Shown: one piece after another, positions 1 to 48,516 of the stretch
Layout of the letters: the number at the start of each line of letters is the position of its first letter
How positions within the stretch are numbered: the first letter of the stretch is position 1
Source: Acidobacteriota bacterium
GTDB taxonomy: Bacteria > Acidobacteriota > Blastocatellia > UBA7656
NCBI GenBank assembly: GCA_031389065.1
Contig: JANMSG010001169.1
Span: forward strand, 1-48,516
Length of the DNA: 48,516 nucleotides
Reading direction: 5' to 3'
Notes under the pieces: model-generated
Database searches by the model: none
Told to the model about the DNA's origin: nothing
Seen by the model: the letters and a program-made list of their open reading frames with translations, nothing else
Made by a program: the position numbers and the translations under genes

Positions 1-50
1 AGGCAGTATGTAAAAACCAAACGTCACTAGCTATCCTTATTCTTTAACCT

Positions 51-1043
51 TTATATTTTTCCGTAGGCCTCTTGCATATGAGCCTTCAGGAAAGCGAAGT
101 CGCGTTGTATCGCCACAAGTGTATTCTCTTCTTTCGCCGCAGGTGTCGAGCCCGAGACTTCATATTCAAGATGCAACGACACAGGGCCCTGAAACTGGGC
201 AGTGGCAAGGAATTTGAAATAGGCTTTCCAATCTACCATCCCTTCACCAAGCGGGCAGTTTCGCACGCGCCAGTCACCCTTTGCCGTCTTCTCCCAGTAA
301 AAATCCTTCACGGCAATCATCTTCAATCGTCTGGATACGAGATGGGTCGCGATCTTCCAGCCTGCATCACCGCCTTCTACTACCGCATGGCGCACATCGA
401 AGTAATAGCCAACCCATTTCGGGTCTAGTCCATCAATGACAGTGGCAATATCCCAAAGGGGTGCGCCCATATATCCCGCGTGGTTGTGATAGCCCACCTG
501 TATCTGATACTGCTTTCCGAGTTCTGCCAATCGGCGAAATTCAAGCGCCGCCCTTTTGAGCTCTTTGCGAACATCAACGAAATCATACCTGTAATAGCCT
601 GGCTTATAAAACGGTATGGAAAGCTTACCTGCGGTCGAAAGAATAGGCTGTGCTGTAGGGTCTGCGGCGGAGACCAGAGCAGTACTGATCATAGGGACTT
701 CAAGACCTTCTTCGCGAATCGCCCGTACAGCTTTTGGCAGGTCTTCGATTGCCTTCTCAGGCAAGACGTGCCCGGAGGGGCGCACCGTCAAATCCACTCC
801 GCCAAATCCCAGGCGTTTGAGGTTGCGTGCCATATGGCGCGCGTCCATTCCGGCAAGGTGCTTCGAGAACAGACAGAGCTTGCCTGTGTAAGAAGTGGTA
901 ACTGGCGCAGCATTTTCGGCTTTCGCATCAAGCACAATTGTAGAAATGGCTGCCGTCATCAGAAAATCGCGCCGCGAAAGTTCTCTGCCATCAGCACGTT
1001 GTCTCAGGTTTTTTCTGTGAGATCTTTCTGTGGCTTGGCTCAT
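51..1043 (-). CDS. Tat-exported sugar phosphate isomerase/epimerase (xylose isomerase-like TIM-barrel family)
   Basis: ORF 51..1079 (-). Twin-arginine motif SRRDFLMTAAIS followed by a hydrophobic stretch. The body looks like an AP-endonuclease-2/xylose-isomerase-like TIM barrel (HNHAGYM, LHLEYE). Start placed at ATG 1043, which overlaps the upstream TGA as ATGA (1040-1043). The ORF could extend to 1079. Confidence 0.75.
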   Translation of the reverse strand: MSQATERSHRKNLRQRADGRELSRRDFLMTAAISTIVLDAKAENAAPVTTSYTGKLCLFSKHLAGMDARHMARNLKRLGFGGVDLTVRPSGHVLPEKAIEDLPKAVRAIREEGLEVPMISTALVSAADPTAQPILSTAGKLSIPFYKPGYYRYDFVDVRKELKRAALEFRRLAELGKQYQIQVGYHNHAGYMGAPLWDIATVIDGLDPKWVGYYFDVRHAVVEGGDAGWKIATHLVSRRLKMIAVKDFYWEKTAKGDWRVRNCPLGEGMVDWKAYFKFLATAQFQGPVSLHLEYEVSGSTPAAKEENTLVAIQRDFAFLKAHMQEAYGKI

Positions 1044-2335
1044 AGCTTCCAGGGCTTTCTGTAAGGCTTGGACAACCATTGGTTGGCCTCTTTATCGCCG
1101 ATGACTTCTTCTTTCTCGGCGTCCCATTTCAAGGATCGCTTGAGTCGCGTAGCAATGTTTCCGAGGTGGCACATTGCGGCGGTAAGGTGCCCTTCTTCAA
1201 CGTCTGCGTTCGGTCGTTTGCGGCTCTTAATCGAATCCAGAAAGTTTCGCACGTGGCTATTTTCCAATTCTGAGCCCGGATCATTGAGGGCGTCCATAGC
1301 AGGCGTCTCGTTCTTACTATCGGCTTTCCATAATTCAGGCGTAACCTTGAACCCGCTTCGCCAGATCTCCAGCGTCCCTTTGGTGCCATGAAATTCCAGA
1401 GGCTGCTCGCGGCCCTTATTAATTTCGCGAACCGAAAAGGTAACGACACAACCGGGGAAGTTGTAAATAACTTCCTGCACGTCAGGCGTCTCGCCTCCGT
1501 CCTTTATTGCATAACGACCGCCAAAGGCTGCCACATCAGTCGCCCCTTTGGCGTTTAGAGCCCAGCGCGCAATATCGAGATTATGTGCGCCCCAATTGGT
1601 CATCTGCCCGCCGGAGTAATCCCAGAACCAGCGAAAGTGATATATGCACCGCAAAGGATCAAAAGGTATAGAAGGAGCAGGGCCGAGCCACATATCCCAA
1701 TCGAGTTCTTTGCCCAGACCGTTCTTCAACTCGCGCGCCACAAATCCGGGCATGACGTTGCGCACAGAGCCTGTGCTGATCTTGTGAACCTCGCCAATAC
1801 CTCCGTCGCGTATGAGCTTGACGGCTCTGGCATAGTGCGCGCCTGAGCGTTGTTGGCTGCCGACCTGGACAATGCGCTGGTGCTTGCGCGCTTCATCAAC
1901 CATAACGCGGCCTTCGCGTACGGTTAGCGATAAGGGCTTTTCCACATATACATCTTTTCCAGCTCGGCAGGCCGCTACGGTCTGCAACGCGTGCCAGTGG
2001 TCAGGCGAAGCGATGATCACTGCATCAATATCTTTTCGGTCAAGCAAGTGGCGAAAATCTTTATGGGAAGCAGTCTTGCCGCCCGTGGCTTCAACGCCGC
2101 GTCTCAGGAAAGGTTCGTAGACATCACACACGGCCACAGCATTGACATCCGCCTGTTTCAAAAACCGCTTCCAGACATCCAACCCCCTGCCTCCACAACC
2201 GATAATGCCAACATTGACACGGTCGTTGGCGCCCCATACACGCAGATTGCCGAAAGCGCTTGCCACGCTTGCCGCAGCGGCGGTTTTCGCAAAATCTCTT
2301 CGGGTTATTTTTGTCATAGCCACCTCTTTGAACAT
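1040..2335 (-). CDS. Tat-exported Gfo/Idh/MocA family NAD(P)-dependent oxidoreductase
   Basis: 431-aa ORF. Tat signal TRRDFAKTAAAASVASAFG. Rossmann motif VGIIGCGGRG. EKP motif (VYVEKPLS) typical of Gfo/Idh/MocA. Translationally coupled to the downstream TIM-barrel gene. Confidence 0.85.
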   Translation of the reverse strand: MFKEVAMTKITRRDFAKTAAAASVASAFGNLRVWGANDRVNVGIIGCGGRGLDVWKRFLKQADVNAVAVCDVYEPFLRRGVEATGGKTASHKDFRHLLDRKDIDAVIIASPDHWHALQTVAACRAGKDVYVEKPLSLTVREGRVMVDEARKHQRIVQVGSQQRSGAHYARAVKLIRDGGIGEVHKISTGSVRNVMPGFVARELKNGLGKELDWDMWLGPAPSIPFDPLRCIYHFRWFWDYSGGQMTNWGAHNLDIARWALNAKGATDVAAFGGRYAIKDGGETPDVQEVIYNFPGCVVTFSVREINKGREQPLEFHGTKGTLEIWRSGFKVTPELWKADSKNETPAMDALNDPGSELENSHVRNFLDSIKSRKRPNADVEEGHLTAAMCHLGNIATRLKRSLKWDAEKEEVIGDKEANQWLSKPYRKPWKL

Positions 2336-2695
2336 TGTTTCTGGATTTAGATGGTTCGTATTATACCCGCAAAACTGAAGTCTGCAATCAGCCCCTGTCA
2401 GAGTTGGTCAGAGAGATTTGTCGAGAGGGCATTCAATTAAAACTAGAGGAGACCGTCAAGAACATCAAACCTTGTGTTCCTCTTCCATACAGTTTAACCA
2501 GCAAATTTTCTATGCTGTATTGATGGCTTACATAATGCTTCTACATCTCTGTAGAAAGTACATAGTGACTGCGGACTCTATTCTCATAACCCCTCCATTC
2601 GCTTAGCATTATTTTAAAGGAGGTATCTATTCATGACGGCATCATACTTGCTGCGTCTTTCATGACAATACTTTATTAAGAAGGAGACAAAGAAA

Positions 2696-3199
2696 ATGGG
2701 TTTATTCGATAAAATGTTCGGTCGCGGAGCTTCTGACGATGAAAAGGGGCAGAAGCGATTTAACGAATTGAGTCAAAAATACGCCTCAGTTTTGAATTTT
2801 GCTGATCAGCAGCAGATACAATTTCAGAATCTTCATGTCGAAGATGATAACTTGCTCATTCGAGCGACAGCGCCATCTCAAGAGGTTGCTAATCAATTGT
2901 GGGATCAAGTCAAATTGGTCAATCCCAGCTTGGATGATATCACGCTCGACCTCAAGGTATCTGAGCAGAGGACGCAGGGTGCAGCGGTAGGCAATCAAGA
3001 ATCAAATATTGGTCAAACCTCTGCTGTGTCAACCTATACGGTGAAATCAGGCGACACCCTCTCAAAAATAAGCCAACAATTCTATGGAGATTCCAACGAG
3101 TATATGCGCATCTTTTATGCCAACCGTGACCAGTTGCGTGACCCTGACAAGATTCAGGTCGGTCAACAGTTGACGATTCCACAAGACACCGATGCGTAG
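2696..3199 (+). CDS. BON/LysM domain protein, Kbp (YgaU)-like
   Basis: N-terminus MGLFDKMFG resembles E. coli YgaU/Kbp MGLFNFVK. C-terminal LysM: YTVKSGDTLSKISQQFYGDSNEYMRIFYANRDQLRDPDKIQVGQQLTIP. SD AAGGAG lies 7 nt upstream of the ATG. Confidence 0.8.
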   Translation: MGLFDKMFGRGASDDEKGQKRFNELSQKYASVLNFADQQQIQFQNLHVEDDNLLIRATAPSQEVANQLWDQVKLVNPSLDDITLDLKVSEQRTQGAAVGNQESNIGQTSAVSTYTVKSGDTLSKISQQFYGDSNEYMRIFYANRDQLRDPDKIQVGQQLTIPQDTDA

Positions 3200-3359
3200 G
3201 TAGAAAGGCTGAACTGATAAATTCAGATAGTTGGGCTTTTGCAACAAGGTACTGGCAGGGCACTTCATAAGCGTCCGATCCAGTGTTTGAGCGTTTTATG
3301 CGCTTACTGTCAAACCCAAGACTTCGAATATCGCATAGGTTTGAGTAGAGGAGCATAAT

Positions 3360-3806
3360 ATGAAAGCTGAAAAAGGCAAAGTAAATGATGAGGCTCAGAT
3401 TCGTGAGCTAATAGATAATTGGGCAAAGGCGGTCCGCACCAAGGACATCAATGGGCTTATGTCCAACTACGCGCCGGACGTCTTATCGTTTGACGCTATT
3501 AACCCGCTTCAATACATCGGGTTGGATGCGGCTAGGAAACGTGCAGAAGAGTGGCTCTCTGCGTTCCAAGGTCCTGTCGGATACGAGATGCGCGACCTGA
3601 GTATTGCTACGGGCGATGACGTGGCGTTTTGTCACAGCCTCAACCGGGTCAGCGGAACCAAGACAGACGGAGGTGAAATCGATATGTGGGTGCGTGCGAC
3701 CATTTGCTACCGCAAGGTTGACGGCCAGTGGATGGTCACGCATGAGCATATCTCTGTGCCCTTTGATATGGAGAGCGGCAAAGCGTCGTTTGATCTCAAG
3801 CCATAG
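3360..3806 (+). CDS. SnoaL-like / NTF2-fold protein (DUF4440, ketosteroid-isomerase-like)
   Basis: 148-aa ORF. Pattern EAQIRELIDNWAKAVRTKDINGLMSNYAPDV...WRVTHEH-like (WMVTHEHIS) is typical of DUF4440/SnoaL_3 proteins. Confidence 0.65.
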   Translation: MKAEKGKVNDEAQIRELIDNWAKAVRTKDINGLMSNYAPDVLSFDAINPLQYIGLDAARKRAEEWLSAFQGPVGYEMRDLSIATGDDVAFCHSLNRVSGTKTDGGEIDMWVRATICYRKVDGQWMVTHEHISVPFDMESGKASFDLKP

Positions 3807-3993
3807 CAATTTACAGATGCCTTGTGCTGACGCCGCCTCGCTTCCATCAAGCAACTTGCTAAACGTCAAATTATCACCGAACACATCTATCGCCCACAAT
3901 CAGCAGCGTCGTCTAACCGTTGTTGCTGATTGCAGGCGATAGGCATTTTAATCAATTCGTCGAAGCCGTTCGTCTTTTCATTTAGCGGCAAAA

Positions 3994-4629
3994 CTATTTT
4001 TTGTGCGCTCCGCTCAAAGCTGTCGCCGCGCCCAGCCCTATATAAACGCTGCCGGCAAAATAACGCTGCGCACGTAAAAACTTTAAATTTCCACGCAGCC
4101 AGTTGCCTATGCCTCCTGCCGCCAGCGCATAGATAGAATCGCTCAAGGTTCCAAGACAAACCAGAATTGTGCCCAACAAAACGATCTGCATGGCTACTGC
4201 GCCTCGCGCCGCGTCAATAAATTGCGGCAAAAACGCGAAAAAGAAGAGAGCCGTTTTCGGGTTCAGCACATTCACAACAACACCTTGATAAAACACACGG
4301 CTCAAGCTGACTACCTGAATTTCCCGCGTCGCTTGATCCTCTTCTTTCGTCAGCAAAGTTTTTACGCCAAGATAAATTAAATAAGCCGCTCCCGCATATT
4401 TCACGACATTGAAGGCTAACGCAGACGACAATAACAAAGTCGACAAACCGAAAGCGGCGGCGGCAATATGAAAGAGCGTACCAACCTGCACACCTATACT
4501 TGAAACGATTCCCGCCCTGCGTCCTTGTTGAATGCTGCGGGCAATGATGTACAGGGTGTTGGGTCCCGGCATCAAGACGAGAACCAGTGTGGCGGCGATA
4601 AATAAAGATAACTTTGACCAGTCCAGCAT
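3994..4629 (-). CDS. LysE/RhtB family amino-acid exporter
   Basis: 211 aa with about 6 TM segments. N-terminal PGPNTLYIIARSIQQGRRAG and central NPKTALFFFAFLPQF are LysE-family signatures. Confidence 0.85.
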   Translation of the reverse strand: MLDWSKLSLFIAATLVLVLMPGPNTLYIIARSIQQGRRAGIVSSIGVQVGTLFHIAAAAFGLSTLLLSSALAFNVVKYAGAAYLIYLGVKTLLTKEEDQATREIQVVSLSRVFYQGVVVNVLNPKTALFFFAFLPQFIDAARGAVAMQIVLLGTILVCLGTLSDSIYALAAGGIGNWLRGNLKFLRAQRYFAGSVYIGLGAATALSGAHKK

Positions 4630-4640
4630 ATTTCCCCTTC

Positions 4641-5255
4641 CTACTTATTCGTATCTGATGCGATTGTAATTTCCCCATGCGTTTTTTTCAGCATGTTAAC
4701 CAGCGATGCACCTAAATTCTCCAAAATCTCTTTCATTCTTTCATCGGTCATATTTTCGTTGTCGCCAGAAAATTTATCCTCAGCAAAAGAGACCGCGACC
4801 TCTTTAGGCAAAACATTCACTCCCACACTCGTGAGCACGTCACGCAGATGCGCCAGCGAGCGAATGCCGCCGAAAGAGCCTGGCGAAGCCGTCATCATCG
4901 CTGCAATCTTTCCAGGGAAAACCTCACTCCTTGGGTATTGATCGCTTTGCCGCGAAGCCCAATCAATGACGTTTTTCAGCGCCGCAGGAAGCGAGCCGTT
5001 ATATTCCGGCGAAGCGATCAACAAGCCGTCGTGGAGAGTTAAGAGTTCCTGAAATTTGAGCGCGTTTTCATCAAAGCCAATCCTATCGTGGTCATCGGGG
5101 TTATAGATCGGCATCGGGTAATCACGCAAATCAACAAGGGTTACCTCTGCGCCCGCTTTTTCCGCGCCTTTTATTGCGGTTTTTAAAACTCGTTTGCTTA
5201 AAGAATGCTCTCGCAAGCTGCCTGCGAAAGCTAAAATTCTCGGTATTTTTGTCAT
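4641..5255 (-). CDS. NADPH-dependent FMN reductase family oxidoreductase
   Basis: ILAFAGSLREHSLSKRV, SPEYNGSLPAALKNVIDWASR and GGIRSLAHLRDVL are typical of the FMN_red family. 11-nt gap to the LysE gene. Confidence 0.85.
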   Translation of the reverse strand: MTKIPRILAFAGSLREHSLSKRVLKTAIKGAEKAGAEVTLVDLRDYPMPIYNPDDHDRIGFDENALKFQELLTLHDGLLIASPEYNGSLPAALKNVIDWASRQSDQYPRSEVFPGKIAAMMTASPGSFGGIRSLAHLRDVLTSVGVNVLPKEVAVSFAEDKFSGDNENMTDERMKEILENLGASLVNMLKKTHGEITIASDTNK

Positions 5256-5354
5256 CTGTTTCTGATTCTTCTGATTTTATAAAACTCAAATTAAATAATG
5301 AATCGCAAAACTCTCTACCGACGGTTTGACTTTGCGCCGGAAGCTTTCGTCGTT

Positions 5355-5834
5355 TCATCCTTCGTGAGCTTGCCGCGTTTTCATAAGCAGCGCGATCAGT
5401 TCTTCAAGCTCTACTTTACTTAAGCCGCCAAATGCTGCGTGATTAGCTTTCTCAACCGGCTCATCAAGCAGCATCAGTAATTTCAACCCTTTCTCAGTGA
5501 TTCGGCAGTACACGCAGCGACGGTCATTCGGGCGAATTTCGCGCCAAACCAACCCTTTCGATTCCAAACGGTCAACCATGCGTGTGATACCGGGTGTGCG
5601 TTCAATCATGCGCTCGGCAATCGTCAATGTCGGCAGACCTTCGGGTTCCGCGCCGCGCAAAATCCGCAACACATTGTATTGCTGTCCGGTAAGATCAAAC
5701 GGCGCGCAAACCTTTTCAAAAAGAGTTCTGACACGGTCAGCCGTGGCCAACAAATTAACATAAGCGGTCTGGGCTGACGACGGTTGCGAGCCCTTCTTCC
5801 CTCGAGGTCGCGATATTTTTCTGTTTGTAGTCAT
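5355..5834 (-). CDS. MarR family transcriptional regulator
   Basis: 159 aa. Winged-helix region LTGQQYNVLRILRGAEPEGLPTLTIAERMIERTPGITRMVDRLESKGLVWR. First gene of the marR-FMN reductase-LysE minus-strand cluster. Confidence 0.85.
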   Translation of the reverse strand: MTTNRKISRPRGKKGSQPSSAQTAYVNLLATADRVRTLFEKVCAPFDLTGQQYNVLRILRGAEPEGLPTLTIAERMIERTPGITRMVDRLESKGLVWREIRPNDRRCVYCRITEKGLKLLMLLDEPVEKANHAAFGGLSKVELEELIALLMKTRQAHEG

Positions 5835-6210
5835 TAAGAGATGTTTAACAGGTCAATAGTTGATACGTCAAGTAATATATAAAAATAAGATCTAACAAAT
5901 TGGCAGAGCAGAATCATGCCAGGCATCTAGCGGTTCTAACAAATTGCCTTGGCGGATCCTTGTAGTAGGATTGTCGTTGGAGTAACGAGCGGAGCGGGCG
6001 GTGGCAAACAATCTATGAGCTAACAGCAAGTGACAATCAGGCTATTCCGCTTTATAAGACCAGTGACGCTTTTCCAAGCTTGCTGAACAATAACTCTTCA
6101 ACGAAATCCGTCAAATGACCATCAGGCAGCGCAAGCGACGATTGGTGAACTCGCAGGTCAACTCGGAACCCTTGGACGCCGATTCGCCACCGCTTTGCCG
6201 ATTCAACAAC

Positions 6211-6615
6211 TTATATGCGCCACTGACCCGAAAACACCTTACTTTCACCTGGCACGACGATCACCGAGTCGGCAAACGCATTCCCGAAGCGCTCAACTAC
6301 TAAATCTTCATCACTCATCAGTTCTATTTCGTACTCTGCGATCTCAACGTCGTGCTTGGTATTGTTAGTAAACTCGCAAAATATCCACAGACTAAAGTGT
6401 GGGCCGAACTGAAAGGCAGGCCCCGCGTTATACTCCCTGGTCCAGACCACCTGTCCATCAGGATCTAACAGAATAAGGGTATATCCGGCGATACTGAGAG
6501 TGGGCGGGCCTTCTGGTTTTGCGTTCGAGTCAGGGGGGCTTGGTTTGATAAATCTCCGCAATGCGGTCATCAGTCCGCTCATTGCTTTAGGCAACTCGAT
6601 TTGCTTTTCCATCAC
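6211..6615 (-). CDS. hypothetical protein, translationally coupled to bactofilin
   Basis: 134-aa ORF. Its ATG overlaps the bactofilin stop by 4 nt (6612-6615). I recognise no family. Confidence 0.5.
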   Translation of the reverse strand: MMEKQIELPKAMSGLMTALRRFIKPSPPDSNAKPEGPPTLSIAGYTLILLDPDGQVVWTREYNAGPAFQFGPHFSLWIFCEFTNNTKHDVEIAEYEIELMSDEDLVVERFGNAFADSVIVVPGESKVFSGQWRI

Positions 6616-7031
6616 GCACTCTTGACCTTGCTCTTGTCTTCGCTGATGTCCGGATGACTCTCTTCTATCAGTTGACGGCTCGCTTCTTTTGCCATGCCAA
6701 TGGTGCCATTGAGTACGGCACCCTCTTCAACCAACAAAACAGGGGTTGTCAGATCACCCGAGACTCTGCCGGTTTTGTAAATCTCAATTCTTGATGTAGC
6801 GGTAACATTGCCATTGAGGGTTCCACGAATAATACAAACGCCTACATTCACTTGAGCTTCAACTCGACCCCGCTCCTGAATCAGAAGTACGCCGGTCTCT
6901 GAGATCAGCTTACCAGTGACTTTGCCTTCTACTTGGAGTTCCTCGGCAAAGAGAATATCGCCTGCCACCTCTACTCCTATGCTCAGGAAACCGAGAGCAG
7001 GAGCATCGCCATTATTTTTGGTTAGTTTCAT
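6612..7031 (-). CDS. bactofilin family polymer-forming cytoskeletal protein
   Basis: Beta-helical repeat pattern (VEVAGDILFAEELQVEGKVTGKLISETGVLLIQERGRVEAQVNVGVCIIRGTLNGNVTATSRIEIYKTGRVSGDLTTPVLLVEEGAVLNGTIGM). Start set at ATG 7031 (MKLTKN) with GGAG 8 nt upstream. The ORF is open to 7115. Confidence 0.8.
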   Translation of the reverse strand: MKLTKNNGDAPALGFLSIGVEVAGDILFAEELQVEGKVTGKLISETGVLLIQERGRVEAQVNVGVCIIRGTLNGNVTATSRIEIYKTGRVSGDLTTPVLLVEEGAVLNGTIGMAKEASRQLIEESHPDISEDKSKVKSA

Positions 7032-7289
7032 GAATGAATCTCCGCACCTATGTGAATTTACCCGACGGACAGAATTGTCATAAAGGTGAGGGAGCGCCGA
7101 GTCTATGTGGGACAAGAATTACGCTTATGTTTGAGGAAAAGTAATAAGATTATTTTGATTTTCGTTTGTCTGGACAGCTAGCTTTATACGTGCTTTGATG
7201 CTGGAAGTCAAGCTTCACCAAACTGTGATGGCTGGGCTTGAAAACTCTATAGGAGTCAAGTAAGGGAATAGCCGAATGGTAGCGCTTGG

Positions 7290-7371
7290 TGCAATTAATA
7301 GTGAGACTCCAGCAAAGATGAAAATCTATTGTCAAACCAATAGCAGAAACCGAGTCTCACTATTAATTGCA
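7290..7371. repeat. perfect 20-bp inverted repeat with a 42-nt loop containing a 6-bp sub-hairpin
   Basis: 7290-7309 TGCAATTAATAGTGAGACTC is the exact reverse complement of 7352-7371. The loop contains CTATTG...CAATAG. Confidence 0.9.
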
Positions 7372-7451
7372 TCCAGTTGCGCCCCTCGGTGAATTGATTC
7401 ATCGGGCATTTGCCGTCGTCTCAAGAAGAAATAGTTCTTTGAAATAAAAGG

Positions 7452-7492
7452 AAAAATAAAAAGGCTCTGCTGTTTTGGAAGCAGAGCCTTTT
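7452..7492 (-). terminator. rho-independent terminator of groEL
   Basis: Stem GGCTCTGC (7463-7470) / GCAGAGCC (7481-7488), extendable with A-U pairs. On the minus strand it is followed by TTTTTATTTTT. It lies 31 nt after the groEL stop. Confidence 0.7.
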
Positions 7493-7523
7493 CGTTACGA
7501 ACCGTGTATGCGCGACAGCTAAA

Positions 7524-9155
<1,632 letters not shown>

Positions 9156-9179
9156 TTACTCCTTTATCTCTGTAAAAAT

Positions 9180-9500
9180 CTATTTGCCTTTGCCTTTGGC
9201 TTTTTCTGCTTTTTCAATCACGCCAAGGATGTCATCCTCGCGCATAATCAAATATTCTTGACCGTCGAGCTTGACTTCCGTACCCGCGTATTTGCCAAAA
9301 AGCACTCTGTCGCCTTCTTGAACATCAAGGTTGACATACTCCCCGCTGTCGAGTTTCTTGCCTTTGCCTACGGCAATGACTTCACCCTCTTGCGGTTTCT
9401 CTCTAGCGGCATCGGGAATGATGATACTGCCACGTACCTGCTCTTGCTCTTCGATTCTTTTGATGATAACTCTATCATTTAGTGGTCTAATGTTTGCCAT
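9180..9500 (-). CDS. groES: co-chaperonin GroES (Cpn10)
   Basis: [20 protein letters not shown]...[20 protein letters not shown]. 30 nt upstream of groEL. Lys-rich C-terminal tail. Confidence 0.97.
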
Positions 9501-9594
9501 TGAACTTCTATGCTCCTTTCTGGAATGTGATTAAGTTCTGTATCTTTAAGGAAAGCTTTTTATAAGCTACCTGACAATTCTTAAAAAAGAATGC

Positions 9595-9621
9595 TTAGCA
9601 CTCTCTCTTGAAGACTGCTAA
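9595..9621 (-). promoter_or_regulatory. CIRCE operator (HrcA binding site)
   Basis: TTAGCACTC-N9-GACTGCTAA versus consensus TTAGCACTC-N9-GAGTGCTAA (1 mismatch). It sits in the groES 5-prime leader, immediately downstream of the -10 box. Confidence 0.85.
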
Positions 9622-9649
9622 TTATATGTAGCAATCCCATGACTGTCAA
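9621..9649 (-). promoter_or_regulatory. sigma70-type promoter of groES-groEL
   Basis: The minus strand reads TTGACA (9649-9644), a 17-nt spacer, then TATAAT (9626-9621). Both hexamers are exact consensus, and the promoter abuts CIRCE. Confidence 0.7.
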
Positions 9650-9703
9650 TGACTTTGAGAAAAACTTTAAAAAATCTGATGAGACTATTATCAAAAAAGC
9701 GAA

Positions 9704-10717
9704 TTATCGCCGTCTTTCAGACAAAGAGTGGGCTTGAACGACTGTAATAGCGACGGCATCACGTATATCTTCAGCCTTGCATCCTCGAGACAAGTCATTA
9801 GCAGGTTTCGCAAGTCCTTGCAAAATAGGACCTATGGCGGTGGCTCCTGCCAAGCGCTCTACGAGTTTATAAGCGATATTGCCGGCCTCAAGATTCGGAA
9901 AGATCAGGGTGTTCGCTTGCCCCGCAATCTTACTGCCGGGAGCTTTGCTTGCGGCGATTGACGCGATGAGAGCCGCATCTGCTTGCAATTCACCGTCAAC
10001 AAGTATGAAAGGAGCGCGAGCTTGAACGGTTCGCGTGGCTTCTACAACTTTATCAACAAGTGGCGAGTTTGCGCTGCCCTTGGTTGAAAACGACAGCATC
10101 GCGACACGTGCTTCAACTTCAAGCAAAGCTCTTGCTGAATCTGCCGAAGCGATGGCGATTTCAGCAAGCTCTGCTGCGGAAGGATTGATGATGACTCCGC
10201 AATCGGCAAAAATAAACGCGCCGTCGATGCCGAGTTTACTTCCCGGCACAAGCATCAAGAAGAAGCTAGAGACAACTTTGAGCCCCGCTTTCGGACCTAT
10301 GCAACGCAAAGCGGAACTGACCGTGTGTCCTGTCGTATGAGTAGCGCCCGATACGCTGCCATCGGCGCGACCTTCTTTCACCATCATATTGCCGAAGTAG
10401 AGCGGGTCTTTCATCTGCTCGCGCGCTTCATCCATCGTCACACCTTTCGCTCTACGCGCTTCGTAATAGCGTGCGGTATAAGTTTCCACTTCCGCAGAAC
10501 GCTTGGGGTCAATGACCGAAACGCCTGTAAGCGTCAGGTTCATCTGTGAAGCCTTGTCGCGTATGACTTCTTCGCGCCCGATGAGAGTGATGCGAGCCAA
10601 TCGTTCAGCTACCGAGAGCGCAGCTGCTTGAATGGCGCGTTCCTCTTCACCTTCAGGCAAAACGATGTGTTTGGGGTCGGCTGCAGCGCGCGCGCGTAGT
10701 TTTTCAAGGATATTCAT
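9704..10717 (-). CDS. pta: phosphate acetyltransferase (short PTA_PTB form)
   Basis: 337 aa. [45 protein letters not shown] and PANDLSRGC are typical Pta motifs. Confidence 0.85.
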
Positions 10718-10946
10718 TCGCGGGTTTCTCCAAAGTGATTTTGAAGGCGAGATTGTAGCCGATTTTTGAAATTCGGGCGAGGAATGAAACTAACCCTAAA
10801 AATGCAACCGCAGCGTCTTTGAAAAACTCTGCGTAGAGTTGCGCGTGAACTCTCCCCAATTCACGCGCCGCCTCTAGCAGTTTCATAGGACGCTGCGGTG
10901 TCTCGTGAGATGTGAGACAAGTTGCCAACTTGTCTCACATCGAAAA

Positions 10947-11720
10947 TTAATCGCCGCTCGTCTTTACGACGGAACGTTCTTTGGAAGGGATTGTGACTTC
11001 GCCGAAAAGAATGTCTGTCAAGCCAAGCCCTTCGCGGCGGTCTATGTCGCGCTCAATCGTCTGAATCTTCACATTATGCTGCTGAATCTGCGTAGCTATC
11101 TTAACCAAATCAGCCGAGCGCATATCTTTGAGTTGCGATTGGAAATTCACCAACTGCGCTTTCATATCCTCTTTTTGCAGCTGTTCGTTTTTGGCTATCT
11201 CTGCGCTCACTTCGGTCATCAAGTCGGCGCGAATCTGTTCAAGTTGTTCTCTGCTGAGTGTCACAGACACAGCCTCTGTACCGCCTGTTGTTGCGCCTTT
11301 AATGTTCACACCCGCTGGTGCGTCTTTGCGCAATAAATCTGCGTGATATGAAACTCCGTCTTTACCAATCTTGATGTCCGTCCCAAGCACTGCAAGTATA
11401 AGCATAGCCGCTGCGACTGCGCCCAGTCCTTTTGCCCAAAGCGGCATAATCGTGAACAACTCTTTGAGCAGAGCCAGCGCCGATTTGCGAGGTTGTGCGG
11501 CGGTTTCTGCAACCAATCGCACATTCGGCACTTCGTCAAACTGCCATTGTTGCAAAGACTCGCGCACGCCCTCGAAAGCCGAAAGCTCTTGTCTGCATGA
11601 AGCGCACTCAATCAAATGCGACTCGAATCGCAGGCTCTCTTGCGGTGCTGTTTCGCCATAAAGGTAGGTGACGAGCAACTCGTGCATCTTGCAATTTGGG
11701 GTATTATTTTGTTGAGTCAT
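10947..11720 (-). CDS. anti-sigma factor (zf-HC2 type) with one TM helix and an extracytoplasmic coiled coil
   Basis: N-terminal H-x3-C-x2-C motif (HLIECASCRQEL). TM helix LGAVAAAMLILAVLG. Located downstream of the ECF sigma gene. Confidence 0.7.
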   Translation of the reverse strand: MTQQNNTPNCKMHELLVTYLYGETAPQESLRFESHLIECASCRQELSAFEGVRESLQQWQFDEVPNVRLVAETAAQPRKSALALLKELFTIMPLWAKGLGAVAAAMLILAVLGTDIKIGKDGVSYHADLLRKDAPAGVNIKGATTGGTEAVSVTLSREQLEQIRADLMTEVSAEIAKNEQLQKEDMKAQLVNFQSQLKDMRSADLVKIATQIQQHNVKIQTIERDIDRREGLGLTDILFGEVTIPSKERSVVKTSGD

Positions 11721-11829
11721 GATTTCACTTATCTTCCTTTAATTACGGCCAAAGCGGCGGCCCTTACATTTTTCATGAGCCGCGCAAATTGTATAAAGTC
11801 TCCTGAACCGCTTTCCCACAAAAGATGCT

Positions 11830-12441
11830 TCATACAGCTTCGCGTAAATGTGCGAGCCGTTTTTTCAATTCCGTCAACCCTGTATACATTCTGGTTTTCA
11901 CGGTTGACAGTGGTATGCTCAGAATTTCTGCAATTTCGTTAAACTTCAAACCCTCGTATTCCTTCATGATGATAACCTGCCGCATTTCCGCCGGCAGACC
12001 TTGCAAAGCGCGTCGAACATGAATGGTGATCTGCTCCTGCTGGATGTTGCTGCTCAGGTCGTGTTCGTCTGCGGCTAGTTCAAATCCATGTATCTCGTAC
12101 TCCTCTTCAATCGAAAGCATGAATTTGTTGCGGCCTCTGAGCTTGGTGTTACAGATATTCAGAGCAATTCTATAAATCCAGGATGAAAACTTGGCGTCGC
12201 CTCTGAATTTCGACAGATTGCGATACGCCGATAAAAAAGTCTCTTGAGTCGCGTCTTTCGCTTCTTCGTCGCGCCCCAGCATTCTGAGCGTCAAGCCATA
12301 GATATGACGCTCCCAGCGGCGCACAAGAACATTGAATGCTTCCGGCTCTCCGCCTAACGTGCGCTCAATAATTTGCGTATCATTTAAATCCAAGTTACAC
12401 TCGCGCCACCACTGAAAATTGAATCCCCATCCGTACAGCAT
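11830..12441 (-). CDS. ECF-type RNA polymerase sigma-70 family factor
   Basis: Region 2 (FNVLVRRWERHIYGLTLRMLGRDEEAKDATQETFLSAYRNL) and region 4 (EYEGLKFNEIAEILSIPLSTVKTRMYTGL). The true start may be internal to the ORF. Confidence 0.85.
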   Translation of the reverse strand: MLYGWGFNFQWWRECNLDLNDTQIIERTLGGEPEAFNVLVRRWERHIYGLTLRMLGRDEEAKDATQETFLSAYRNLSKFRGDAKFSSWIYRIALNICNTKLRGRNKFMLSIEEEYEIHGFELAADEHDLSSNIQQEQITIHVRRALQGLPAEMRQVIIMKEYEGLKFNEIAEILSIPLSTVKTRMYTGLTELKKRLAHLREAV

Positions 12442-12679
12442 TATAGACTGAGCGACAGGAAAAAAAGTCGGTTTTTTTCTTAGCTCTTAGTTTTTAACAA
12501 TTCCCTTCTCCTTATTTCTTGTATGCTGAAAGCTAAAAATTCTGACGCCATTAAATAAAAGCTATGGACGAGAGGTCAAGGACCAATCTTCATTGCTATG
12601 GTGGTGAGAGAGCATTATTATAGATATGCCGTTTATTGAACCACCGCGCATTTTTATTGCTAAGTTAATAAAGGGCAAC

Positions 12680-12744
12680 GGAAATCTTCATCCCATTAAC
12701 AAGGTGTTTTTGGAAATCTTCATCCCATTTAACAAAGTATTTTT
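12680..12744 (+). repeat. tandem 32/33-bp direct repeat in the divergent intergenic region
   Basis: GGAAATCTTCATCCCATTAACAAGGTGTTTTT (12680-12711) is followed directly by GGAAATCTTCATCCCATTTAACAAAGTATTTTT (12712-12744). It lies 36 nt upstream of the SYLF gene ATG. Confidence 0.9.
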
Positions 12745-12780
12745 ATTTTCAATGAAACTACGACTTGGAGGAACCATCTC

Positions 12781-13479
12781 ATGAAACTCTTTTTGAAATC
12801 TTTCCTGCTGCTATCGGTCTTGTCGCTGACCGCGATTCCGGCAATGAGCCAGGAACGCAAAGATGAATTGCTGCGCTTACAACGCGCTACGCAAGTGTTC
12901 AATGAAATCATGCGTACTCCCGATAAAGGAATCCCTAACGATTTGCTTGATAAAGCCGAATGCGTAGCTATCGTGCCGGGTTTGAAGAAAGGCGGACTAG
13001 GCATTGGTGGACGTTATGGTAAAGGCGTTGTGATGTGCCGTCAACCGGGTAGGAAATGGAGCGCTCCTTCTTTTTTGACTATTGAAGGCGGCAGCGTAGG
13101 TCTGCAAATCGGCTTCCAACAAATTGATCTTGTCATGTTGGTTATGAATCGCGAAGGCATGGAGAAATTGGTCGGCGATAAGTTCACTGTAGGCGCGGAT
13201 GCTTCTGCCGCCGCAGGACCCGTCGGTCGTCAAGCTTCGGCGGAAACCAACATCAGATTGGACGCTCAAATTCTCACTTATTCACGCGCCAAAGGCTTGT
13301 TTGCGGGCGTCACAGTCAACGGCGCAATTGTCAAACAAGACAAAGATGATAACCGCGATTTCTACGGAAAAGAGATGGACGCGCGAGCCATTTTGTTTGA
13401 AGGTACCGTACCAATGCCCGTTGAAGCACAATCGCTGGCGGCAGCACTGTCCCGCGAATCTCCTAAGAAAAAAAGATAA
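12781..13479 (+). CDS. secreted SYLF (Ysc84/DUF500) lipid-binding domain protein
   Basis: Signal peptide MKLFLKSFLLLSVLSLTAIPAMSQ. CVAIVPGLKKGGLGIGGRYGKGV and GGSVGLQIG...GADASAAAGPVGR match the SYLF pattern. SD GGAGG upstream. Confidence 0.75.
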   Translation: MKLFLKSFLLLSVLSLTAIPAMSQERKDELLRLQRATQVFNEIMRTPDKGIPNDLLDKAECVAIVPGLKKGGLGIGGRYGKGVVMCRQPGRKWSAPSFLTIEGGSVGLQIGFQQIDLVMLVMNREGMEKLVGDKFTVGADASAAAGPVGRQASAETNIRLDAQILTYSRAKGLFAGVTVNGAIVKQDKDDNRDFYGKEMDARAILFEGTVPMPVEAQSLAAALSRESPKKKR

Positions 13480-13571
13480 ACGATAAACTGTACCAATAAA
13501 AATTTAAGGGCAGGTTTGCAGCCTGCCCTCAAACCTGCCTTATTAAACGGACGCCCTACGCAATACACCAA

Positions 13572-13644
13572 GTTCTCCACAAAGCGGAAACATAAACATT
13601 ATTCTCTGCGTAACCTATGTTCTTTGCGTCTCGGCAGTGAATAC
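13572..13644. repeat. REP-like palindromic element, degenerate copy (family also at 46228-46318)
   Basis: 13604-13644 CTCTGCGTAACCTATGTTCTTTGCGTCTCGGCAGTGAATAC is about 85% identical to the reverse complement of 46228-46270. Confidence 0.7.
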
Positions 13645-13703
13645 ACGGTTTGCATTCGAGCAATCGAAAACTCCGATTCCTTTCACAACGACCCTGTGCC
13701 ATT

Positions 13704-14864
13704 TCAATCCACTTCCTTTTGCAAACGCGACAAACGAAATCTGTCTACTTGATATTTGCTCTTTCCTTCAAGCAATAATTCTGCGGCAAGGCGACCCATG
13801 AGAGGACCGAATTTGAAGCCGTGACCTGAAAAACCTGTTGCCAGCAAAACTCTCTCAAAATCAGGATGCCAATCAATAATAAAATCTTCGTCGGGCGAGT
13901 TGTTATAAATGCAGACATGACTTTTTGTGACGCGAGCGTCGGCAAGCGCGGGGATCACGCGAGCAAAAAACTCGCGGCATTTTTCTATAAATTCATCGCC
14001 GACTTTTTCATCGAAAGCGTAAGGGTCAATGGTTTCGCCTCTCAGGTGATTGCCTACCTTCATCGCTCCATTGTGAGGAATCGGAAAGCCGTAAAACCCC
14101 GAATCCATCTCTATGAAGATAGGGAATTCGCCGATGTCAAAATTCGTTTTAGAATGATTGGCAGACTTTCTGTTTTCCATCACAGGCTCAAAGTAAACGA
14201 CCTCTTGTCGCGTAGTCGTGAGTAGACTGGCGAAATCAGGGAGCAATTTTCGCGTCCAGGGACCTGAGGCAATCAACACTTTTTCACAGGTCCATTCGCT
14301 CCCGGTTTGGCTGCGAATCAACGTCCCTCTGGCGTTTGGCTCTATGGCAACGACGCGCTCATTTTCAAAAACATCTGCGCCGAACTTCTGCGCCAGATTG
14401 ATTGATACTTGCACAGCTTTGTCAGCATAAAGCACCCCGCCGCTCGGATCGAAAACCGCGAAAGGAATCGCATCTTTGTTGAACTGTGGAAATCGCTCGG
14501 CAATTTCTTCCCCATTGAGCATCTCCGCTTCCAGCCCAAGCGAGTGCAATGCCTCATAAGTCTGCGTTTCAAACGAGTCTGCTTTGTTGCCTAACATCAA
14601 GAGTCCCGCCTCATCAAGCAAGCGCCTTCCCACTGCTTCTTCAAGCGCACGCCATAGCGCCAGAGCGTCAACAGCCATTTGCACATAAAGCGGGTCGGGA
14701 TAAGCGAAGCGAAAAATTTTTGAATAATCTACGGATGCGCCTTGTGGGTTGGGCAAAGATGCTTGATCAATCAACGCGACACTTGCGCCCCTGCGAGCCA
14801 ATTCGTAAGCCGCAGACGCGCCCATGATTCCTGACCCAATGATTGCCACATCGTAAATTTTCAT
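13704..14864 (-). CDS. FAD-dependent oxidoreductase (DAO family, monomeric sarcosine oxidase / N-methyltryptophan oxidase-like)
   Basis: MKIYDVAIIGSGIMGASAAYELARRG dinucleotide fold. C-terminal GFSGHGFKFGPLMG. Start set at ATG 14864; the ORF is open to 14933. Confidence 0.85.
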   Translation of the reverse strand: MKIYDVAIIGSGIMGASAAYELARRGASVALIDQASLPNPQGASVDYSKIFRFAYPDPLYVQMAVDALALWRALEEAVGRRLLDEAGLLMLGNKADSFETQTYEALHSLGLEAEMLNGEEIAERFPQFNKDAIPFAVFDPSGGVLYADKAVQVSINLAQKFGADVFENERVVAIEPNARGTLIRSQTGSEWTCEKVLIASGPWTRKLLPDFASLLTTTRQEVVYFEPVMENRKSANHSKTNFDIGEFPIFIEMDSGFYGFPIPHNGAMKVGNHLRGETIDPYAFDEKVGDEFIEKCREFFARVIPALADARVTKSHVCIYNNSPDEDFIIDWHPDFERVLLATGFSGHGFKFGPLMGRLAAELLLEGKSKYQVDRFRLSRLQKEVD

Positions 14865-15045
14865 AACGGCGATAAGTATGAACGAAGATGAGTTATTTTT
14901 GAACCGGACTGGCGCGACGCAACATAACTTCATCGTTTATGAAACGCTAGCGGCTATTCTTAAACTGACATCATGATAGAATCATTGCGGCTTTGGGCTG
15001 CTCTATAAAATCGTCTTGTTTGTGATTATACATTGAGATAAAACG

Positions 15046-16983
15046 ATGAAAAAAATTCTTGCCTTAGCGTTTTGTTTAGCCTTTATACACTCGGCATTTT
15101 CGATTTTCGCCCAAAGTGCGACCACGCCGCAGAGTAACACGACAAAGCCGATCCATTGGCTTGAGCAGGTTACCTCGCGCGCCGATTTTGACAGGCTTTC
15201 GCGCACCTATTATCGAGGTCGTTTTTACGCCCTGCCGCACATGATGTTCGTCATAGACCGGCGCGCAAAAGACCGTGTCTATTATGTGAACTCAAAAGCC
15301 TATGCGTTTCATAAAGATTTTGTGAACGCGGAATATTTATCACTTGAGCGCGGCAAAGTTTTTTACGAAAACAACTATGCAAATAAAGACAGAAGATTTT
15401 TTCTCGGCACCATTTCATATCAAACAACACTTGATAAATTCACTTTTGAATTTTGGGAAGGCGACAGATTATCGAAAGAATTGCTGACCCAGTGCTATGA
15501 CGCTTTGCGCAAAAGTTTTTTCACAGAGATTTTTTTCAAGCCCAACTCTTTAATTCAAGAAGAAGTTGCAAAAGATATGAACAACGCTTCGGTGAATCGC
15601 CTGGCTGTTATCACCGCAAGCGACCTTGCGAGCAATCAACAATATCAACCGCTCAACCTGGGCGCCAATGTAGGGCAACTTCGCATACTCGAACGCCTGA
15701 CGCCAGAGACAGTGATTGACCGCAATCAAATCGTCATCTTCAAAGAAGTGCCGATTCAACTGACGCCGCTTTCAGGCATTATCACGACCGAAGCCGCATC
15801 GCCGCTATCGCACGTCAATATTCTGGCGAAATCCTGGGGCATTCCGAATGCGCGAATCGCCAACGCCGATAAGCTTTTCAAAGAACTCGAAGGCAAGTAC
15901 GTCCGTCTGGAAATCAACGAGAATGAATACAAACTTCTGCCAGCCAATGCCAAAGAGGTCGAAGCGCGCAATCGTGAATTTATCAAACGCTCTGATTTAG
16001 TCACGCCACCTGCCGACCTGAGTTATGAAAAGCTCACAAATTTGCAAGATCAACGAAAGGCAGACGCAAAACGATTCGGCGCAAAAGCCGCGAATTTAGG
16101 CGAGATGATTAACGCCCACAATCCTAAAATAGTTGTGCCGAAAGGCTTTTCGATTCCCTTTATTCATTACAAAACTTTCTTGATCATCAACAAACTCGAA
16201 GATAAAATCGCCAACGCTGTTGAAGAAGACCGCTTCGTTCACGATCCAGTTTATCGCAAGAAGCGACTCGCAGAAATTCGCCAATGGATTCAACAAGGTA
16301 GGCTCGAAGTTGGCTTTAAAAAAATGCTTGAAGGCAAGGCTTTTGATTTAGGTTTACGCAAAGGCTTGTTTGTGCGAAGTTCCACGAATGCCGAAGACTT
16401 ACCAAATTTTAGTGGCGCGGGACTTTATACAACGGTGCCGAATGTTCGCAATTATGAGCAGCTTTACGAAGCGGTGAAAACCGTCTGGGCTTCGCTTTGG
16501 AATTATGAAGCATACGAAGCGCGCGACAGTTTCGGTATGAATCATTTCGGCGCTTATCCTTCGGTGTTGGTTCAAGAGGGAATTGATGCCGAAAGCGCCG
16601 GTGTGGCGATTACAACAGACCCATTCAATCGCGCCAACAAAGGCGCTGTTTACATCAACGCCAAACGCGGGCTTGGCATGAAAGTCGTCGAAGGTCGCAG
16701 AATTGCAGAGCAAGCTCTGTACACGCCAAGCTCAAATTCAATCAAAGTTTTAACGCGCTCGGATGAAGATACAATGTTGAAGTTCGATGAAAACGGCGGT
16801 GTGAAAGAATTGAAAATTGAACAGCATCGCGCTGTGTTGACAGATGACATGATACGACGGTTGGCTCGCGCGGCGCTGCAAATTAAACGCATCTTCGGCG
16901 GGCGCGATCAAGACATCGAATGGGTTTATGCAAAAGGCCAGCTGTACATCGTTCAATCGCGACCTTATGTTGAAAATAATTAG
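15046..16983 (+). CDS. PEP-utilising-enzyme family phosphotransferase: N-terminal signal peptide, unknown N-domain, swivel phospho-His domain, C-terminal PPDK_N ATP-grasp domain
   Basis: Signal-like MKKILALAFCLAFIHSAFSIFAQ. Swivel motif LSGIITTEAASPLSHVNILAKSWGIPNA (His256, nt 15811-15813). PPDK_N motifs FGAKAANLGEM, VRSSTNAEDLPNFSGAG and DIEWVYAKGQLYIVQSRP. Confidence 0.75.
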   Translation: MKKILALAFCLAFIHSAFSIFAQSATTPQSNTTKPIHWLEQVTSRADFDRLSRTYYRGRFYALPHMMFVIDRRAKDRVYYVNSKAYAFHKDFVNAEYLSLERGKVFYENNYANKDRRFFLGTISYQTTLDKFTFEFWEGDRLSKELLTQCYDALRKSFFTEIFFKPNSLIQEEVAKDMNNASVNRLAVITASDLASNQQYQPLNLGANVGQLRILERLTPETVIDRNQIVIFKEVPIQLTPLSGIITTEAASPLSHVNILAKSWGIPNARIANADKLFKELEGKYVRLEINENEYKLLPANAKEVEARNREFIKRSDLVTPPADLSYEKLTNLQDQRKADAKRFGAKAANLGEMINAHNPKIVVPKGFSIPFIHYKTFLIINKLEDKIANAVEEDRFVHDPVYRKKRLAEIRQWIQQGRLEVGFKKMLEGKAFDLGLRKGLFVRSSTNAEDLPNFSGAGLYTTVPNVRNYEQLYEAVKTVWASLWNYEAYEARDSFGMNHFGAYPSVLVQEGIDAESAGVAITTDPFNRANKGAVYINAKRGLGMKVVEGRRIAEQALYTPSSNSIKVLTRSDEDTMLKFDENGGVKELKIEQHRAVLTDDMIRRLARAALQIKRIFGGRDQDIEWVYAKGQLYIVQSRPYVENN

Positions 16984-17010
16984 CTGACGAAACATTTTCA
17001 ATCTCTCAAA

Positions 17011-20000
17011 ATGAAAACAGGCACAAAACGACAAGTTCATTCAAGAGTTTTTCGATTCGCTCTCGGATCATTCATTTTCGTCATTACAAGCTACGTTGCC
17101 ATTTACAGCAGCGCGCATCAAACGCCTGTGCCTCAAGTTAACACAGCTTCGGTGATAGGGTTTGTGCAAGACGACAAAGGCGCGCCTTTAGAGAAAGTCA
17201 GCGTAACGATTTCGTCGCCAAATTTCTCTGCCTCTGCGTTCACTACGGCTGATGGCAAATTCGAGTTTAAGAATCTGGCGCCAGCGAAATATTTCATCAC
17301 CGCACAAGCCGCCCGCTTCCGAAAAACGCAAACGGCCATCACCATCACCAAGCCCGATGATATCGTGCCGCCCATCACGATTAAGCTCGCGGCATCTTCG
17401 CTACACGTAGCCGTGTATGACGCAAACAATCAATCGTTAGGTGGCGTGATGGTTTCGCTCTATTCGCAAGACAGCGCAACCTCCGGCAATCCCACAGCGC
17501 GAACCGTCACAGATAAAAATGGCGACGCGTATTTCGGGAGGCTTGCGCCCAGCTCTTACACGCTCACGGCGGTCTTGCGCGGCTATGACGAATACCGGAA
17601 TCAGGTTTTTATTTCCTCTGATATCACGACAGACTTTGCGCTACAACTTCTGGTTGCGCCGGTTATTCCAATTAACACGAAAGCCATCGCGCGTTACAGC
17701 ATTCCAAATCTCCCTGCAAAAAATGTTCGCGCGATTTTTCAAGACAGCGAAGGCTGGATGTGGTTCGGCACAGATAAAGGGCTGGCGCGATTCAACGGCG
17801 CGGAGTTCAAATCATCAGCAACCACAGGCTCCGCTTATGCGCGTTTGGCAAACGAAGACGTGCGCTCGATTGCAGAAGACCAAAACGGCCGCATATGGAT
17901 TGCCACACCAGGCGGCGTGAAGCGAATCACCAAAGAAGGCGTGGAAGACGGACAATGGCTGAGTGGCGTTGAGGCACGAAACATCGCTGTTGATGCGGGC
18001 GGCAACGTGTGGGTTGCGACGGCATCGGGCGTTTTCAAATTCGACGGCAAAGATTTAGAAGCGTTTGATGAATCTCGCGGTCTGCCATCAAACGATGTAA
18101 GAGCAATCGCCATTGATAAAAGCGGCAAGGTTTGGATTGCTACAGCAAAAGGCGTGGCCATCCTCGCAGATAATAAAATCCATTTGCTTGAGCCGAAACG
18201 CGACGTTTCCACAGACAATGCCGAACCCTTATCTGTTCAACCAAAACCTGCATCACAGACTGCTACGCAAAAAAAATCAACAGCTTCGCAAACGGTGACA
18301 AATACGGCTCAACAACCTTCGCAGGCTTCTACAGCGAACCCAATGGCGCTTGCAAAAGTAAATGATTTGGACGATGTTCAAAACCTATTTATAGACAAGG
18401 CTGGCGGCGTTTGGCTGGCAACCAACAAAGGCGCGATTTTTATTGAGGCAAACCATACGAACACTTTTGATTTATCGCAGGCGCAAGTAGCCAATGGCTT
18501 GTCCATTCGCGCCATCAGTCAAGACATCGCAGGGCGTATGTGGTTTGCGCTCACAGAGGGCGGCGCGCTGATTTACGATCCCTCAACTCGCGACTCGCAA
18601 CGCATCAGCCTGTTAGAGCAGGATCACATTGCGGCAATCTCAAACGAGCGCGAAGGGTATTTATGGTTCGCTACAGACAATGGCGCAGTCTATGCAGACT
18701 TCTATAGCTTTATCCTTTTCACGACCAGTCGCGGTCTCTCCGACAATGACGTGCATGCGGTTATTGAAGACTCCAGCGCAACAACCGCACAGGCTCATGG
18801 CAACCTCTGGTGCGTCACCTCAACAGGCGCATCGCGTATGCAGGATGAGCGATTCGTTCCTATCGAACGATTCCGCACCAACATCCATATACGCGGCGTT
18901 GCTTTCGACAACACGGGCGCGGCTTGGGTGGCAACAGACCAAGGCGCAATTAAATTCAGCGGAAAAACTTTAGCGCAATTCAGCGAAGGCAACGGCTTGG
19001 CTTCAAACAACATTCGTTATGTGGCGAGCCTTGCAAAAGGCGCGGCGATGGTCTTCGCTACCTCGAAAGGCGCAAGCATCTTTGAGAACGGAGTGTTTCG
19101 CAAGCTCGATGGTTTGGACGGCTACGACGCGCGACAGATATTTGAAGACACGGACGGGCGTTTGTGGTTTGCTACCTCTCGCGGTGTGATGGTTTACAAT
19201 CGGAAAACGGATGTGGCAAAGCTTATTGATACCTCGCGTGGACTCATTGATAATGACACTCGTTGGATCACTCGATACAACGGTGAATTGTTGATAGCCA
19301 CACGCGCCGGTGTGCAAATTTATAATGAGCGACAACAAAGCGCCTCGTCGTTTGACAGCGAACCGGCGAACACAATTTTTGTTGATAGAGACAATTTTTT
19401 GTGGGTAGGGACGGATAACGGGCAGCTCAAAAAAATCGCTGCCGTTCAAAGTCACATTGTTTCGAGCATCTATTCGGGCGAGATTCATTCGCTGACTGCC
19501 AATCGAATCAATTCCATCTCCGAAGACAACGATGGTCATATTTGGATCGCTACGGATAAAGGCGTAGTTCGCCATACACCGATCCGCACAACTCCTTCGA
19601 TTCAAGTGTCGCTCAAAGTCGAAGGTCGTTCGGAAGCGGATTCAGGCTCAGGCAGGGTTGAACTTCCCAACGGACGACAACGCGTTACCTTTCGTCTGAC
19701 AGGCGTAAGCATGAGCAAGCCCGTGCAATATCTTTATCGTATCAACCCGGAAGGCGGAAACGAACGTTGGGAATTGCTGCCTGTTCAAACGGGGCTTGAG
19801 CGGGAGATCCCGTTTTTTGAATTCACTGAAGGCGTGAACACTTTTGAAGTCATGGCGCTCAATCGTGATTTGTATGGAGGGCTGGCGCCGAGCGCTGCGA
19901 TTACCATTTATGTAAACCCGCCGTTTTATAAGAAGTGGTGGTTTTATTTATTCGGGCTTCTCGTCGCAGGATCGGCTACCACAGCCTTTTTCGTGGTTCG

Positions 20001-21201
20001 CAAGAAAAATCAGCGCGAGTATGTTCTGCCGAAAGAGTTGCGCGAGTTCGTGCCTATCGAACCCAATCCCTACATTGTCGGCAATCCCATACGCACGGAA
20101 AAAATGTTCTACGGACGAGAAGACGATTTTCGTTACGTGCAAACCAAGCTCGAAGGCGCGTCGCAAGGCGTGGTCATCGTCTTTTGCGGCGAGCGCAGAG
20201 TCGGCAAGAGTTCGATTCTCTTTCAAGTGATGAACGGTAGATTGGGCGAGCGCTTCGTTCCGGTCTTCGTCGATATGCAAGAGATGGTCATCACTTCGGA
20301 CGCCGAGTTCTTCGCGCGCATCTCACGTTTGATCGTCGAATCGTTAGCGCGGAAAAACATCAAAGTCACTGCGCCTCAATTTCACGAAGGAAATCCTTAT
20401 CATATCTTCTTAGATTTTCTCGATGAAGTGTTGGCGGCGATAGAAGACCGAACGCTTTTGATATTGATGGACGAGTACGAGTTGATGGAATCGAAGGTAG
20501 ATGAAGGAAAGATTTCGCAAGAATTTTTTACCTTCTTAGCCGGCTTGATGGACAACAGAGAGCGTCTGGCGATTATCTTCACAGGTTCGCGGCGCCTCGA
20601 GGAGCGCGATAAAAAATATTGGCGCGACCTGTTGCGCCGCTCGCTGTTTCGCAAGGTCGGTTTCTTATCCGGCAAAGACACCCTGCGCCTCATCACAGAC
20701 CCTGTCGAAGGTCGCGTAGTTTACGGGCGCGGCGCGATTGAAGCGATTTGCAGATTGACGGCGGGACAGCCCTTTTATACGCAGGTCACCTGTCAAAACA
20801 TTGTTGATTATATGAACGAACACGAGCAGAACTATATTACGCTCGCAGACCTGCAGCATGTCACTGCAGACATCACAGACAACCCTCTGCCGCAGATGAT
20901 TTACACCTGGGACGCGCTTTCGGATGATGAGAAATTGGTGATGTCTTTGCTCGCTGATGCTCTGCCTGACGGTAACGATTTCGCCACCGCATACGATTTG
21001 CGAGTGGTTGTGAAAGCGAACGAATATCCTGTGAATTTATCTGAAACAACCATTCGCATGACGCTTGAAGAGATGTTCCGCCGCGAGTTGCTGGATAAAA
21101 ATGCCAGCGAGGGTTTCCGAATCAAAATAGATTTGTTCCGATTATGGATTCGCCGCTCACATTCCATCTGGCAAGTAGTCAAAGAAGTGCGAACGCTTTA
21201 A
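17011..21201 (+). CDS. transmembrane sensor: 2x CarboxypepD_reg + about 14 Reg_prop propeller blades + Y_Y_Y domain + TM helix + cytoplasmic Arch/ORC-type AAA NTPase with wHTH
   Basis: N-terminal anchor FALGSFIFVITSYVAIY. Repeated blade motif (e.g. VRAIFQDSEGWMWFGTDKGLARF, VRSIAEDQNGRIWIATPGGV). Y_Y_Y region around VQYLYRINPEGGNERWE. TM helix WWFYLFGLLVAGSATTAFFVV (aa 976-996). NPYIVGNPI...FYGREDDF (aa 1019 onward). Walker A GERRVGKSS (nt 20188-20214). Walker B LLILMDEYE. Confidence 0.8.
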   Translation: MKTGTKRQVHSRVFRFALGSFIFVITSYVAIYSSAHQTPVPQVNTASVIGFVQDDKGAPLEKVSVTISSPNFSASAFTTADGKFEFKNLAPAKYFITAQAARFRKTQTAITITKPDDIVPPITIKLAASSLHVAVYDANNQSLGGVMVSLYSQDSATSGNPTARTVTDKNGDAYFGRLAPSSYTLTAVLRGYDEYRNQVFISSDITTDFALQLLVAPVIPINTKAIARYSIPNLPAKNVRAIFQDSEGWMWFGTDKGLARFNGAEFKSSATTGSAYARLANEDVRSIAEDQNGRIWIATPGGVKRITKEGVEDGQWLSGVEARNIAVDAGGNVWVATASGVFKFDGKDLEAFDESRGLPSNDVRAIAIDKSGKVWIATAKGVAILADNKIHLLEPKRDVSTDNAEPLSVQPKPASQTATQKKSTASQTVTNTAQQPSQASTANPMALAKVNDLDDVQNLFIDKAGGVWLATNKGAIFIEANHTNTFDLSQAQVANGLSIRAISQDIAGRMWFALTEGGALIYDPSTRDSQRISLLEQDHIAAISNEREGYLWFATDNGAVYADFYSFILFTTSRGLSDNDVHAVIEDSSATTAQAHGNLWCVTSTGASRMQDERFVPIERFRTNIHIRGVAFDNTGAAWVATDQGAIKFSGKTLAQFSEGNGLASNNIRYVASLAKGAAMVFATSKGASIFENGVFRKLDGLDGYDARQIFEDTDGRLWFATSRGVMVYNRKTDVAKLIDTSRGLIDNDTRWITRYNGELLIATRAGVQIYNERQQSASSFDSEPANTIFVDRDNFLWVGTDNGQLKKIAAVQSHIVSSIYSGEIHSLTANRINSISEDNDGHIWIATDKGVVRHTPIRTTPSIQVSLKVEGRSEADSGSGRVELPNGRQRVTFRLTGVSMSKPVQYLYRINPEGGNERWELLPVQTGLEREIPFFEFTEGVNTFEVMALNRDLYGGLAPSAAITIYVNPPFYKKWWFYLFGLLVAGSATTAFFVVRKKNQREYVLPKELREFVPIEPNPYIVGNPIRTEKMFYGREDDFRYVQTKLEGASQGVVIVFCGERRVGKSSILFQVMNGRLGERFVPVFVDMQEMVITSDAEFFARISRLIVESLARKNIKVTAPQFHEGNPYHIFLDFLDEVLAAIEDRTLLILMDEYELMESKVDEGKISQEFFTFLAGLMDNRERLAIIFTGSRRLEERDKKYWRDLLRRSLFRKVGFLSGKDTLRLITDPVEGRVVYGRGAIEAICRLTAGQPFYTQVTCQNIVDYMNEHEQNYITLADLQHVTADITDNPLPQMIYTWDALSDDEKLVMSLLADALPDGNDFATAYDLRVVVKANEYPVNLSETTIRMTLEEMFRRELLDKNASEGFRIKIDLFRLWIRRSHSIWQVVKEVRTL

Positions 21202-21257
21202 AGTATATAAACTCAGGTAGAAATGACATCAAAGAAATTGAGATAGTAAAAAAATAG

Positions 21258-23198
21258 ATGCATCGTAATCCTTATCTAAACCGTGTTGCTATTAAAGACC
21301 CGGCGCAGTTCTTCGGACGCGCGCGCGAAGTCTCAAAAATATTTTCCCGCATCGGCGCGTCGCGTCCGCAATCTATTTCCGTTGTTGGCGAACGGCGCAT
21401 AGGAAAATCGTCGCTTCTTTACTACCTCAACCATCCGCAAATTCGCGCCAAGTATCTCGATAAATCCGAAGATTACATATTCGTCTTCATAGACCTTCAG
21501 CAAAAACGCAAACTCAGGCTCACAGAGTTTTTTCAGGAGTTGTTTGCCTTAATTGCCAAAGAGATAAACGATGAGAAAATTACCTTGCTTGAACCAAGTT
21601 TCGATTCCTTGCGCGGCTTGCTCGAAAATTTTAGAAGCGAAGGGCGCAAACTCATCGTCCTGTTCGATGAATTCGATGTCATCACAACCAACCGCGCCTT
21701 CGATCTGGAGTTCTACTCATTCCTGCGCTCGATTGCAAATAACTACGACGTGGCGTATGTGACAAGTTCTGCGCGTGACTTGCAAGAGCTCTGCTACACG
21801 CAACTTATAGCCGATTCCCCTTTCTTTAATATCTTTACAAATGTTTTTTTGCGGGCTTTTTCGCGCAAAGAAGCTCTCGATTTAATTGTGGTTCCGTCAG
21901 TTCAAGAGGGCTTGCCGCTGGAAAATTATACGCGGCGAATTATGGAACTTGCCGGTCACTTTCCTTACTTTTTGCAAATCGCTTGCTCGGCTTACTTCGA
22001 TCATCTTTTGGAAAACGACGGCAAACTCAATCGTGAAGAGGTCGAAGACAATTTTCTCGATGAAGCCAAAGGACAATTCAGGTTCATCTGGGACAAAATG
22101 AGCGAAGGGCAACGCCGCGCCATTCGCAGCTTCGTTGAAAGTAACAAAGCTGAAAAAGAGCAAGCACATATTTTTGAAGATCTAAAACGCGCCGGTTATT
22201 TTCTCGAAGACGAGCGCGGGACTCGTTTGTTCTCTACCAAATTCTCTTCCGTGATTTCGCGCCCGCGAATGATTACTACGGAATTGCGTGACACAGACCG
22301 CGCCGCCATGGCTGTACATGACGGTAAGACGGAAAAAGTCGCTGCGCCGCCTTTGATTGAACCTCACGGACACATTGGCAGATTCGATATTCATCGTTCA
22401 TTAGGCGCGGGCGGAATGGGTGAAATTTTTGAAGCGTACGACACGGAACTTCAACGCACGGTCGCCATCAAAGTCCTGGTCTCAAAGTTTGTAGAAAATG
22501 AAACCATGAAGCAGCGGTTTTTGCGGGAAGCGCGCATGGCTTCGCAACTCAATCATCCGAATATCGCTACGATTTACGAGATCGGCGAGGCCGCTGGTAA
22601 TCCTTATATTGTTATGGAATGTGTTGAAGGCGAAACGCTCAATGACAAAATAAACAACGGCCCGATTGAGTTGAAAGATATCTTGGAAATCGGCGAGCAG
22701 ATCGCTGACGCGCTCGCCGAAGCGCACGAACACGGCGTCGTTCATCGCGACATCAAATCCGCGAACATCATGATTACGACTCGCGGAAAAGTGAAGGTGT
22801 TGGATTTCGGTTTGGCCAAACCTCTGCCTCTTTCGAGCGAGCGCAAGAATAAAACGAAGCTAACGGAATCCGGCGTGTTGCTTGGCACTGTGAGTTACAT
22901 GTCACCCGAACAAGCGACAGGGCAAGGAGATGTCTCGCATCTTTCGGATATTTTTTCGCTCGGTGTAGTGCTTTATGAAATGCTAACGGGGAGCTTGCCG
23001 TTTGAAGGCGACACTTATTTCCAAACCATTCAGGCGATAAACAAACGCACTCCGGTTTCGATAAAAAAACTTCGTAAAGACGCGCCCGCATCTTTGATTG
23101 CGATTATCGAACGTATGCTGAAAAAATCTCCGTCAGAGCGTTACCAGGCGGCATCAGAAATCGCGCGCGATTTGCGCAAAGTGGCTAGTGAAAGCTGA
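21258..23198 (+). CDS. Arch/ORC-type AAA NTPase-wHTH fused to a Hanks-type Ser/Thr protein kinase
   Basis: NPYLNRVAI...FFGRAREV. Walker A GERRIGKSS (from nt 21387). Walker B LIVLFDEFD. Kinase motifs: GAGGMGEIF, AIKVL, HRDIKSANIM (from nt 22743), DFGLAK, SPEQ. 56 nt downstream of the previous gene. Confidence 0.85.
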   Translation: MHRNPYLNRVAIKDPAQFFGRAREVSKIFSRIGASRPQSISVVGERRIGKSSLLYYLNHPQIRAKYLDKSEDYIFVFIDLQQKRKLRLTEFFQELFALIAKEINDEKITLLEPSFDSLRGLLENFRSEGRKLIVLFDEFDVITTNRAFDLEFYSFLRSIANNYDVAYVTSSARDLQELCYTQLIADSPFFNIFTNVFLRAFSRKEALDLIVVPSVQEGLPLENYTRRIMELAGHFPYFLQIACSAYFDHLLENDGKLNREEVEDNFLDEAKGQFRFIWDKMSEGQRRAIRSFVESNKAEKEQAHIFEDLKRAGYFLEDERGTRLFSTKFSSVISRPRMITTELRDTDRAAMAVHDGKTEKVAAPPLIEPHGHIGRFDIHRSLGAGGMGEIFEAYDTELQRTVAIKVLVSKFVENETMKQRFLREARMASQLNHPNIATIYEIGEAAGNPYIVMECVEGETLNDKINNGPIELKDILEIGEQIADALAEAHEHGVVHRDIKSANIMITTRGKVKVLDFGLAKPLPLSSERKNKTKLTESGVLLGTVSYMSPEQATGQGDVSHLSDIFSLGVVLYEMLTGSLPFEGDTYFQTIQAINKRTPVSIKKLRKDAPASLIAIIERMLKKSPSERYQAASEIARDLRKVASES

Positions 23199-23244
23199 AT
23201 GGAAATCTCAAAAGGCTACCCTCAACTTCATAAGAAGTATTTGA

Positions 23245-23931
23245 TTATCCCTTTGGTTCTATTAAATAATCCTCGCGCTTTGTTGAACTGATTGAAATGT
23301 CATCTGCGTGGCGAGACTCACGTGTAAACATCAAAAAACCGACTCCCATAATCACCAATACGAGCAAAATGACGATGACCAAAAAGTACCAGGGAAATTG
23401 TTGCTCATTCGTAGTCGCTGTGCCGGAGCCTTCAAAAGAAAACATGACAAAAGGACCGATTACCGCGCCCATCAATCCGACTAACAGGGCGATGCGGTCG
23501 AACTGCCCTTCTTGCGGAGCCTGCACGCGCCAACCTATATAAGTGCCAGCCATCGAAGCCACCATCGCAAAAATGACGTAAAGAAAACTTTGTCCAGTGA
23601 TGGAGATGCGCCCTGCCGAATCATTGAGCCAGTTCATCGCCAGATAATTGCTGCTTCCCGCCGACACAAGCAGTAAGAGAAGCGAGTTGAGAAGGATTGT
23701 CGCCATCGCCACGATTGCCGAATCGAGGAGGCGAATCTTTTCGCTCATTAATCCGATAATAAAACCGCCGACAAGAAAGGCACCGAGCGTCAGCCCGAAA
23801 ACCAAAACGAGGAGGATGCCTTGTGGGGATTGAGTCTTTCCGAGAAGCAGATTTGCAATAAGCGAAATCGTGGCTTGAATCCCGAAGGTGAAAACAAGCC
23901 CTAAAAGCATCCATTTCATTCGATGCTTCAT
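23245..23931 (-). CDS. hypothetical polytopic membrane protein
   Basis: 228-aa ORF with about 6 hydrophobic helices. No family recognised. Convergent with the kinase gene. Confidence 0.55.
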   Translation of the reverse strand: MKHRMKWMLLGLVFTFGIQATISLIANLLLGKTQSPQGILLVLVFGLTLGAFLVGGFIIGLMSEKIRLLDSAIVAMATILLNSLLLLLVSAGSSNYLAMNWLNDSAGRISITGQSFLYVIFAMVASMAGTYIGWRVQAPQEGQFDRIALLVGLMGAVIGPFVMFSFEGSGTATTNEQQFPWYFLVIVILLVLVIMGVGFLMFTRESRHADDISISSTKREDYLIEPKG

Positions 23932-24093
23932 TGTCGCACTCCTTATCTTTACGAACCGAGATTTACTCTTATCTTGCTTTTGCTTTTCCGTTCAAGTTCT
24001 ACCGCTTTTGTGGGGCAATCTTAGACCCATGCAGAGTCTGTGTCAAAGGCATTTTGTCAGTTGTCGCCAGAGTCTCTTATTGATTGCGAAGTT

Positions 24094-24396
24094 CTATTGC
24101 GGCAGTTTCCAGCCTCTGAGTTGGTAATACTTTTCTTTTGGCTCTGCTGTCCAGCCGTTGATCCCGTGTTTTGGCAACCACCAAACATGAATGATCAGAA
24201 TCCCCAAAGAGCTTACTGCCAAAAAAACGTAGAACCAGAGGTGACCAAGAGTTTGCGTTATCAAAATTATTAGGCCAACAAAGAGGAATAATTTTGCTAC
24301 TCTTCTCCATTTGGGAGTGCCTTCTTCAAAGTGACCAAATAGGATATTGCCAACGGCAAAGATGGTTGTGATGATTGCGACTTCGAACCACATCAC
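24094..24396 (-). CDS. hypothetical small membrane protein (3 TM)
   Basis: 100-aa ORF with three hydrophobic segments. Located 26 nt downstream of the feoB stop, on the same strand. Confidence 0.5.
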   Translation of the reverse strand: MMWFEVAIITTIFAVGNILFGHFEEGTPKWRRVAKLFLFVGLIILITQTLGHLWFYVFLAVSSLGILIIHVWWLPKHGINGWTAEPKEKYYQLRGWKLPQ

Positions 24397-24422
24397 TCAT
24401 TCCTCCTCAAACCATTCTTCGA

Positions 24423-26444
24423 TTATGAAACACCGAAAGCCCGCAAGCCCTGCACAACAGCGGCAGAGAGCAAGTAGCCGAGTCCCGTATAAAAGAGCAA
24501 TTGTAAGCCCGCTATCTTCCACGAATTGGTCTCTGCGCGAACCACAGCGACCGTCGAAAGACATTGCAGCGAAAAGAAAAAGAAGACCATCAAACCGATG
24601 ATGCTTGAAGTCGTGAAGACGCGCTGCGAGCTATCGGCAAAAGTCGCTTCGCGCATGGTGTCCAACAAACCTGACTGTTGCGCTTGCTCGTCGTTTACAT
24701 CCGCTACATGAAAGACGATGGCCATCGTCGAAACGAAAACTTCGCGCGCCGCGAATGCGGAAATCAAACCAACACCGACGCGCCAATCCACCGCCATAGG
24801 TCGTAATGCAGGCTCTATCGTCTTGCCGATTTGCGCGGCAAATGAATGATCCAAAGCGCTCACCGTGATAAACGATGCGGGCTTGCCATCTTCAGATTGC
24901 GGTTGATTTGCGCCGATGCCGAAATTGGAGAGCAACCAAAGGATTGAGGAGATGATGATTATGGGCGTTCCCGCTTTTTTCAAATAAGCAGACGAGCGCG
25001 ACCAGGTGATTTTCAAAGTTGGTTTGATAAGCGGCTGGCGATAAAGAGGCATCTCCATCGCCAGCATCGAATTCGATTTTTTGCGAATAAAAAGCTTGCT
25101 GATTAGCCCTGCGGTGAGGGCTCCGATTAGCAAACTCGCAACATAGGTAAACGCCAGCGCAAGGCCGGCTTTACCCGGTGCCCCCGGCAATAAAGCAGCC
25201 AGCAACAAAGCATAAACCGGAAGCCTGGCGCTGCAACTCATCAGAGGAAGTACCCAGATGGTCAACAAGCGCTCGCGCTTCGAGGGAATCGTTCGCGCCG
25301 CAAGCACAGCAGGAATCGCGCAAGCAAATCCCGAAAGCATAGGAACAAACGAACGACCATGCAAACCTAAAGCGGAAAGCGGGCGATCAACCAAGGCTGC
25401 GCCGCGCGACAAATAGCCTGAGTCTTCCAGCAAGGTCATCAAGAAAAAGAGAATGATGATCTGCGGGAAAAAGACGGCTACAGAACCGACTCCCCCGATG
25501 ATTCCATCTGCGATGAAGTGCGAAAAAACTCCTTCAGGCAAAACGGCGAGAGTCAACGCACCTGCTTCTTTGAAAACCCATTCGATAAGATCCATGAAAG
25601 GCTGCGCCAGCCAAAAGATGGAAGCAAATAATCCGCCAAGTATGGTGAAGAAAATTGGAAAGCCGACATAGCGATGCAAGACGACTCTATCTATGCGAGC
25701 CGTCATAGAATTTTCCGCAAGCAACATCGGCTTGCTCTTTTTCATAGTGCCGCTTGAGTCCAACAAATTGCGGAGCCTGCGATATGCTTCTACTGGTTCA
25801 TCAGGAATTTCAGCGAGCGCCGAAGTTTGCTCAAACGGATGGTCGAGCGCCTTTCGCAATTCAAGCATCAATTCGGTCACTCCCCAACCAGTTCGCCCAT
25901 CAACAGGAATGACAGGAACCCCTAGCGCATCAGCTAATTTGTTGGTGTTGATGGATTGTCCAGACTTTGCGAGCAAATCCATCATTGTCAGAGCAATAAC
26001 TACTGGTTTGCCTTGTCGTGCAACAAATGAGGCGAATTTCAGGTGACGTTCCAACTGCGTTGCATCAACGACAATGATGAGAGCATCCGGATGAATTGAA
26101 TCGTGACGGCCTTCGATGACCGAGCAGGAAAGTTCTTCTTCAATGGTAGGGGCGACGATGCTGTGAATGCCGGGCAAATCCACTAAATTGATTTCCGCGC
26201 CAAACTCTGCGCGGCTCTTACCACGCGAAAGAGTAACGGTGACACCCGGGTAATTTGCCGTTTGAAAGCCTCCGCCCGTCAAGCCGTTCATTAAGGCGGT
26301 CTTGCCTGCATTTGGAACACCCGCAAGGCAAACCGTCAATGTGCTTGGTGGTGGGGGAATTTTGTAAGGCTTCTCAGCAGCAGTCTTGGCTTCTTTCGAA
26401 GCACGGTTAACCGTGCTTGTATTGACTAGAGGACTCTTATCCAT
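24423..26444 (-). CDS. feoB: ferrous iron transporter FeoB
   Basis: G-domain motifs GVPNAGKTALMN, DLPG and permease core (PLMSCSARLPVY, gate motifs). Overlaps the feoA end. Confidence 0.95.
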   Translation of the reverse strand: MDKSPLVNTSTVNRASKEAKTAAEKPYKIPPPPSTLTVCLAGVPNAGKTALMNGLTGGGFQTANYPGVTVTLSRGKSRAEFGAEINLVDLPGIHSIVAPTIEEELSCSVIEGRHDSIHPDALIIVVDATQLERHLKFASFVARQGKPVVIALTMMDLLAKSGQSINTNKLADALGVPVIPVDGRTGWGVTELMLELRKALDHPFEQTSALAEIPDEPVEAYRRLRNLLDSSGTMKKSKPMLLAENSMTARIDRVVLHRYVGFPIFFTILGGLFASIFWLAQPFMDLIEWVFKEAGALTLAVLPEGVFSHFIADGIIGGVGSVAVFFPQIIILFFLMTLLEDSGYLSRGAALVDRPLSALGLHGRSFVPMLSGFACAIPAVLAARTIPSKRERLLTIWVLPLMSCSARLPVYALLLAALLPGAPGKAGLALAFTYVASLLIGALTAGLISKLFIRKKSNSMLAMEMPLYRQPLIKPTLKITWSRSSAYLKKAGTPIIIISSILWLLSNFGIGANQPQSEDGKPASFITVSALDHSFAAQIGKTIEPALRPMAVDWRVGVGLISAFAAREVFVSTMAIVFHVADVNDEQAQQSGLLDTMREATFADSSQRVFTTSSIIGLMVFFFFSLQCLSTVAVVRAETNSWKIAGLQLLFYTGLGYLLSAAVVQGLRAFGVS

Positions 26445-26644
26445 GCTGCTTCCCGCCGTCTAAGGGCAAGACGCATCCCGCGCACTTCTACAACCAGAGG
26501 GTCTCCGAGCGGAACCGATTGTACGACAGCCATTTCTTCGCCCGGCGTGAGACCAAGATCAAGCAATCGGCGGCACTCTGTTTCCGGCCCGTCAAGGCTT
26601 GCTATACGACAGTAGGTATTGAAAGGTGCATCGAGGAGTTTCAT
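26426..26644 (-). CDS. feoA: FeoA family protein
   Basis: 72 aa with an SH3-like FeoA pattern (RLLDLGLTPGEEMAVVQSVPLGDPLVVEVRGMRLALRRREAAWI). Immediately upstream of feoB. Confidence 0.85.
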   Translation of the reverse strand: MKLLDAPFNTYCRIASLDGPETECRRLLDLGLTPGEEMAVVQSVPLGDPLVVEVRGMRLALRRREAAWIRVL

Positions 26645-26688
26645 AACTAACCCTTTATAATTTTTTACAAAAATAAAAAAGTCAAAAT

Positions 26689-26701
26689 GAAAATGATTTT
26701 C
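26689..26701. promoter_or_regulatory. candidate Fur-box-like palindrome upstream of feoA
   Basis: GAAAAT-G-ATTTTC is a 6-1-6 perfect palindrome in an AT-rich leader, 45-57 nt upstream of the feoA ATG. It resembles the AATGATAATCATT core of Fur boxes. Confidence 0.4.
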
Positions 26702-26773
26702 AATTTGCTTTTGGTTAGAGGATACGGCTAACGCATCACCTTGTCAACGGAAAAGATTTCTTGAAGTGATATT

Positions 26774-28294
26774 TTAATCGGAGAGTTTGGCGGCAGCTAT
26801 GGCTTCCTCAAGCGATGTGACGACTCCATCGAGTTGAAGGTCATAAATGCGGCGGAGGATTTCGCCCATTTGCGGACCGGGTTGAATTCCTGCTTCAAGC
26901 AAATGTCGTCCCATGAGAATTGGCACCGGGGGACCGTTCTCCAAATTCAGCGCCTGGATATTATCTTTGAACCATTCCTCTCCTTCTGTTGACACATAGC
27001 CTCGAGCTACCCTATCGGCTTTCGCTAAAAGATAGAGTAAATTCATATCAACTCTTTGGGCAAGCCTACGAAAATCTCCATCCGTTGTGCACGCGCGGCC
27101 TTCGTAAAACTGGCGCGGTTTCGCTTGTTCACGCACCAGCGACAACACTTGTTCGCGCACATCATATCCTGCAATCGTGTGAAGCCCCAGTTTGTCCATC
27201 ACCCGAATTACAGGCTCGTTTTCATCGAACGGCGGGGCGATTACGTTTTGACACAGAGCGGCAAGCATAACGGTCAAGCGTTTCTCTTTCAGCAAATCGC
27301 GTGTGAGTTTTGCTGCTTCGTCTACGCGGTTTTTTGTGTACTCGAACGTATCGTCTTTTATCAACGATTCATTGGATTGCTTGTCAACCGCTTGACTGTT
27401 ATTAAGTTGATAAGCAGCCAGTGAACAAATTTGAGGGAAAAGTTTATCAAGCGCTCCGAGTTCAAGCGCAATCTGCAAGCCTATCGAAGGACGATTTGCG
27501 AGCAAGAACAGTTTTTCTAACTCGCCCCAAATGCGTTCGTGCGGCAAGTCCGAAAGGTCTATTGAACGGCACAATTCAATGGTCTGGGTTTCGATGCTCA
27601 TCGCAAATCGCGCGGTCATTTGAACAGCGCGCAACACTCTCAGGCTGTCTTCAATGAATGTGTCAGCGGCAACGGCGCGGAGTATTCGTTGATGCAAATC
27701 GGCAACACCGCCAAATGGATCAACGATTTCGTCCGTGAGCGGGTCTTGCATAATTGCGTTGATCGTGAAGTCGCGTCGTCGCGAAGCTTCTGCAAAAGTC
27801 ATGTCTGGGTCGCCTTCGATTACAAAGCTGCGATGGCCTCTACCTGATTTCGATTCGCGACGCGGAATCGAAACATCTATTTCAACTCTCACATTTCGGA
27901 GTGTCGAGTCCGGTGTCCCGTGTCCTGGGTCCGCCACCAGGAGTTCGGTGTCGTCTCTTTTTCCTTGTGAGTTTAAATTCGAGATCTGGGGTCTAAGGCT
28001 TGGGAAAGACTCATCTTCACTTATTTGAGACCTCTCATCTTTATCAGAATTTTGAGCATCATTTGATGGATAAAAAGCCAGTTTGTAAACGGCGAAATGT
28101 TCGCCTACCGTGTTGACCTGTGTGAGGGATTGGAGAATTTTCCGCAGCCGAGAAGGCTCAAGATGATAAACTTCAAGATCGAAGTCTTTTGATTCGAAGC
28201 CCAATAAGCGATCACGCACGCAGCCGCCTACAAGCATAGCTCGTCCGCCCGCGTCGCGCACCGCTTCACAAATTTTCAAAACATATTTATTCAT
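26774..28294 (-). CDS. cca: CCA-adding enzyme / tRNA nucleotidyltransferase (PolyA_pol family) with a low-complexity insertion in the head domain
   Basis: GGRAMLVGGCVRDRLLG, DFDLEV, IDVSIPRRE and RRDFTINA are class II nucleotidyltransferase motifs. About 60 extra residues (aa 76-135) lie between FAVYKL and IDVSIPRRE. Confidence 0.85.
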   Translation of the reverse strand: MNKYVLKICEAVRDAGGRAMLVGGCVRDRLLGFESKDFDLEVYHLEPSRLRKILQSLTQVNTVGEHFAVYKLAFYPSNDAQNSDKDERSQISEDESFPSLRPQISNLNSQGKRDDTELLVADPGHGTPDSTLRNVRVEIDVSIPRRESKSGRGHRSFVIEGDPDMTFAEASRRRDFTINAIMQDPLTDEIVDPFGGVADLHQRILRAVAADTFIEDSLRVLRAVQMTARFAMSIETQTIELCRSIDLSDLPHERIWGELEKLFLLANRPSIGLQIALELGALDKLFPQICSLAAYQLNNSQAVDKQSNESLIKDDTFEYTKNRVDEAAKLTRDLLKEKRLTVMLAALCQNVIAPPFDENEPVIRVMDKLGLHTIAGYDVREQVLSLVREQAKPRQFYEGRACTTDGDFRRLAQRVDMNLLYLLAKADRVARGYVSTEGEEWFKDNIQALNLENGPPVPILMGRHLLEAGIQPGPQMGEILRRIYDLQLDGVVTSLEEAIAAAKLSD

Positions 28295-28401
28295 AGTCCC
28301 TAGTCCTTCGTCTCTAGTCCTTAGCTATTAGCAAGCAGTCGTATTGAACTATGAGGTAACAAAAAGGTAAAGAGACTAAGGCCTAGGGACTATGAACTAC
28401 T

Positions 28402-28863
28402 TTACTTCTTCGCAAACGCGCGAACATATTGAACAAGCGCATTGATTTGTTCATCGCTCAGCTTGTCGCCGAATGCCGGCATAGGTTTTTTACCAACTTT
28501 TATCATGTCAGCGAATTCCGCATCGGTCTCTTTCTTTTGCCACGCCGCGTTAGTAAGGTCAGGCGTACCTTTCGCTACACCCTTGACGCCCTTGCCATCT
28601 TCGCCGTGACACATAGCGCATTTTTCGTTATACACTTTCGCTGTATCTGCACTAGCAGTTGGCTTCATCTCGCCTCCTTTGCTTTCGCCTGAAGAGGTGG
28701 CAGGTTGATTGGAGTTCGTGACGACAACTGCTTGCCCCGCATTGCTCGTGTTCGCATTCGCGGCGGGCGTTGCGTTCTTGTTCGCGGGTTCATTTGATGT
28801 ACCGCAAGCGATAGAGAAGATTACTGCAAAAGTAACAACGAAACCTGTTTTCAAAGCTTTCAT
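28402..28863 (-). CDS. class I c-type cytochrome lipoprotein
   Basis: Lipobox FSIACG. Low-complexity linker. Heme site CAMCHGEDGKG. Distal Met region KKPMPAF. Confidence 0.85.
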   Translation of the reverse strand: MKALKTGFVVTFAVIFSIACGTSNEPANKNATPAANANTSNAGQAVVVTNSNQPATSSGESKGGEMKPTASADTAKVYNEKCAMCHGEDGKGVKGVAKGTPDLTNAAWQKKETDAEFADMIKVGKKPMPAFGDKLSDEQINALVQYVRAFAKK

Positions 28864-28910
28864 TCAGAAAAGTCCCCTTTCAAAATTTTGTAGATTAATA
28901 TTTTACAAGC

Positions 28911-30416
28911 TCAATGGGAAGCCAGTTTCTTTGCGATTATAGATTCGATGTCCGCTATGCCTATGCGCTCCTGCTCCATCGTGTCGCGGTCGCGCACCGT
29001 CACTTGATTGTCTTCCAGCGATTGATGGTCAACCGTGATGCAGAAAGGCGTTCCCACTTCATCTTGACGACGATAGAGTTTGCCAATCGCAGCCGTGTCG
29101 TCATAGACAGCGCGCATCGTACCTGTGCGTTGCAAACGCGATTTAATATCTTTTGCAAGCGTTACGATGGGCTCTTTATTTTTCGCAAGCGGCAAGACGG
29201 CGACTTTAATCGGCGCAAGGTCGCTGTGAAGTTTCAACACCACGCGCTTATCATCGCGCACCTCTTCTTCGTGATACGCGTCCATCAAGAACGCCAGCAC
29301 AGAACGTGCAACCCCAGCCGATGGTTCAATCACGTAAGGAAAGACGTGCTGATTCGATTCGTGATCAAAGTACGTCATATCGGCTGTGGAATCTGGATTG
29401 TGTCGCACTTCTTCTTCGTCTTTAGATTTCTTCGAGTCGGTCTTTATCCTGGCAACAACGTTCTCGCCGGTTGCAGGATCAACAAGTATGTACTCATCGG
29501 GTCCCGCTTCTTCAGGAGATTTGCCAGGGACTCTAACCATTTTCTTCGAGTGCGACATGGTGTCGAAAGCCCTCCGGTTGGCGATGCCTTCCAGTTCGTC
29601 AAATTGCTTATCCTCATCTTCACGATCTGGAAAGAAACGGTATTGAAGGTCAACCGTGCGCTTCGCATAATGCGCTAACTCTTCTTTAGGCTGTTCGTAC
29701 TTTCGCAAATTTTCAGCCTTCATACCGAGCGAAACATACCAATTGAAACGGTCTTCAATCCATTTGTCATGCCATTGTTCATCGTTCATTTCACCCGCCT
29801 TGAGAACGTGCGGCGGTTTGACGAAAAACTCTATCTCCATCTGCTCGAATTCGCGTGTGCGGAAGATAAAATTGCCCGGCGTGATTTCGTTGCGAAACGC
29901 CTTGCCGATTTGCGCGATGCCAAAAGGCAGCTTGCGATTGGTTGAATCCAGCACATTTTTGAAATTCACGAAGATGCCTTGCGCGGTTTCCGGTCTCAGG
30001 TAAGCGAGTCCCGACCCATCATCCACAGGTCCGACTGTGGTGCGAAACATCAGATTGAATTTGCGTGGCTCCGTCAAATTCGCCGAGCCGCAAACAGGGC
30101 ATTTGTGGTCTTCAAGTTTGTCGGCTCGCAAACGCGATTTGCATTCGCGGCAATCAACCATAGGGTCAGAGAAAGTCGCCTCGTGCCCCGAATAGCTCCA
30201 CACCAAGCGATTCATCAAGATACCCGCGTCAAGTCCGGCAATATCGTCGCGTTCGTAAACGATGCTGCGCCACCAGGCGCGTTTGACGTTATTGACCAAC
30301 TCTACGCCTAGCGGGCCGTAATCCCAAACCGAACCGAGCCCACCGTAAATATCACTCGATTGAAAGGCGAATCCGCGACGTTTTGCCAAACTCGTAATTG
30401 TTTCTATATCTGCCAT
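28911..30416 (-). CDS. glyQS: glycine--tRNA ligase (alpha2 GlyQS type)
   Basis: [74 protein letters not shown] and the C-terminal anticodon-binding domain. Confidence 0.95.
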
Positions 30417-30657
30417 CTTAATTTATTTGTCCTTACCTGCTTGAAAGTTTCTTTCGGTTGAATCTGGAAATATACAACAAGCAGGCGAAGATTAGAAAGT
30501 TTACCGCGTCATTGCATGATTGCTTGTTTGGCTGTTTCACTCCTCTAGATTGGCGCATTTGTCTTTCAACGTCTGTTTGCTCTGCTTTTCAAAAGCTGTG
30601 CATTGCAGTTGAATAAATAACCGATTCGCGCTATTTAATCACGCGACGAGATTGAAT

Positions 30658-31239
30658 ATGGAAATTATCAAAACCAAATGCCCTTCATGCGAATGGCCTC
30701 TCGAATTCCCGCGCGACTTCGACAACATTATTTGCAATATCTGCGGAAGCTCTTTTCGGGTGCGCGAATATAAAGGCAACATCAATCTTGCTGCGATTGG
30801 CGAAGACCAACGAGACCCTGCCGCTATCGAAGACGCAGAAAATCTTTCGGCGATTGATGCGCGGCTTGTGGAACTCGACGAAGATATAGAAAAAGTCAGA
30901 GAAGAGATTGAAGTCTTGAAAAGTAATGAGCAAATTGCGCCGCTTCAATTAGGTTGCGCGTTTTTCGGCTTGTTCGGATTCATACTTTTGATTTTGGCTT
31001 TTTTCACAACTGTAGGGAAAAATTATTTCGGCGGCTGGCTGTTTTATCTCTCGATTGCTGTAGTCATTTTACTTAGCGCAATGCGTATGAAACACAAGAT
31101 GCCGAATCCTGAAAAGATCGAATACTTCCGCAAAGAGAGAGCTACGCTTGAAGAAGCCTTAACGCAATTGGAATCCGAAAGAACCCGCATGCAAAACTTC
31201 AAAGAAGAAGTCTTCGGCGAACCAGCCGACGGTGAATAA
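30658..31239 (+). CDS. hypothetical zinc-ribbon / coiled-coil membrane protein
   Basis: CPSC...CNIC zinc ribbon, acidic coiled coil, then two TM helices. Start set at ATG 30658; the ORF track begins at TTG 30652. Confidence 0.5.
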   Translation: MEIIKTKCPSCEWPLEFPRDFDNIICNICGSSFRVREYKGNINLAAIGEDQRDPAAIEDAENLSAIDARLVELDEDIEKVREEIEVLKSNEQIAPLQLGCAFFGLFGFILLILAFFTTVGKNYFGGWLFYLSIAVVILLSAMRMKHKMPNPEKIEYFRKERATLEEALTQLESERTRMQNFKEEVFGEPADGE

Positions 31240-31456
31240 TGCAACAACAAAATAACTTTAGCGTTAAATAGATTGACGAGTTATCGCTTGGTTGATGATT
31301 GAATTAGCGGCAAAAAATCTACAACAGACAAGCAACATTGTATATCTAAGAAAACATCTAAATTTTGCCGCTGAAAGCGGTGTGAAAAAGCATCTCGGCA
31401 GAAGTCAGAAACCGAATTCCGTGTGCTGCGCGTAGATGCAATGGAGGTTAGAGAAT

Positions 31457-32002
31457 ATGTTAAGGATAAAATCAAAAATAGTAGCTCTTGCAGTCGCGTT
31501 TTTTCTCGCAGCAACAACTGCAATGGCTGCTTCAAATACAAAAGATGACGTTAATTTTCAAACAACAAAACAGATCAGAAAAGAGATATTGAAACTGCCG
31601 TATTACGGTGTGTTCGACAACATAGCTTTTGAAGTTAAAGGCGATACGATAATTCTTTACGGTCAGGTTGTGCGTCCGACCACGCGCAGCGATGCGGCAA
31701 GGCGGGTCGCCAAAATCGAAGGCATAGACCAAGTGGTAAATAAAATAGAGGTGCTTCCGCTTTCGAGGTTTGACGATGAAATTCGCGCTCGCACCTATCG
31801 CGCAGTGTTCAGCAAAGGCGGTCTTTACAGATATGCAGCAGGCACCAATCCTTCTGTCCATATCATCGTGAAAAACGGGCGCGTAACTTTAGAAGGTGTA
31901 GTTGCAAATCGTGCGGACAGCAATCTCGCAAATCTTGCTGTGAACGGCGTTTCAGGAGTTTTCTCCGTAACCAACAATCTGCGTGTCGAACGCAACAGCT
32001 AA
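31457..32002 (+). CDS. secreted tandem BON domain protein
   Basis: Signal peptide MLRIKSKIVALAVAFFLAATTAMAA. Two BON units (FEVKGDTIILYGQVVRPTTRSDAARRVAKIEGIDQVVNKIEV; IIVKNGRVTLEGVVANRADSNLANLAVNGVSGVFSVTNNLRV). GGAGG lies 8 nt upstream of ATG 31457. Confidence 0.8.
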   Translation: MLRIKSKIVALAVAFFLAATTAMAASNTKDDVNFQTTKQIRKEILKLPYYGVFDNIAFEVKGDTIILYGQVVRPTTRSDAARRVAKIEGIDQVVNKIEVLPLSRFDDEIRARTYRAVFSKGGLYRYAAGTNPSVHIIVKNGRVTLEGVVANRADSNLANLAVNGVSGVFSVTNNLRVERNS

Positions 32003-32227
32003 AATTGAATAAAAACTTAGGATCATTCATTTTCCGCCAAAGAAATTGGATGATATAAAAAGTGAAGTAAGGATAGAATAAAGATTTTACGGATGAGACG
32101 GAGTGACGCGAATTGGCTGCGCCGTTTCATCCGTGTTAATTTGCCCCATTGGCGTTCGACCTTTCCTGCAAACCGAAAGCCTTTCTCTTTAATGATGAAA
32201 ACGGAATACTCGATAATAATTTAAATG

Positions 32228-32264
32228 AAGCCGAGCAAGATAAAAATATTGCTCGGCTTTTTTC
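32228..32264 (+). terminator. rho-independent terminator-like hairpin in the BON-htrA intergenic region
   Basis: AAGCCGAGCA (32228-32237) pairs with TGCTCGGCTT (32250-32259), followed by TTTTT. Confidence 0.6.
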
Positions 32265-32377
32265 GTTAAATGTTTTATTATATTTTTAGAACCGCAATTA
32301 TCGAGCGGCGTTTAATTGTCTACCCCCAATATCTTTCTATAAGAGAGAAGCTATTAAAAACTTTTAAGGAGTACAGA

Positions 32378-33838
32378 ATGGAAGATAATCTAAATAATGG
32401 TAAGAAAAAATTGCCCCGAGCCAGAGCCCTAGTTTTCGCTTTGGCACTAATGCTAACAACAGGAATCGGATTTGGTACAGATCGTGCCGTATTTGCTCAA
32501 CAACCGGCACAATTGCCCTCACCAGCCGATTTATCGCGCACTTTCGTGGGCATCGCAAAACAGATTAAACCGGCTGTTGTTAATATAGACACCACTGAAG
32601 AAAACAAGCGCACATCTGCGCGAGGCGGGCAATCTCCTTTACCGTTCCCCTTGCCCGGATTTGAAGACGCGGTTCCACGCAAACAGAAAGGCACCGGCTC
32701 AGGGGTCATCATCAGCCCGGATGGTTACATCTTGACCAATGATCACGTTGCCGGTAATGCCTCCAAGTTGCAAGTCAAACTTTCAGACGGCCGTGAATTT
32801 AAAGCTATATTGGTCGGTACTGACCCCGAAACTGATTTAGCGGTCATCAAGATTGATTCGGAGGGCTTGCCTTTTGCAAAGCTTGGCGATTCGAACAAGC
32901 TTGAGCAAGGCGAGTGGGTGATTGCCTTAGGAAGTCCCTTTGGACTTCAACAAACGATGACCGCTGGCATCGTTTCTGCGTTAGGTCGTGACCTGGGTGC
33001 CGCGCAACAGTTCACCAACTTTATACAGACTGACGCCTCGATTAATCCTGGTAATTCAGGTGGTCCGCTCATCAACATGAACGGCGAAGTCATAGGCATC
33101 AACTCCATGATTTACTCACGCACAGGAGGCAGCGAAGGTGTTGGTTTTGCCATACCTTCCAGTCTGGCATCGAAAGTTTACACACAGCTTGTGCAGAATG
33201 GCCGGGTGGCTCGCGCTTATCTCGGAGTGTTACCCAAGCAAGTAACTCCTGCTGTGGCCAAGAGCATCAATTTCAAAGGCACAGAAGGCGCACTCATCAG
33301 AGATCTTTCTAAAGCAGACAGCCCGGCCGCAAAAGCCGGTCTCCGAAGCGGCGACATCATCACAGAAGTTGACGGTATAGCCATCAAATCGCCAAAGCAA
33401 CTGATTGAAATCGTTGCAGACTTGCCTGTGGGGAAACAGGTGAAAGTGAAATTTGTGCGTGATGGCATTGACCAAACAACTACTGTAACGTTGGCGGAGC
33501 GTCCAAAACAGACAGTTGAAGAGCCTGAAGAAAATCCAGATGAACAACCAGATGACAGCAAACTTGGGGCAGCCGTAACCAATATCACGCCTCAACTTGC
33601 TACTCAGTTGAAACTGAAAATAACTTCGGGTGTGTTGGTTCAAAACGTTCAGGCTGATAGCCCTGCTGCCGAAGGCGGACTCAGACGCGGCGATGTCGTT
33701 CATCGAATCAACGGCAAATTAATTGCCAACCGTCTGGATTGGAGCAGAGAAATTGCGGCATTGAAAGGCGAACAAACGATTGCTTTGCAAATCGTGCGCA
33801 ATGGTCAATTCGATTTTATGGACATCAAGATTGAATAA
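32378..33838 (+). CDS. htrA: periplasmic serine endoprotease DegP/HtrA (trypsin-like domain + 2 PDZ)
   Basis: Catalytic triad context TNDHV, DLAVIK, GNSGGPL. Two PDZ domains. Start set at ATG 32378 (AAGGA upstream); the ORF is open from 32270. Confidence 0.92.
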   Translation: MEDNLNNGKKKLPRARALVFALALMLTTGIGFGTDRAVFAQQPAQLPSPADLSRTFVGIAKQIKPAVVNIDTTEENKRTSARGGQSPLPFPLPGFEDAVPRKQKGTGSGVIISPDGYILTNDHVAGNASKLQVKLSDGREFKAILVGTDPETDLAVIKIDSEGLPFAKLGDSNKLEQGEWVIALGSPFGLQQTMTAGIVSALGRDLGAAQQFTNFIQTDASINPGNSGGPLINMNGEVIGINSMIYSRTGGSEGVGFAIPSSLASKVYTQLVQNGRVARAYLGVLPKQVTPAVAKSINFKGTEGALIRDLSKADSPAAKAGLRSGDIITEVDGIAIKSPKQLIEIVADLPVGKQVKVKFVRDGIDQTTTVTLAERPKQTVEEPEENPDEQPDDSKLGAAVTNITPQLATQLKLKITSGVLVQNVQADSPAAEGGLRRGDVVHRINGKLIANRLDWSREIAALKGEQTIALQIVRNGQFDFMDIKIE

Positions 33839-33904
33839 AGCTAGGCCAGTTGTAGCGAAACAAAAATAGGGGCGCGTGACGCCTCTTAAAATAAATTGCC
33901 TGAC

Positions 33905-33938
33905 AAAAGAGGCGCACTGTTTTGTGCGCCTCTTTTTA
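33905..33938. terminator. bidirectional rho-independent terminator
   Basis: AAAA-AGAGGCGCAC-tgtttt-GTGCGCCTCT-TTTT. It lies between the end of htrA (33838, +) and the stop of the minus-strand zinc-ribbon gene (33961). Confidence 0.75.
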
Positions 33939-33960
33939 TTTGAAAATTGTCCGGGTCTTT

Positions 33961-34341
33961 CTACTTAAACTCAAGTCCGCATGTCAAACATTTGTGCGGC
34001 TCTTTCACGAGCAGAAATAAGAGCGAAAAGATGCAGATGACGAAAATCCCTATGACTGCCACAAGTATAGCCCAGAGCGGTATACCGCCTTTGATAACAT
34101 TGACCGACGCACAGCGCGGACAACAAAGTTGCCCGACAGCCTGACGCATAGGCAATGGCGGCGCTTGCTGATAATTGGGTGGAGGGTAATTCGCGCCTGC
34201 AAAACCAGCCGTGCCAACAGGAGGAACTGAAGGGATGTAACCGGAATTAGGGTCTGCTGGTTGTTTAAGCGGAGCCGAGCAATAACGACAGAAATTCGAT
34301 TCATCTCTATTTTCAGCGTTACATGTAGCACACAGCAACAT
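33961..34341 (-). CDS. hypothetical zinc-ribbon / Pro-rich / TM protein
   Basis: CATC-x13-CRYC zinc ribbon, Pro-rich linker, CPRC, one TM helix, C-terminal CLTC. Confidence 0.5.
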   Translation of the reverse strand: MLLCATCNAENRDESNFCRYCSAPLKQPADPNSGYIPSVPPVGTAGFAGANYPPPNYQQAPPLPMRQAVGQLCCPRCASVNVIKGGIPLWAILVAVIGIFVICIFSLLFLLVKEPHKCLTCGLEFK

Positions 34342-34422
34342 AAGTTATCCTCCCAACAATTTCACAGCCTCATCGAATTGTATTGCAGACTAAAGCCTCA
34401 GACGTAAAAGTGTCAAATCAAA

Positions 34423-34559
34423 CAGTAGGCAGTAGGCAGTAAGCAGTAGGCAGTTTGTAGGGCGTTTCTTTTTAACCTATCAAGAGATACAGACTGAGGA
34501 TATATGCTGTTTAGTAAAGGAATTATTAACTGCCTACTGCCTACTGCTTACTGCCTACT
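34423..34559. repeat. inverted heptamer-array element A
   Basis: Left arm 34423-34454 is (AGTAGGC/AGTAAGC)x4.4. A 74-nt AT-rich spacer follows. Right arm 34529-34559 is (GCCTACT/GCTTACT)x4.4. The right arm ends 3 nt from the creatininase-family stop codon. Confidence 0.9.
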
Positions 34560-34562
34560 AAA

Positions 34563-35387
34563 CTACAGGCCAGCCATATCCCATTTGAGGCGAATCTCTA
34601 AAATTAACTTGGTAATTTTCTGTGTGACCTTGGCGAAATATTCATCAGCTTTCGCTTGATCGAATTTCACGTAGCCTTGTCCTTCCTTGTACAAACCTAT
34701 GGAAGAAGGCGCAGGATAAGCCGAATAAGTGCCTGGCGCGGGATTCGGCGTTGCCAGGTCATTTGAATAACGCTCTTTGTGAACGAGTTTCGGGTCTATC
34801 GCTTGAATGAAAGCGTTTTCGTTCAAACCTGCGTGTCCGCCGTCTTCGCCAAATACCGCAAGCGTCACATCAGAACAATAGCTCCACCAATTGATGACCA
34901 GAGTTCGCACCCGCTTTTCTTGTCCGACCTCCATAGCAAGCTGATTCAGTACAGCAGTTTGTGGCCCACCGTGTCCGTTCATCACAATGATGTTGCGAAA
35001 TCCGGTCTTTGCCAATCCGTTCAGCACATCTTTCACATAAAGGCGATAAGCTGCTTCCGAAATCGAGAACGCGCCCGGATATGCGTCCATGCTTCCGGTG
35101 ATGCCGTAAGGGATGACCGGCGCAATCATTGCATTTACTTCTTTCGCGATCTTGCGCGCAATCGCTACGGGCGCGGTGATGTCTGCGCCATTGTTGATCA
35201 CGCCGTGCGGCTCAAGCGTTCCCGTAGGCAAAATCACAGTGTTGATTTTTGAGGGTACAACCTCTTTGAACTCCATCCAATTGATGTCGCTCAGGTCTCG
35301 CGTAGAGAGCGTGTCAGATGTTTGGGCAAAAGAATTGGTTGCTGCAAGAGTGATCATGCAAATTGAAAAAAAGATAACGCGACGCAT
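34563..35387 (-). CDS. creatininase-family amidohydrolase with N-terminal signal peptide
   Basis: Signal peptide MRRVIFFSICMITLAATNSFAQ. Creatininase-family metal-site motifs LEPHG, MNGHGGP, GGHAG. Confidence 0.8.
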   Translation of the reverse strand: MRRVIFFSICMITLAATNSFAQTSDTLSTRDLSDINWMEFKEVVPSKINTVILPTGTLEPHGVINNGADITAPVAIARKIAKEVNAMIAPVIPYGITGSMDAYPGAFSISEAAYRLYVKDVLNGLAKTGFRNIIVMNGHGGPQTAVLNQLAMEVGQEKRVRTLVINWWSYCSDVTLAVFGEDGGHAGLNENAFIQAIDPKLVHKERYSNDLATPNPAPGTYSAYPAPSSIGLYKEGQGYVKFDQAKADEYFAKVTQKITKLILEIRLKWDMAGL

Positions 35388-35548
35388 AGCAATTTCCTCC
35401 TGAAATGCGATTTAAAAATTGACTAAAAGCAGAGCTTGTCTCTGCCCGAGTTGCGCAGAGAATAATGACAGGGTGTATATCATCACAAATTCATCGCCTA
35501 CAGCGATTCGGGCAATGCTTGGGGCTGCCCTTACAATTGTATTGAAAG

Positions 35549-37732
35549 CTATCCTTCGATTTTCACCACGCCGATTTTATCCAACAGGCGCAAATAATCG
35601 GAAACGTCTTCAACCGAAATCGCGCCATAGGCGGCTATCAAATAATCGCGTATGGCTTGAATGCTGCGCTTGCCATCAACCAGATTGAGAATTTCGTAAA
35701 GCAGGATTTCGCCTTTTGGCTGGGCGCTGATTCGTTCGACGACGCGCAGGTCTTCGCCACTTGCGCGAGCCGCTACGTAATCGTAGTAATAAACATTCAT
35801 CGGTCCTTTGACCTTGCGTGTAGGAATGCGGTTGTAATCGAAATTCACAGAACGCGGGCGTGATGCCTCTTTCGGATTACGTGGTTTGGATTTAACCTTT
35901 GCATCTTTCGGTTGTTCTTTCGCTTCAATTGTGAAGATCACGCGATTACCTTTTCGTTGTTCAGTGATTTGTCCGGTCAATAACAGCCAGGCACCGCTCA
36001 ATTGTTCGACCAAGCCATCAATCTTATTTTCGAGATTCTTATCGTTTGGCGCAAAGTTCAGGATCGAGCCCAAAATTTCCGCCTCGTGTTCAAGCGAACG
36101 AACGATGATATTACGGGCTTCTTCGGCTGCGCCTTCAACGCCGCTCACTTCGATAGCTGCGGCTCGCGCTCTGTCTTTCGGCAAACGCCCCATAGACCTG
36201 GCAAAAACTTCATCGGCAAGCCGTGAAGCCTCGCGCGCTCCGGCTTTGGCTAAAAAGTAACCGGACGCTCCGGCTATGAAAGCAGAGCGTTTCATCTTCG
36301 TCGCATCAATGTTTTCAGGTTTGTCGTTGTTCGTGTGTATAAAAACGTCTGGCCAATCGCGTAAATAAATCGTCGGAATGCGAAACGAGCCTTCTTGATA
36401 AACGTCGTGGTCTGACCCCATTTCGAAAGGCGTGGTGTCGGCAACCAGGCTGTCTTTGCTGCCTTCTGCGGAAATCAACGCATCCGTGAAACCGGCTCCT
36501 GCAGCCGCTTTCGCGCTTCCCTCTATGGCATACTCAGCAAAAATATCGCCAACGGTATTGATCGCGCTTGGCAGAGAGGCAGGCGTATGGGTAATGTGAA
36601 GAACCGATTTCGTGAGCGCAAAATTGCCACCGACCATATCGCAATGCACAGCCGCTTTCATACGTCTTACGATTTCGGGATGCTCTGCAAAGTATGCGAG
36701 AGTGCCGTTGATTTCAGGAGGCCAAATAAATCTGATGGTGCGGCGCGGGCGTTCTATTTCGCCGCGCTTGATCAAAGTTGTCAAGGTGCGAGCGACTTCT
36801 AAAATCGCCGCCGCGCCCGATGCATTGTCATTTGCGCCAGGTTTTTGATGACAGAGATGACAGGAAAAAACAATCTCTTCATCCGCAGCATCTGTGCCGC
36901 TAATCACTGCCGTTACCACATCGTATTTGCCAGGCTTCATTTCCGCTTTCACGATGGCGCGAAGCCTGATTTGTTCGCCGCGCGCCAGTCTCTCTTTGAA
37001 CTCGCGGGCGCGCCGCAATGAAATCATAAAGGCGAATTTGTTACGGGCGTTGTAAGGCGAAAGGTGTCCCCAACGAACATTATCAACATAATCGCCAGAC
37101 CAACCCGTCACTTGATTCTGTTGGAAGCTCAAGACGCCAGCCGCGCCACGATCTTCGCAAGCCATTTTGTGTGCTGCGGCAACATTGCCTCCGGCAAGCA
37201 CCATCTTGCCCTTCACGTCTTTGCCTTCGTAATCACTTGCCGACGTGCCAGACCCCACATCAACGAGGGCGGCAGTTACATCAGCGGTTTGCGAATAATC
37301 GGCAAGCGCGACATGCATCTCTTCATAATCGGCTATTTTCGATTTGTGCGGCTCCATTTCCCAAAGCGTGGCGCTTTCGGCTTCCCAACCCGGCGTTGAT
37401 TGCAGCGTGTGATAGGTCTTTTCGCCATCGGCAACGAAACGCTCAATTTTGATTTGCTCAAGCCCGTACTCTTTCGCTTTCGCGGCGACGAATTCAGCAG
37501 CCGACGAAAACCCCGAAGACGCTTGCACGCGATGGAACCGCGCAAGTTGCGTCACTGTATCTTTGGCTACAAGACCGTTCATCTCTGCGCCAAGCACAGC
37601 GATTTCTTTGTCCGTTAGCAAAGGCGTTTTGGTAAATTGATGATCGGTTGTTTGTTGGTTTGCCGAAGCCTTGAAAAGTTGCAGTTGTATAAGAAAAATC
37701 GAAAGAATTAGGAGAGCGATAATTTTTTTCAT
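35549..37732 (-). CDS. secreted M28 family metallopeptidase with PA domain and C-terminal extension
   Basis: Signal peptide. PA-like insert (GKDVKGKMVLAGG). M28 metal-ligand contexts (CHLCHQKPGANDNASGAAA, HCDMVGG, GSDHDVY). About 200 aa of C-terminal extra region ending in a wHTH-like LLYEILNLVDGKRSIQAIRDYL. Confidence 0.75.
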   Translation of the reverse strand: MKKIIALLILSIFLIQLQLFKASANQQTTDHQFTKTPLLTDKEIAVLGAEMNGLVAKDTVTQLARFHRVQASSGFSSAAEFVAAKAKEYGLEQIKIERFVADGEKTYHTLQSTPGWEAESATLWEMEPHKSKIADYEEMHVALADYSQTADVTAALVDVGSGTSASDYEGKDVKGKMVLAGGNVAAAHKMACEDRGAAGVLSFQQNQVTGWSGDYVDNVRWGHLSPYNARNKFAFMISLRRAREFKERLARGEQIRLRAIVKAEMKPGKYDVVTAVISGTDAADEEIVFSCHLCHQKPGANDNASGAAAILEVARTLTTLIKRGEIERPRRTIRFIWPPEINGTLAYFAEHPEIVRRMKAAVHCDMVGGNFALTKSVLHITHTPASLPSAINTVGDIFAEYAIEGSAKAAAGAGFTDALISAEGSKDSLVADTTPFEMGSDHDVYQEGSFRIPTIYLRDWPDVFIHTNNDKPENIDATKMKRSAFIAGASGYFLAKAGAREASRLADEVFARSMGRLPKDRARAAAIEVSGVEGAAEEARNIIVRSLEHEAEILGSILNFAPNDKNLENKIDGLVEQLSGAWLLLTGQITEQRKGNRVIFTIEAKEQPKDAKVKSKPRNPKEASRPRSVNFDYNRIPTRKVKGPMNVYYYDYVAARASGEDLRVVERISAQPKGEILLYEILNLVDGKRSIQAIRDYLIAAYGAISVEDVSDYLRLLDKIGVVKIEG

Positions 37733-37747
37733 CGGGGGAAGCCTCTT

Positions 37748-37888
37748 AAGCAGTAGGCAGTAAGCAGTAAGCAGTAGGCAGTTGAAATAGCAGGCAATCG
37801 AAAGAGAAGATAGATAATTGAGTAAACAGCAAGCGATATTTTACCCCTCTCTCGCTTACTGCCTACTGCTTACTGCTTACTGCTTACT
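37748..37888. repeat. inverted heptamer-array element B
   Basis: Left arm 37748-37782, 71-nt spacer, right arm 37854-37888. The right arm overlaps the GT2 stop codon (37884-37886). The left arm ends 16 nt upstream of the M28 ATG. Confidence 0.9.
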
Positions 37889-39800
37889 CTGTTTTAACGC
37901 GGCGCAATTTTGGCGCAATCGCCATCACGCTCGCGTAAGCGTAACCAAAAAAATAGATCAGCAAAAATGGAATCGTTCCGAAAATCTGGCTTTTAATCGC
38001 GTACCAAATCGTGAATATGAAATAGAGCGCGAAGACAATTTCAAGCCAGGGCAAAGACCAGCGCCGCGCCGCATAATTCTTCTTGACCCAACTCTTATCT
38101 TTACCCTCTTCGATACGATACTTGGGTGTTCGCACAAACTCAGACTTGTGACCGATCAACGCTTCAAACACCGCGCGGGCGTTAGAGAAAGTCAGCGCAA
38201 TCCCCATGCTCATAGCAAACGGAATGTATTTCAAGAGTCGCTTCCAGCTGGTCGGATGCAGATAAATTTGCGGCACTAAAAAGTACGCGATAACCGAGAC
38301 GGTTGAAAAAGTCAGGATCGGCAAATCGAGAACGAAGAGATGAAAAAGACCTTGATTGTAGCGCACAATCAGGATCGGCAAGTTGACCAACGCAAGAATG
38401 ATAACCAGAGGCGCAGCCAGATTACCTGTCAAGCGGAAGAACTGTTCGAATTTGACTTGCAACGATAAACGAGGATCTTTCCGAATACGCTTCATCAACT
38501 TGATGCCGACTTGCACAACGCCTTTCGCCCAACGTTTCTGCTGCGATTTGAAAGCGTTGATGTCAACAGGCAGTTCTGCCGGCACGTCTTCGTCCATCAA
38601 ATAAACGAAATGCCAGCCCATCAACTGAGCGCGATACGAGAGGTCTGTGTCTTCTGCGAGGGTGTCGTGTTGCCAGCCACCTGACCATTCGATGGCTTCG
38701 CGTCGCCACATTCCGGCTGTGCCGTTGAAGTTAAAGAAACCGCCGCAGCGGTTGCGCGCCGTCTGTTCGATGACGAAATGCGCGTCGAGCATAATGGATT
38801 GCACTTTGGTGAGCAACGAATAATCGGCGTTGAGATGGCTCCAACGCATCTGCACCATGCCGACGCGCTCCTCCGTGAAGAAATCAACCATCTTGCGAGC
38901 GCAATCGGGATGCGGCACAAAGTCCGCATCAAATATCAAAATCAGTTCGCCTGATGATTTCTTTAAACCTTCTTCAAGCGCGCCTGCCTTGTAGCCTGAG
39001 CGGTTGGCGCGATGATGATAAACAATGTCGAAGCCTTGATCGAAATACTTCTTCACAGCGCTTTGCGCAATCTCCACAGTGTCGTCCGTCGAATCATCAA
39101 GAACTTGAATTTCGAGCAAGCCGCGCGGGTAATCAATCTTCGTGACGGCTTCAATCAAGCGCTCCGAAACATACATTTCGTTGTAGAGCGGAAGTTGAAC
39201 GGTGATGCGTGGCAGGCGATCATCTGAAAAACGCGCTTTCGGTTGCGGTGGATATTTTTTATAACGCAGGAAAAGATAGATCATTCGAAAGCGATACACA
39301 CCATAGCAAGAGAGCAATCCGAGAATGCCAAAATAGATAATCATCAAATAATTATCCAAAGCATCATTGAGATTGAGATAGCTGATATTGCCTGCAGGAT
39401 AGGCGCCACCGTTACTTTCCATGGAAGCGATCATTTTATCTACAGCGACATTGCCCGTCGGTCTGGTTTCAAGTGCGAGCAATTCTGTTTCTGTAAGCAT
39501 GCCTGCTTCTAACGTGACATTGCCGAGGATGAGTTCGATGTTTTGCGCTTGAGAGATGAGCGTATATTTGCCCGGTTCAAGAGTATCGAATACGAATTTG
39601 CCCTGGTCATTGGCTATGGCGTTGGTCTCTTGCTCTGTCGCTTGATTGCGAGCAACGACCGTCAAGCCATACATAATATACCCACGCGGGTCCTTGATTT
39701 CGCCGCGCAGCGAACCCGTGGTTGCCGCTACAGCAGCGATTGATAAAAGAGAAATCAATAAAATCGCGTTCAATAATTTCATAATAAATTTTCTATACAA
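37884..39800 (-). CDS. family-2 processive glycosyltransferase (CslA/cellulose-synthase-like) with N-terminal CarboxypepD_reg domain
   Basis: N-terminal signal/anchor plus LRGEIKDPRGYIMYGLTVVARN...GKFVFDTLEPGKYTLIS. GT2 motifs LPLYNE, VLDDSTD, FDADF, EDTDLS, QQKRWAKG (QxxRW). Multiple C-terminal TM helices. Confidence 0.85.
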   Translation of the reverse strand: MYRKFIMKLLNAILLISLLSIAAVAATTGSLRGEIKDPRGYIMYGLTVVARNQATEQETNAIANDQGKFVFDTLEPGKYTLISQAQNIELILGNVTLEAGMLTETELLALETRPTGNVAVDKMIASMESNGGAYPAGNISYLNLNDALDNYLMIIYFGILGLLSCYGVYRFRMIYLFLRYKKYPPQPKARFSDDRLPRITVQLPLYNEMYVSERLIEAVTKIDYPRGLLEIQVLDDSTDDTVEIAQSAVKKYFDQGFDIVYHHRANRSGYKAGALEEGLKKSSGELILIFDADFVPHPDCARKMVDFFTEERVGMVQMRWSHLNADYSLLTKVQSIMLDAHFVIEQTARNRCGGFFNFNGTAGMWRREAIEWSGGWQHDTLAEDTDLSYRAQLMGWHFVYLMDEDVPAELPVDINAFKSQQKRWAKGVVQVGIKLMKRIRKDPRLSLQVKFEQFFRLTGNLAAPLVIILALVNLPILIVRYNQGLFHLFVLDLPILTFSTVSVIAYFLVPQIYLHPTSWKRLLKYIPFAMSMGIALTFSNARAVFEALIGHKSEFVRTPKYRIEEGKDKSWVKKNYAARRWSLPWLEIVFALYFIFTIWYAIKSQIFGTIPFLLIYFFGYAYASVMAIAPKLRRVKTE

Positions 39801-40034
39801 AAAACCGGGCGTTGGATGTTACTGGTAACCAGATTGTTGTATGAGTCAAGCCGAAAGTATAGGGGCGCGAGACAGGGATTTCAAGACCTTCTCGGGTGCT
39901 TGCCTTACAGCCATGAAAGCCTTATTCTAGGCGCTAATCTAATATTTTTTTTGAGTTGCTTTGCGCTCTCACACTCAATAACACCTGGCGCGACTTGCTT
40001 AACGGCTCAGGCTCAAAAAAACCGCGGAGGCTTG

Positions 40035-41594
40035 ATGAACAAATCAAAACAACTCTTTATCGTTCTCTTCTGGATAAGTGCCCTTGTCTTTCTGTCTTTG
40101 TCAGGGTCAAGCACGCAGACCAAGAGAACTCTGTCGCAGAAGACCGTGGAGCCTTCGCGTCGAATCGTTGCGCCGAAAATTTGGGATGCCAAGGCGTTAG
40201 CCAACTGGGCTACGCCGATTAACGGTGTAAATGCAACGCCAAATTATCTCAGCGAAGACGAATACTATGCAGCGCCTGTTGATAATCTGCGAACCTATGC
40301 GGTCTATCATCCCGACTACGAGCCGAAAGGTTATCAAGAGTGGGTAAAGAAGCAAGGCGCGCAGCCCTTAATTGAACCTGAAAAACTCAAGACCGAAAGA
40401 GATTGGATAGAAGCGGGTCGCCGCGTTTTTGAAGAGTTTGATGTGCCGGTTGTGCGAACCAGTGATCCTCGCGTTTTTGCCTACCTGCAAGACCGCTTGG
40501 CGATGAAACGAGACGGTAACGTCACCAAAGAGGGCGTGATTGCTGGTGTTCGATGGGTCGTGGAAAAAAACGGGGAGGTCAAGTTGGCATTATCCGAGTG
40601 TGCGGCTTGTCATACACGCTTGATGGATGACGGCTCAGTCATTCGCGGCGCACAGGGCAATCTCAACTTGGGCTCTCAAATCATCGGCTACCTGGTTGAA
40701 GGCTTCGCAAAGAACAATGAAAAATTGGGCGTATCGTTGGCACAAAGCGAATATGGCGCTTATGGCGTGCCTTGGATTAAAGACGATATTCACGAGCGCT
40801 TCAAAAAAATGAGCGAAGAAGAGATCGGCACTGTCGATGGCCCGCCGCTTCCCGGCACGTTTCCCAGATTCAATGGCAGCCCTTACTACATCACGAAAAT
40901 TCCAGACCTCATAGGCGTCAAAGACCGTCGCTATCTTGACCATACGGGAACCCATCTGAACCGCGGTTCCAAAGACATCGCCCGTTACGGCGCATTGGTG
41001 GGGTATGCGGAAGACGGTGCCATCGGTCATTATAAATTCCTTACAGAGGAACAGCGTCGTTTGTCATTTCGTCTGAGCGATGAAGCTCTCTATGCGCTTG
41101 GCAAATATATCTATGCGCTAGAGCCGCCGCCAAATCCCAACAAACCCAACTCGCTCACAGCGCGAGGCAAAAAGGTCTTTGAGCAGGAAGGTTGCACCAT
41201 GTGTCACGCGCCGCCACACTACACCAACAATATGCTTATGCCAGTTGACGGATTCACACCCCCCAAAGATGATCCGGCAACTGAGCGACTCCACATTCTG
41301 CGAGGCGTTCGCCTCGGAACCGATCCAAATCTGGCTTTGAAGACGCGAAAAGGAACAGGCTATTACAAAGTTCCTTCGCTCAAAGGGCTTTGGTATCGCA
41401 GCTTACTTGAGCATTCGGGGTCCATCGCTTCTCTTGAAGATTGGTTGGGTAAAAAGCGCTTGCGAGATGATTACGAGCCAAGCGGCTGGAAAGGTCCTGG
41501 CATAAAAACACGCGCCGTGAAGGGACACGAATTCGGGCTTGAGCTTTCAATAGCAGATAAAAATGCACTCATCGCGTTTCTAAAAACTCTTTAG
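40035..41594 (+). CDS. putative di-heme c-type cytochrome (CCP/MauG-like), exported
   Basis: Two CxxCH motifs (CAACH, CTMCH). Start set at ATG 40035 (MNKSKQLFIVLFWISALVFLSL, GGAGG upstream). The ORF is open from 39816. Confidence 0.65.
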   Translation: MNKSKQLFIVLFWISALVFLSLSGSSTQTKRTLSQKTVEPSRRIVAPKIWDAKALANWATPINGVNATPNYLSEDEYYAAPVDNLRTYAVYHPDYEPKGYQEWVKKQGAQPLIEPEKLKTERDWIEAGRRVFEEFDVPVVRTSDPRVFAYLQDRLAMKRDGNVTKEGVIAGVRWVVEKNGEVKLALSECAACHTRLMDDGSVIRGAQGNLNLGSQIIGYLVEGFAKNNEKLGVSLAQSEYGAYGVPWIKDDIHERFKKMSEEEIGTVDGPPLPGTFPRFNGSPYYITKIPDLIGVKDRRYLDHTGTHLNRGSKDIARYGALVGYAEDGAIGHYKFLTEEQRRLSFRLSDEALYALGKYIYALEPPPNPNKPNSLTARGKKVFEQEGCTMCHAPPHYTNNMLMPVDGFTPPKDDPATERLHILRGVRLGTDPNLALKTRKGTGYYKVPSLKGLWYRSLLEHSGSIASLEDWLGKKRLRDDYEPSGWKGPGIKTRAVKGHEFGLELSIADKNALIAFLKTL

Positions 41595-41595
41595 C

Positions 41596-41724
41596 CAGTA
41601 GGCAGTAAGCAGTAGGCAGTAGGCAGTTAAGAATTCAAATTGGCTGTTATGAATGAACCGTCAAACTAACAATAACGATAATTTTTAGTTTCCCATATTT
41701 ACTGCCTACTGCTTACTGCCTACT
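41596..41724. repeat. inverted heptamer-array element C
   Basis: The left arm 41596-41627 starts 2 nt after the di-heme gene stop. A 73-nt spacer follows. The right arm 41701-41724 ends 1 nt before the glpX stop (41726). Confidence 0.9.
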
Positions 41725-41725
41725 A

Positions 41726-42769
41726 TTAGAACCGCACAACAGTGTCGGGTCCTCCTTCTATATGAACCGTGTCAATGAAGCGTACGCTCTTAGTTTTGGC
41801 TGTGGACATAATGATTGACGACGTGCGAACCCCTGCGCCAAAGAAACGCACGCCTTTCAGAATCGTTCCATCGGTCACGCCTGAGGCGGCGAAGACGATG
41901 CTTTTGCCCGGCGCTAAATCGTCCGTGTCGTAAATTCGATAAGGGTCGGTGATACCCATCGCTTCCATTCTTTCAACCGCGTCTTCGGCAATCCTGCTGC
42001 GGTCTTCCAGGTCTTCGAGTTGTTCTTTCAAAACAAAGCGCGCCAGTATCTGTCCGTTTAAACATTTCATCGCCGCAGCCGTCAACACGCCTTCAGGCGC
42101 GCCGCCCGTCCCCATAACCGCGTGAACACCCGAGCCAGCAACGGCGGCAGAAATGCCCGCCGACAAATCGCCATCCGAGATCAGCTTGATTCTTGCACCC
42201 GCTTCGCGAATGTCGGCGATGAGTTTTTTGTGACGAGGACGCTCCAGCACGATGACAACCAAATCTTCAATATCGCGGTTGAGTCTTCGGGCAATTGCTT
42301 TCAAGTTGTCTTTGACAGGCGCGTCCAAATCCACAGCGCCTTTCGACGAAGGCCCGACGATAAGTTTCTGCATATACAAATCGGGCGCATGAAGAAGTCC
42401 TCCTCTTTCGGCGCAAGCCATCACGGCGATGGCGTTGGATGAACCCGTGGCGCAAAGATTCGTACCTTCGAGCGGGTCAACGGCTATGTCAACTTCAGGG
42501 TAGTTTTCAGGATCTTCAATTCCTTCTTTATAACCCAGCCCGAGTTTCTCGCCAATGTAGAGCATAGGCGCTTCGTCGCGTTCGCCTTCACCGATAACGA
42601 TCTCGCCGCGCATCGGCACGGTATCCATAATCTTCCGCATCGCTTCTACGGCAACGTGGTCAGAGTATTTGCGGTCGCCTCGCCCCATGGTTTTGGCAGA
42701 TTCAACGGCGGCTTCTTCAACGATGCGAAGGAAATCAAGTCCCAGATCTTGTTCCAGCTTTCGCTCCAT
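41726..42769 (-). CDS. glpX: class II fructose-1,6-bisphosphatase (GlpX type)
   Basis: [42 protein letters not shown] and GTGGAPEGV are GlpX signatures. Start set at ATG 42769 with AAGGAGG upstream; the ORF is open to 42847. Confidence 0.93.
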
Positions 42770-43121
42770 AATTTGTTCCTCCTTATTTAGTGCGATAGAA
42801 ATCCGACAAGACGGATTCAAAAAATGATTCCTGGCGACGCTTTTCAAGCGCGGCTCAGTTTATCAATCTTTCATTGTCGCGACAATCTGAGTTGCCATCG
42901 CATAAAAGAAATCTCCTTGCGAAAAGCTCAACCATTCCGATTTTTCTGAGCCAGCCAATTGCTTCACAAAAAAATGTGAGAATTCCTGCACTGTTTCTCC
43001 TGCTTTTTCCGTCAGTAGTTAATAGAGGGCTCCGATTCCCTTTTTCGTACTACTCGAAATTAACTGCTCGTCAATGTTGCAGACCGAGCAAGTTGGGAAT
43101 TTACTTTTCCGGAGCCTCATT

Positions 43122-46100
43122 ATGCTGAAAAGAACATCTTCACTTTGGGTTTGTTTCTTGAGTTTTGCGCCTGTTTTCTGTCTGCTCGCAACTGCGACGG
43201 GCGATGCCAACGAAACCTTGTTTACCTTACAATCAACCCCACAGGTCGCGACCCTCGCCATCAATGAATATTTAGCCGACCCGCCCGATACCATCGCAGG
43301 TGACGCAAACGGCGACGGTACGCGGAGCGCTTCGCAAGATGAATTCGTGGAGTTGGTAAACTATGGCTTGCTTCCACTCAACATCGGTGGCTTTACCATC
43401 AGCGATGAAGATGCAAGTAGATTTACGTTTCCATCCGGCACAATTGTCCCCGCAGGCGATGCGGCTGTGGTCTTTGGTGGTGGCACGCCCACAGGCTCTT
43501 TCGGCAATGGGACGGTGAATGGATTGGTGTTTCGTGTTGGGGGTGGGGGGTTATCTCTCGCCAACAGCGCAGACTCTATCATCATAAAAGACAATTTAGG
43601 AACGGAAATCGCTCGGCGAGATTATCCTTCCGCAGACGGCTCGGCGAATCAATCCATCACGCGAAGCCCGGATATTTCGGGCGGCTTCGTTCGCCATTCG
43701 CTGGCGACAGGCAGCAATGGCACGCTCTTTTCGCCGGGTACACGAATCAATGGCACGGCTTTTAGCGACGGGCCGCGTCTGATGCAAATCAGTCCCGATC
43801 AAGTTCTGCAAAGCAATTCGCCGTTTGACCTCGAGGTGATCGGAATCAATTTTGACCCCGGTGCCCTTGTATTAATAGATTTCAACCCTGTGCCTACAAA
43901 TTTCATCGGCAACACAAATTTGACGGCAACGATTTCCGCAAGCATTGCGTCAACAGCCGGCAATCATCGCGTTGAAGTAATCAATTCCGATGGCAACCAT
44001 TCAAACGCTTTGACTCTGACGATTATCGCGCCTCCTCCTGTTTTACAGGGGCTGCGCCCTATGTTTGTTGAGCTTGGCAGCGGACCCTTCACTTTAGTTT
44101 TGCAAGGCGAACATTTCACGCCTTTATCAAAAGTGTTGATCGAAGGCACGACCGTCACAACATTCTTCAACAATGCGCGCGAACTCATAGCGACTGTACC
44201 TTTGTCAGTTACCAACACGCTCGGCAGTCGTCGCGTTCGCGTTCGCAACGGAGACGGACAGCTATCAAACGAGTCGGCTTTTGAAGTCGTACCGAAAAGC
44301 CCGCGCCTCAATTCGCTCAATCCTTCGCAAGCAATCGCCGGAAGCCCTGCATTCATCTTGACACTCGCCGGTGCAAATTTCAGTACCAGTTCAAACGTGT
44401 TGTTCAACCAAACGCCGCTTGCGACGAAGTTCATTTCGTCCGCGTCCTTAATTGCCGAGGTGCCTGCGTCGCTCATCACCGACATTGGATTGAAGCCTGT
44501 GACAGTGCAAAGCAATGAGGGCGGGATTTCAAACGAAATCGCCTTTCGCGTCTTTGCCATTGCTCCGTTACTCAGTACGGTTGCGCCAGATTCGACAATC
44601 GAAGGAAGCGGCGAACAGATGCTGGTACTTGTCGGGGAGAGATTCAAAAAAGGTGCTATTGTTCGCGCCCTTAGAAATTCGCAACTCACCCCTCCACTCG
44701 ATGCCACATTCATTTCCAGTGAACGAATCGAAGCGAAACTTCCCGCCTCGCTCCTTCAAACACCGGACAATCTTTTGATACGGGTCGAAAATCCCGACTT
44801 CGGATTTTCAAACGAATTCGTCTTCAAAGTCTTCATCAAAGACCCGCTGGTTATTAACGAATACCTGGCAGACCCGCCAGATGGCAATGCAGGGGACGCC
44901 AACGGCGATGGCACACGCAGCACTTCTCAAGATGAGTTTGTTGAAATCGTCAATCGCACAAGCCAGGCAATAGATATTTCGGGCTATAAACTCTTTGACG
45001 CGGACGCCATGCGGCACGTCTTCGCGCCTTTGACCATCGTCCCGCCGTTTGAAGCCGTCGTCGTTTTCGGCGGCGGCAGACCACAAGGCAAATTCGGCAA
45101 CGCTTTCGAGAATCGCTTAGTCTTCACTGCCTCATCGGGCGGACTTTCCTTCAACAACGGTGGCGACACGATCAAGCTCGAAGACGCAACCGGGCGTACA
45201 ATCCAAGAGATTAAATTCGGCACCTCCGAAGGAAATGCCAGCGAATCTATCAACCGCGATCCAGATGGCGATGGCGCGCTCTTCACAACCCATCAAAGAG
45301 TGACCGGAACAGATAAAAAGTTTTCGCCGGGCGCAAAAGCTACAGGCGAACCATTCACCATCAAGCCCGCCATCAACGCTCTTTCACCGGCGAGCATACA
45401 CGCCCGTTCCGCAACTTTTTCGCTTATTATTTCAGGGACAAATTTCCAACCCGGCGCGGTCGTCAGTTTCGGGCAGACCATGCTTGCGACGGTTTATCAG
45501 TCAGAGACAGAGCTTGAAGCGAGAGTGGGCGCAGAGCTTTTGATGGAAGGCGGAGTATTTGAAATTCGCGTGAAAAACCCCAGAGGCGAAACCTCAGGCA
45601 ACGTGAAGTTTTTAATCTTTGACGACCCGCCAGGCATCGCTTCCATCAATCCTAAGAAGACCGGGACAGGGGCAGAAAATCTTGAGATCACTATTCAAGG
45701 CGAAAGATTTCAGCGCGGCGCTGTGGTGACGATTGCGAACGAAAAGGTAGCAACAAAATTTATTCAAGCCGCTGACTCAACGAGTTCGCTACTTGCCATC
45801 GCTCCTGAAAAATTCTTCACAGCCGCCGCCAATTTAGAACTCCGCGTCATCAACGAAGATGCAAACGTATCGAACGCGATGACGCTCACGGTTGAAAACG
45901 GGCCGCTGGTTACGCGCATCTCGCGGACAAAATTCAAAGCGGGAAGAGGCGCAGTTGAAATAAACTTTTCAGGCGTTGCGTTTAACTCCAGCATTGTTTT
46001 GTTTGTGGATGACAAATCCGTGCCGACTACTTTTGTAAACGAGACCTCTTTTACTGCGCGCATTCCTGCGGAGATGACAAACGTTGCGGGGCAATTGACG

Positions 46101-46163
46101 ATTCAAGCGCGTCACACGGATGGCGGCAGATCGAATAAAATAAAAATCAAAGTGGTTGAGTAA
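43122..46163 (+). CDS. large secreted protein with two lamin-tail (LTD) domains, each followed by IPT/TIG-like Ig repeats
   Basis: Signal peptide MLKRTSSLWVCFLSFAPVFCLLATA. Two LTD signatures: INEYLADPPDTIAGDANGDGTRSASQDEFVELVN and INEYLADPPDGNAGDANGDGTRSTSQDEFVEIVN. Repeated units of about 85-90 aa of the type P..G...L.I.G..F..GA.V... Confidence 0.8.
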   Translation: MLKRTSSLWVCFLSFAPVFCLLATATGDANETLFTLQSTPQVATLAINEYLADPPDTIAGDANGDGTRSASQDEFVELVNYGLLPLNIGGFTISDEDASRFTFPSGTIVPAGDAAVVFGGGTPTGSFGNGTVNGLVFRVGGGGLSLANSADSIIIKDNLGTEIARRDYPSADGSANQSITRSPDISGGFVRHSLATGSNGTLFSPGTRINGTAFSDGPRLMQISPDQVLQSNSPFDLEVIGINFDPGALVLIDFNPVPTNFIGNTNLTATISASIASTAGNHRVEVINSDGNHSNALTLTIIAPPPVLQGLRPMFVELGSGPFTLVLQGEHFTPLSKVLIEGTTVTTFFNNARELIATVPLSVTNTLGSRRVRVRNGDGQLSNESAFEVVPKSPRLNSLNPSQAIAGSPAFILTLAGANFSTSSNVLFNQTPLATKFISSASLIAEVPASLITDIGLKPVTVQSNEGGISNEIAFRVFAIAPLLSTVAPDSTIEGSGEQMLVLVGERFKKGAIVRALRNSQLTPPLDATFISSERIEAKLPASLLQTPDNLLIRVENPDFGFSNEFVFKVFIKDPLVINEYLADPPDGNAGDANGDGTRSTSQDEFVEIVNRTSQAIDISGYKLFDADAMRHVFAPLTIVPPFEAVVVFGGGRPQGKFGNAFENRLVFTASSGGLSFNNGGDTIKLEDATGRTIQEIKFGTSEGNASESINRDPDGDGALFTTHQRVTGTDKKFSPGAKATGEPFTIKPAINALSPASIHARSATFSLIISGTNFQPGAVVSFGQTMLATVYQSETELEARVGAELLMEGGVFEIRVKNPRGETSGNVKFLIFDDPPGIASINPKKTGTGAENLEITIQGERFQRGAVVTIANEKVATKFIQAADSTSSLLAIAPEKFFTAAANLELRVINEDANVSNAMTLTVENGPLVTRISRTKFKAGRGAVEINFSGVAFNSSIVLFVDDKSVPTTFVNETSFTARIPAEMTNVAGQLTIQARHTDGGRSNKIKIKVVE

Positions 46164-46227
46164 AGGGTTACGGATGAATCCTTCGATTAAAATACCTGAA
46201 GGAAATCAGGTGTCTGTGTTTGAAAGT

Positions 46228-46318
46228 GTATTCACCACAGAGACGCAAAGAACCCAGAGGTTACACAGAGAGTGTTGATAAAACTCTGCGTAACCTCTGC
46301 GCTTTCTGCGGTGGATAC
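46228..46318. repeat. REP-like palindromic element (family also at 13572-13644)
   Basis: 46228-46272 GTATTCACCACAGAGACGCAAAGAACCCAGAGGTTACACAGAGAG and 46284-46318 CTCTGCGTAACCTCTGCGCTTTCTGCGGTGGATAC form an imperfect hairpin (core CAGAGGTTACACAGAG / CTCTGCGTAACCTCTG). Confidence 0.8.
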
Positions 46319-46409
46319 CTGTTTCGTTCCCGTTAAAGCGATTGACTGGTCAAACCTTATATTTGTTTAGTGTTCTTTGTGAAAACCGCAACCCTGCGTG
46401 TAAAGAAAT

Positions 46410-47147
46410 TTATATGCGCGAAAGAGTCAAACTGCCTGACACGGAAGACATACGAAGACGGCGCGAGCCATCGCCCAGTCGTCCTTTTGCGGAATTGCGC
46501 GGACCATACTTCTCTTTTTGAACTTCAAGCGGAAAGTCTGTCTTCAAAGAACCGCTCATCGTTGACATATCAACATCTGCATCAATGTTGCCGGGCAATC
46601 TTACATTGACGCTGCCGCTGACGGATGAAAATTTCATGTCGTTGTTGCCCGAAAGTTTTTGAATTTCGACCTCGACACTGCCGCTAACAGAAGTGGCATT
46701 GACCGAGCCTGACACGTCTTTGACTCTGACTTGGCCGCTGACGCTGGAAGCATGGACGGAGCCTGTCACGCCTTGTATTTCAACTTCGCCGCTCACTGAG
46801 CTAATCCCTTCGAAGTCGTAACTGAGGGAACGCGGCACCTGAACTTTGAAATTGATGCTGGCGTTGCAATTACAGTTTTTCGGATAGCGCACACGCACAT
46901 CTACGCGATTGCCGCTGCTCAAATCTTCCACGTCAATTTTGTCGCGGTCTTGTCCTTCTTTGGTTGCGGTCACAAGTATGGCGTTGCCGTCATAACCTGT
47001 CATAATAATATCGCCGGAAATGTTGCCGATTTTTATTTGACCACCGGAATTTAACGTATATGATTTTTGAAAATCCTGAGCGGTAGCCGATGCCACACAA
47101 AACAGCGCGATCAGCGCAAAAGTCACACCAAGCAATGTTTTTTTCAT
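46410..47147 (-). CDS. DUF4097-type beta-strand repeat protein (putative adhesin), secreted
   Basis: Signal peptide MKKTLLGVTFALIALFCVASATAQ. Repeats SGDIIM, SVSGEVEIQGVTGSVHASSVSGQVRVKDVSGSVNATSVSGSVEVE. Start set at ATG 47147; the ORF is open to 47306. Confidence 0.75.
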   Translation of the reverse strand: MKKTLLGVTFALIALFCVASATAQDFQKSYTLNSGGQIKIGNISGDIIMTGYDGNAILVTATKEGQDRDKIDVEDLSSGNRVDVRVRYPKNCNCNASINFKVQVPRSLSYDFEGISSVSGEVEIQGVTGSVHASSVSGQVRVKDVSGSVNATSVSGSVEVEIQKLSGNNDMKFSSVSGSVNVRLPGNIDADVDMSTMSGSLKTDFPLEVQKEKYGPRNSAKGRLGDGSRRLRMSSVSGSLTLSRI

Positions 47148-47298
47148 GATTTCTTTTAGCTCCTTTTTGAAATGTTTGTTACGCCGAGTGAGTGGCAACA
47201 AATCAAAAAAGGTTGCAATCTTTTTTAGAATTCTGCGAGGCAGGTTGACGCGCACTTGATTGGGTTTCAGAATGCTTGACTGAATTTGGAGAAAGTTA

Positions 47299-47661
47299 AT
47301 GTTCAAACGAATAATGATCGCGCTTGTTTTATCGCTGGTTGTCGCTTGTGGTGGGAATGCGCCGAAGCAAAAACCGAAACCCTCAGAGCCTTACATTATT
47401 ATTTCATCGATAGCTGATCCTACGGCCAACAGCTATAAGCTGATGATTAAAGTTGATCCGCCGATCACGGAAGAGAATGTTAAAAAAGCGGCTGAAATAG
47501 CGATTGAAAAGAATAAAGGTCAATTCCAAACCGTCATCGTCAATTCATACACAACAAACAATATGAACAGCACACCATACGCCATATCTCGATACGACAG
47601 CAGCGGAGTAACCCATCAATTCAATTCGCAGGTTGCGCCGCAAAAAATACCGACACATTGA
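47299..47661 (+). CDS. hypothetical lipoprotein
   Basis: Lipobox LVVACGG after MFKRIMIALVLS. GGAGAAAG SD. Possible TTGACG-N17-CAGAAT promoter at 47245-47273. Confidence 0.6.
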   Translation: MFKRIMIALVLSLVVACGGNAPKQKPKPSEPYIIISSIADPTANSYKLMIKVDPPITEENVKKAAEIAIEKNKGQFQTVIVNSYTTNNMNSTPYAISRYDSSGVTHQFNSQVAPQKIPTH

Positions 47662-47905
47662 TCATGAGGAGACTCACGAATGAAGAAATCGAAGAGAGAT
47701 CAAGCGCTTAAAGAAATTCGATGCACCTGCTGTGTGCATCAGCGGACGTATCAATTGAAGTGGATTTCATCCTTGCAGAAAAATTAGCGCACTGATTTTG
47801 AAGAAACAAAATAAAAGGAATCGCATAAAATTTATCCATCCGCTATAAGGTAGTCTTCAAGTAAGAGGGTAGAAAACTCGCACTTATAATATAAGAGGTG
47901 GTGAG

Positions 47906-48516
47906 ATGGATCAAAAGCCGGGCGATTTTTTCATAGGAGTTATTAACTTCTTCGCTATCATGTTACCGGGCGCATTGCTATGCTTTTTTAGCATAGGCAT
48001 CTTCCAAGCTTACTATTCTGCCCGACAAGACATCTTTGGTTCAATTGAGCTAAAAGAGTCGCATGGATGGGTTATATTTATCTTCGCCTCTTACATTCTA
48101 GGCCAATTCATATTTCTCTTGGGGTCTCCACTCGATAGACTTTACGACCTCACACGTAAAATCGCCCTTGGCAGAGAAACTGAACTCAAATGGGAATTGT
48201 TTAAAGATATTGCAACCCAGTTTCAGGGGGCTAACTATGAATGGCTGAAAAGAGAATGGCTGAAAAACGAACGATTATATCAATGCGCTTCCCTCATTAG
48301 GAAAGAAAAGTTCAAAGAGGAAAAAGCAGAAATCGTAAATACCTTTCAATGGGCTAAGGCAAGAATCCAATTGCTCTATCCAAACGCCGTAGTCGAAATT
48401 CATCGTCTGGAAGCAGATCAAAAATTTTTCCGCAGCTTAATCATTGTCCTTTTTTTCATCGTTCTGCTTTTAATTTTTGTTTATAAACCCAAATGGTTTG
48501 AGCTGATACTCTGTTT
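47906..48516 (+). CDS. hypothetical membrane protein, 3-prime truncated by the window end
   Basis: Hand translation from ATG 47906 (SD AGAGGTGGTGAG) gives 203 codons with no stop before the window edge: MDQKPGDFFIGVINFFAIMLPGALLCFF...FRSLIIVLFFIVLLLIFVYKPKWF. Absent from the ORF track, presumably because it has no stop codon. At least 3 hydrophobic helices. Confidence 0.5.
   Translation, partial: MDQKPGDFFIGVINFFAIMLPGALLCFFSIGIFQAYYSARQDIFGSIELKESHGWVIFIFASYILGQFIFLLGSPLDRLYDLTRKIALGRETELKWELFKDIATQFQGANYEWLKREWLKNERLYQCASLIRKEKFKEEKAEIVNTFQWAKARIQLLYPNAVVEIHRLEADQKFFRSLIIVLFFIVLLLIFVYKPKWFELILC

Follow-up and report, generated by a model that had tools for sequence, protein, structure and literature searches.

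The window analyzed here, 48,516 nucleotides from an Acidobacteriota bacterium of the Blastocatellia, carries three genes on its forward strand that we refer to as g1, g2 and g3 (Table 1). The initial annotation had described them as co-directional open reading frames separated by 27 and 56 nt with no terminator-like hairpin between them. Direct reading gave the same two spacers, and no such hairpin was found on the + strand in either gap, in a weak scan whose site counts were not above those of shuffled sequences. At the orthologous locus L001 the gap between g2 and g3 is 17 nt. The genes near g1, g2 and g3 in the window are housekeeping genes, and neither a phosphatase, an FHA protein nor an obvious substrate is encoded beside the g2/g3 pair there.

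Table 1. Genes and features of the locus (positions in the window).
Feature	Position	Strand	Basis or remarks
g1	15046..16983	+	signal-peptide-like N-terminus, unknown domain, likely swivel domain, ATP-grasp PPDK_N
g1 His256, in the likely phosphohistidine swivel domain	15811-15813	+	
g1 ATP-grasp PPDK_N	16072-16971	+	Pfam E 3.9e-55
g1-g2 spacer, 27 nt	16984..17010	+	read directly
g2, core sensor partner: membrane receptor with cytoplasmic STAND-like NTPase	17011..21201	+	1396 aa; ORF, Pfam, TM scan
g2 N-terminal hydrophobic segment, aa 13-34 (signal peptide or signal anchor)	17047..17112	+	hydropathy scan
g2 two CarboxypepD_reg (transthyretin-like) domains, extracytoplasmic	17152..17625	+	PF13620, E 1.5e-20, 2 stretches
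g2 Reg_prop beta-propeller region	17716..19560	+	PF07494, E 1e-44
g2 Y_Y_Y-like Ig domain, just outside membrane	19591..19935	+	alignment to P0408
g2 single transmembrane helix, aa 977-996, WFYLFGLLVAGSATTAFFVV	19939..19998	+	hydropathy scan
g2 cytoplasmic NTPase module (NPY motif, AAA+ base, lid, winged helix)	20062..21198	+	AAA_22/AAA_14/ATPase_2 matches
g2 Walker A GERRVGKS, aa 1060	20188-20211	+	
g2 Walker B LLILMDE, aa 1149	20455-20475	+	
g2-g3 spacer, 56 nt	21202..21257	+	read directly
g3, core output partner: soluble nSTAND2 NTPase and Ser/Thr kinase	21258..23198	+	646 aa
g3 nSTAND2 NTPase module with winged helix	21258..22292	+	PF20702, E 1.2e-67, 228.5 bits against a cut-off of 24
g3 Walker A GERRIGKS, aa 44	21387-21410	+	
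g3 Walker B LIVLFDE, aa 132	21651-21671	+	
g3 Hanks-type protein kinase domain	22386..23153	+	PF00069, E 2.8e-54; NCBIfam PknB-like domain match

The product of g2 is a membrane receptor. The hydropathy scan found two hydrophobic segments, an N-terminal one that is kept in full-length relatives and a single transmembrane helix. Outside the membrane, the propeller region is split at about residues 395-450 by a low-complexity Q/T/S-rich insert, as read directly from the translation. The CarboxypepD_reg domains, the Reg_prop propeller and the single helix had all been proposed earlier and were recovered; the Y_Y_Y domain proposed with them was not called by Pfam in g2 itself and is recognized through homologue P0408, whose Y_Y_Y-bearing stretch (PF07495) is 35% identical to the g2 segment (E 1e-15). 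A domain search of g2 yielded no HisKA, HATPase, REC or AraC domain. Instead, its cytoplasmic part is a 380-residue AAA+/lid/winged-helix NTPase, for which the AF2 model (pLDDT 92.4) matched ORC1/Cdc6 and the archaeal Arch_ATPase 2qen in Foldseek. Relatives of this module at E<=1e-3 fall into 7289 clusters at 50% identity.

The product of g3 is a soluble NTPase-kinase, in which the hydropathy scan detected no hydrophobic segments. The SPFFNIF motif is invariant in the alignment of its nSTAND2 module (alignment A4), and the catalytic motifs of the kinase domain (GAGGMG, AIK, HRDIKSAN, DFG and SPE) are all intact. An NTPase-kinase fusion is also what was first annotated. Orthologues at 73-90% identity form more than 120 clusters.

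The NTPase modules of g2 and g3 share 25% identity in a 305-aa BLASTP alignment (E 7e-20); in hhalign they match across 328 columns that span the NPY motif through the winged helix, with 99.6% probability (E 6e-24). Profile-HMM searches placed g3 strongly in nSTAND2, and g2 matched AAA_22, AAA_14 and ATPase_2 and reached 19 bits for nSTAND2, under the Pfam cut-off of 24. The two modules are therefore full-length paralogues of the Arch_ATPase/ORC-Cdc6-like STAND type, and the initial annotation was right on both counts. Across both subfamilies the Walker A lysine and the Walker B Asp/Glu show little or no variation, and judged by these residues each of the two partners seems to be catalytically competent. 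The winged helix may be a DNA-binding element and not solely a STAND conformational switch.

Gene g1 and its neighbourhood

The first gene had been proposed to encode an exported PEP-utilising phosphotransferase. A signal-peptide-like N-terminus and an ATP-grasp PPDK_N domain are indeed present, and a PEP/pyruvate-binding domain was not found by Pfam domain search; strictly speaking, g1 does not encode a PEP-utilising enzyme. The phosphohistidine 'mobile' domain gave a weak match (E 0.005), and g1 missed the cut-off of every NCBIfam equivalog by a wide margin. Its ATP-grasp domain resembles that of the rifampin phosphotransferase / PEP synthase family (Foldseek E 6e-20, 28% identity to 5hv3), and an invariant His in an SPLSH motif corresponds to the swivel-domain His of this family. 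In contrast to the family, g1 has a permuted domain order, lacks a PEP/pyruvate or rifampin-binding domain and begins with the signal-peptide-like segment.

The initial annotation had counted g1 as part of a three-gene system, in which an exported phosphotransferase might, for example, make or modify the ligand of g2. We consider such a role quite unlikely. The gene is co-directional with g2 at a short, hairpin-free distance, and its product is predicted to lie outside the cytoplasm, as is the g2 ectodomain; in 15 of 40 Blastocatellia loci a g1 gene is also found no more than 10 kb upstream of g2, and in 8 of the 15 the distance is ~150 nt or less. However, it is missing from that interval in the other 25 and in all 12 loci from other phyla, a GGDEF gene often intervenes between g1 and g2, and an ATP-grasp enzyme outside the cytoplasm would have no obvious ATP source. 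The adjacency within Blastocatellia reflects descent, since the flanking genes for FeoB, a poly(A)/CCA polymerase and a tRNA synthetase are syntenic in L001 as well. Based on its distribution, g1 is a lineage-specific neighbour outside the conserved core.

Linkage of g2-type and g3-type genes across phyla

Conservation of the pair was examined in the best 80 genome loci of g2 orthologues and relatives, mostly MAGs, with open reading frames taken from a stop-to-stop scan. A lack of synteny in related genomes had been set beforehand as refuting the system, yet the pair was syntenic in 58 of the 68 informative loci among these best 80, and at least 6 other phyla are represented. On the same strand, the g2-type gene is followed by a g3-type gene in 40 of 49 propeller-type loci and in 18 of 19 loci of other architectures from other phyla; in one further locus the g3-type gene is upstream. 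Viewed from the g3 side, also in best-80 locus sets, a g2-type module is found within 5 kb in 42 of 48 informative loci, and in 11 of 17 loci flanked by 4 kb or more on each side. Beyond Blastocatellia, the pair occurs in Calditrichota, Gemmatimonadota, Glassbacteria, Vicinamibacterales, Spirochaetota and the FCB group. A TM-like segment is present in 99 of 106 complete g2-type ORFs versus 6 of 145 g3-type ORFs.

The linkage is not absolute. Two loci (L004 and L093) have g3 with no g2 within 8-10 kb, and in L004 an RHS cassette occupies the place of g2. A g2-like subgroup at 37-41% identity, including Chloracidobacterium (L045), is not followed by a g3-type gene, and 6 of the 17 unbiased g3-type loci have no g2-type gene nearby. 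These orphans of both types, together with the paralogy itself, would fit two functionally independent genes left adjacent by an ancient tandem duplication of the NTPase, with g2 acting as a lone membrane NTPase/winged-helix regulator and g3 as a separately regulated cytoplasmic kinase. We regard this as very improbable, because subfamilies that are only ~23-25% identical are still neighbours in Spirochaetota, Calditrichota and Acidobacteriota after the surroundings and every fused domain have changed, and because a natural fusion (P0250) combines modules of both types, g3 and g2, in a single polypeptide. Inherited synteny alone does not account for the linkage either, since the flanking genes vary between phyla.

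The domains attached to the two modules are exchanged. The g2-type proteins carry propeller, TPR, PEGA or FGE-sulfatase sensors or 7-10 TM segments, and the g3-type proteins a nucleotide cyclase, a kinase at either end, or the two together; an nSTAND2 'adaptor' that lacks a kinase is a frequent extra member. In Gemmatimonadales (L069), a TPR-NTPase gene is followed by a ThuA-like gene and then by a ZnR+kinase+nSTAND2 gene, and in Calditrichia (L070) the order is NTPase-TM-ectodomain, beta-barrel-like gene, nSTAND2 and kinase+cyclase+nSTAND2. In three further loci (L085-L087) the receptors are of the PEGA or FGE-sulfatase type and are accompanied by nSTAND2 and cyclase+nSTAND2 proteins. The kinase lies N- or C-terminal to nSTAND2 depending on the protein, which argues that the NTPase module, and not linker geometry, is the coupling element. 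Two NTPase subfamilies that stay constant while sensor and output domains are swapped form the pattern expected of a signalling core. The g2-type/g3-type pair is a genuine and widely distributed signalling module that has gone essentially undescribed.

A proposed route from ectodomain to kinase

On balance, we lean towards g2 and g3 working at this locus as a two-protein transmembrane signalling module that excludes g1. The CarboxypepD_reg, double-propeller and Y_Y_Y-like domains of g2 would bind a ligand outside the cytoplasm. The analogy of Reg_prop/Y_Y_Y sensors suggests that this is probably a glycan or some other polymer from the cell surface or the environment. The transmembrane helix would couple this sensor to the ORC/Cdc6-like NTPase module (MNS/Arch_ATPase-type STAND) inside. 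We infer that ligand binding rearranges g2 so that its NTPase module becomes ATP-bound and assembly-competent. It might then recruit or nucleate g3 through contacts between the paralogous NTPases, a hetero-oligomerisation modelled on ORC/Cdc6 rings and NAIP-NLRC4. Kinase domains of g3 clustered in this way at the membrane could trans-autophosphorylate and then phosphorylate their targets, and NTP hydrolysis would reset the complex. In other phyla the same core may drive a nucleotide cyclase instead of, or alongside, the kinase, often with the adaptor as a third member.

Physical interaction of g2 with g3 and the direction of signalling are both predictions of this scheme, and gene linkage and the membrane/soluble dichotomy would fit equally if g3 phosphorylated g2, or if g2 merely anchored g3 on an NTPase assembly platform that is not a ligand-gated switch. 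Phosphorylation of partners encoded close by is common among Hanks kinases, and the kinase-less adaptors suggest multi-subunit scaffolds. Nevertheless, the varied large ectodomains of g2-type proteins are hard to explain unless they supply input, and some outputs are cyclases, enzymes that do not act on a protein. We therefore hold a reversed or scaffold-like arrangement to be unlikely and prefer signalling from g2 to g3.

Comparison with known systems

In Bacteroides-type hybrid two-component sensors such as BT4663, a Reg_prop double propeller is combined with Y_Y_Y and a TM segment. On the outside g2 has the same order of propellers, Y_Y_Y-like Ig domain and one TM helix, whereas its output is a STAND-like NTPase in place of HisKA/HATPase/REC/AraC. 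M. tuberculosis PknK and the Rv0386-type cyclases with ATPase and HTH are single-chain STAND-kinase and STAND-cyclase regulators, and g3-type proteins likewise fuse a Hanks kinase or class III cyclase to a STAND-class NTPase. Those regulators belong to the MalT/AAA_16 clade, are soluble and have sensor repeats built into the same polypeptide, and we know of no separate membrane receptor paralogue for them.

The best structural matches of the g2 module are ORC1-5/Cdc6, archaeal Orc1/Cdc6 and the archaeal Arch_ATPase PABY2304 (PDB 2qen), with which it shares the AAA+ base, lid and winged helix. Identity to these proteins is 11-17%, no replication context is present and no PDB entry matched the module at the sequence level; ORC itself is a ring of paralogous subunits. 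NAIP-NLRC4 and plant sensor/helper NLR pairs belong to the NACHT/NB-ARC clades and act as immune receptors in the cytosol; in them a ligand-bound sensor STAND nucleates a paralogous, output-bearing STAND. The proposed logic of g2 and g3 would be analogous, unlike those pairs with an outward-facing, membrane-tethered sensor, an MNS/Arch_ATPase-like clade and a kinase or cyclase output.

The statement in the initial annotation that no characterized system has this logic was too strong. Our literature search on the pair found only the two-gene 'conflict' operon from which Kaur, Iyer, Burroughs and Aravind defined nSTAND2 (eLife 2021, PMC8195603) and one row of its supplementary table. Both genes of that proteobacterial, mobile, predicted counter-invader system code for STAND NTPases of the MNS-like clade with a winged helix. 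In one of the two proteins, which bears a HEPN or GT4 effector, the NTP-binding motifs are eroded, and a toroidal hetero-multimer was predicted from conserved arginine fingers. The supplementary alignment and table include RMG61681.1 from Calditrichaeota, an adaptor-type member of the g2/g3 family; PMC8195603 makes no mention of the receptor partner.

Neighbouring STAND NTPase genes and the strong PF20702 membership of g3 link our pair to this operon, and a conflict function, with the paired NTPases sensing an invader or envelope damage and the kinase or cyclase acting as an abortive-infection-type effector, would be a rival reading. Also in line with it are a kinase+FHA+TIR+g2-type protein (P0388), a relative of the g2 module on an Acinetobacter plasmid under a DNA methylase annotation, tandem arrays of pairs in four loci (L119, L142, L146 and L164), the recurrence of FGE-sulfatase and PEGA domains in other conflict systems from that group's work, and matches of the g3 kinase domain to the defence kinases PD-T4-6 and mad6. 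We nonetheless consider defence improbable. The PADLOC matches are confined to the generic kinase domain (aa 372-645), and neither NTPase module matches a defence family; no phage matches were found for either module and no plasmid matches for that of g3; toxin-type effectors (HEPN, GT4, nuclease or TIR) are absent from this locus and from 12 loci inspected in detail; and the sensors are extracytoplasmic and of environmental-receptor types. In contrast to the published operon, Walker A and B are kept in both partners, and the locus is vertically conserved, with Blastocatellia orthologues 73-90% identical and stably syntenic in a fixed housekeeping neighbourhood. With a transmembrane receptor bearing a large ectodomain on one side and a kinase or cyclase partner on the other, the pair looks like an undescribed route for passing signals across the membrane.

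The g2 and g3 proteins and their locus

The initial annotation read three closely spaced genes, g1, g2 and g3, as a single candidate signalling system. Direct reading of the coordinates gave three co-directional ORFs with spacers of 27 and 56 nt, as it had described, and no terminator-like hairpin was found on the plus strand in either spacer, although this promoter and terminator scan is weak evidence since site counts were no higher than in shuffled sequence. A divergent FAD oxidoreductase lies upstream of the trio, and a convergent 228-aa ORF followed by FeoB lies downstream of g3. The window is an entire NCBI contig of 48.5 kb. Its other genes are of the housekeeping kind (GroEL, Pta, poly(A)/CCA polymerase, class II tRNA synthetase, HtrA and GlpX), no mobile or defence genes were found on it, and the closest relatives of the window are Blastocatellia (Acidobacteriota) metagenome-assembled genomes (MAGs).

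Features of the window and of related loci and proteins, with coordinates where available (L numbers denote genome or metagenome loci, H1 a plasmid match)
Feature	Source	Coordinates	Strand	Description
g1	window	15046-16983	+	ORF, 645 aa
g2	window	17011-21201	+	ORF, 1396 aa
g3	window	21258-23198	+	ORF, 646 aa
Convergent ORF	window	23245-23931	-	228 aa
Sigma/anti-sigma pair	window	10947-12441	-	ECF sigma factor (Sigma70_r2/r4) and zf-HC2 anti-sigma
Glycosyltransferase	window	37884-39800	-	Family 2, N-terminal CarboxypepD_reg
Surface-related protein	window	43074-46163	+	1029 aa, TIG/IPT and Lamin-tail domains
GGDEF gene	L001	4425-5597		Diguanylate cyclase between g1 and g2 orthologues
GGDEF gene	L013	8533-9735		Diguanylate cyclase between g1 and g2 orthologues
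RHS toxin cassette	L004, Blastocatellia	2765-9412		RHS/YD-repeat toxin gene and four small ORFs upstream of g3 orthologue
H1	NZ_MH220285.1, Acinetobacter ursingii plasmid	199686-200933		Match beneath 'N-6 DNA methylase' annotation
L069	Gemmatimonadales			TPR + g2-type NTPase, then ThuA-like gene, then Zn-ribbon + kinase + nSTAND2 (kinase N-terminal)
L070	Calditrichia			NTPase-TM-ectodomain, then beta-barrel-like protein, then kinase-less nSTAND2, then kinase + Guanylate_cyc + nSTAND2
L085	Spirochaetales			PEGA receptor, then kinase-less nSTAND2, then cyclase + nSTAND2 without kinase
L087	FCB group			PEGA receptor, then kinase-less nSTAND2, then cyclase + nSTAND2 without kinase
L086				FGE-sulfatase receptor, then kinase-less nSTAND2, then cyclase + nSTAND2 without kinase

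Several other features of the window were recorded. The sigma/anti-sigma pair lies 3 kb upstream of g1-g2-g3 on the opposite strand, and the glycosyltransferase and the TIG/IPT protein are both cell-surface-related. The ORF convergent to g3 has no Pfam or PADLOC match; compared by size and position, a similar unannotated convergent ORF stands beside the g3 orthologue in L001 (248 aa) and in L004 (226 aa), so placed in L004 too although that locus lacks g2 and g1.

The g3 protein has no transmembrane (TM) segment. Its residues 1-345 match the nSTAND2 family (PF20702) with 228.5 bits (E 1.2e-67, profile positions 1-269 of 279), exceeding the gathering cut-off of 24 bits, and residues 377-632 match a Hanks kinase (PF00069, E 2.8e-54) with all kinase motifs present (GAGGMG383, AIK403, HRDIKSAN496, DFG516 and SPE549), which bears out the earlier reading of g3 as an NTPase module fused to a Hanks-type kinase.

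The g2 protein begins with a hydrophobic segment (aa 13-34) followed by two CarboxypepD_reg domains (Pfam, E 1.5e-20) and a long Reg_prop propeller region (PF07494, E 1e-44) that is broken by a Q/T/S-rich insert; it shares such periplasmic Reg_prop propellers with hybrid two-component sensors. A segment of about 115 aa with an Ig-like character separates the propellers from a single TM helix (aa 977-996). Of the ectodomain proposed initially, the CarboxypepD_reg, Reg_prop and TM elements were recovered, but Pfam makes no Y_Y_Y call in g2; the Ig-like segment is homologous to the Y_Y_Y-bearing stretch of a related protein, P0408 (35% identity, E 1e-15).

In Pfam, the cytoplasmic module of g2 (380 aa) reached no more than generic or sub-threshold matches (AAA_22, AAA_14, ATPase_2), and its partial match to PF20702 (19 bits, E 9e-4) falls below the cut-off. 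A PDB sequence search with either NTPase module returned nothing meaningful, so structure prediction and Foldseek were needed. For the g2 module, AlphaFold2 (AF2) gave a confident model from 52 homologues (pLDDT 92.4, pTM 0.87), in which AAA+ base, helical lid and winged helix are all present. In the PDB it comes closest to ORC1/Cdc6 proteins and to the Arch_ATPase 2qen of Pyrococcus (E about 1e-11 to 1e-10, TM up to 0.56/0.62), in agreement with the Arch-ATPase/ORC-Cdc6-like type recognized initially. The motifs and this model together display the P-loop core with Walker A/B, helical domain and winged helix described for STAND NTPases (Leipe et al. 2004).

Paralogy between the two modules covers the whole of both, starting at the N-terminal NPY...F.GR motif and running through to the winged helix (BLASTP 25% identity, E 7e-20; hhalign of the g2-type and g3-type subfamily profiles 99.6%, E 6e-24, 328 columns). 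Walker A (GERR[VI]GKSS) and Walker B (hhhhDE[YF]) are intact in both, and their residues are invariant or nearly so throughout both subfamilies. Judged by sequence, g3 is a true member of nSTAND2 (PF20702) and g2 belongs to a sister subfamily below the model threshold, with clear homology to the g3-type profile by hhalign. Given the intact motifs, the paralogy and the domain calls, the initial description of g2 and g3 was correct in nearly every detail.

Linkage of g2 and g3, and the status of g1

The g2 module belongs to a large family with 7289 clusters at 50% identity (E<=1e-3), 1183 of them with E<=1e-30. The best 150 representatives were scanned locally with phmmer/hmmsearch; among them the commonest layout is NTPase-TM-ectodomain, of about 730 aa, and the module is also found behind a propeller/Y_Y_Y ectodomain, behind 7-10 TM helices or, rarely, in a soluble protein. 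When one genome of each GTDB species was scanned, 502 confirmed loci were obtained, and the best 80 were analysed for a g3-type gene, defined as one whose nSTAND2 score exceeds its g2-type module score and usually carrying a kinase. Within these best 80, 40 of the 49 propeller-type loci with enough sequence have a g3-type gene downstream and on the same strand, as do 18 of the 19 loci with other architectures, the remaining one having it upstream; these 19 loci belong to Calditrichota, Gemmatimonadales, Ca. Glassbacteria, Vicinamibacterales and other lineages. In the converse scan of metagenomes, seeded with g3-type modules, a g2-type module was found nearby in 42/48 informative loci, and within 5 kb in 11 of the 17 loci having at least 4 kb on both sides. 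Because flanking genes are entirely different between phyla, inherited synteny alone cannot explain this linkage.

Some metagenomic loci hold tandem arrays of both module types (L119, L142, L146 with the order G2-G3-G2-G3-G2, and L164), which are lineage-specific expansions of the pair. Odd record titles were also seen: nine contigs bear the title 'uncultured Clostridia bacterium' although their orthologues are clearly of Blastocatellia type (L005, L011, L028, L034, L037, L041, L049, L051 and L056) and L067, with the gene order of Gemmatimonadales loci, is titled 'archaeon'; these titles are probably taxonomic mislabels of MAG bins.

The first gene follows a different pattern. We found g1 within 10 kb upstream of g2 in 15/40 Blastocatellia loci and in 0/12 loci elsewhere, and a GGDEF gene frequently sits between the two, so g1 was rejected as a core component. 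Its adjacency to g2 in Blastocatellia says little, since synteny there extends to the surrounding genes as well (FeoAB, poly(A)/CCA polymerase, tRNA synthetase). We conclude that g1 is a lineage-specific neighbour of g2-g3: the initial annotation was right about the pair and wrong in including g1. The inserted GGDEF diguanylate cyclase (390-400 aa) is absent from the window; it probably also fills the 1.4-2.5-kb gaps between g1 and g2 in other Blastocatellia loci.

The proposed exported PEP-utilizing phosphotransferase in g1 stands in part. Its C-terminal domain is an ATP-grasp (PPDK_N, E 3.9e-55; by Foldseek, rifampin phosphotransferase 5hv3 and PEP synthase 2ols, E 6e-20, 28% identity) and a signal-peptide-like N-terminus is conserved among orthologues, but no PEP/pyruvate-binding TIM-barrel or rifampin-binding domain was matched in g1, and every NCBIfam equivalog cut-off was missed (81-169 bits against 598-1700). 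The match to the phosphohistidine mobile domain PF00391, located around an SPLSH motif, is weak: it scores 16.7 bits (E 0.005) where the cut-off is 23.1. The AF2 model of g1 is of moderate quality (pLDDT 69.5) and its N-terminal half matched no domain; His256 of the SPLSH motif is invariant in 40 orthologues, in a region where the model is poor. More than 120 g1 orthologue clusters occur in Blastocatellia, a phosphohistidine swivel domain is probable, and g1 appears to be an ATP-dependent phosphotransferase that is exported, an odd combination given the lack of ATP outside the cytoplasm.

The g2-g3 pair has exceptions. The g3 orthologue of L004 (77% identity) has retained its neighbours on the downstream side, while upstream the RHS toxin cassette replaces g2 and g1, and L093 likewise has g3 without g2. 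Genes of a g2-like subgroup at 37-41% identity, that of Chloracidobacterium L045 among them, are not followed by a g3-type gene; in L045 the place is taken by MacB/HlyD. The soluble metagenomic protein P0388 (1214 aa) joins Pkinase, FHA and TIR_2 domains to a g2-type module in a conflict-system-like arrangement, and the only plasmid relatives of the g2 module are on three Acinetobacter ursingii plasmids, at about 22% identity, one of them being H1. These cases suggest that some branches of the wider family may serve conflict functions. The PADLOC matches of g2-g3 themselves are to the generic kinase domain only.

Exchangeable inputs and outputs, and a proposed mechanism

Across lineages the fused domains differ between the partners, those of g3-type proteins being Pkinase or Guanylate_cyc and those of g2-type proteins extracytoplasmic sensors, and in some loci a kinase-less nSTAND2 protein (adaptor) stands between receptor and output enzyme (table). 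Over all loci, a TM-like segment outside the module was found in 99/106 complete g2-type ORFs versus 6/145 g3-type ORFs. The pair of NTPase subfamilies is constant while extracytoplasmic inputs and signalling-enzyme outputs are exchangeable, which argues that the pair is a signal-transduction core. In one metagenomic protein, P0250 (751 aa), a g3-type nSTAND2 module (aa 3-360) is followed in the same chain by a g2-type module (aa 363-751); as read from sequence, either the two partners are naturally fused here or the chain is an artefact of assembly or gene calling.

STAND and ORC/Cdc6 proteins serve as the analogy for the ligand-driven assembly mechanism that we infer. Ligand binding to the g2 ectodomain would release the g2 NTPase module to an ATP-bound, assembly-competent state, which would recruit g3 via paralogous NTPase-NTPase contacts; clustering of g3 would then activate the kinase by trans-autophosphorylation, and NTP hydrolysis would reset the complex. 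Contact between the two modules is supported by the hetero-multimeric rings predicted for nSTAND2 pairs (Kaur et al. 2021, PMC8195603) and by the fusion in P0250, itself a possible artefact, and the role of g2 as the input by the membrane/soluble split and the diversity of ectodomains. The proposal is directly checkable with two soluble domains and ATP analogues.

We classify g2-g3 as STAND-NTPase-based signalling with paired nSTAND2 genes. More tentatively, with a chance that is substantial but somewhat below even, we suggest that it represents a distinct and widespread class of bacterial transmembrane signalling, in which a ligand-bound, receptor-tethered STAND NTPase nucleates a paralogous soluble STAND protein carrying an output enzyme (Ser/Thr kinase or nucleotide cyclase), sometimes via an adaptor. 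If so, it would stand apart from histidine kinases, receptor Hanks kinases, chemoreceptors and ECF/anti-sigma systems, and would provide a modular route from outside to phosphorylation or cyclic nucleotides where NTP-gated assembly of paralogous STAND modules replaces phosphotransfer. The family is large and spread over many under-studied phyla (Acidobacteriota, Gemmatimonadota, Calditrichota, Spirochaetota and FCB candidates), and current annotation conceals it under generic labels such as 'protein kinase', 'AAA+ ATPase', 'PEGA domain-containing protein' and 'Bud32'.

Comparison with known systems

Paired nSTAND2 genes have been published for one system only, a mobile 'counter-invader' operon of proteobacteria with HEPN or GT4 (Kaur et al. 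2021, PMC8195603). This operon has in common with g2-g3 two adjacent genes with a STAND NTPase module in each. However, one partner of that operon has eroded NTP-binding motifs, whereas g2 and g3 both retain Walker A GK[ST] and Walker B DE; HEPN or GT4 is fused to its inactive partner, whereas neither domain was found in g2-g3 or in the 12 loci inspected in detail; and it is mobile and sporadic, whereas g2-g3 orthologues are 73-90% identical in conserved chromosomal synteny. No phage matches were found for either module and no plasmid matches for the g3 module, in collections biased to cultured taxa. The g2-g3 locus therefore misses three of the four defining features of the operon, namely an inactive partner, a toxin effector and mobility.

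The supplementary alignment and table of the same study contain one adaptor-type member of the g2-g3 family, RMG61681.1, with a kinase-cyclase neighbour listed in its row but not the receptor partner, and without discussion. In the literature on nSTAND2/PF20702, on STAND with PEGA, kinase or cyclase, and on Reg_prop/Y_Y_Y with STAND, nothing on the g2-g3 system was found beyond this one row. The initial remark that no characterized system with this logic was known was thus slightly overstated, in that a paired nSTAND2 operon and the RMG61681.1 row are published, but no description of the g2-g3 system itself was found. The iSTAND/vWA-MoxR systems, for which TM+PEGA effectors are mentioned (Kaur et al. 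2020), are a different system.

The sensor part of g2 is similar to that of Bacteroides hybrid two-component sensors, and no HisKA/HATPase_c, receiver or AraC output domain was found in g2, g3 or neighbouring genes. Conceptually, the closest analogues of the pair may be NAIP-NLRC4 and other sensor-executor NLR pairs. If the proposal is true, g2-g3 would place NAIP/NLRC4-like sensor-executor logic at the membrane for environmental sensing, and would be a prokaryotic parallel, outside immunity, to sensor/helper NLR pairs, with a bearing on the origin of STAND-based immune receptors.

Follow-up and report, generated by a model that had tools for sequence, protein, structure and literature searches.

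The gene at 17011-21201 of the window (the whole stretch of DNA analysed, 48,516 nt) encodes a type-I-like inner-membrane receptor in which a periplasmic sensor, of the type seen in the hybrid two-component system (HTCS) proteins with which gut Bacteroides detect sugars, is followed by a nucleotide-switch NTPase of the STAND/ORC-Cdc6 kind, in place of a histidine-kinase transmitter. We infer, with slightly better than even confidence, that this receptor acts as a transmembrane "sensor STAND", which would nucleate a "helper STAND" bearing a proximity-activated enzyme.

Topology and ectodomain of the receptor

The receptor gene and the features of its N-terminal part are as follows.

17011-21201, + strand: receptor gene (ORF list and translation), with an HTCS-like ectodomain, one TM helix and a cytoplasmic STAND/AAA+-type NTPase
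17047-17112, + strand: N-terminal hydrophobic segment, aa 13-34 (hydropathy), a signal anchor or signal peptide with a basic stretch before it
17152-17610, + strand: two CarboxypepD_reg/prealbumin-like beta-sandwich domains, aa 48-117 and ~129-200 (Pfam PF13620)
17686-18186, + strand: propeller blades 1-4, aa ~226-392 (Reg_prop matches, AlphaFold strand pattern)
18202-18348, + strand: disordered A/T/Q/S/P-rich insertion in propeller 1, aa 398-446 (pLDDT, composition)
18376-19575, + strand: propeller blades 5-14, aa ~456-855 (AlphaFold model, pLDDT 86; Foldseek; PDB sequence match)
19597-19914, + strand: Ig-like Y_Y_Y-type beta-sandwich, aa ~863-968, containing YLYRINPEGGNERW (structure model, HTCS structural alignment)
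19939-19998, + strand: TM helix, aa 977-996, then RKKNQRE (hydropathy scan)

The ORF of 1396 aa starts with ATG (ORF list, translation). That it is real, as the earlier note assumed, is borne out by more than 120 protein clusters homologous over its full length (53-100% identity). Kyte-Doolittle hydropathy (window 19) revealed two hydrophobic segments only, aa 13-34, which comes after MKTGTKRQVHSR, and aa 977-996; thus aa ~35-976 are expected to be extracytoplasmic and aa ~997-1396 cytoplasmic. This agrees with the TM helix proposed earlier between the ectodomain and the NTPase region, and the same topology, together with sequence and fold matches to HTCS periplasmic domains, places the propeller outside the cytoplasm.

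In the periplasmic part two CarboxypepD_reg domains precede a twin 7-bladed propeller, which is followed by an Ig-like domain. The CarboxypepD_reg domains, already recognised ahead of the propeller in the earlier note, were recovered as two stretches of PF13620 (Pfam, E 1.5e-20), and aa 129-192 were also matched by SpaA and Big_1. Reg_prop repeats were found at E 1e-44 (Pfam). The low-complexity linker said to split the propeller into 4 + 10 blades was reproduced by the AlphaFold model, in which aa 398-446 (pLDDT <50, variable between orthologues) have four blades before them and ten after. As these sum to 14, i.e. two 7-bladed propellers as in the Bacteroides HTCS sensors, the "4 + 10" pattern is, in the predicted structure, the standard HTCS 7 + 7 layout with a disordered insertion inside the first propeller. 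The ectodomain matched PDB 3v9f by sequence (E 3.7e-40) and BT4663 by fold (Foldseek, E 1e-35, ~835 alignment columns), and BT4673 and BT3049 were matched as well. The Y_Y_Y domain claimed earlier held as a fold but not as a Pfam assignment: Y_Y_Y did not match the receptor even at E<=10, whereas the case for an Ig-like sandwich at aa ~863-968 comes from the structure model, from the full-length structural match to the BT4663/BT4673/BT3049 periplasmic domains and from Pfam Y_Y_Y matches in the homologues P0019, P0020 and P0133.

Like the receptor, the Bacteroides HTCS sensors BT4663, BT4673 and BT3049 have a periplasmic twin 7-bladed Reg_prop propeller and a Y_Y_Y-type Ig domain ahead of a TM helix. 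The receptor is likely to work as a dimer that detects a soluble, oligosaccharide-like ligand. Unlike them, it adds the two N-terminal CarboxypepD_reg domains, carries the 50-aa disordered insert in propeller 1 and lacks HisKA, HATPase_c, receiver and AraC domains, its cytoplasmic part being a STAND/AAA+-type NTPase.

The cytoplasmic NTPase module

20065-20130, + strand: juxtamembrane NPYIVGNPI...MFYGRE motif, common to the receptor and partner NTPase families
20107-20733, + strand: P-loop NTPase core, aa 1033-1241 (motifs, AlphaFold model, structural matches)
20188-20214, + strand: Walker A GERRVGKSS, aa 1060-1068
20470-20481, + strand: Walker B DEYE, aa 1154-1157
20578-20607, + strand: sensor-1 strand FTGS and invariant R1199
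20734-20913, + strand: helical lid with the GxP-type motif AGQPFYTQ, aa 1251-1258 (alignment; model helices)
20914-21198, + strand: C-terminal winged-helix domain, aa 1302-1396, with conserved tail W..HS.W (model helix/hairpin pattern)

The module (~400 aa) was modelled by AlphaFold with a pLDDT of 90.9 as an AAA+/STAND-type NTPase core, a lid and a winged helix. In the receptor protein Pfam detected none of the domains HisKA, HATPase_c, receiver and HTH, and in aa 997-1396 Pfam and NCBIfam revealed neither a concealed HisKA/HATPase_c nor any other usual type of output domain, all 400 residues being explained by the model; the absence of histidine-kinase domains after the TM helix, as first read from the letters, is therefore upheld. 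The motifs quoted at that time, NPYIVGNPI (aa 1019-1027), FYGREDDF (aa 1033-1040) and GERRVGKSS, are all present and conserved in the family. In the family alignment the juxtamembrane motif has the invariant columns N23, P24, G28, P30, M36, F37, G39 and R40 and aligns with NPYLNRV..FFGR of the partner, and the lid has the invariant residues G256, F259, Y260, T261 and Q262. Walker A, Walker B, the sensor-1 strand, R1199 and the GxP motif did not vary across 32 diverse homologues.

The best structural matches of the module were ORC2/Cdc6 (E about 1e-12), in a full-length alignment that takes in the winged helix, the PABY2304 Walker ATPase (PDB 2qen, TM 0.58/0.64) and two plant NLRs, NRC3 and WRR4A (E 2e-8 in the structural search). 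PF01637 ATPase_2, the family of PABY2304, matched 29 of 42 receptor-module family members. ATPase_2 and the ORC/Cdc6 AAA+ initiators, the best fold matches, share the NTPase core, lid and winged helix, but they are soluble proteins and ORC/Cdc6 bind DNA, whereas the receptor module is tethered to the membrane, has a mildly acidic winged helix (pI 5.4; family median 6.1) and is marked by a distinctive N-terminal motif, NPY..G.P..FxGRE. Pfam nSTAND2 matched weakly (E 8e-4, 19 bits, under the curated cutoff of 24). The AAA/STAND-type NTPase of the earlier note thus stands in its fold and Walker motifs, while its placement in STAND comes through homology to nSTAND2, with a direct match below the cutoff; by fold alone the module is equally an ORC/Cdc6-like AAA+. 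The idea that the NTPase is the output, in place of a histidine kinase, needs amending: the histidine kinase is indeed lacking, but, given the adjoining paralogous NTPase-kinase gene, the NTPase is probably the transmitter and not the final output.

The receptor-type module forms a family of 1185 clusters (50% identity, E<=1e-30) and nearly always lies 5-25 aa from a TM helix. Among the top 150 family representatives, exactly one TM helix directly followed the module in 85 of the 90 proteins that carry it N-terminally, and 1-2 or 7-10 TM helices preceded it in those that carry it C-terminally. It behaves as a transmitter with interchangeable sensors (Reg_prop/Y_Y_Y, PEGA, PBP, PD40, TPR, HAMP or 7-10-TM domains); the extracytoplasmic sensors attached also include Peripla_BP_6/ANF_receptor, FGE-sulfatase and Kelch, and HAMP was attached in two proteins. 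One family member, P0379, is a single-polypeptide fusion (Pkinase-FHA-TIR-receptor-type ATPase). The architecture of HTCS-like ectodomain, TM helix and NTPase, previously thought unusual, is common in metagenomes, and a literature search found no paper describing or characterising it or the receptor-partner system.

A paralogous NTPase-kinase gene adjoins the receptor gene

21258-23198, + strand: partner gene, 646 aa, nSTAND2 NTPase and Hanks-type Ser/Thr kinase
21258-22292, + strand: partner nSTAND2 NTPase, aa 1-345, Walker A GERRIGKSS, Walker B DEFD
Partner aa 369-646, + strand: Hanks-type Ser/Thr kinase, VAIK, HRD and DFG motifs kept
15046-16983, + strand: co-directional gene, upstream of the receptor gene at a distance of 27 nt, permuted PEP-utiliser/PPDK_N-like, predicted exported (Pfam)

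The partner gene comes next after the receptor gene and was absent from the earlier note. Its product is soluble, has no sensor domain of its own and matches nSTAND2 (E 1.2e-67) and Pkinase (E 2.8e-54) in Pfam; from its motifs the kinase is apparently active. Judged by sequence comparison, its NTPase is a paralogue of that of the receptor (25% identity, E 6e-20 in BLASTP; probability 99.7%, E 2.3e-25 over 277 columns in hhalign), the profile match takes in the common NPY..FxGR N-terminal motif, and both modules retain their nucleotide-binding motifs.

An nSTAND2-type partner was found downstream on the same strand in 57 of 68 receptor loci from several phyla (non-redundant genome loci in which the downstream DNA extended for at least 2.5 kb), and in 14 of 15 loci of receptors with non-Reg_prop sensors from other phyla. 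No partner lay within about 6 kb in ten Blastocatellia loci and one other locus. The gaps between the two genes were often -57 to +150 nt, including stop/start codon overlaps, and the effector of the partner was a cyclase, a kinase placed at one end or the other, or the two together. When the survey started from the partner, a receptor was present within 7 kb in 28 of 42 loci and absent from that range in 14. The Blastocatellia region is syntenic throughout, including FeoAB, a CCA/polyA polymerase and an aminoacyl-tRNA synthetase, so conservation of the pair within this group is weak evidence alone. A two-protein model leaves unexplained the additional genes of PEGA-type loci, which encode a secreted protein and a standalone nSTAND2. 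The upstream gene, whose product has a conserved signal peptide and a conserved His motif, adjoins the receptor gene in some Blastocatellia loci only and is a possible lineage-specific operon member outside the core system.

Comparison with known paired and fused STAND proteins

Animal NAIP-NLRC4 and plant sensor NLRs with their NRC helpers are sensor/helper STAND pairs. By analogy, the two paralogous NTPase modules may here split the sensor and effector roles, a likeness that extends to the structural matches with plant NRC3 and WRR4A. However, the sensor module here is membrane-tethered and reads an extracytoplasmic domain, the helper bears a Ser/Thr kinase or cyclase instead of CARD, CC or TIR, and no LRR, WD40 or TPR sensor repeats follow the winged helix. 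Cytosolic STAND-kinase/cyclase regulators (PknK-like MalT-family kinases and mycobacterial cyclase-ATPase-TPR proteins) have their own C-terminal repeat sensors. They resemble the partner, again by analogy, in the fusion of an NTPase switch to a Hanks-type kinase or class III cyclase, but the partner has no repeat sensors and adjoins a receptor with a paralogous NTPase.

Kaur et al. 2021 (PMC8195603, Fig. 6C) describe a two-gene nSTAND2 operon that likewise has a STAND-type module in each adjacent gene, with a predicted hetero-multimer and a variable effector fused to one module. There, one module is eroded and bears GT4 or HEPN, and the system is mobile, cytosolic and mostly gammaproteobacterial (PMC8195603). 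The pair described here retains Walker motifs in both modules, has a transmembrane receptor as one of its proteins and uses kinase/cyclase effectors. When the leading sequence of the nSTAND2 alignment in that paper was compared with Pfam PF20702 and with the partner profile, it matched neither, so that homology to that system is unsupported.

Proposed mechanism and alternatives

Dimerisation or proximity is what activates Hanks kinases and class III cyclases. Beyond the anatomy, we infer the interaction, ATPase activity, oligomerisation and kinase activation. An extracellular ligand, probably a glycan, would bind and shift the geometry of the receptor dimer, comparable to the scissor-like closing proposed for BT4663, and this would free the juxtamembrane NTPase into an ATP-bound, oligomerisation-capable state. 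The tethered "sensor STAND" would then nucleate, or co-assemble with, the soluble "helper" NTPase-kinase via NTPase-NTPase contacts, and kinase domains clustered at the membrane would be activated by trans-autophosphorylation. In other lineages the same receptor module would drive class III cyclases, which require dimerisation, or kinase-cyclase fusions; ATP hydrolysis would reset the switch. PMC8534201, citing Lowe et al. 2012, reports for BT4663 a scissor-like transmembrane signalling motion, and for another system it has been predicted that STAND modules paired in neighbouring genes assemble into hetero-multimers (PMC8195603).

Could the two genes instead form a conflict or defence system, in which the ectodomain detects phage, a competitor or envelope damage at the surface of the cell and the paired STAND modules trigger the kinase or cyclase, as in Avs/NLR-like or two-gene nSTAND2 systems, to shut the cell down? 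STAND NTPases, notably the Pfam nSTAND families, were defined in predicted conflict systems (PMC8195603; PMC7159879), and the partner kinase scores strongly against PADLOC kinase models, among them PD-T4-6, mad6 and MkoA, but these matches are confined to the generic kinase domain (aa 370-645) and the receptor module has no significant PADLOC match. Some relatives carry TIR and FHA domains (P0379) or an FGE-sulfatase domain, toxin-antitoxin-like pairs are inserted inside some loci, and a distant relative occurs on Acinetobacter plasmids under an N-6 DNA methylase annotation; however, no match was found in phages, and among 72,556 plasmids there were only three, and those remote. As the Blastocatellia gene appears to be a conserved orthologue found once per locus in conserved housekeeping surroundings, the effectors are signalling enzymes (kinase, cyclase) and not nucleases, proteases or NADases, and the sensors are of nutrient/envelope types (HTCS-type, PBP, HAMP), we regard a defence role as unlikely.

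It also seems improbable to us that the receptor acts alone, its ATPase and winged helix binding DNA or a client like ToxR/CadC or MalT, with the neighbouring nSTAND2-kinase an independent cytosolic regulator and merely a paralogue. Such a role would fit the winged helix at the module end, the DNA-binding initiators ORC and Cdc6 as nearest solved structures, and the lack of an adjoining partner in ~16% of receptor loci and of an adjoining receptor in about one third of partner loci. Yet the winged helix is mildly acidic and, in the commonest architecture, sits 5-25 aa from the TM helix, which makes DNA binding awkward; the partner lacks a sensor domain, and the pairing, often with overlapping genes, holds across phyla, sensor types and effector types. 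Signalling from the inside out we consider very unlikely. In that case the cytoplasmic ATPase, which the neighbouring kinase might control by phosphorylating it, would spend ATP on a structural or adhesive envelope ectodomain (propellers, PEGA), altering its conformation or its clustering. Many family members do bear PEGA, CarboxypepD_reg, TPR or PD40, which are often structural or envelope-associated, but the nearest ectodomain relatives by structure and sequence, the HTCS proteins, are bona fide ligand sensors, members with PBP, ANF_receptor or HAMP favour outside-in signalling, and ATP-driven mechanical work passes poorly through one TM helix. In the reading that we favour, that of a tethered sensor and a soluble helper, the receptor and the adjoining soluble kinase with its related switch point to a widespread, unstudied route of bacterial transmembrane signalling.

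Results

The receptor and its ectodomain

An earlier note had read one ORF of the window as an extracytoplasmic sensor with an NTPase in place of a histidine kinase; the observation was confirmed, and the interpretation is supported by our analysis. The claimed ORF is real and all motifs quoted from it were found. It is followed, 56 nt 3′ of its end, by a gene absent from the earlier note:

17011-21201 (+), receptor, 1396 aa (ectodomain, one TM helix, cytoplasmic NTPase module aa 997-1396)
21258-23198 (+), partner, 646 aa (nSTAND2 NTPase and Hanks-type Ser/Thr kinase)

A Kyte-Doolittle scan of the receptor found exactly two hydrophobic segments, aa 13-34, preceded by the basic N-terminus MKTGTKRQVHSR, and aa 977-996, directly followed by RKKNQRE. 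By these two segments, aa ~35-976 lie outside the cell and aa ~997-1396 in the cytoplasm, in agreement with the extracytoplasmic propeller proposed before. The predicted topology is that usual for a periplasmic sensor.

Pfam detected Reg_prop repeats (E 1e-44) and, as had been described, two CarboxypepD_reg-type sandwiches (aa 48-200). Compared with the PDB by sequence, aa 211-976 matched the periplasmic domains of Bacteroides hybrid two-component system (HTCS) sensors (3v9f, E 3.7e-40; 4a2l and 3ott as well). The AlphaFold model of the ectodomain, built from 34 orthologues (pLDDT 86, pTM 0.84), shows four blades of four strands each, separated by a disordered stretch (aa 398-446) from another ten, and a beta-sandwich (aa ~863-968). 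In Foldseek the whole model aligned over ~835 columns with the HTCS sensors BT4663 (E 1e-35), BT4673 and BT3049 (TM 0.54), with PorZ as the next match. The reported split into 4 + 10 blades by a low-complexity stretch is seen in the model, but the arrangement is the standard 7 + 7 twin propeller, and the low-complexity stretch is, as modelled, a variable insertion within propeller 1. The Y_Y_Y domain was borne out in part: the fold is present and homologues have Pfam matches, but the Pfam Y_Y_Y model did not match this receptor even at E<=10.

The cytoplasmic NTPase module

HisKA and HATPase_c, of which the earlier note had seen no motifs, had no match in the receptor in Pfam or NCBIfam, and NCBIfam added nothing relevant. 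Neither Response_reg nor HTH_18/AraC was matched in Pfam, and the chain ends with a winged helix at aa 1396. The 400 cytoplasmic residues were modelled as NTPase, lid and winged helix; as this model fills the module, there is no space for a hidden kinase domain. A hidden histidine kinase or other standard output domain in aa 997-1396 was thus ruled out by Pfam, NCBIfam and the AlphaFold model. The ectodomain has the fold of HTCS sensor kinases (by Reg_prop repeats, PDB sequence matches and Foldseek alignment to BT4663), but the receptor is not an HTCS, because the HisKA/HATPase_c transmitter, the receiver and the AraC-type HTH were all absent on testing.

Searched alone, aa 997-1396 gave weak generic Pfam matches, with AAA_14 and AAA_22 just above their cutoffs and ATPase_2, nSTAND2 (E 8e-4, 19.2 bits versus a cutoff of 24) and nSTAND1 (E 3e-3) below theirs. 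The PDB sequence search yielded only a chance Rab match (E 0.69), and therefore a fold search was needed. The AlphaFold model, built from 32 homologues (pLDDT 90.9, pTM 0.84), combines a P-loop core of the alpha/beta type with a lid of helices and, C-terminally, a winged helix with a beta-hairpin. The best Foldseek E-values were obtained with archaeal ORC2/Cdc6 and eukaryotic ORC/Cdc6 subunits (E 4e-12 to 1e-10), with which the modelled module shares the AAA+ core, lid and winged-helix fold of these initiators; the best TM-score was that of the Pyrococcus Walker ATPase PABY2304 (2qen), and the plant NLRs NRC3 and WRR4A came next (E 2e-8). Walker A (GERRVGKSS, aa 1060-1068) and Walker B (LMDEYE, aa 1152-1157) are invariant in the 32 and also in 42 homologues. 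The invariants among the 32 sequences (41-79% identical) are NPY..G.P...MF.GR, G.RR.GK.S in Walker A, DEYE in Walker B, FTGS followed by R1199, GQPFYTQ (within AGQPFYTQ), which is a GxP-type lid motif, and P.PQM. Taken together, the invariant motifs and the predicted fold suggest that the module is an active nucleotide switch, similar in kind to those of STAND or ORC-Cdc6 proteins.

STAND proteins are reportedly defined (Leipe et al. 2004) by a P-loop core with Walker A GxxxxGK[ST] and Walker B hhhhD[DE], by a helical GxP-type domain and a winged helix directly behind the NTPase core, and by nucleotide-dependent oligomerisation as the signalling step; effector, NTPase and a C-terminal TPR/WD40/LRR sensor are said to lie in one cytosolic protein. 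The receptor module has the Walker motifs and, as predicted, the GxP lid and winged helix. It differs in that the tripartite cytosolic layout is absent: the sensor lies at the N-terminus and outside the cytoplasm, a separate protein carries the effector, and the chain has nothing behind the winged helix.

A partner with a related NTPase

The partner begins with NPYLNRVAI...FFGR...GERRIGKSS and matches nSTAND2 (E 1.2e-67) and Pkinase (E 2.8e-54) in Pfam. Its kinase keeps the VAIK, HRD and DFG motifs, and it has no sensor domain of its own. BLASTP aligned the receptor module with the partner NTPase at 25% identity over 305 aa (E 6e-20), and hhalign of the two families gave a probability of 99.7% (E 2.3e-25, 277 columns). 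By these comparisons the receptor's cytoplasmic module is a paralogue of the partner NTPase, and its link to a curated STAND profile is indirect, running via the partner family. Walker A and Walker B are kept by both modules. A promoter/terminator scan of 14800-23500 gave the same counts as shuffled sequence and is therefore uninformative on operon structure; co-transcription is suggested only by the small intergenic distances, 27 nt ahead of the receptor gene and 56 nt behind it.

Other genes of the window are listed here:

10947-11720 (-), zf-HC2 anti-sigma factor
11830-12441 (-), ECF sigma factor, forming with the preceding gene a pair (10947-12441) ~5 kb upstream of the receptor
15046-16983 (+), 645-aa product with a conserved Sec-type signal peptide
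37884-39800 (-), 39816-41594 (+) and 43074-46163 (+), three further conspicuous ORFs

In the 645-aa product, a weak PEP-utiliser swivel domain, in which a histidine motif, ASPLSH(V/A)N.LA(K/R)SW.IP (aa 241-283), is conserved, is combined with a PPDK_N ATP-grasp domain (aa 343-642). Relative to PEP synthase its domain order is permuted and the TIM-barrel domain is absent; it is apparently an odd, exported, ATP-using dikinase-like enzyme. We rejected this gene as a core component, as it adjoins the receptor in some Blastocatellia loci only and is missing from all distant systems. The three conspicuous ORFs are a 592-aa ORF with no Pfam match (39816-41594), one for a 1029-aa protein with TIG and two lamin-tail (LTD) domains (43074-46163), and one for a family-2 glycosyltransferase with an N-terminal CarboxypepD_reg domain (37884-39800).

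Receptor and partner genes occur together

ORFs were called in species-representative genomes and classified by phmmer, and pairing was counted over 68 non-redundant loci in which 2.5 kb or more of DNA followed the receptor. An nSTAND2-type partner lay downstream on the same strand in 57 of the 68, with gaps mostly from -57 to +150 nt. Since the Blastocatellia neighbourhood of the receptor is wholly syntenic, the pairing argument leans on the distant loci; a partner was downstream in 14 of the 15 loci whose receptors have sensors other than Reg_prop (Calditrichota, Glassbacteria, Gemmatimonadales and others). Exceptions came mainly from one Blastocatellia subclade, with the partner 3-5 kb off (loci L056 and L073) or past the fetched DNA. 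The reciprocal scan took the partner NTPase of metagenome contigs as its starting point; in the 42 loci that reached far enough upstream, the receptor was directly upstream in 25, elsewhere in the locus in 3 and not within 7 kb in 14. As its enzyme the partner has a kinase, placed N- or C-terminally, a cyclase, or a kinase plus a cyclase. The N- or C-terminal position of the kinase did not correlate with that of the receptor module (locus L078 is a counter-example). The system was found in Acidobacteriota, Calditrichota, Gemmatimonadota, Glassbacteria, Eisenbacteria, Poribacteria, spirochaetes and other groups. Chloracidobacterium MAGs (L018 and L069) also have relatives.

Receptor-partner loci and genes lying between receptor and partner

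L004 (FCB-group MAG), 9006-12763: PEGA receptor; downstream a secreted protein, a standalone nSTAND2 and a cyclase-nSTAND2
L006 (spirochaete MAG), 9098-12874: PEGA receptor; downstream the same three genes as in L004
L087, 8344-13149; L088; L134; L156: further PEGA-type four-gene loci
L007: receptor without a recognised sensor; downstream an overlapping nSTAND2-kinase gene
L008: dCache_3-like receptor; downstream an overlapping nSTAND2-kinase gene
L078 7199-7927; L079 6562-7287; L080 7192-7917; L086 7192-7917: 241-aa protein
L027 7374-7950; L028 7360-7930; L030 7361-7940; L039 6653-7229: small gene pair
L002; L015; L017: conserved 110-aa ORF

Four genes make up the PEGA-type systems. Besides the receptor they encode a protein that is secreted or has PEGA, a standalone nSTAND2 of ~340-370 aa, which lacks the NPY motif and whose Walker B is of the DD type, and an effector-nSTAND2 whose effector is a cyclase or a kinase plus a cyclase. 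A conserved protein of 241 aa, signal-like in its N-terminal segment, is encoded between the receptor and the kinase-nSTAND2 gene in loci of the Glassbacteria and Gemmatimonadales types; it may be a periplasmic accessory protein. Some Blastocatellia have in the receptor-partner gap a small gene pair (94 aa and ~103 aa), which may resemble toxin-antitoxin genes of the BrnT/BrnA type, and three loci have the 110-aa ORF in the same gap.

A family with interchangeable sensors

The receptor architecture recurs across Blastocatellia (Acidobacteriota) in >120 full-length clusters (1337-1528 aa, 53-100% identity), which are orthologues throughout the group. These proteins are named "two-component regulator propeller domain-containing protein" by NCBI and "ligand-binding sensor domain/AAA+ ATPase" by JGI. 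An exhaustive HMMER search with the module retrieved 1185 cluster representatives (clustering at 50% identity) when cut at E<=1e-30; relaxing the threshold raised their number to 4373 (E<=1e-10) and 7308 (E<=1e-3). We surveyed TM helices in the best 150 representatives. An N-terminal module had exactly one TM helix 5-25 aa behind it in 85 of 90 proteins; C-terminal modules had 1-2 TM helices (26 cases) or 7-10 (8 cases) ahead of them, and the few members without a TM helix were mostly short fragments. Pfam found a range of extracytoplasmic domains in 42 diverse members (Reg_prop, Y_Y_Y, PEGA, CarboxypepD_reg, PD40, Peripla_BP_6/ANF_receptor, TPR, FGE-sulfatase and Kelch), and HAMP in two of them. 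This proximity to the TM helix together with interchangeable sensors is the behaviour of a signalling transmitter module.

The homologue P0379 (1214 aa, soluble) combines Pkinase, FHA and TIR with a receptor-type ATPase in one chain and ties this ATPase clade directly to kinases; its architecture looks more like that of an immunity protein. The only plasmid relatives of the module were three remote matches, all from Acinetobacter (A. ursingii, 22-25% identity, e.g. H1, NZ_MH220285.1 199686-200933). One of them falls under the annotation "N-6 DNA methylase", and the metagenomic homologue P0014 is named "type I restriction enzyme M protein" by JGI; therefore, distant relatives of the module may occupy restriction or defence contexts.

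Several loci carry odd record titles: 'uncultured Clostridia bacterium' (L019, L024, L036, L037, L043, L051, L053, L054, L060 and L061), 'Actinomycetota' (L065) and 'archaeon' (L078). They are 45-75% identical to the query module (58-75% for the 'Clostridia' and 'Actinomycetota' titles) and, given enough DNA, are syntenic with Blastocatellia or Glassbacteria loci. These titles probably carry the wrong taxonomy.

Discussion

The finding is larger than first noted, as the receptor belongs to a widespread family of membrane receptors that has gone unannotated; its members have an NTPase as transmitter, and their NTPase-enzyme partner is conserved. Of the refuting condition set in the earlier note, that the architecture prove common and already characterised, only the first half applied: it is common in metagenomes, yet no matching description was found in the open-access literature. 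Searches of this literature for STAND together with transmembrane, PEGA, Reg_prop, periplasmic sensor, kinase or cyclase returned no pair of a receptor-STAND and a STAND-kinase or STAND-cyclase. A published arrangement for comparison is a two-gene nSTAND2 operon (Kaur et al. 2021, PMC8195603), where, as here, adjacent genes each have a STAND module and a hetero-multimer of the two was predicted. In that operon one module is eroded in its NTP-binding motifs, the effector is GT4 or HEPN and there is no membrane receptor, whereas here both modules keep Walker A/B and Pkinase or Guanylate_cyc serves as effector. From nSTAND2.aln (PMC8195603) one sequence was tested, the first; it had no Pfam match, including PF20702, and gave an hhalign probability of 0.6% against the partner profile. 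Identity of the partner with the published nSTAND2 was thus unsupported for this sequence, a common name is no proof of the same family, and the operon is a conceptual precedent only. TM- and PEGA-linked components occur in the iSTAND and GAP1 systems, and a membrane-associated "System 4" was described (Kaur et al. 2020), but these are different proteins from the receptor and partner. One candidate precedent was set aside, being built on EACC1 and a caspase.

How could such a pair transmit a signal? On balance we favour a sensor/helper co-assembly of receptor and partner, which in its logic would resemble sensor/helper NLR pairs and also the hetero-multimer predicted for the different two-gene STAND operon of PMC8195603. 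Binding of a ligand, which the analogy to HTCS sensors makes probably a glycan, would alter the dimer geometry of the ectodomain; a scissor-like motion was proposed for BT4663 (Lowe et al. 2012, as cited in PMC8534201). The juxtamembrane NTPase, which starts only ~22 aa past the TM helix, would then shift to an ATP-bound, oligomerisation-capable state and nucleate, or co-assemble with, the soluble paralogous partner NTPase, and this would gather the partner's kinase or cyclase domains into clusters. Hanks-type kinases and class III cyclases are activated by dimerisation or proximity. More tentatively, STAND/AAA+ switch receptors and their paralogous helper NTPases with kinase or cyclase could constitute an unrecognised class of transmembrane signalling. 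There is a substantial, though somewhat less than even, chance of such a class, in which a single-pass or polytopic receptor would use the nucleotide switch as its transmitter in place of a histidine kinase, methyl-accepting domain or directly fused enzyme and relay its signal by templated co-oligomerisation with the soluble helper; the class would be a prokaryotic, membrane-spanning counterpart to sensor/helper NLR pairs.

A defence system that senses at the cell surface would be an unlikely reading of the same genes. The receptor module had no significant match among PADLOC defence models, where the partner matched through its generic kinase domain only, and it had no match in phage collections and almost none in plasmid collections, by which the system does not look mobile. 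The neighbours are core-chromosome genes (GroEL, Pta, an ECF sigma/anti-sigma pair, FeoB, CCA/polyA polymerase and an aminoacyl-tRNA synthetase), and the effectors are signalling enzymes. We similarly doubt that the receptor is an autonomous membrane-tethered regulator. ORC/Cdc6-type initiators bind DNA through the winged helix and an initiator-specific motif. Here the winged helix is mildly acidic (pI 5.4; family median 6.1) and in the commonest architecture it abuts the membrane, so that DNA binding is disfavoured by both charge and membrane proximity. Inside-out control of envelope structure by the receptor ATPase seems very improbable to us.

Transmembrane transmitters of bacteria are usually histidine kinases, chemoreceptors, receptor Ser/Thr kinases, anti-sigma factors, or fused cyclases and diguanylate cyclases. 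A STAND-like ATPase, apparently used as transmitter by the receptors of ~1,200 clusters (50% identity, E<=1e-30), would add one type to this list. The family is found chiefly in little-studied phyla of soil and sediment, and its ATPase is overlooked by current names such as "two-component regulator propeller domain-containing protein" and "PEGA domain-containing protein". Versions coupled to a cyclase could easily be read out by genetics (cAMP in E. coli cya-), and receptor engineering could profit from a module whose ectodomains are interchangeable. What is new is that STAND-type switches and sensor/helper pairing are joined to a standard extracytoplasmic sensor. If the proposed mechanism is true, the oligomerisation logic of STAND/NLR-like proteins extends past cytosolic sensing and immunity to sensors of extracytoplasmic ligands, and the sensor/helper division of labour would have arisen in bacteria.

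Follow-up and report, generated by a model that had tools for sequence, protein, structure and literature searches.

The window analysed here is a 48,516-nucleotide stretch of an Acidobacteriota genome (Blastocatellia; contig JANMSG010001169.1), and it encodes a membrane sensor that ends in a cytoplasmic P-loop ATPase and, directly downstream on the same strand, a soluble protein in which a paralogous NTPase is fused to a Ser/Thr kinase. We consider it rather probable that this gene pair encodes a STAND-like transmembrane signalling module, divided between two proteins. The original prediction had cast the kinase protein as a dedicated partner of the upstream sensor, and comparative genomics supported this reading: the genes adjoin in most of the related loci described below, and the two NTPases have stayed together through exchanges of the sensor. 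Coordinates of the features can be found in Table 1.

Table 1. Features of the sensor and kinase genes, with positions in the window.
Feature	Position	Strand	Residues and basis
Membrane sensor gene	17011..21201	+	1396 aa; ORF list, translation, Pfam
N-terminal hydrophobic signal anchor or signal peptide	17047..17103	+	aa 13-31; mean Kyte-Doolittle 1.91
Extracytoplasmic sensing region: CarboxypepD_reg x2, Reg_prop propellers, Y_Y_Y-like Ig domain	17104..19941	+	aa 32-977
Sensor TM helix	19942..19998	+	aa 978-996; hydropathy scan
Cytoplasmic sensor-type ATPase, with NPY	20041..21198	+	aa 1011-1396; BLASTP, hhalign, motif alignment
Sensor Walker A GERRVGKSS	20188-20214	+	in cytoplasmic ATPase
Sensor Walker B LMDEYE	20464-20481	+	in cytoplasmic ATPase
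Sensor C-terminal tail RRSHSIWQVVKEVRTL	21151..21198	+	invariant; identical in aligned Blastocatellia orthologues
Sensor-kinase intergenic spacer, 56 nt	21202..21257	+	without terminator-like site
NTPase-wHTH-Ser/Thr kinase gene	21258..23198	+	646 aa, soluble; ATG start; ORF list, Pfam
nSTAND2-type P-loop NTPase core and helical lid	21267..22097	+	aa 4-280; Pfam PF20702, model pLDDT 94, Foldseek
Kinase-protein Walker A GERRIGKSS	21387-21413	+	inside NTPase core
Kinase-protein Walker B IVLFDEFD	21654-21677	+	inside NTPase core
NPY, FFGR, post-beta4 TSSAR and GxxP motifs	within 21267..22097	+	kinase-protein NTPase core
Winged helix-turn-helix domain	22104..22259	+	aa 283-334; AlphaFold secondary structure
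Disordered linker	22263..22364	+	aa 336-369; pLDDT <50, full-length model
Hanks-type Ser/Thr kinase domain	22386..23153	+	aa 377-632; Pfam Pkinase, intact catalytic residues

The downstream ORF had been read as a fusion of an NTPase, a wHTH-like segment and a complete Hanks kinase reaching to the C-terminal end, an architecture that was borne out in every part. Pfam placed nSTAND2 (PF20702) on aa 34-288, corresponding to model positions 1-269 of 279, with 228.5 bits against a gathering threshold of 24 bits (E 1.2e-67), and Pkinase on aa 377-632 (E 2.8e-54). As predicted, the protein opens directly on the NPY motif, beginning 3 residues before it, and likewise in all orthologues, while AlphaFold modelled the wHTH-like segment as a winged helix. 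The kinase has a complete set of motifs (GxGxxG, VAIK, HRDIKSAN, DFG and SPE), and all signature elements of a Hanks-type kinase were found, from the Gly-rich loop to the Asp of subdomain IX and the Arg of subdomain XI. Residues G383/G385/G388, K405, E424, H496, D498, N503, DFG 516-518, PE 550-551, D564 and R628 of this domain were invariant in 17 homologues ranging down to 34% identity, and the activation loop at aa 518-541 is flexible. No hydrophobic segment of the 646-aa protein reached the TM threshold in a hydropathy scan, and Pfam found no sensor domain and no TPR, WD40 or LRR repeats, in agreement with the earlier claim that the protein lacks a TM segment and has no sensor or repeat domain of its own. 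More than 120 homologous clusters share the architecture at 73-90% identity, and where the organism is named they come from Blastocatellia/Acidobacteriota MAGs.

Hydropathy gave the upstream protein two hydrophobic segments around an ectodomain of ~950 aa, followed by the C-terminal ATPase. Pfam recognised Reg_prop (E 1e-44) and CarboxypepD_reg (E 1.5e-20) in this sensor, with weak matches to AAA_22, AAA_14 and ATPase_2; the Y_Y_Y-like domain is our reading of the sequence, the Pfam Y_Y_Y model having matched only in one relative (L098). The ectodomain has evolved faster than the ATPase, with 45-53% identity among orthologues compared to 68-77%. The C-terminal tail is still recognisable in the distant loci L023, L026 and L110, and may be a docking or regulatory element. 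Most related loci have a spacer of about 8-120 nt between the two genes, or genes that overlap. A terminator scan found none in the 56-nt spacer of the window. Promoter and terminator scans from 14.8 to 23.5 kb performed no better than shuffled controls and are uninformative on operon structure, save that the spacer contains no terminator-like site.

Pairwise alignment confirmed that the two NTPase regions are paralogous, as had been proposed. BLASTP aligned the NTPase of the kinase protein with the C-terminal region of the sensor (aa ~1011-1396) at E 6e-20 and 25% identity over 305 aa, and profile-profile comparison with hhalign returned a probability of 99.6% (E 9e-24, 278 columns). Against PF20702 the sensor ATPase scored 16.2 bits (E 0.0068), under the 24-bit cut-off, and the sensor-type clade fell under threshold for all Pfam and NCBIfam models tested; given the similarity found pairwise and by profile, we treat it as a sister clade without a model of its own and not as a member of PF20702. 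Distant sensor ATPases matched the sensor ATPase of the window at E 1e-72 to 3e-119, and the NTPase of the kinase protein only at E 5e-13 to 2e-5. By sequence comparison, the duplication of the NTPase is ancient, and its two lineages have been inherited together. Distance matrices of the two NTPases correlate (Mantel r 0.96 for all loci, 0.83 for distant loci only), a mirror-tree correlation that we read as consistent with co-inheritance, since the shared species phylogeny inflates r.

Both NTPases carry the STAND-class signatures Walker A GxxxxGK[ST] and Walker B hhhhD[DE]. The Walker A GK[ST] is intact in 59 of 60 sensor-type and 60 of 60 kinase-type modules and the Walker B D[ED] in all of them, and both NTPases are probably active. 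The STAND class is further defined by a conserved Arg behind strand 4 (sensor 1 of the hhhToR type) and by a GxP motif in the helical module. As candidate counterparts, following beta4 (E165-171), the kinase type has TSSAR and the sensor type TGSRR, and the motifs GxxP and GQP are conserved in the kinase type and the sensor type, respectively. R173, after beta4, was invariant in an alignment of 16 sequences and is replaced in some distant members, so the details of catalysis and assembly are uncertain.

The AlphaFold model of the kinase protein's NTPase module alone (pLDDT 94.3, pTM 0.90) was compared with known structures by Foldseek. Its best PDB matches were the archaeal ATPase_2-type proteins 2qen (E 9e-13, TM 0.62) and 2fna, followed by ORC/Cdc6 subunits and a plant NLR (a CNL resistosome), and the alignments to ORC/Cdc6 and the archaeal ATPases extended over 365-400 columns, nearly the whole model including the wHTH. 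The latter was modelled as helices 283-295 and 300-312, a hairpin at 315-318/321-324 and a helix at 327-334, with pLDDT about 90-94. A profile search of the PDB also retrieved 2fna (E 1.6e-8); direct sequence searches against PDB chains gave nothing significant for either NTPase, the relatives being found by profile and fold searches. In predicted structure, the module has more in common with ORC/Cdc6 and the ATPase_2 proteins of archaea than with NACHT or NB-ARC. ORC/Cdc6 and NLR proteins work through oligomeric assembly.

If the kinase protein were a dedicated partner, its orthologues would be expected beside a sensor gene and not alone, and this is where they were normally found. In 17 of 19 informative orthologous loci the sensor gene immediately precedes the kinase gene, and for three of four distant NTPase-kinase genes (43-49% identity) the preceding gene encodes a sensor-type ATPase and either overlaps with the kinase gene or is separated from it by 6 nt. 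Viewed from the sensor ATPase side, an nSTAND2-type partner adjoins on the same strand in 47 of 61 informative metagenomic loci; a word-indexed search with a dCache-type sensor ATPase gave 71 matches and added nothing on taxonomic spread. Unlinked loci make up about a quarter. Three kinases (L001, L014 and L025) are without an upstream sensor and 14 orphan sensors have no partner within 1.5-6 kb, indicating that the two genes need not adjoin. Several relatives have a restriction-modification or toxin-antitoxin pair between the sensor and kinase genes, which indicates that co-transcription is not required.

Through all of these loci the constant feature of the partner is a membrane-anchored sensor-type ATPase; a propeller sensor is not always present. 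The ectodomains joined to sensor-type ATPases include Reg_prop/Y_Y_Y, dCache_1 with HAMP, TPR and PEGA, in two membrane-anchored topologies, and the partner outputs comprise nSTAND2-kinase, kinase-nSTAND2, nSTAND2-TIR and cyclase-nSTAND2 arrangements. The NTPase pair was kept at 43-50% identity despite these swapped sensors and outputs, and a pair that is kept while the sensor ectodomain is swapped is what a dedicated partnership predicts. Clustering at 50% identity found the nearest nSTAND2 relatives alone or fused to a kinase (N- or C-terminal), PP2C/SpoIIE, TIR, an adenylate/guanylate cyclase, a sigma54 activator or TM+TPR. The sigma54-activator fusion has a sensor-type ATPase gene nearby in convergent orientation (one locus), and the contig of the PP2C fusion (L107) was too short for gene context.

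We infer the physical hetero-assembly (on genomic grounds), the direction of the signal, the ligand and the substrates, and picture the module as follows. The upstream protein would be the receptor, binding an external ligand through its CarboxypepD_reg, Reg_prop and Y_Y_Y-like region; by analogy with the hybrid two-component sensors of Bacteroides, which use the same ectodomain, a glycan or polymer fragment would be the probable ligand. A single TM helix joins the ectodomain to the cytoplasmic P-loop ATPase, which has a winged-helix-type C-terminal region. The downstream protein would be the transducer, consisting of the NTPase-wHTH module, a flexible linker of ~35 residues and a Hanks kinase that is presumably active. 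Ligand binding would alter the oligomeric or nucleotide state of the receptor ATPase, which would then co-assemble with the NTPase of the kinase protein through an AAA+/STAND-type interface, comparable to those of ORC/Cdc6 and NLR-type STAND proteins. Kinase domains concentrated at the membrane in this way could trans-autophosphorylate their activation loops, with T536 as a candidate site, and phosphorylate cytoplasmic substrates, and ATP hydrolysis by both intact NTPases may reset the complex.

Parts of this design are familiar from other systems. Classical STAND/NLR hubs, such as MalT, Apaf-1, plant and animal NLRs and bacterial Avs/NACHT proteins, use a nucleotide-dependent oligomerisation switch to gather effector domains, and in a typical STAND protein a single cytosolic chain with TPR, WD40 or LRR arrays combines sensor, switch and effector. 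The P-loop NTPase, helical lid and winged helix are shared with these hubs, but here the sensor, which is extracytoplasmic, and the effector are divided between two switch proteins that are paralogues. Judged by the definition of the STAND class, which reportedly goes back to Leipe et al. 2004, the kinase protein has the winged helix after the helical lid and lacks the repeats in the same polypeptide, the sensing domains being on the partner protein. In the GlnH-GlnX-PknG relay of Corynebacterium and Mycobacterium, a soluble Hanks kinase is served by a separately encoded membrane sensor and a periplasmic component from the same operon. For PknG (see PMC8546545), the scaffold is of the TPR type and the membrane protein has four helices; there are no paired NTPases. 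The window resembles this relay in having a soluble Ser/Thr kinase without TM segments beside genes that deliver an external signal, and differs in that the pair would couple through NTPases; homology of the coupling parts is not expected. Hybrid two-component sensors of Bacteroides (e.g. BT4663) combine periplasmic Reg_prop/Y_Y_Y domains and a single TM helix with cytoplasmic histidine kinase, receiver and AraC domains. The window sensor likewise has Reg_prop repeats followed by a single TM helix, but its output is a P-loop ATPase and Ser/Thr phosphorylation falls to a separate protein.

The same pair of genes could instead be a conflict system of the abortive-infection type, with the NTPases as a STAND-type trigger and the kinase as an effector, toxic or regulatory, of the sort seen in kinase-based phage defences, although we regard this as unlikely. 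The Pfam family of the NTPase is labelled Novel STAND NTPase 2, and we take the Pfam nSTAND families to derive from conflict-system studies. This family name and the TIR outputs of relatives point to conflict systems, and we counted both against a signalling function; the restriction-modification and toxin-antitoxin modules inserted between the genes in some relatives also suit a role in defence. The kinase domain (aa ~370-645) matches the PADLOC-DB 2.0 models PD-T4-6, mad6 and MkoA, but these matches are restricted to the generic kinase domain. Nothing in PADLOC-DB 2.0 matched the NTPase of the kinase protein, the sensor had one marginal match (E 0.009), and NCBIfam gave only generic kinase-domain matches for the kinase protein. 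Assignment to a named defence system was rejected, as PADLOC and NCBIfam match the generic kinase domain only. Defence also sits poorly with the sensing domains, which lie outside the cytoplasm and are of types used in environmental signalling (Reg_prop/Y_Y_Y, dCache_1, HAMP); the STAND defence proteins known to us sense intracellular targets. The sensor-kinase pair, present in one copy in the window, has conserved synteny in Blastocatellia with genes for a 228-aa membrane protein, feoB, a polyA/CCA-adding-type nucleotidyltransferase, a cytochrome c and a tRNA synthetase, and its proteins evolve as slowly as these housekeeping neighbours (73-85% identity for the kinase protein, 66-74% for FeoB). 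This chromosomal, housekeeping and slowly evolving context favours environmental signalling over phage defence.

The closest precedent for a conflict system is the two-gene, counter-invader nSTAND2 operon described by Kaur, Iyer, Burroughs & Aravind (eLife 2021; PMC8195603, Fig. [quoted passage not shown] The operon is described as mobile and is sporadic in distribution, with listed examples mostly from proteobacteria. In the window, too, two genes lie side by side on one strand, and both encode a STAND-type NTPase together with a wHTH. Unlike in that operon, both modules keep intact Walker motifs, one of them is anchored in the membrane and joined to a sensor outside the cytoplasm, a Hanks kinase on the intact, PF20702-matching module serves as effector, and the locus is vertically inherited in its housekeeping neighbourhood. 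Two sequences of the published nSTAND2 alignment had no Pfam match, PF20702 included, at E up to 1. The equation of the Pfam nSTAND2 family with the nSTAND2 of that operon was dropped, and since the link by name is unverified we did not place the locus under that system. With its 228 bits, the NTPase of the kinase protein resembles PF20702 proteins with fused outputs; we found no published description of a systematic pairing of the PF20702 module with a membrane-bound paralogous ATPase.

It is also quite unlikely that the genes, once duplicated long ago, adjoin merely through common descent, each NTPase homo-oligomerising, with the kinase responding to an intracellular cue by way of its own NTPase-wHTH and the sensor ATPase serving another output that does not involve the kinase. 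The orphan kinases and sensors look intact, as they would if each worked by itself, many nSTAND2 relatives stand alone or are fused to an output (the analysis covering the contexts of a minority), and the archaeal relatives 2qen and 2fna are single proteins. Against this, adjacency persists to 43-50% identity through domain swaps and a changed position of the kinase, often with overlapping stop and start codons, which synteny alone does not predict. The flanking genes that mark the Blastocatellia synteny (PPDK_N, the 228-aa protein and FeoB) are gone from distant loci (e.g. L019) where the NTPase pair is kept, and neither protein alone combines an input with an output domain.

A coupling in the reverse direction, or an enzymatic one, is very unlikely: the kinase would phosphorylate the cytoplasmic region of the sensor, for example the invariant, SHS-containing tail RRSHSIWQVVKEVRTL with its Ser residues, and so tune receptor sensitivity, or the sensor ATPase would act as a chaperone or loader of the kinase, as the presence of the AAA+ loaders Cdc6/ORC and TnsC among the Foldseek neighbours might suggest, but the tail Ser is not strictly conserved in distant members (RREHTIW, RREHDVW) and the output of distant partners can be a TIR or cyclase domain, incapable of phosphorylating. 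ORF clustering over the distant loci found no conserved phosphatase, FHA protein or substrate gene nearby, a result that we count against the proposed signalling module, and a kinase without another conserved substrate gene beside it would fit phosphorylation of the sensor. Such coupling is compatible with the same genomic evidence, in which nothing specific opposes it.

In the usual view, bacterial Hanks kinases sense by means of extracellular domains that they carry themselves, such as PASTA, or respond to obscure cytoplasmic cues, and to our knowledge the route by which outside information reaches soluble kinases has been established in few cases, PknG among them. Open-access papers and bioRxiv preprints yielded no description of a STAND NTPase-kinase paired with a membrane sensor, which is weak evidence. 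The locus suggests a modular answer, in which receptors with a P-loop ATPase as their sole cytoplasmic domain work with a matching NTPase fused to an output enzyme. If the coupling is real, it would extend the census of prokaryotic signal transduction by one more architecture, give a role to many ATP-binding or hypothetical membrane proteins that have no Pfam or NCBIfam model above threshold, and provide a bacterial model of STAND-type assembly driven by an extracellular ligand. More tentatively, we propose a general, undescribed class in which a STAND/ORC-like receptor ATPase seeds hetero-oligomer formation with a paralogous, soluble NTPase that carries an interchangeable output. Such a class would be a prokaryotic counterpart of receptor-nucleated signalosomes (Myddosome, NOD-RIPK2), working alongside two-component systems, chemoreceptors and ECF sigma/anti-sigma pairs. 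The locus also bears on the question whether the nSTAND families serve in conflict alone or in ordinary environmental sensing as well. In the ORF clustering, no gene families recurred over the distant loci other than the two NTPases and, in 7 loci, a barrel-like protein of 434-447 aa.

The original prediction described the kinase protein as an NTPase followed by a wHTH-like segment and a complete Hanks kinase, and the translation, Pfam and structural models all agree with that anatomy, the wHTH-like segment appearing as a winged helix (aa 283-334) in the AlphaFold model. Also as predicted, this protein has no TM segment by hydropathy scan and neither repeats nor a sensor domain in Pfam. In an alignment of 17 homologues with identities down to 34%, the key residues of the NTPase and the Hanks kinase do not vary, and activation-loop residue T536 is almost invariant. 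No second sensor-kinase pair or further Hanks kinase is encoded within the window.

The full-length AlphaFold model (pLDDT 81.5) consists of two folded bodies joined by a disordered linker. A model of the NTPase alone, made from an alignment of 18 stand-alone relatives (pLDDT 94.3, pTM 0.90), combines a P-loop core of five strands with a helical lid and the winged helix. Its top Foldseek PDB matches were the archaeal Walker ATPases 2qen (E 9e-13, TM 0.62) and 2fna, the latter also recovered by a sequence profile of the NTPase (E 1.6e-8), followed by many ORC/Cdc6 subunits and then a plant CNL resistosome and TnsC. The module is therefore a switch of the AAA+/STAND type that ends in a winged helix, and among solved structures ATPase_2-type proteins come closest to it.

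Features of the sensor-kinase pair and of related loci
Feature	Location	Evidence or detail
Sensor gene	17011-21201 (+)	1396 aa
Signal anchor	sensor aa 13-31	hydropathy scan
Two CarboxypepD_reg domains	sensor, after signal anchor	Pfam
Reg_prop propeller repeats	sensor, after CarboxypepD_reg	Pfam E 1e-44
Y_Y_Y-like region	sensor, between Reg_prop repeats and TM helix	
TM helix	sensor aa 978-996	hydropathy scan
Cytoplasmic P-loop ATPase	sensor C-terminal end, after TM helix	
Kinase gene	21258-23198 (+)	ATG start, 646 codons
NTPase motifs	kinase protein; NPY at aa 4-6	NPY, FFGR, Walker A GERRIGKSS, Walker B LFDEFD; translation
PF20702, Novel STAND NTPase 2 (nSTAND2)	kinase protein aa 34-288	Pfam E 1.2e-67, 228.5 bits vs cut-off 24
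Winged helix	kinase protein H283-295, H300-312, hairpin 315-318/321-324, H327-334	NTPase-only model
Disordered linker	kinase protein aa 336-369	full-length AlphaFold model
Pkinase	kinase protein aa 377-632	Pfam E 2.8e-54
Hanks motifs	kinase protein	GAGGMG, VAIK, HRDIKSAN, DFG, SPE; translation
Flexible activation loop	kinase protein aa 518-541	full-length AlphaFold model
EcoRV-like endonuclease + D12 methyltransferase	L004 6663-8551; L028 7179-8926	in spacer
D12 methyltransferase alone	L029 7231-8175	in spacer
DUF433+DUF5615 pair	L002 9388-9986	in spacer
Pairs of ~95-aa ORFs	L031 1876-2449; L046 2196-2754	in spacer
434-447-aa barrel-like protein	L075 4305-5642; L076 4573-5883; L085 8325-9626; L088 2480-3781; L109 3534-4874	

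In Pfam the ATPase of the upstream sensor matched only generic AAA models, below threshold, and scored just 16 bits against nSTAND2 (cut-off 24). Pairwise alignment of its C-terminal 386 aa with aa 4-286 of the kinase protein nevertheless bore out the proposed paralogy (BLASTP E 6e-20, 25% identity over 305 aa), as did profile-profile comparison of the sensor-type and nSTAND2-type clades (probability 99.6%, E 9e-24, 278 columns). In the joint alignment both clades share, without variation, the N-terminal NPY, F..GR, GxRRxGKSS and hhhhDE, together with a GxP-like motif and an Arg that follows strand 4. Among 60 non-redundant pairs, practically every member of either clade keeps Walker A and B intact, and therefore both NTPases are probably active enzymes. 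The sensor ends in a 16-residue tail (RRSHSIWQVVKEVRTL, 21151-21198 (+)) that is identical among aligned Blastocatellia orthologues and still discernible at 34-48% identity (RRTHSIWQVVKEA, RREHTIWHLADEF, RREHDVWQVADHL).

The source organism is an acidobacterium of the class Blastocatellia. Homologues of the kinase protein with equal length and architecture form more than 120 clusters at 73-90% identity to it, and wherever a cluster names its organism, the source is a Blastocatellia/Acidobacteriota MAG. The kinase is not normally encoded alone: among orthologous loci with enough upstream DNA, a sensor orthologue lies directly upstream on the same strand in 17 of 19. In L019, the orthologue at the greatest distance (49-55% identity), sensor and kinase are both present, whereas PPDK_N, the 228-aa protein and FeoB, the rest of the syntenic set, are gone; it is the pair, not its neighbourhood, that is conserved as a unit. 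The two exceptions among the 19, L001 and L014, are Blastocatellia kinase loci without a sensor; in L001 an RHS-repeat protein and hypothetical genes lie upstream of 10001, and the downstream synteny is unaltered. Five others (L033, L037, L038, L039 and L049) have the sensor followed by convergent genes, with no kinase within 6 kb, suggesting that rearrangement split the pair in some lineages and left both genes intact. The normally short sensor-kinase spacer has been repeatedly invaded by small selfish modules in related loci.

An NTPase-only search of 1.84 billion representatives returned 5645 clusters, 497 of them with E <1e-30. Four distant NTPase-kinase representatives (43-49% identity) were looked up. 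The gene upstream overlaps that of the kinase in L023, where it encodes a TM-flanked periplasmic domain and a sensor-type ATPase (phmmer E 3e-119 to that of the window), and in L026, where its product joins a sensor-type ATPase (E 1e-72) to dCache_1 and HAMP; in L024 the gene for a partial sensor-type ATPase (E 3e-48) stops 6 nt before the kinase gene, and L025 has no partner gene beside its NTPase-kinase.

Searching from the sensor side, with an alignment of sensor-type ATPases, gave 80 metagenomic loci (43-94% identity), and an nSTAND2-type NTPase gene adjoins the sensor-type ATPase gene on the same strand in 47 of the 61 informative ones (14 lack it). By hydropathy the sensor-type ATPases are membrane proteins of two topologies, ectodomain-TM-ATPase or ATPase-TM-ectodomain, and carry Reg_prop/Y_Y_Y, dCache_1+HAMP, TPR, PEGA or unassigned ectodomains. 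The adjoining partners include nSTAND2-kinase and kinase-nSTAND2 proteins, an nSTAND2-TIR whose gene overlaps that of a dCache_1-ATPase (L110), and, in one operon (L109), a cyclase-nSTAND2 along with an nSTAND2 and a kinase that each stand alone; the sensor-type ATPase gene of L108 is convergent with that of a sigma54-activator fusion. Taken with the orthologous loci, this linkage supports the predicted role of the kinase protein as a dedicated partner of the upstream membrane sensor. A test for co-evolution of the pair had also been proposed, and the distance matrices of the two modules do correlate (Mantel r 0.96 for all loci and, for the 17 distant ones alone, 0.83; 0/999 permutations), which fits co-inheritance but is confounded by the shared species phylogeny.

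The only recurrent ORF clusters across the distant loci were the two NTPase families and, in 7 loci, a 434-447-aa protein with a weak match to Phenol_MetA_deg (outer-membrane barrel-like). It sits between the sensor-type ATPase and nSTAND2 genes in a subgroup with N-terminal sensor-type ATPases (ATPase-TM-ectodomain), suggesting a three-component variant that spans the envelope. In this topology the C-terminal-tail motif of the sensor lies ~20-40 residues ahead of the TM helix.

The analysis establishes the anatomy, homology, motif integrity, fold and linkage of the pair. The proposed assembly and direction of signal flow follow by analogy with ORC/Cdc6 and NLR-type assemblies: ligand binding by the ectodomain would shift the receptor ATPase to another nucleotide-bound or oligomeric state, and this ATPase would then co-assemble with its paralogue in the kinase protein; kinase domains clustered in this way could trans-autophosphorylate, at T536 for instance, and phosphorylate cellular substrates, and hydrolysis would return the complex to its start state.

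Identity between orthologues is 73-85% for the kinase protein, 68-77% for the sensor ATPase and 66-74% for FeoB, and 45-53% for the sensor ectodomain, as is usual where a conserved transducer stands behind a ligand-binding domain that adapts faster. The window itself is ordinary chromosomal DNA and encodes GroEL, Pta, an ECF sigma/anti-sigma pair, FeoB, a polyA/CCA-type nucleotidyltransferase, cytochrome c, a class II tRNA synthetase, HtrA and GlpX. This housekeeping synteny, together with slow evolution and extracytoplasmic, environmental-type sensors, makes it unlikely that the pair is a conflict or defence system, and PADLOC matched nothing beyond the generic kinase domain. We weighed the synteny, slow evolution and sensor type more heavily than the points in favour of defence, which are the Pfam name nSTAND2, presumably derived from conflict-system work, the relatives with TIR outputs, and the restriction-modification or toxin-antitoxin pairs found repeatedly in the spacer (L002, L004, L028, L029).

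The pair is probably a form of STAND-based signalling, akin to known paired STAND operons. The GlnH-GlnX-PknG relay is the nearest known case in functional logic, and no description of a membrane sensor-ATPase paired with an nSTAND2-effector was found in the open-access literature searched. Paired STAND modules also occur in a mobile two-gene operon predicted to form a hetero-toroid, in which one module is inactive and bears GT4 or HEPN (Kaur et al., eLife 2021, PMC8195603); here, in contrast, each module is intact, one of them belongs to a membrane sensor, a kinase serves as effector and inheritance of the locus is vertical. In Pfam, two sequences taken from the nSTAND2 alignment of that study had no match, PF20702 included. 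The L076/L109 subtype with the barrel-like protein has a similar counterpart in one row of the study's source table (membrane beta-barrel -> STAND+wHTH -> Pkinase+cyclase).

Several other genes of the window deserve mention. A second, conventional transmembrane signalling pair, an ECF-type sigma factor (Sigma70_r2/r4) and then a zf-HC2 anti-sigma factor, is encoded at 10947-12441 (-), roughly 5 kb ahead of the sensor operon. The 645-aa protein encoded at 15046-16983 (+) has a signal peptide at its N-terminus and PPDK_N ATP-grasp (aa 343-642, E 4e-55) as its sole domain; the phosphohistidine and PEP-binding domains found in PEP synthase are absent, and apparent export is odd for an ATP-grasp protein. 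Most Blastocatellia loci have its gene upstream of the sensor gene, frequently separated from it by variable genes (GGDEF, PQQ-like), and distant loci lack it. Convergent with the kinase gene is that of a 228-aa protein (23245-23931 (-); 36-70% identity across Blastocatellia loci) without a Pfam or PADLOC match, whose several stretches of strong hydrophobicity suggest, by eye, a polytopic membrane protein. It lies between the kinase gene and feoB in every Blastocatellia locus reaching that far, and may be associated with the Feo transporter instead of the kinase. A 592-aa ORF (39816-41594), for which Pfam gave nothing at E up to 1e-5, neighbours the gene for a 1029-aa protein (43074-46163 (+)) that carries IPT/TIG and two Lamin Tail Domains.

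Follow-up and report, generated by a model that had tools for sequence, protein, structure and literature searches.

The inverted heptamer arrays found in a stretch of 48,516 nucleotides from an Acidobacteriota bacterium (contig JANMSG010001169.1, the whole stretch being called the window below) are very probably resident intergenic hairpins, in which STRR-like heptanucleotide simple-sequence arrays stand on both sides of locus-specific DNA. They belong with the convergent inverted heptamer arrays known from Xanthomonas and Nostoc, are found here in what appears to be a Blastocatellia-like acidobacterium and are built from a unit that has no G-tracts; they are not a new mobile element. The best explanation overall, which we put forward with no more than moderate confidence, is that slippage-driven arrays pair into a stem of ~30 bp and may act as RNA hairpins.

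Anatomy and gene context of the arrays

Our analysis confirmed three elements of the unit AGTARGC (E1 to E3) at the coordinates given in Table 1, far above what chance would produce. All of them follow one design, with four or five AGTARGC units, an AT-rich spacer and then the inverted array. The 14-mer AGTARGCAGTARGC, with at most one mismatch, has 18 matches in the window and all of them fall within E1-E3, when shuffled sequences lead to an expectation of 0.03. TRF and an inverted-repeat finder recovered the same arrays, with arms of 24-33 nt and 91-100% complementarity, and the spacers have a GC content of 27-38% vs 48% for the window. Folding of the elements gave dG values of -55 to -65 kcal/mol and z scores of -7 to -10 on both strands. 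The arms, spacers and inverted arrays in the preliminary description of this DNA are therefore present as described, and so is its stem of about 30 bp.

Table 1. Array elements and neighbouring features of the window
Feature	Coordinates	Strand	Description
Canonical terminator	about 7449-7490
ORF overlapping the cpn60 gene	9138-9482	+	left out of the Pfam scan
Fourth element	28290-28396		unit TAGTCCY; arms 28290-28322 and 28364-28396; 41-nt spacer; same design as E1-E3
Canonical terminator	about 33905-33935
Zn-ribbon gene	33961-34341	-
Promoter-like block	34387-34416	-	TTGACA-N18-TAGTCT; directly after E1, upstream of the Zn-ribbon gene
E1 5' arm	34423-34454		C AGTAGGC AGTAGGC AGTAAGC AGTAGGC AGT; sequence read, 14-mer count, TRF, inverted-repeat finder
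E1 spacer	34455-34528		74 nt, 32% GC; locus-specific intergenic DNA
E1 3' arm	34529-34559		ACTGCYT units; 3 nt before the stop of the creatininase-family gene (34563-34565, -)
Creatininase gene	34563-35387	-
M28 peptidase/DUF4910 gene	35549-37732	-
E2 arm	37748-37782		beside the M28 peptidase gene start; outer edge 15 nt from ATG 37732
E2 spacer	37783-37853		71 nt
E2 arm	37854-37888		GCYTACT x5; includes the TAA stop of the GT2 gene (37884-37886, -)
GT2 (family-2 glycosyltransferase) gene	37884-39800	-
Cytochrome-c-like gene	39816-41594	+
E3 5' arm	41596-41627		begins 2 nt past the cytochrome-c-like gene's TAG stop (41592-41594)
E3 spacer	41628-41700		73 nt, 27% GC
E3 3' arm	41701-41724		ends 1 nt before the TAA stop of the glpX-type FBPase gene (41726-41728, -)
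glpX FBPase gene	41726-42847	-

The genes between 33961 and 42847 are ordinary chromosomal genes, syntenic in relatives. A fourth element, built from the unit TAGTCCY and absent from the preliminary description, occupies the gap between a cytochrome c gene and a PolyA_pol-family gene, and the ATG of the latter (28292-28294, -) falls within its stem. All four elements are intergenic. Stop codons are 3 nt from an arm of E1, overlap an arm of E2 (0 nt) and are 2 nt and 1 nt from the two arms of E3; the next start codon is 15 nt from E2 and 0 nt from the TAGTCCY element. E1 stands between a stop codon and a promoter-like block, which, as read directly off the aligned intergenic regions, is conserved in the five relatives with contigs covering the E1 gap (L241, L243, L244, L246 and L249). 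An AAGAGG Shine-Dalgarno-like motif separates the outer edge of E2 from the ATG of the M28 peptidase gene, and E3 fills the whole 131-nt gap between the convergent cytochrome-c-like and glpX FBPase genes. Other hairpins are present in the other convergent gaps of the window.

Conservation, spread and polarity

Most relatives, in which the neighbouring peptidase has 81-90% amino-acid identity, keep this architecture at each of the four orthologous gaps. Other units (AAGGCAA, GGAGTCT, GGTGTCC, TAGTCCG and CAGTGGT) replace AGTARGC at these gaps, and both arms of one locus always belong to the same unit family; such a change of family with matched arms amounts to an arm-wide compensatory change. 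At the E3 site the window has AGTARGC where relatives at 84-88% identity have units of the TAGTCCG type; a 12-nt match hints at a retained spacer. Unit number also differs, from 4-5 in E2 to 5 in L248 and 2 in L247, the E2 orthologues taken together, whose spacers are homologous or anchored, having 4-5, 5, 2 and 4 units. Arms are decayed or missing in L247 at the E2 site and in L241 and L249 at the E3 site, which fits weak or no selection.

Local alignments compared with shuffles revealed no convincing similarity among the spacers of E1-E3, whether in direct or reverse-complement orientation, in agreement with the preliminary description. Five of the six comparisons gave p >= 0.46; in the remaining one, of E2 with the reverse-complemented E1 spacer, a p of 0.04 was due to one 9-nt match. 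The E2 spacer nevertheless has homologues at its own locus in L248 and L247, the closest relatives (p<0.002), with about 80-84% identity over an aligned core of 49-59 nt. These alignments mark the spacers as ordinary, vertically inherited intergenic DNA, which argues against the structured ncRNA with a variable core that had been suggested. The near-constant spacer length that had been noted holds for E1-E3, but neither for the family, where same-unit pairs have spacers of 5-243 nt (median 36, unbiased sample, n=161), nor for the same-unit elements of syntenic relatives (46-88 nt). The near-equal lengths in the window reflect at most a clade tendency (~65-75 nt) and not a design rule.

The AGTARGC unit was found in more than 119 species; among the loci listed, 38 of 119 are from Acidobacteriota. 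The unit also occurs in at least 120 metagenome contigs and 69 viral contigs. Period 7 accounts for 31 arrays in 150 kb of the window plus syntenic relatives (retrieved through protein homology, independently of the repeat), vs 0-3 arrays for each of the periods 5, 6 and 8-12. The modal arm length is 4-5 units, and the mirroring of G and A unit order between the arms exceeds a random order only weakly (p about 0.025).

Polarity is absolute, as all 161 pairs read 5'-(AGTARGC)n…(GCYTACT)n-3' and the opposite arrangement was found 0 times; in other unit families the G-rich arm is usually the 5' one. Hairpin stability cannot explain this 161:0 polarity, because both arrangements fold equally well. 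The unit has a TAG or TAA and 7 is coprime with 3, so that an inward-facing arm stops all three reading frames and arrays can abut or overlap gene ends. Across the family, ORFs that read inward frequently terminate within the array, at offsets -5, -12 and -19, which are the TAG/TAA of array units 1-3. Crude ORF calls put about a fifth to a quarter of the pairs between divergent genes, a placement that is unreliable because no stop codon interrupts an arm read outward.

Relation to known repeats

The preliminary description left these elements unplaced, but they match the class of heptanucleotide simple-sequence repeats, and in particular the convergent inverted pairs of heptameric G-rich repeats of Xanthomonas (GGGAATC) and Nostoc (GGGGA(C/T)T) (Rehm et al. 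2015, PMC4692102). Those repeats have a mode of about 4 units, are mostly intergenic and often come as convergent array pairs that can fold into a stem-loop. Just past a stop codon (within about 50 nt) or overlapping it, the coding strand is the G-rich one, and the C-rich strand lies just before the next ORF (PMC4692102). Their position and type are conserved among related species while their length varies, no link to mobile elements was seen, and Xanthomonas transcripts tend to start or stop at the repeats (PMC4692102). The window elements share with them the tandem heptamers, the convergent pairs, the adjacency to stop codons, the conserved position and the variable length. They differ in that AGTAGGC and AGTAAGC hold at most GG, with no G3-4 tracts, and in their host phylum, Acidobacteriota. 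Lacking G-tracts, AGTARGC cannot form a G-quadruplex, yet its pairs show the Xanthomonas architecture, with arms of ~4-5 units and stop-codon adjacency, and a G-quadruplex explanation for the four-unit preference therefore does not generalise. Absolute polarity and the replacement of unit families at orthologous sites are shown here in addition to what was described for Xanthomonas and Nostoc.

According to the accounts of Mrazek (2007) given in PMC4679880 and PMC4692102, the commonest long simple-sequence repeats of many genomes have a heptanucleotide unit, and an origin by polymerase slippage has been proposed for them. The window arrays have the characteristics of LSSR or STRR-type repeats, namely tandem copies above chance, over-representation of period 7 and variation in unit number. 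Cyanobacterial STRRs have been known since 1990, with the units STRR1 (CCCCAGT), STRR2 (TTGGTCA) and STRR3 (CAACAGT) in heterocystous cyanobacteria. The window arrays resemble them in their 7-nt tandem units, intergenic location and genome-wide dispersal, and a CAGT core is common to AGTARGC arrays, STRR1 and STRR3, a closer link than the loose reminiscence first noted. However, AGTARGC is not an STRR unit, the paired polar layout lies outside the STRR definition and the host is not a cyanobacterium (no HIP1 site in the window, protein homologues named Blastocatellia or Acidobacteria), so that STRRs in the strict sense were rejected. The TAACTGA direct repeats of Beggiatoaceae, Cyanobacteria and Bacteroidetes, for which a post-transcriptional role has been proposed (MacGregor 2015, PMC4679880), are also intergenic heptamer arrays with stop codons scattered over distant phyla, but they comprise 169 direct sets vs one inverted and lie upstream of starts, often a few nucleotides from the start codon, and not at stops (PMC4679880).

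As the preliminary description had concluded, the elements are not CRISPR, MITE or classical REP/BIME elements, because the paralogous spacers are unrelated and the window has no transposase or RAYT gene (37 of 38 ORFs scanned against Pfam; Table 1). CRISPR is further excluded by inverted repeats, a single spacer per element and distances of 3-4 kb with genes between elements, and MITEs by the lack of a conserved interior, the presence of the elements at orthologous gaps and the fact that no direct repeat was seen flanking the arms. REPINs have inverted conserved ends around a spacer, form hairpins, are extragenic and keep a set spacing (71 bp in GI REPINs; PMC3116915), as the window elements broadly do. 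However, REPINs end in REP palindromes, their copies can be aligned over the spacer as well, and a cognate RAYT moves them as units (Bertels and Rainey 2011, PMC3116915), whereas the ends in the window are tandem heptamers, the elements are orthologously fixed and copies are not alignable across ends and spacer. Rfam covariance models gave 0 matches in the window at the gathering score.

Origin, role and alternative explanations

Replication slippage would lengthen and shorten the arrays in 7-nt steps, and the complementarity of the arms could be kept by selection for pairing, by intrastrand template switching or by both. With time the unit family of a locus would be replaced, while its position, heptamer period, arms of ~4-5 units and polarity would stay. 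A transcript of either strand is predicted to carry the same stem of ~28-33 bp, with a loop of ~70 nt, at the stop codon of the upstream gene. Such a stem-loop could hold back 3' exonucleases and read-through, or offer RNase III a double-stranded site of entry, and would thereby separate neighbouring transcripts or cistrons. We suggest only tentatively, with slightly less than even confidence, that the elements act as 3'-end or intercistronic RNA stem-loops of this kind.

It is conceivable, if rather unlikely, that the elements are instead a non-functional by-product of mutation, that is, slippage arrays copied by intrastrand template switching at quasi-palindromes, which persist as self-regenerating and nearly neutral structures with incidental RNA-hairpin effects. 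This would suit the turnover of unit families at orthologous loci, with periodicity as the sole sequence constraint, the variation of copy number between close relatives, the decay or loss of arms in L247, L241 and L249, and spacers that are unconstrained in sequence and length. The occurrence of the elements in many phyla and in viral contigs points the same way, and the Xanthomonas study reported neither a functional class of associated genes nor a regulatory role (PMC4692102). It is harder to reconcile with an architecture kept at the same four gaps despite 10-20% divergence of the neighbouring peptidase, and with a modal arm length as narrow as 4-5 units. Moreover, absolute polarity and the excess of G over C in the 5' arm across unrelated units need selection or an asymmetric mechanism.

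Placement at gene 3' ends, including that of E3 between convergent genes, and a stem-loop symmetric on both strands are what canonical bidirectional intrinsic (Rho-independent) terminators with slippage-expanded stems would show, but we find this identity improbable. In terminators of this type the stem is short and GC-rich, the loop has 3-8 nt and a U-tract follows on the 3' side, whereas here the stem is ~30 bp of repeats, the loop is 40-75 nt (71-74 nt in E1-E3) and a U-tract is usually lacking. E1 is the only one of the three with a U-rich tail, being followed by the U-rich stretch GUUUGAUUUG and then the promoter-like block, and the AAGGCAA/TTGCCTT arms at the orthologous E2 site do resemble an expanded A-tract/stem/T-tract. 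Family-wide, T-rich tails are found at 35 of 337 arms (about 10%), which, with no U-tract at E2 or E3, argues against canonical terminators. E2 and the TAGTCCY element also directly precede the next start codon, where strong termination would shut off the gene that follows. The region has no excess of consensus terminator matches (25 vs 22 +/- 4 shuffled), and canonical terminators do occur elsewhere in the window (Table 1).

We give similarly little credence to the idea that polar inverted heptamer arrays are pan-bacterial cis elements, actively written and homogenised. The arms would then be rewritten in place around a kept spacer, towards the prevailing unit family of the genome, which together with the 161:0 polarity (5' G-rich … C-rich 3') would point beyond plain slippage to a novel asymmetric mechanism or to machinery that acts in trans. 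Candidates would be templated 3'-end addition, directed gene conversion, or selection through Rho or R-loops.

A function at the DNA level, as a protein-bound roadblock or insulator, a nucleoid organiser, outward-facing Chi-like recombination signals or cruciforms, is very unlikely. The 161:0 polarity and the G-rich 5' arm do resemble polar protein-DNA sites, and tandem heptads, which the preliminary description saw as a possible protein-binding array, would suit cooperative binding. However, many unrelated unit families occupy orthologous positions and co-exist within one genome, which argues against a sequence-specific binder, and no candidate gene is linked in the window. Mobile DNA, such as a MITE or REPIN-like element with heptamer terminal inverted repeats and a transposase or RAYT encoded elsewhere, is largely refuted: near-identical arms at three loci within 7.3 kb, the breaks in assemblies and a spacing of ~71-74 nt like the 71 bp of GI REPINs (PMC3116915) recall it, but paralogous spacers are unrelated and variable in length, neither a target-site duplication nor a conserved interior was seen in E1-E3, and relatives carry the element at orthologous loci with a homologous, vertically inherited spacer, so that the footprint of a mobile or recombination process raised earlier is not borne out.

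For the RNA hairpins that we favour, the absolute polarity and an architecture kept through changes of unit family are handles for concrete experimental tests. The arrays also matter for assembly and annotation, as short-read assemblies break at the arms, and gene calls acquire false N-terminal extensions, since arms read outward contain no stops.

Heptamer pairs of the window and their gene context

Each of the three elements E1, E2 and E3 is a polar, convergent inverted pair of heptanucleotide simple-sequence arrays, in which a left arm of 4-5 tandem AGTA(G/A)GC units and its reverse complement on the right enclose an AT-rich spacer (GC 27-38% versus 48% for the window). Direct reading reproduced the anatomy given in the preliminary description, and the elements were also recovered by TRF and by an inverted-repeat finder. 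The 14-mer AGTARGCAGTARGC occurs 18 times in the window, always inside E1-E3, against an expectation of 0.03. No similarity among the three spacers was convincing in either orientation, with p ≥0.46 in five of six comparisons and p=0.04 in the sixth, which rests on one 9-nt match. A fourth element of the same design, built on the heptamer TAGTCCY, was found by an inverted-repeat scan. The elements are capable of forming the stem of about 30 bp that had been proposed, and folding gave stems of ~25-33 bp for all four on both strands (dG -44 to -65 kcal/mol, z -6 to -10). The mirror order of G/A units between arms is weakly non-random, since the observed score was reached in 25 of 1000 shuffles. 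A degenerate heptamer run, GTCCGGT x3.7 with 78% matches, lies within the PolyA_pol-family coding region.

All four elements are intergenic and pressed against coding sequences. A creatininase-family gene has its stop 3 nt from the edge of E1, and the promoter-like block directly after this element is kept in all five relatives with contigs covering the gap; in one of them (L241), the last repeat unit forms the -35 hexamer of this block. The TAA that ends a GT2 glycosyltransferase gene lies in the outer unit of E2, with the ATG of the M28 peptidase gene 15 nt beyond the element's other end. E3 fits precisely into the 131 nt that separate the convergent cytochrome-c-like and glpX genes, and the TAGTCCY element fills the gap between cytochrome c and PolyA_pol-family genes, the ATG of the latter lying within the stem. 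The other convergent gaps of the window also carry hairpins, so the E3 site is a position normally taken by one.

Ordinary chromosomal genes make up the 38 ORFs of the window, and no transposase, RAYT or integrase turned up among the 37 that were searched against Pfam. A known RNA family was ruled out as the identity of the elements, as the Rfam scan of the window returned no match at gathering score. Peptidase homologues at 72-90% identity carry the names Blastocatellia, Acidobacteria or Acidobacteriota, and the tetranucleotide composition of the window is nearest to Acidobacteriota and Pyrinomonadaceae loci. The window holds no HIP1 site (GCGATCGC) and its source is therefore not a cyanobacterium, an origin that the names of the homologues also rule out.

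Positions of repeat elements and other features in the window
Feature	Position	Strand	Description	Basis
E1	left arm 34423-34454; spacer 34455-34528; right arm 34529-34559		74-nt spacer	direct reading
E2	left arm 37748-37782; spacer 37783-37853; right arm 37854-37888		71-nt spacer	direct reading
E3	left arm 41596-41627; spacer 41628-41700; right arm 41701-41724		73-nt spacer	direct reading
TAGTCCY element	28290-28396		41-nt spacer, design as E1-E3	inverted-repeat scan
Promoter-like block	34387-34416	minus	TTGACA-N18-TAGTCT, directly after E1, upstream of Zn-ribbon gene	
Degenerate heptamer run	27908-27933		GTCCGGT units	
Hairpin	46244-46310		convergent gap, 27-nt arms	
Hairpin	3887-3942		convergent gap, 19-nt arms	
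Terminator	~33905-33935		convergent gap, canonical bidirectional	
Terminator	~7449-7490		3' of cpn60, A-tract/stem/T-tract	
Inverted repeat	7285-7376		unique sequence, after the cpn60 terminator	
Palindrome	10909-10941		16+16 nt, perfect, 1 nt between arms	
Inverted repeat	10693-10833		longer, imperfect	
Tandem duplication	12680-12744		32-nt unit, 2 copies 90% identical	
nSTAND2 NTPase-kinase gene	21258-23198		NTPase fused to Ser/Thr protein kinase domain	
Reg_prop/CarboxypepD_reg gene	17011-21201		1396 aa	

Turnover of the arrays at orthologous gaps

Nine contigs syntenic with the window, fetched through the M28 peptidase at 81-90% amino-acid identity, represent seven distinct relatives. The same four gaps hold inverted short-repeat arrays in most of them, while the unit differs. 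At the E2 site, AGTARGC is found in the window, L247, L248, L249 and L243, and AAGGCAA in L241, L244 and L246. At the E1 site, AGTARGC is shared by the window, L243 and L249, with GGAGTCT or GGTGTCC types in L241, L244 and L246. At the E3 site, it is present in the window only, the others carrying TAGTCCG/TAGCCCC (L247, L243), CAGTGGT (L246) or a non-heptamer inverted repeat (L241). The TAGTCCY element has kept both its place and its unit family in L241, L243 and L244. The elements are resident at their loci, abut stop codons and vary in unit number and family. The two arms at one locus always belong to one family, a pattern equivalent to compensatory change of entire arms.

In the closest relatives, the E2 spacer has a homologue whose aligned core is ~80-84% identical (p<0.002), and the inner array boundaries are anchored; the window has 4-5 units, L248 has 5 and L247 has 2, in arms that are decaying. 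Therefore, the spacers are ordinary intergenic DNA passed on by vertical inheritance, and it is the arrays that are dynamic. At 81-86% protein identity spacer homology was undetectable, a negative that carries no information, since neutral sites are probably saturated at such distance. The change of unit family seen at E3 leads to one that two nearby loci already carry, and the spacer of E3 shares a 12-nt exact match with the L243 spacer at the same site (p about 0.02); one event and a weak match hint that arms may be rewritten around a retained spacer. In an element of L243 (19380-19496) the arms differ, (TAGTCCT)4 against (GACTAAT)5, and pair at 6 of 7 positions, as if units within one arm were homogenised faster than the two arms are corrected against each other.

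Spread, spacer length and polarity of the arrays

Three independent scans deliberately searched for the arm alone, to avoid any prior selection on spacer length. Genomes of more than 119 species carry three AGTARGC units, and the 24-mer arm core occurs in at least 120 metagenome contigs; the three-unit pattern also appears in 69 viral contigs among the matches listed. Among the matches listed, Acidobacteriota account for 38 of 119 loci (Pyrinomonadaceae, Blastocatellia, Vicinamibacterales, Terriglobia), the rest belonging to Bacteroidota, Planctomycetota, Chloroflexota, Proteobacteria and others. Inverted arrays of related CAGT-core heptamers (CAGTAGG, CAGTGAG, CAGTAGA, CAGTGGT, CAGGAGG and others), often in nested, mirrored blocks, are the rule in the acidobacterial loci listed. 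In 150 kb comprising the window and its syntenic relatives, collected through protein homology, 31 arrays have period 7 versus 0-3 for each of periods 5, 6 and 8-12.

The preliminary description had taken the spacer to be of fixed length, and this did not hold. In 161 AGTARGC pairs (drawn from L001-L119, L121-L240 and L250-L318), spacer length is unconstrained (range 5-243 nt, median 36, interquartile range 21-65); a spacer of 70-82 nt occurs in only 4%, and three spacers drawn at random fall within 9 nt of one another 4.5% of the time. Within the clade, the AGTARGC spacers of the window (74, 71 and 73 nt) and those of the relatives (66, 67, 46, 88, 75 and 65 nt) show at most a loose tendency around 70 nt.

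Polarity is absolute, as all 161 pairs (49 + 54 + 58) read 5'-(AGTARGC)n…(GCYTACT)n-3' and none has the opposite arrangement. Hairpin stability is not the cause, because both arrangements fold equally well on both strands. Other, unrelated units at the same loci form 43 inverted heptamer pairs with a modal arm length of 4-5 units, and their 5' arm has G>C in 29 and C>G in 6 (p = 1e-4). Inward-reading ORFs often terminate within the AGTARGC array, at offsets of -5, -12 and -19 that correspond to the TAG/TAA of units 1-3, and an inward-facing arm stops all three frames since 7 is coprime with 3. Stop codons were ruled out as the cause of polarity, as stop-containing units of the other families are equally common in the two arms (18 versus 15 of 43); what stops do account for is that the arrays are tolerated at gene ends. 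Crude stop-to-stop ORF calls put 20-26% of pairs in divergent gaps, an untrustworthy figure because the arms form open frames in the outward direction and high-GC genomes yield spurious ORFs. The polarity could arise if a naked C-rich arm that loads Rho is avoided, if template switching works asymmetrically, or if the arrays are recognised in a polar manner.

Relation to known repeats and possible function

The reading of the elements as an unplaced family with spacers of fixed length is supported only in part. Geometry and polarity are the same as those of the GGGAATC pairs of Xanthomonas, which number 70-75 convergent inverted pairs per genome and favour arrays of four units (Rehm et al. 2015, PMC4692102). 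Our literature search found no paper describing such arrays in Acidobacteria. Position and type of the Xanthomonas arrays are conserved between species while length varies, they are without link to mobile elements and have no established function, and transcripts tend to begin or end at them (PMC4692102). Unlike those arrays, the AGTARGC unit cannot form a G-quadruplex, and therefore the four-unit preference and the architecture are independent of G4 potential. In most genomes, heptanucleotides outnumber all other long simple-sequence repeats, and polymerase slippage has been proposed as their origin (Mrazek et al. 2007, as summarised in PMC4679880 and PMC4692102), and TAACTGA arrays are scattered over distant phyla (MacGregor 2015, PMC4679880). 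The elements of the window are a further example of this already described, functionally unexplained kind of repeat.

We suggest that the arrays arise through slippage and that complementarity of the arms is maintained. The elements may act as 3'-end or intercistronic RNA stem-loops, with transcript demarcation, 3' exonuclease protection or RNase III entry as candidate roles, and their stop-rich inward face would make them tolerable at gene ends. The main rival is that they are a self-perpetuating, nearly neutral mutational by-product; absolute polarity is explained by neither reading. A role as canonical terminators, bidirectional as had been suggested, is rejected: T-rich tails follow only 35 of 337 surveyed AGTARGC arms, a consensus terminator scan was not above shuffles, the elements have long loops and usually lack a U-tract, E2 and the TAGTCCY element sit directly before start codons, and the window has canonical terminators at other places (3' of cpn60 and in a convergent gap). 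Membership tests ruled out MITE, REPIN and CRISPR, in agreement with the preliminary description's separation from MITE, REP/BIME and CRISPR; REPINs resemble the elements in their inverted ends and spacer, even in 71-bp spacing, but align through the spacer and are associated with RAYT (PMC3116915), whereas the spacers of the window elements do not align and no RAYT was seen among the 37 scanned ORFs.

The arrays also affect assembly and annotation. A 3249-nt Logan contig of SRR20217208 (L120), equivalent to window ~34531-37779, has both ends inside the E1 and E2 arms; the arrays therefore break short-read assemblies. In L243 (10001-12253), a peptidase call of 750 aa carries an N-terminal extension across the 3' arm of the E2 orthologue, a false extension being invited because the arms lack stops when read outward. 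Elsewhere in the window, the unique-sequence inverted repeat near cpn60 has a 25-28 bp stem and a 42-nt loop, and the palindrome and the longer imperfect repeat both lie in the gap between anti-sigma (zf-HC2) and phosphotransacetylase genes. The 32-nt tandem duplication occupies the divergent gap between ECF-type sigma factor and Ysc84-domain genes, and the gene for the nSTAND2-kinase fusion adjoins that of the Reg_prop/CarboxypepD_reg protein.
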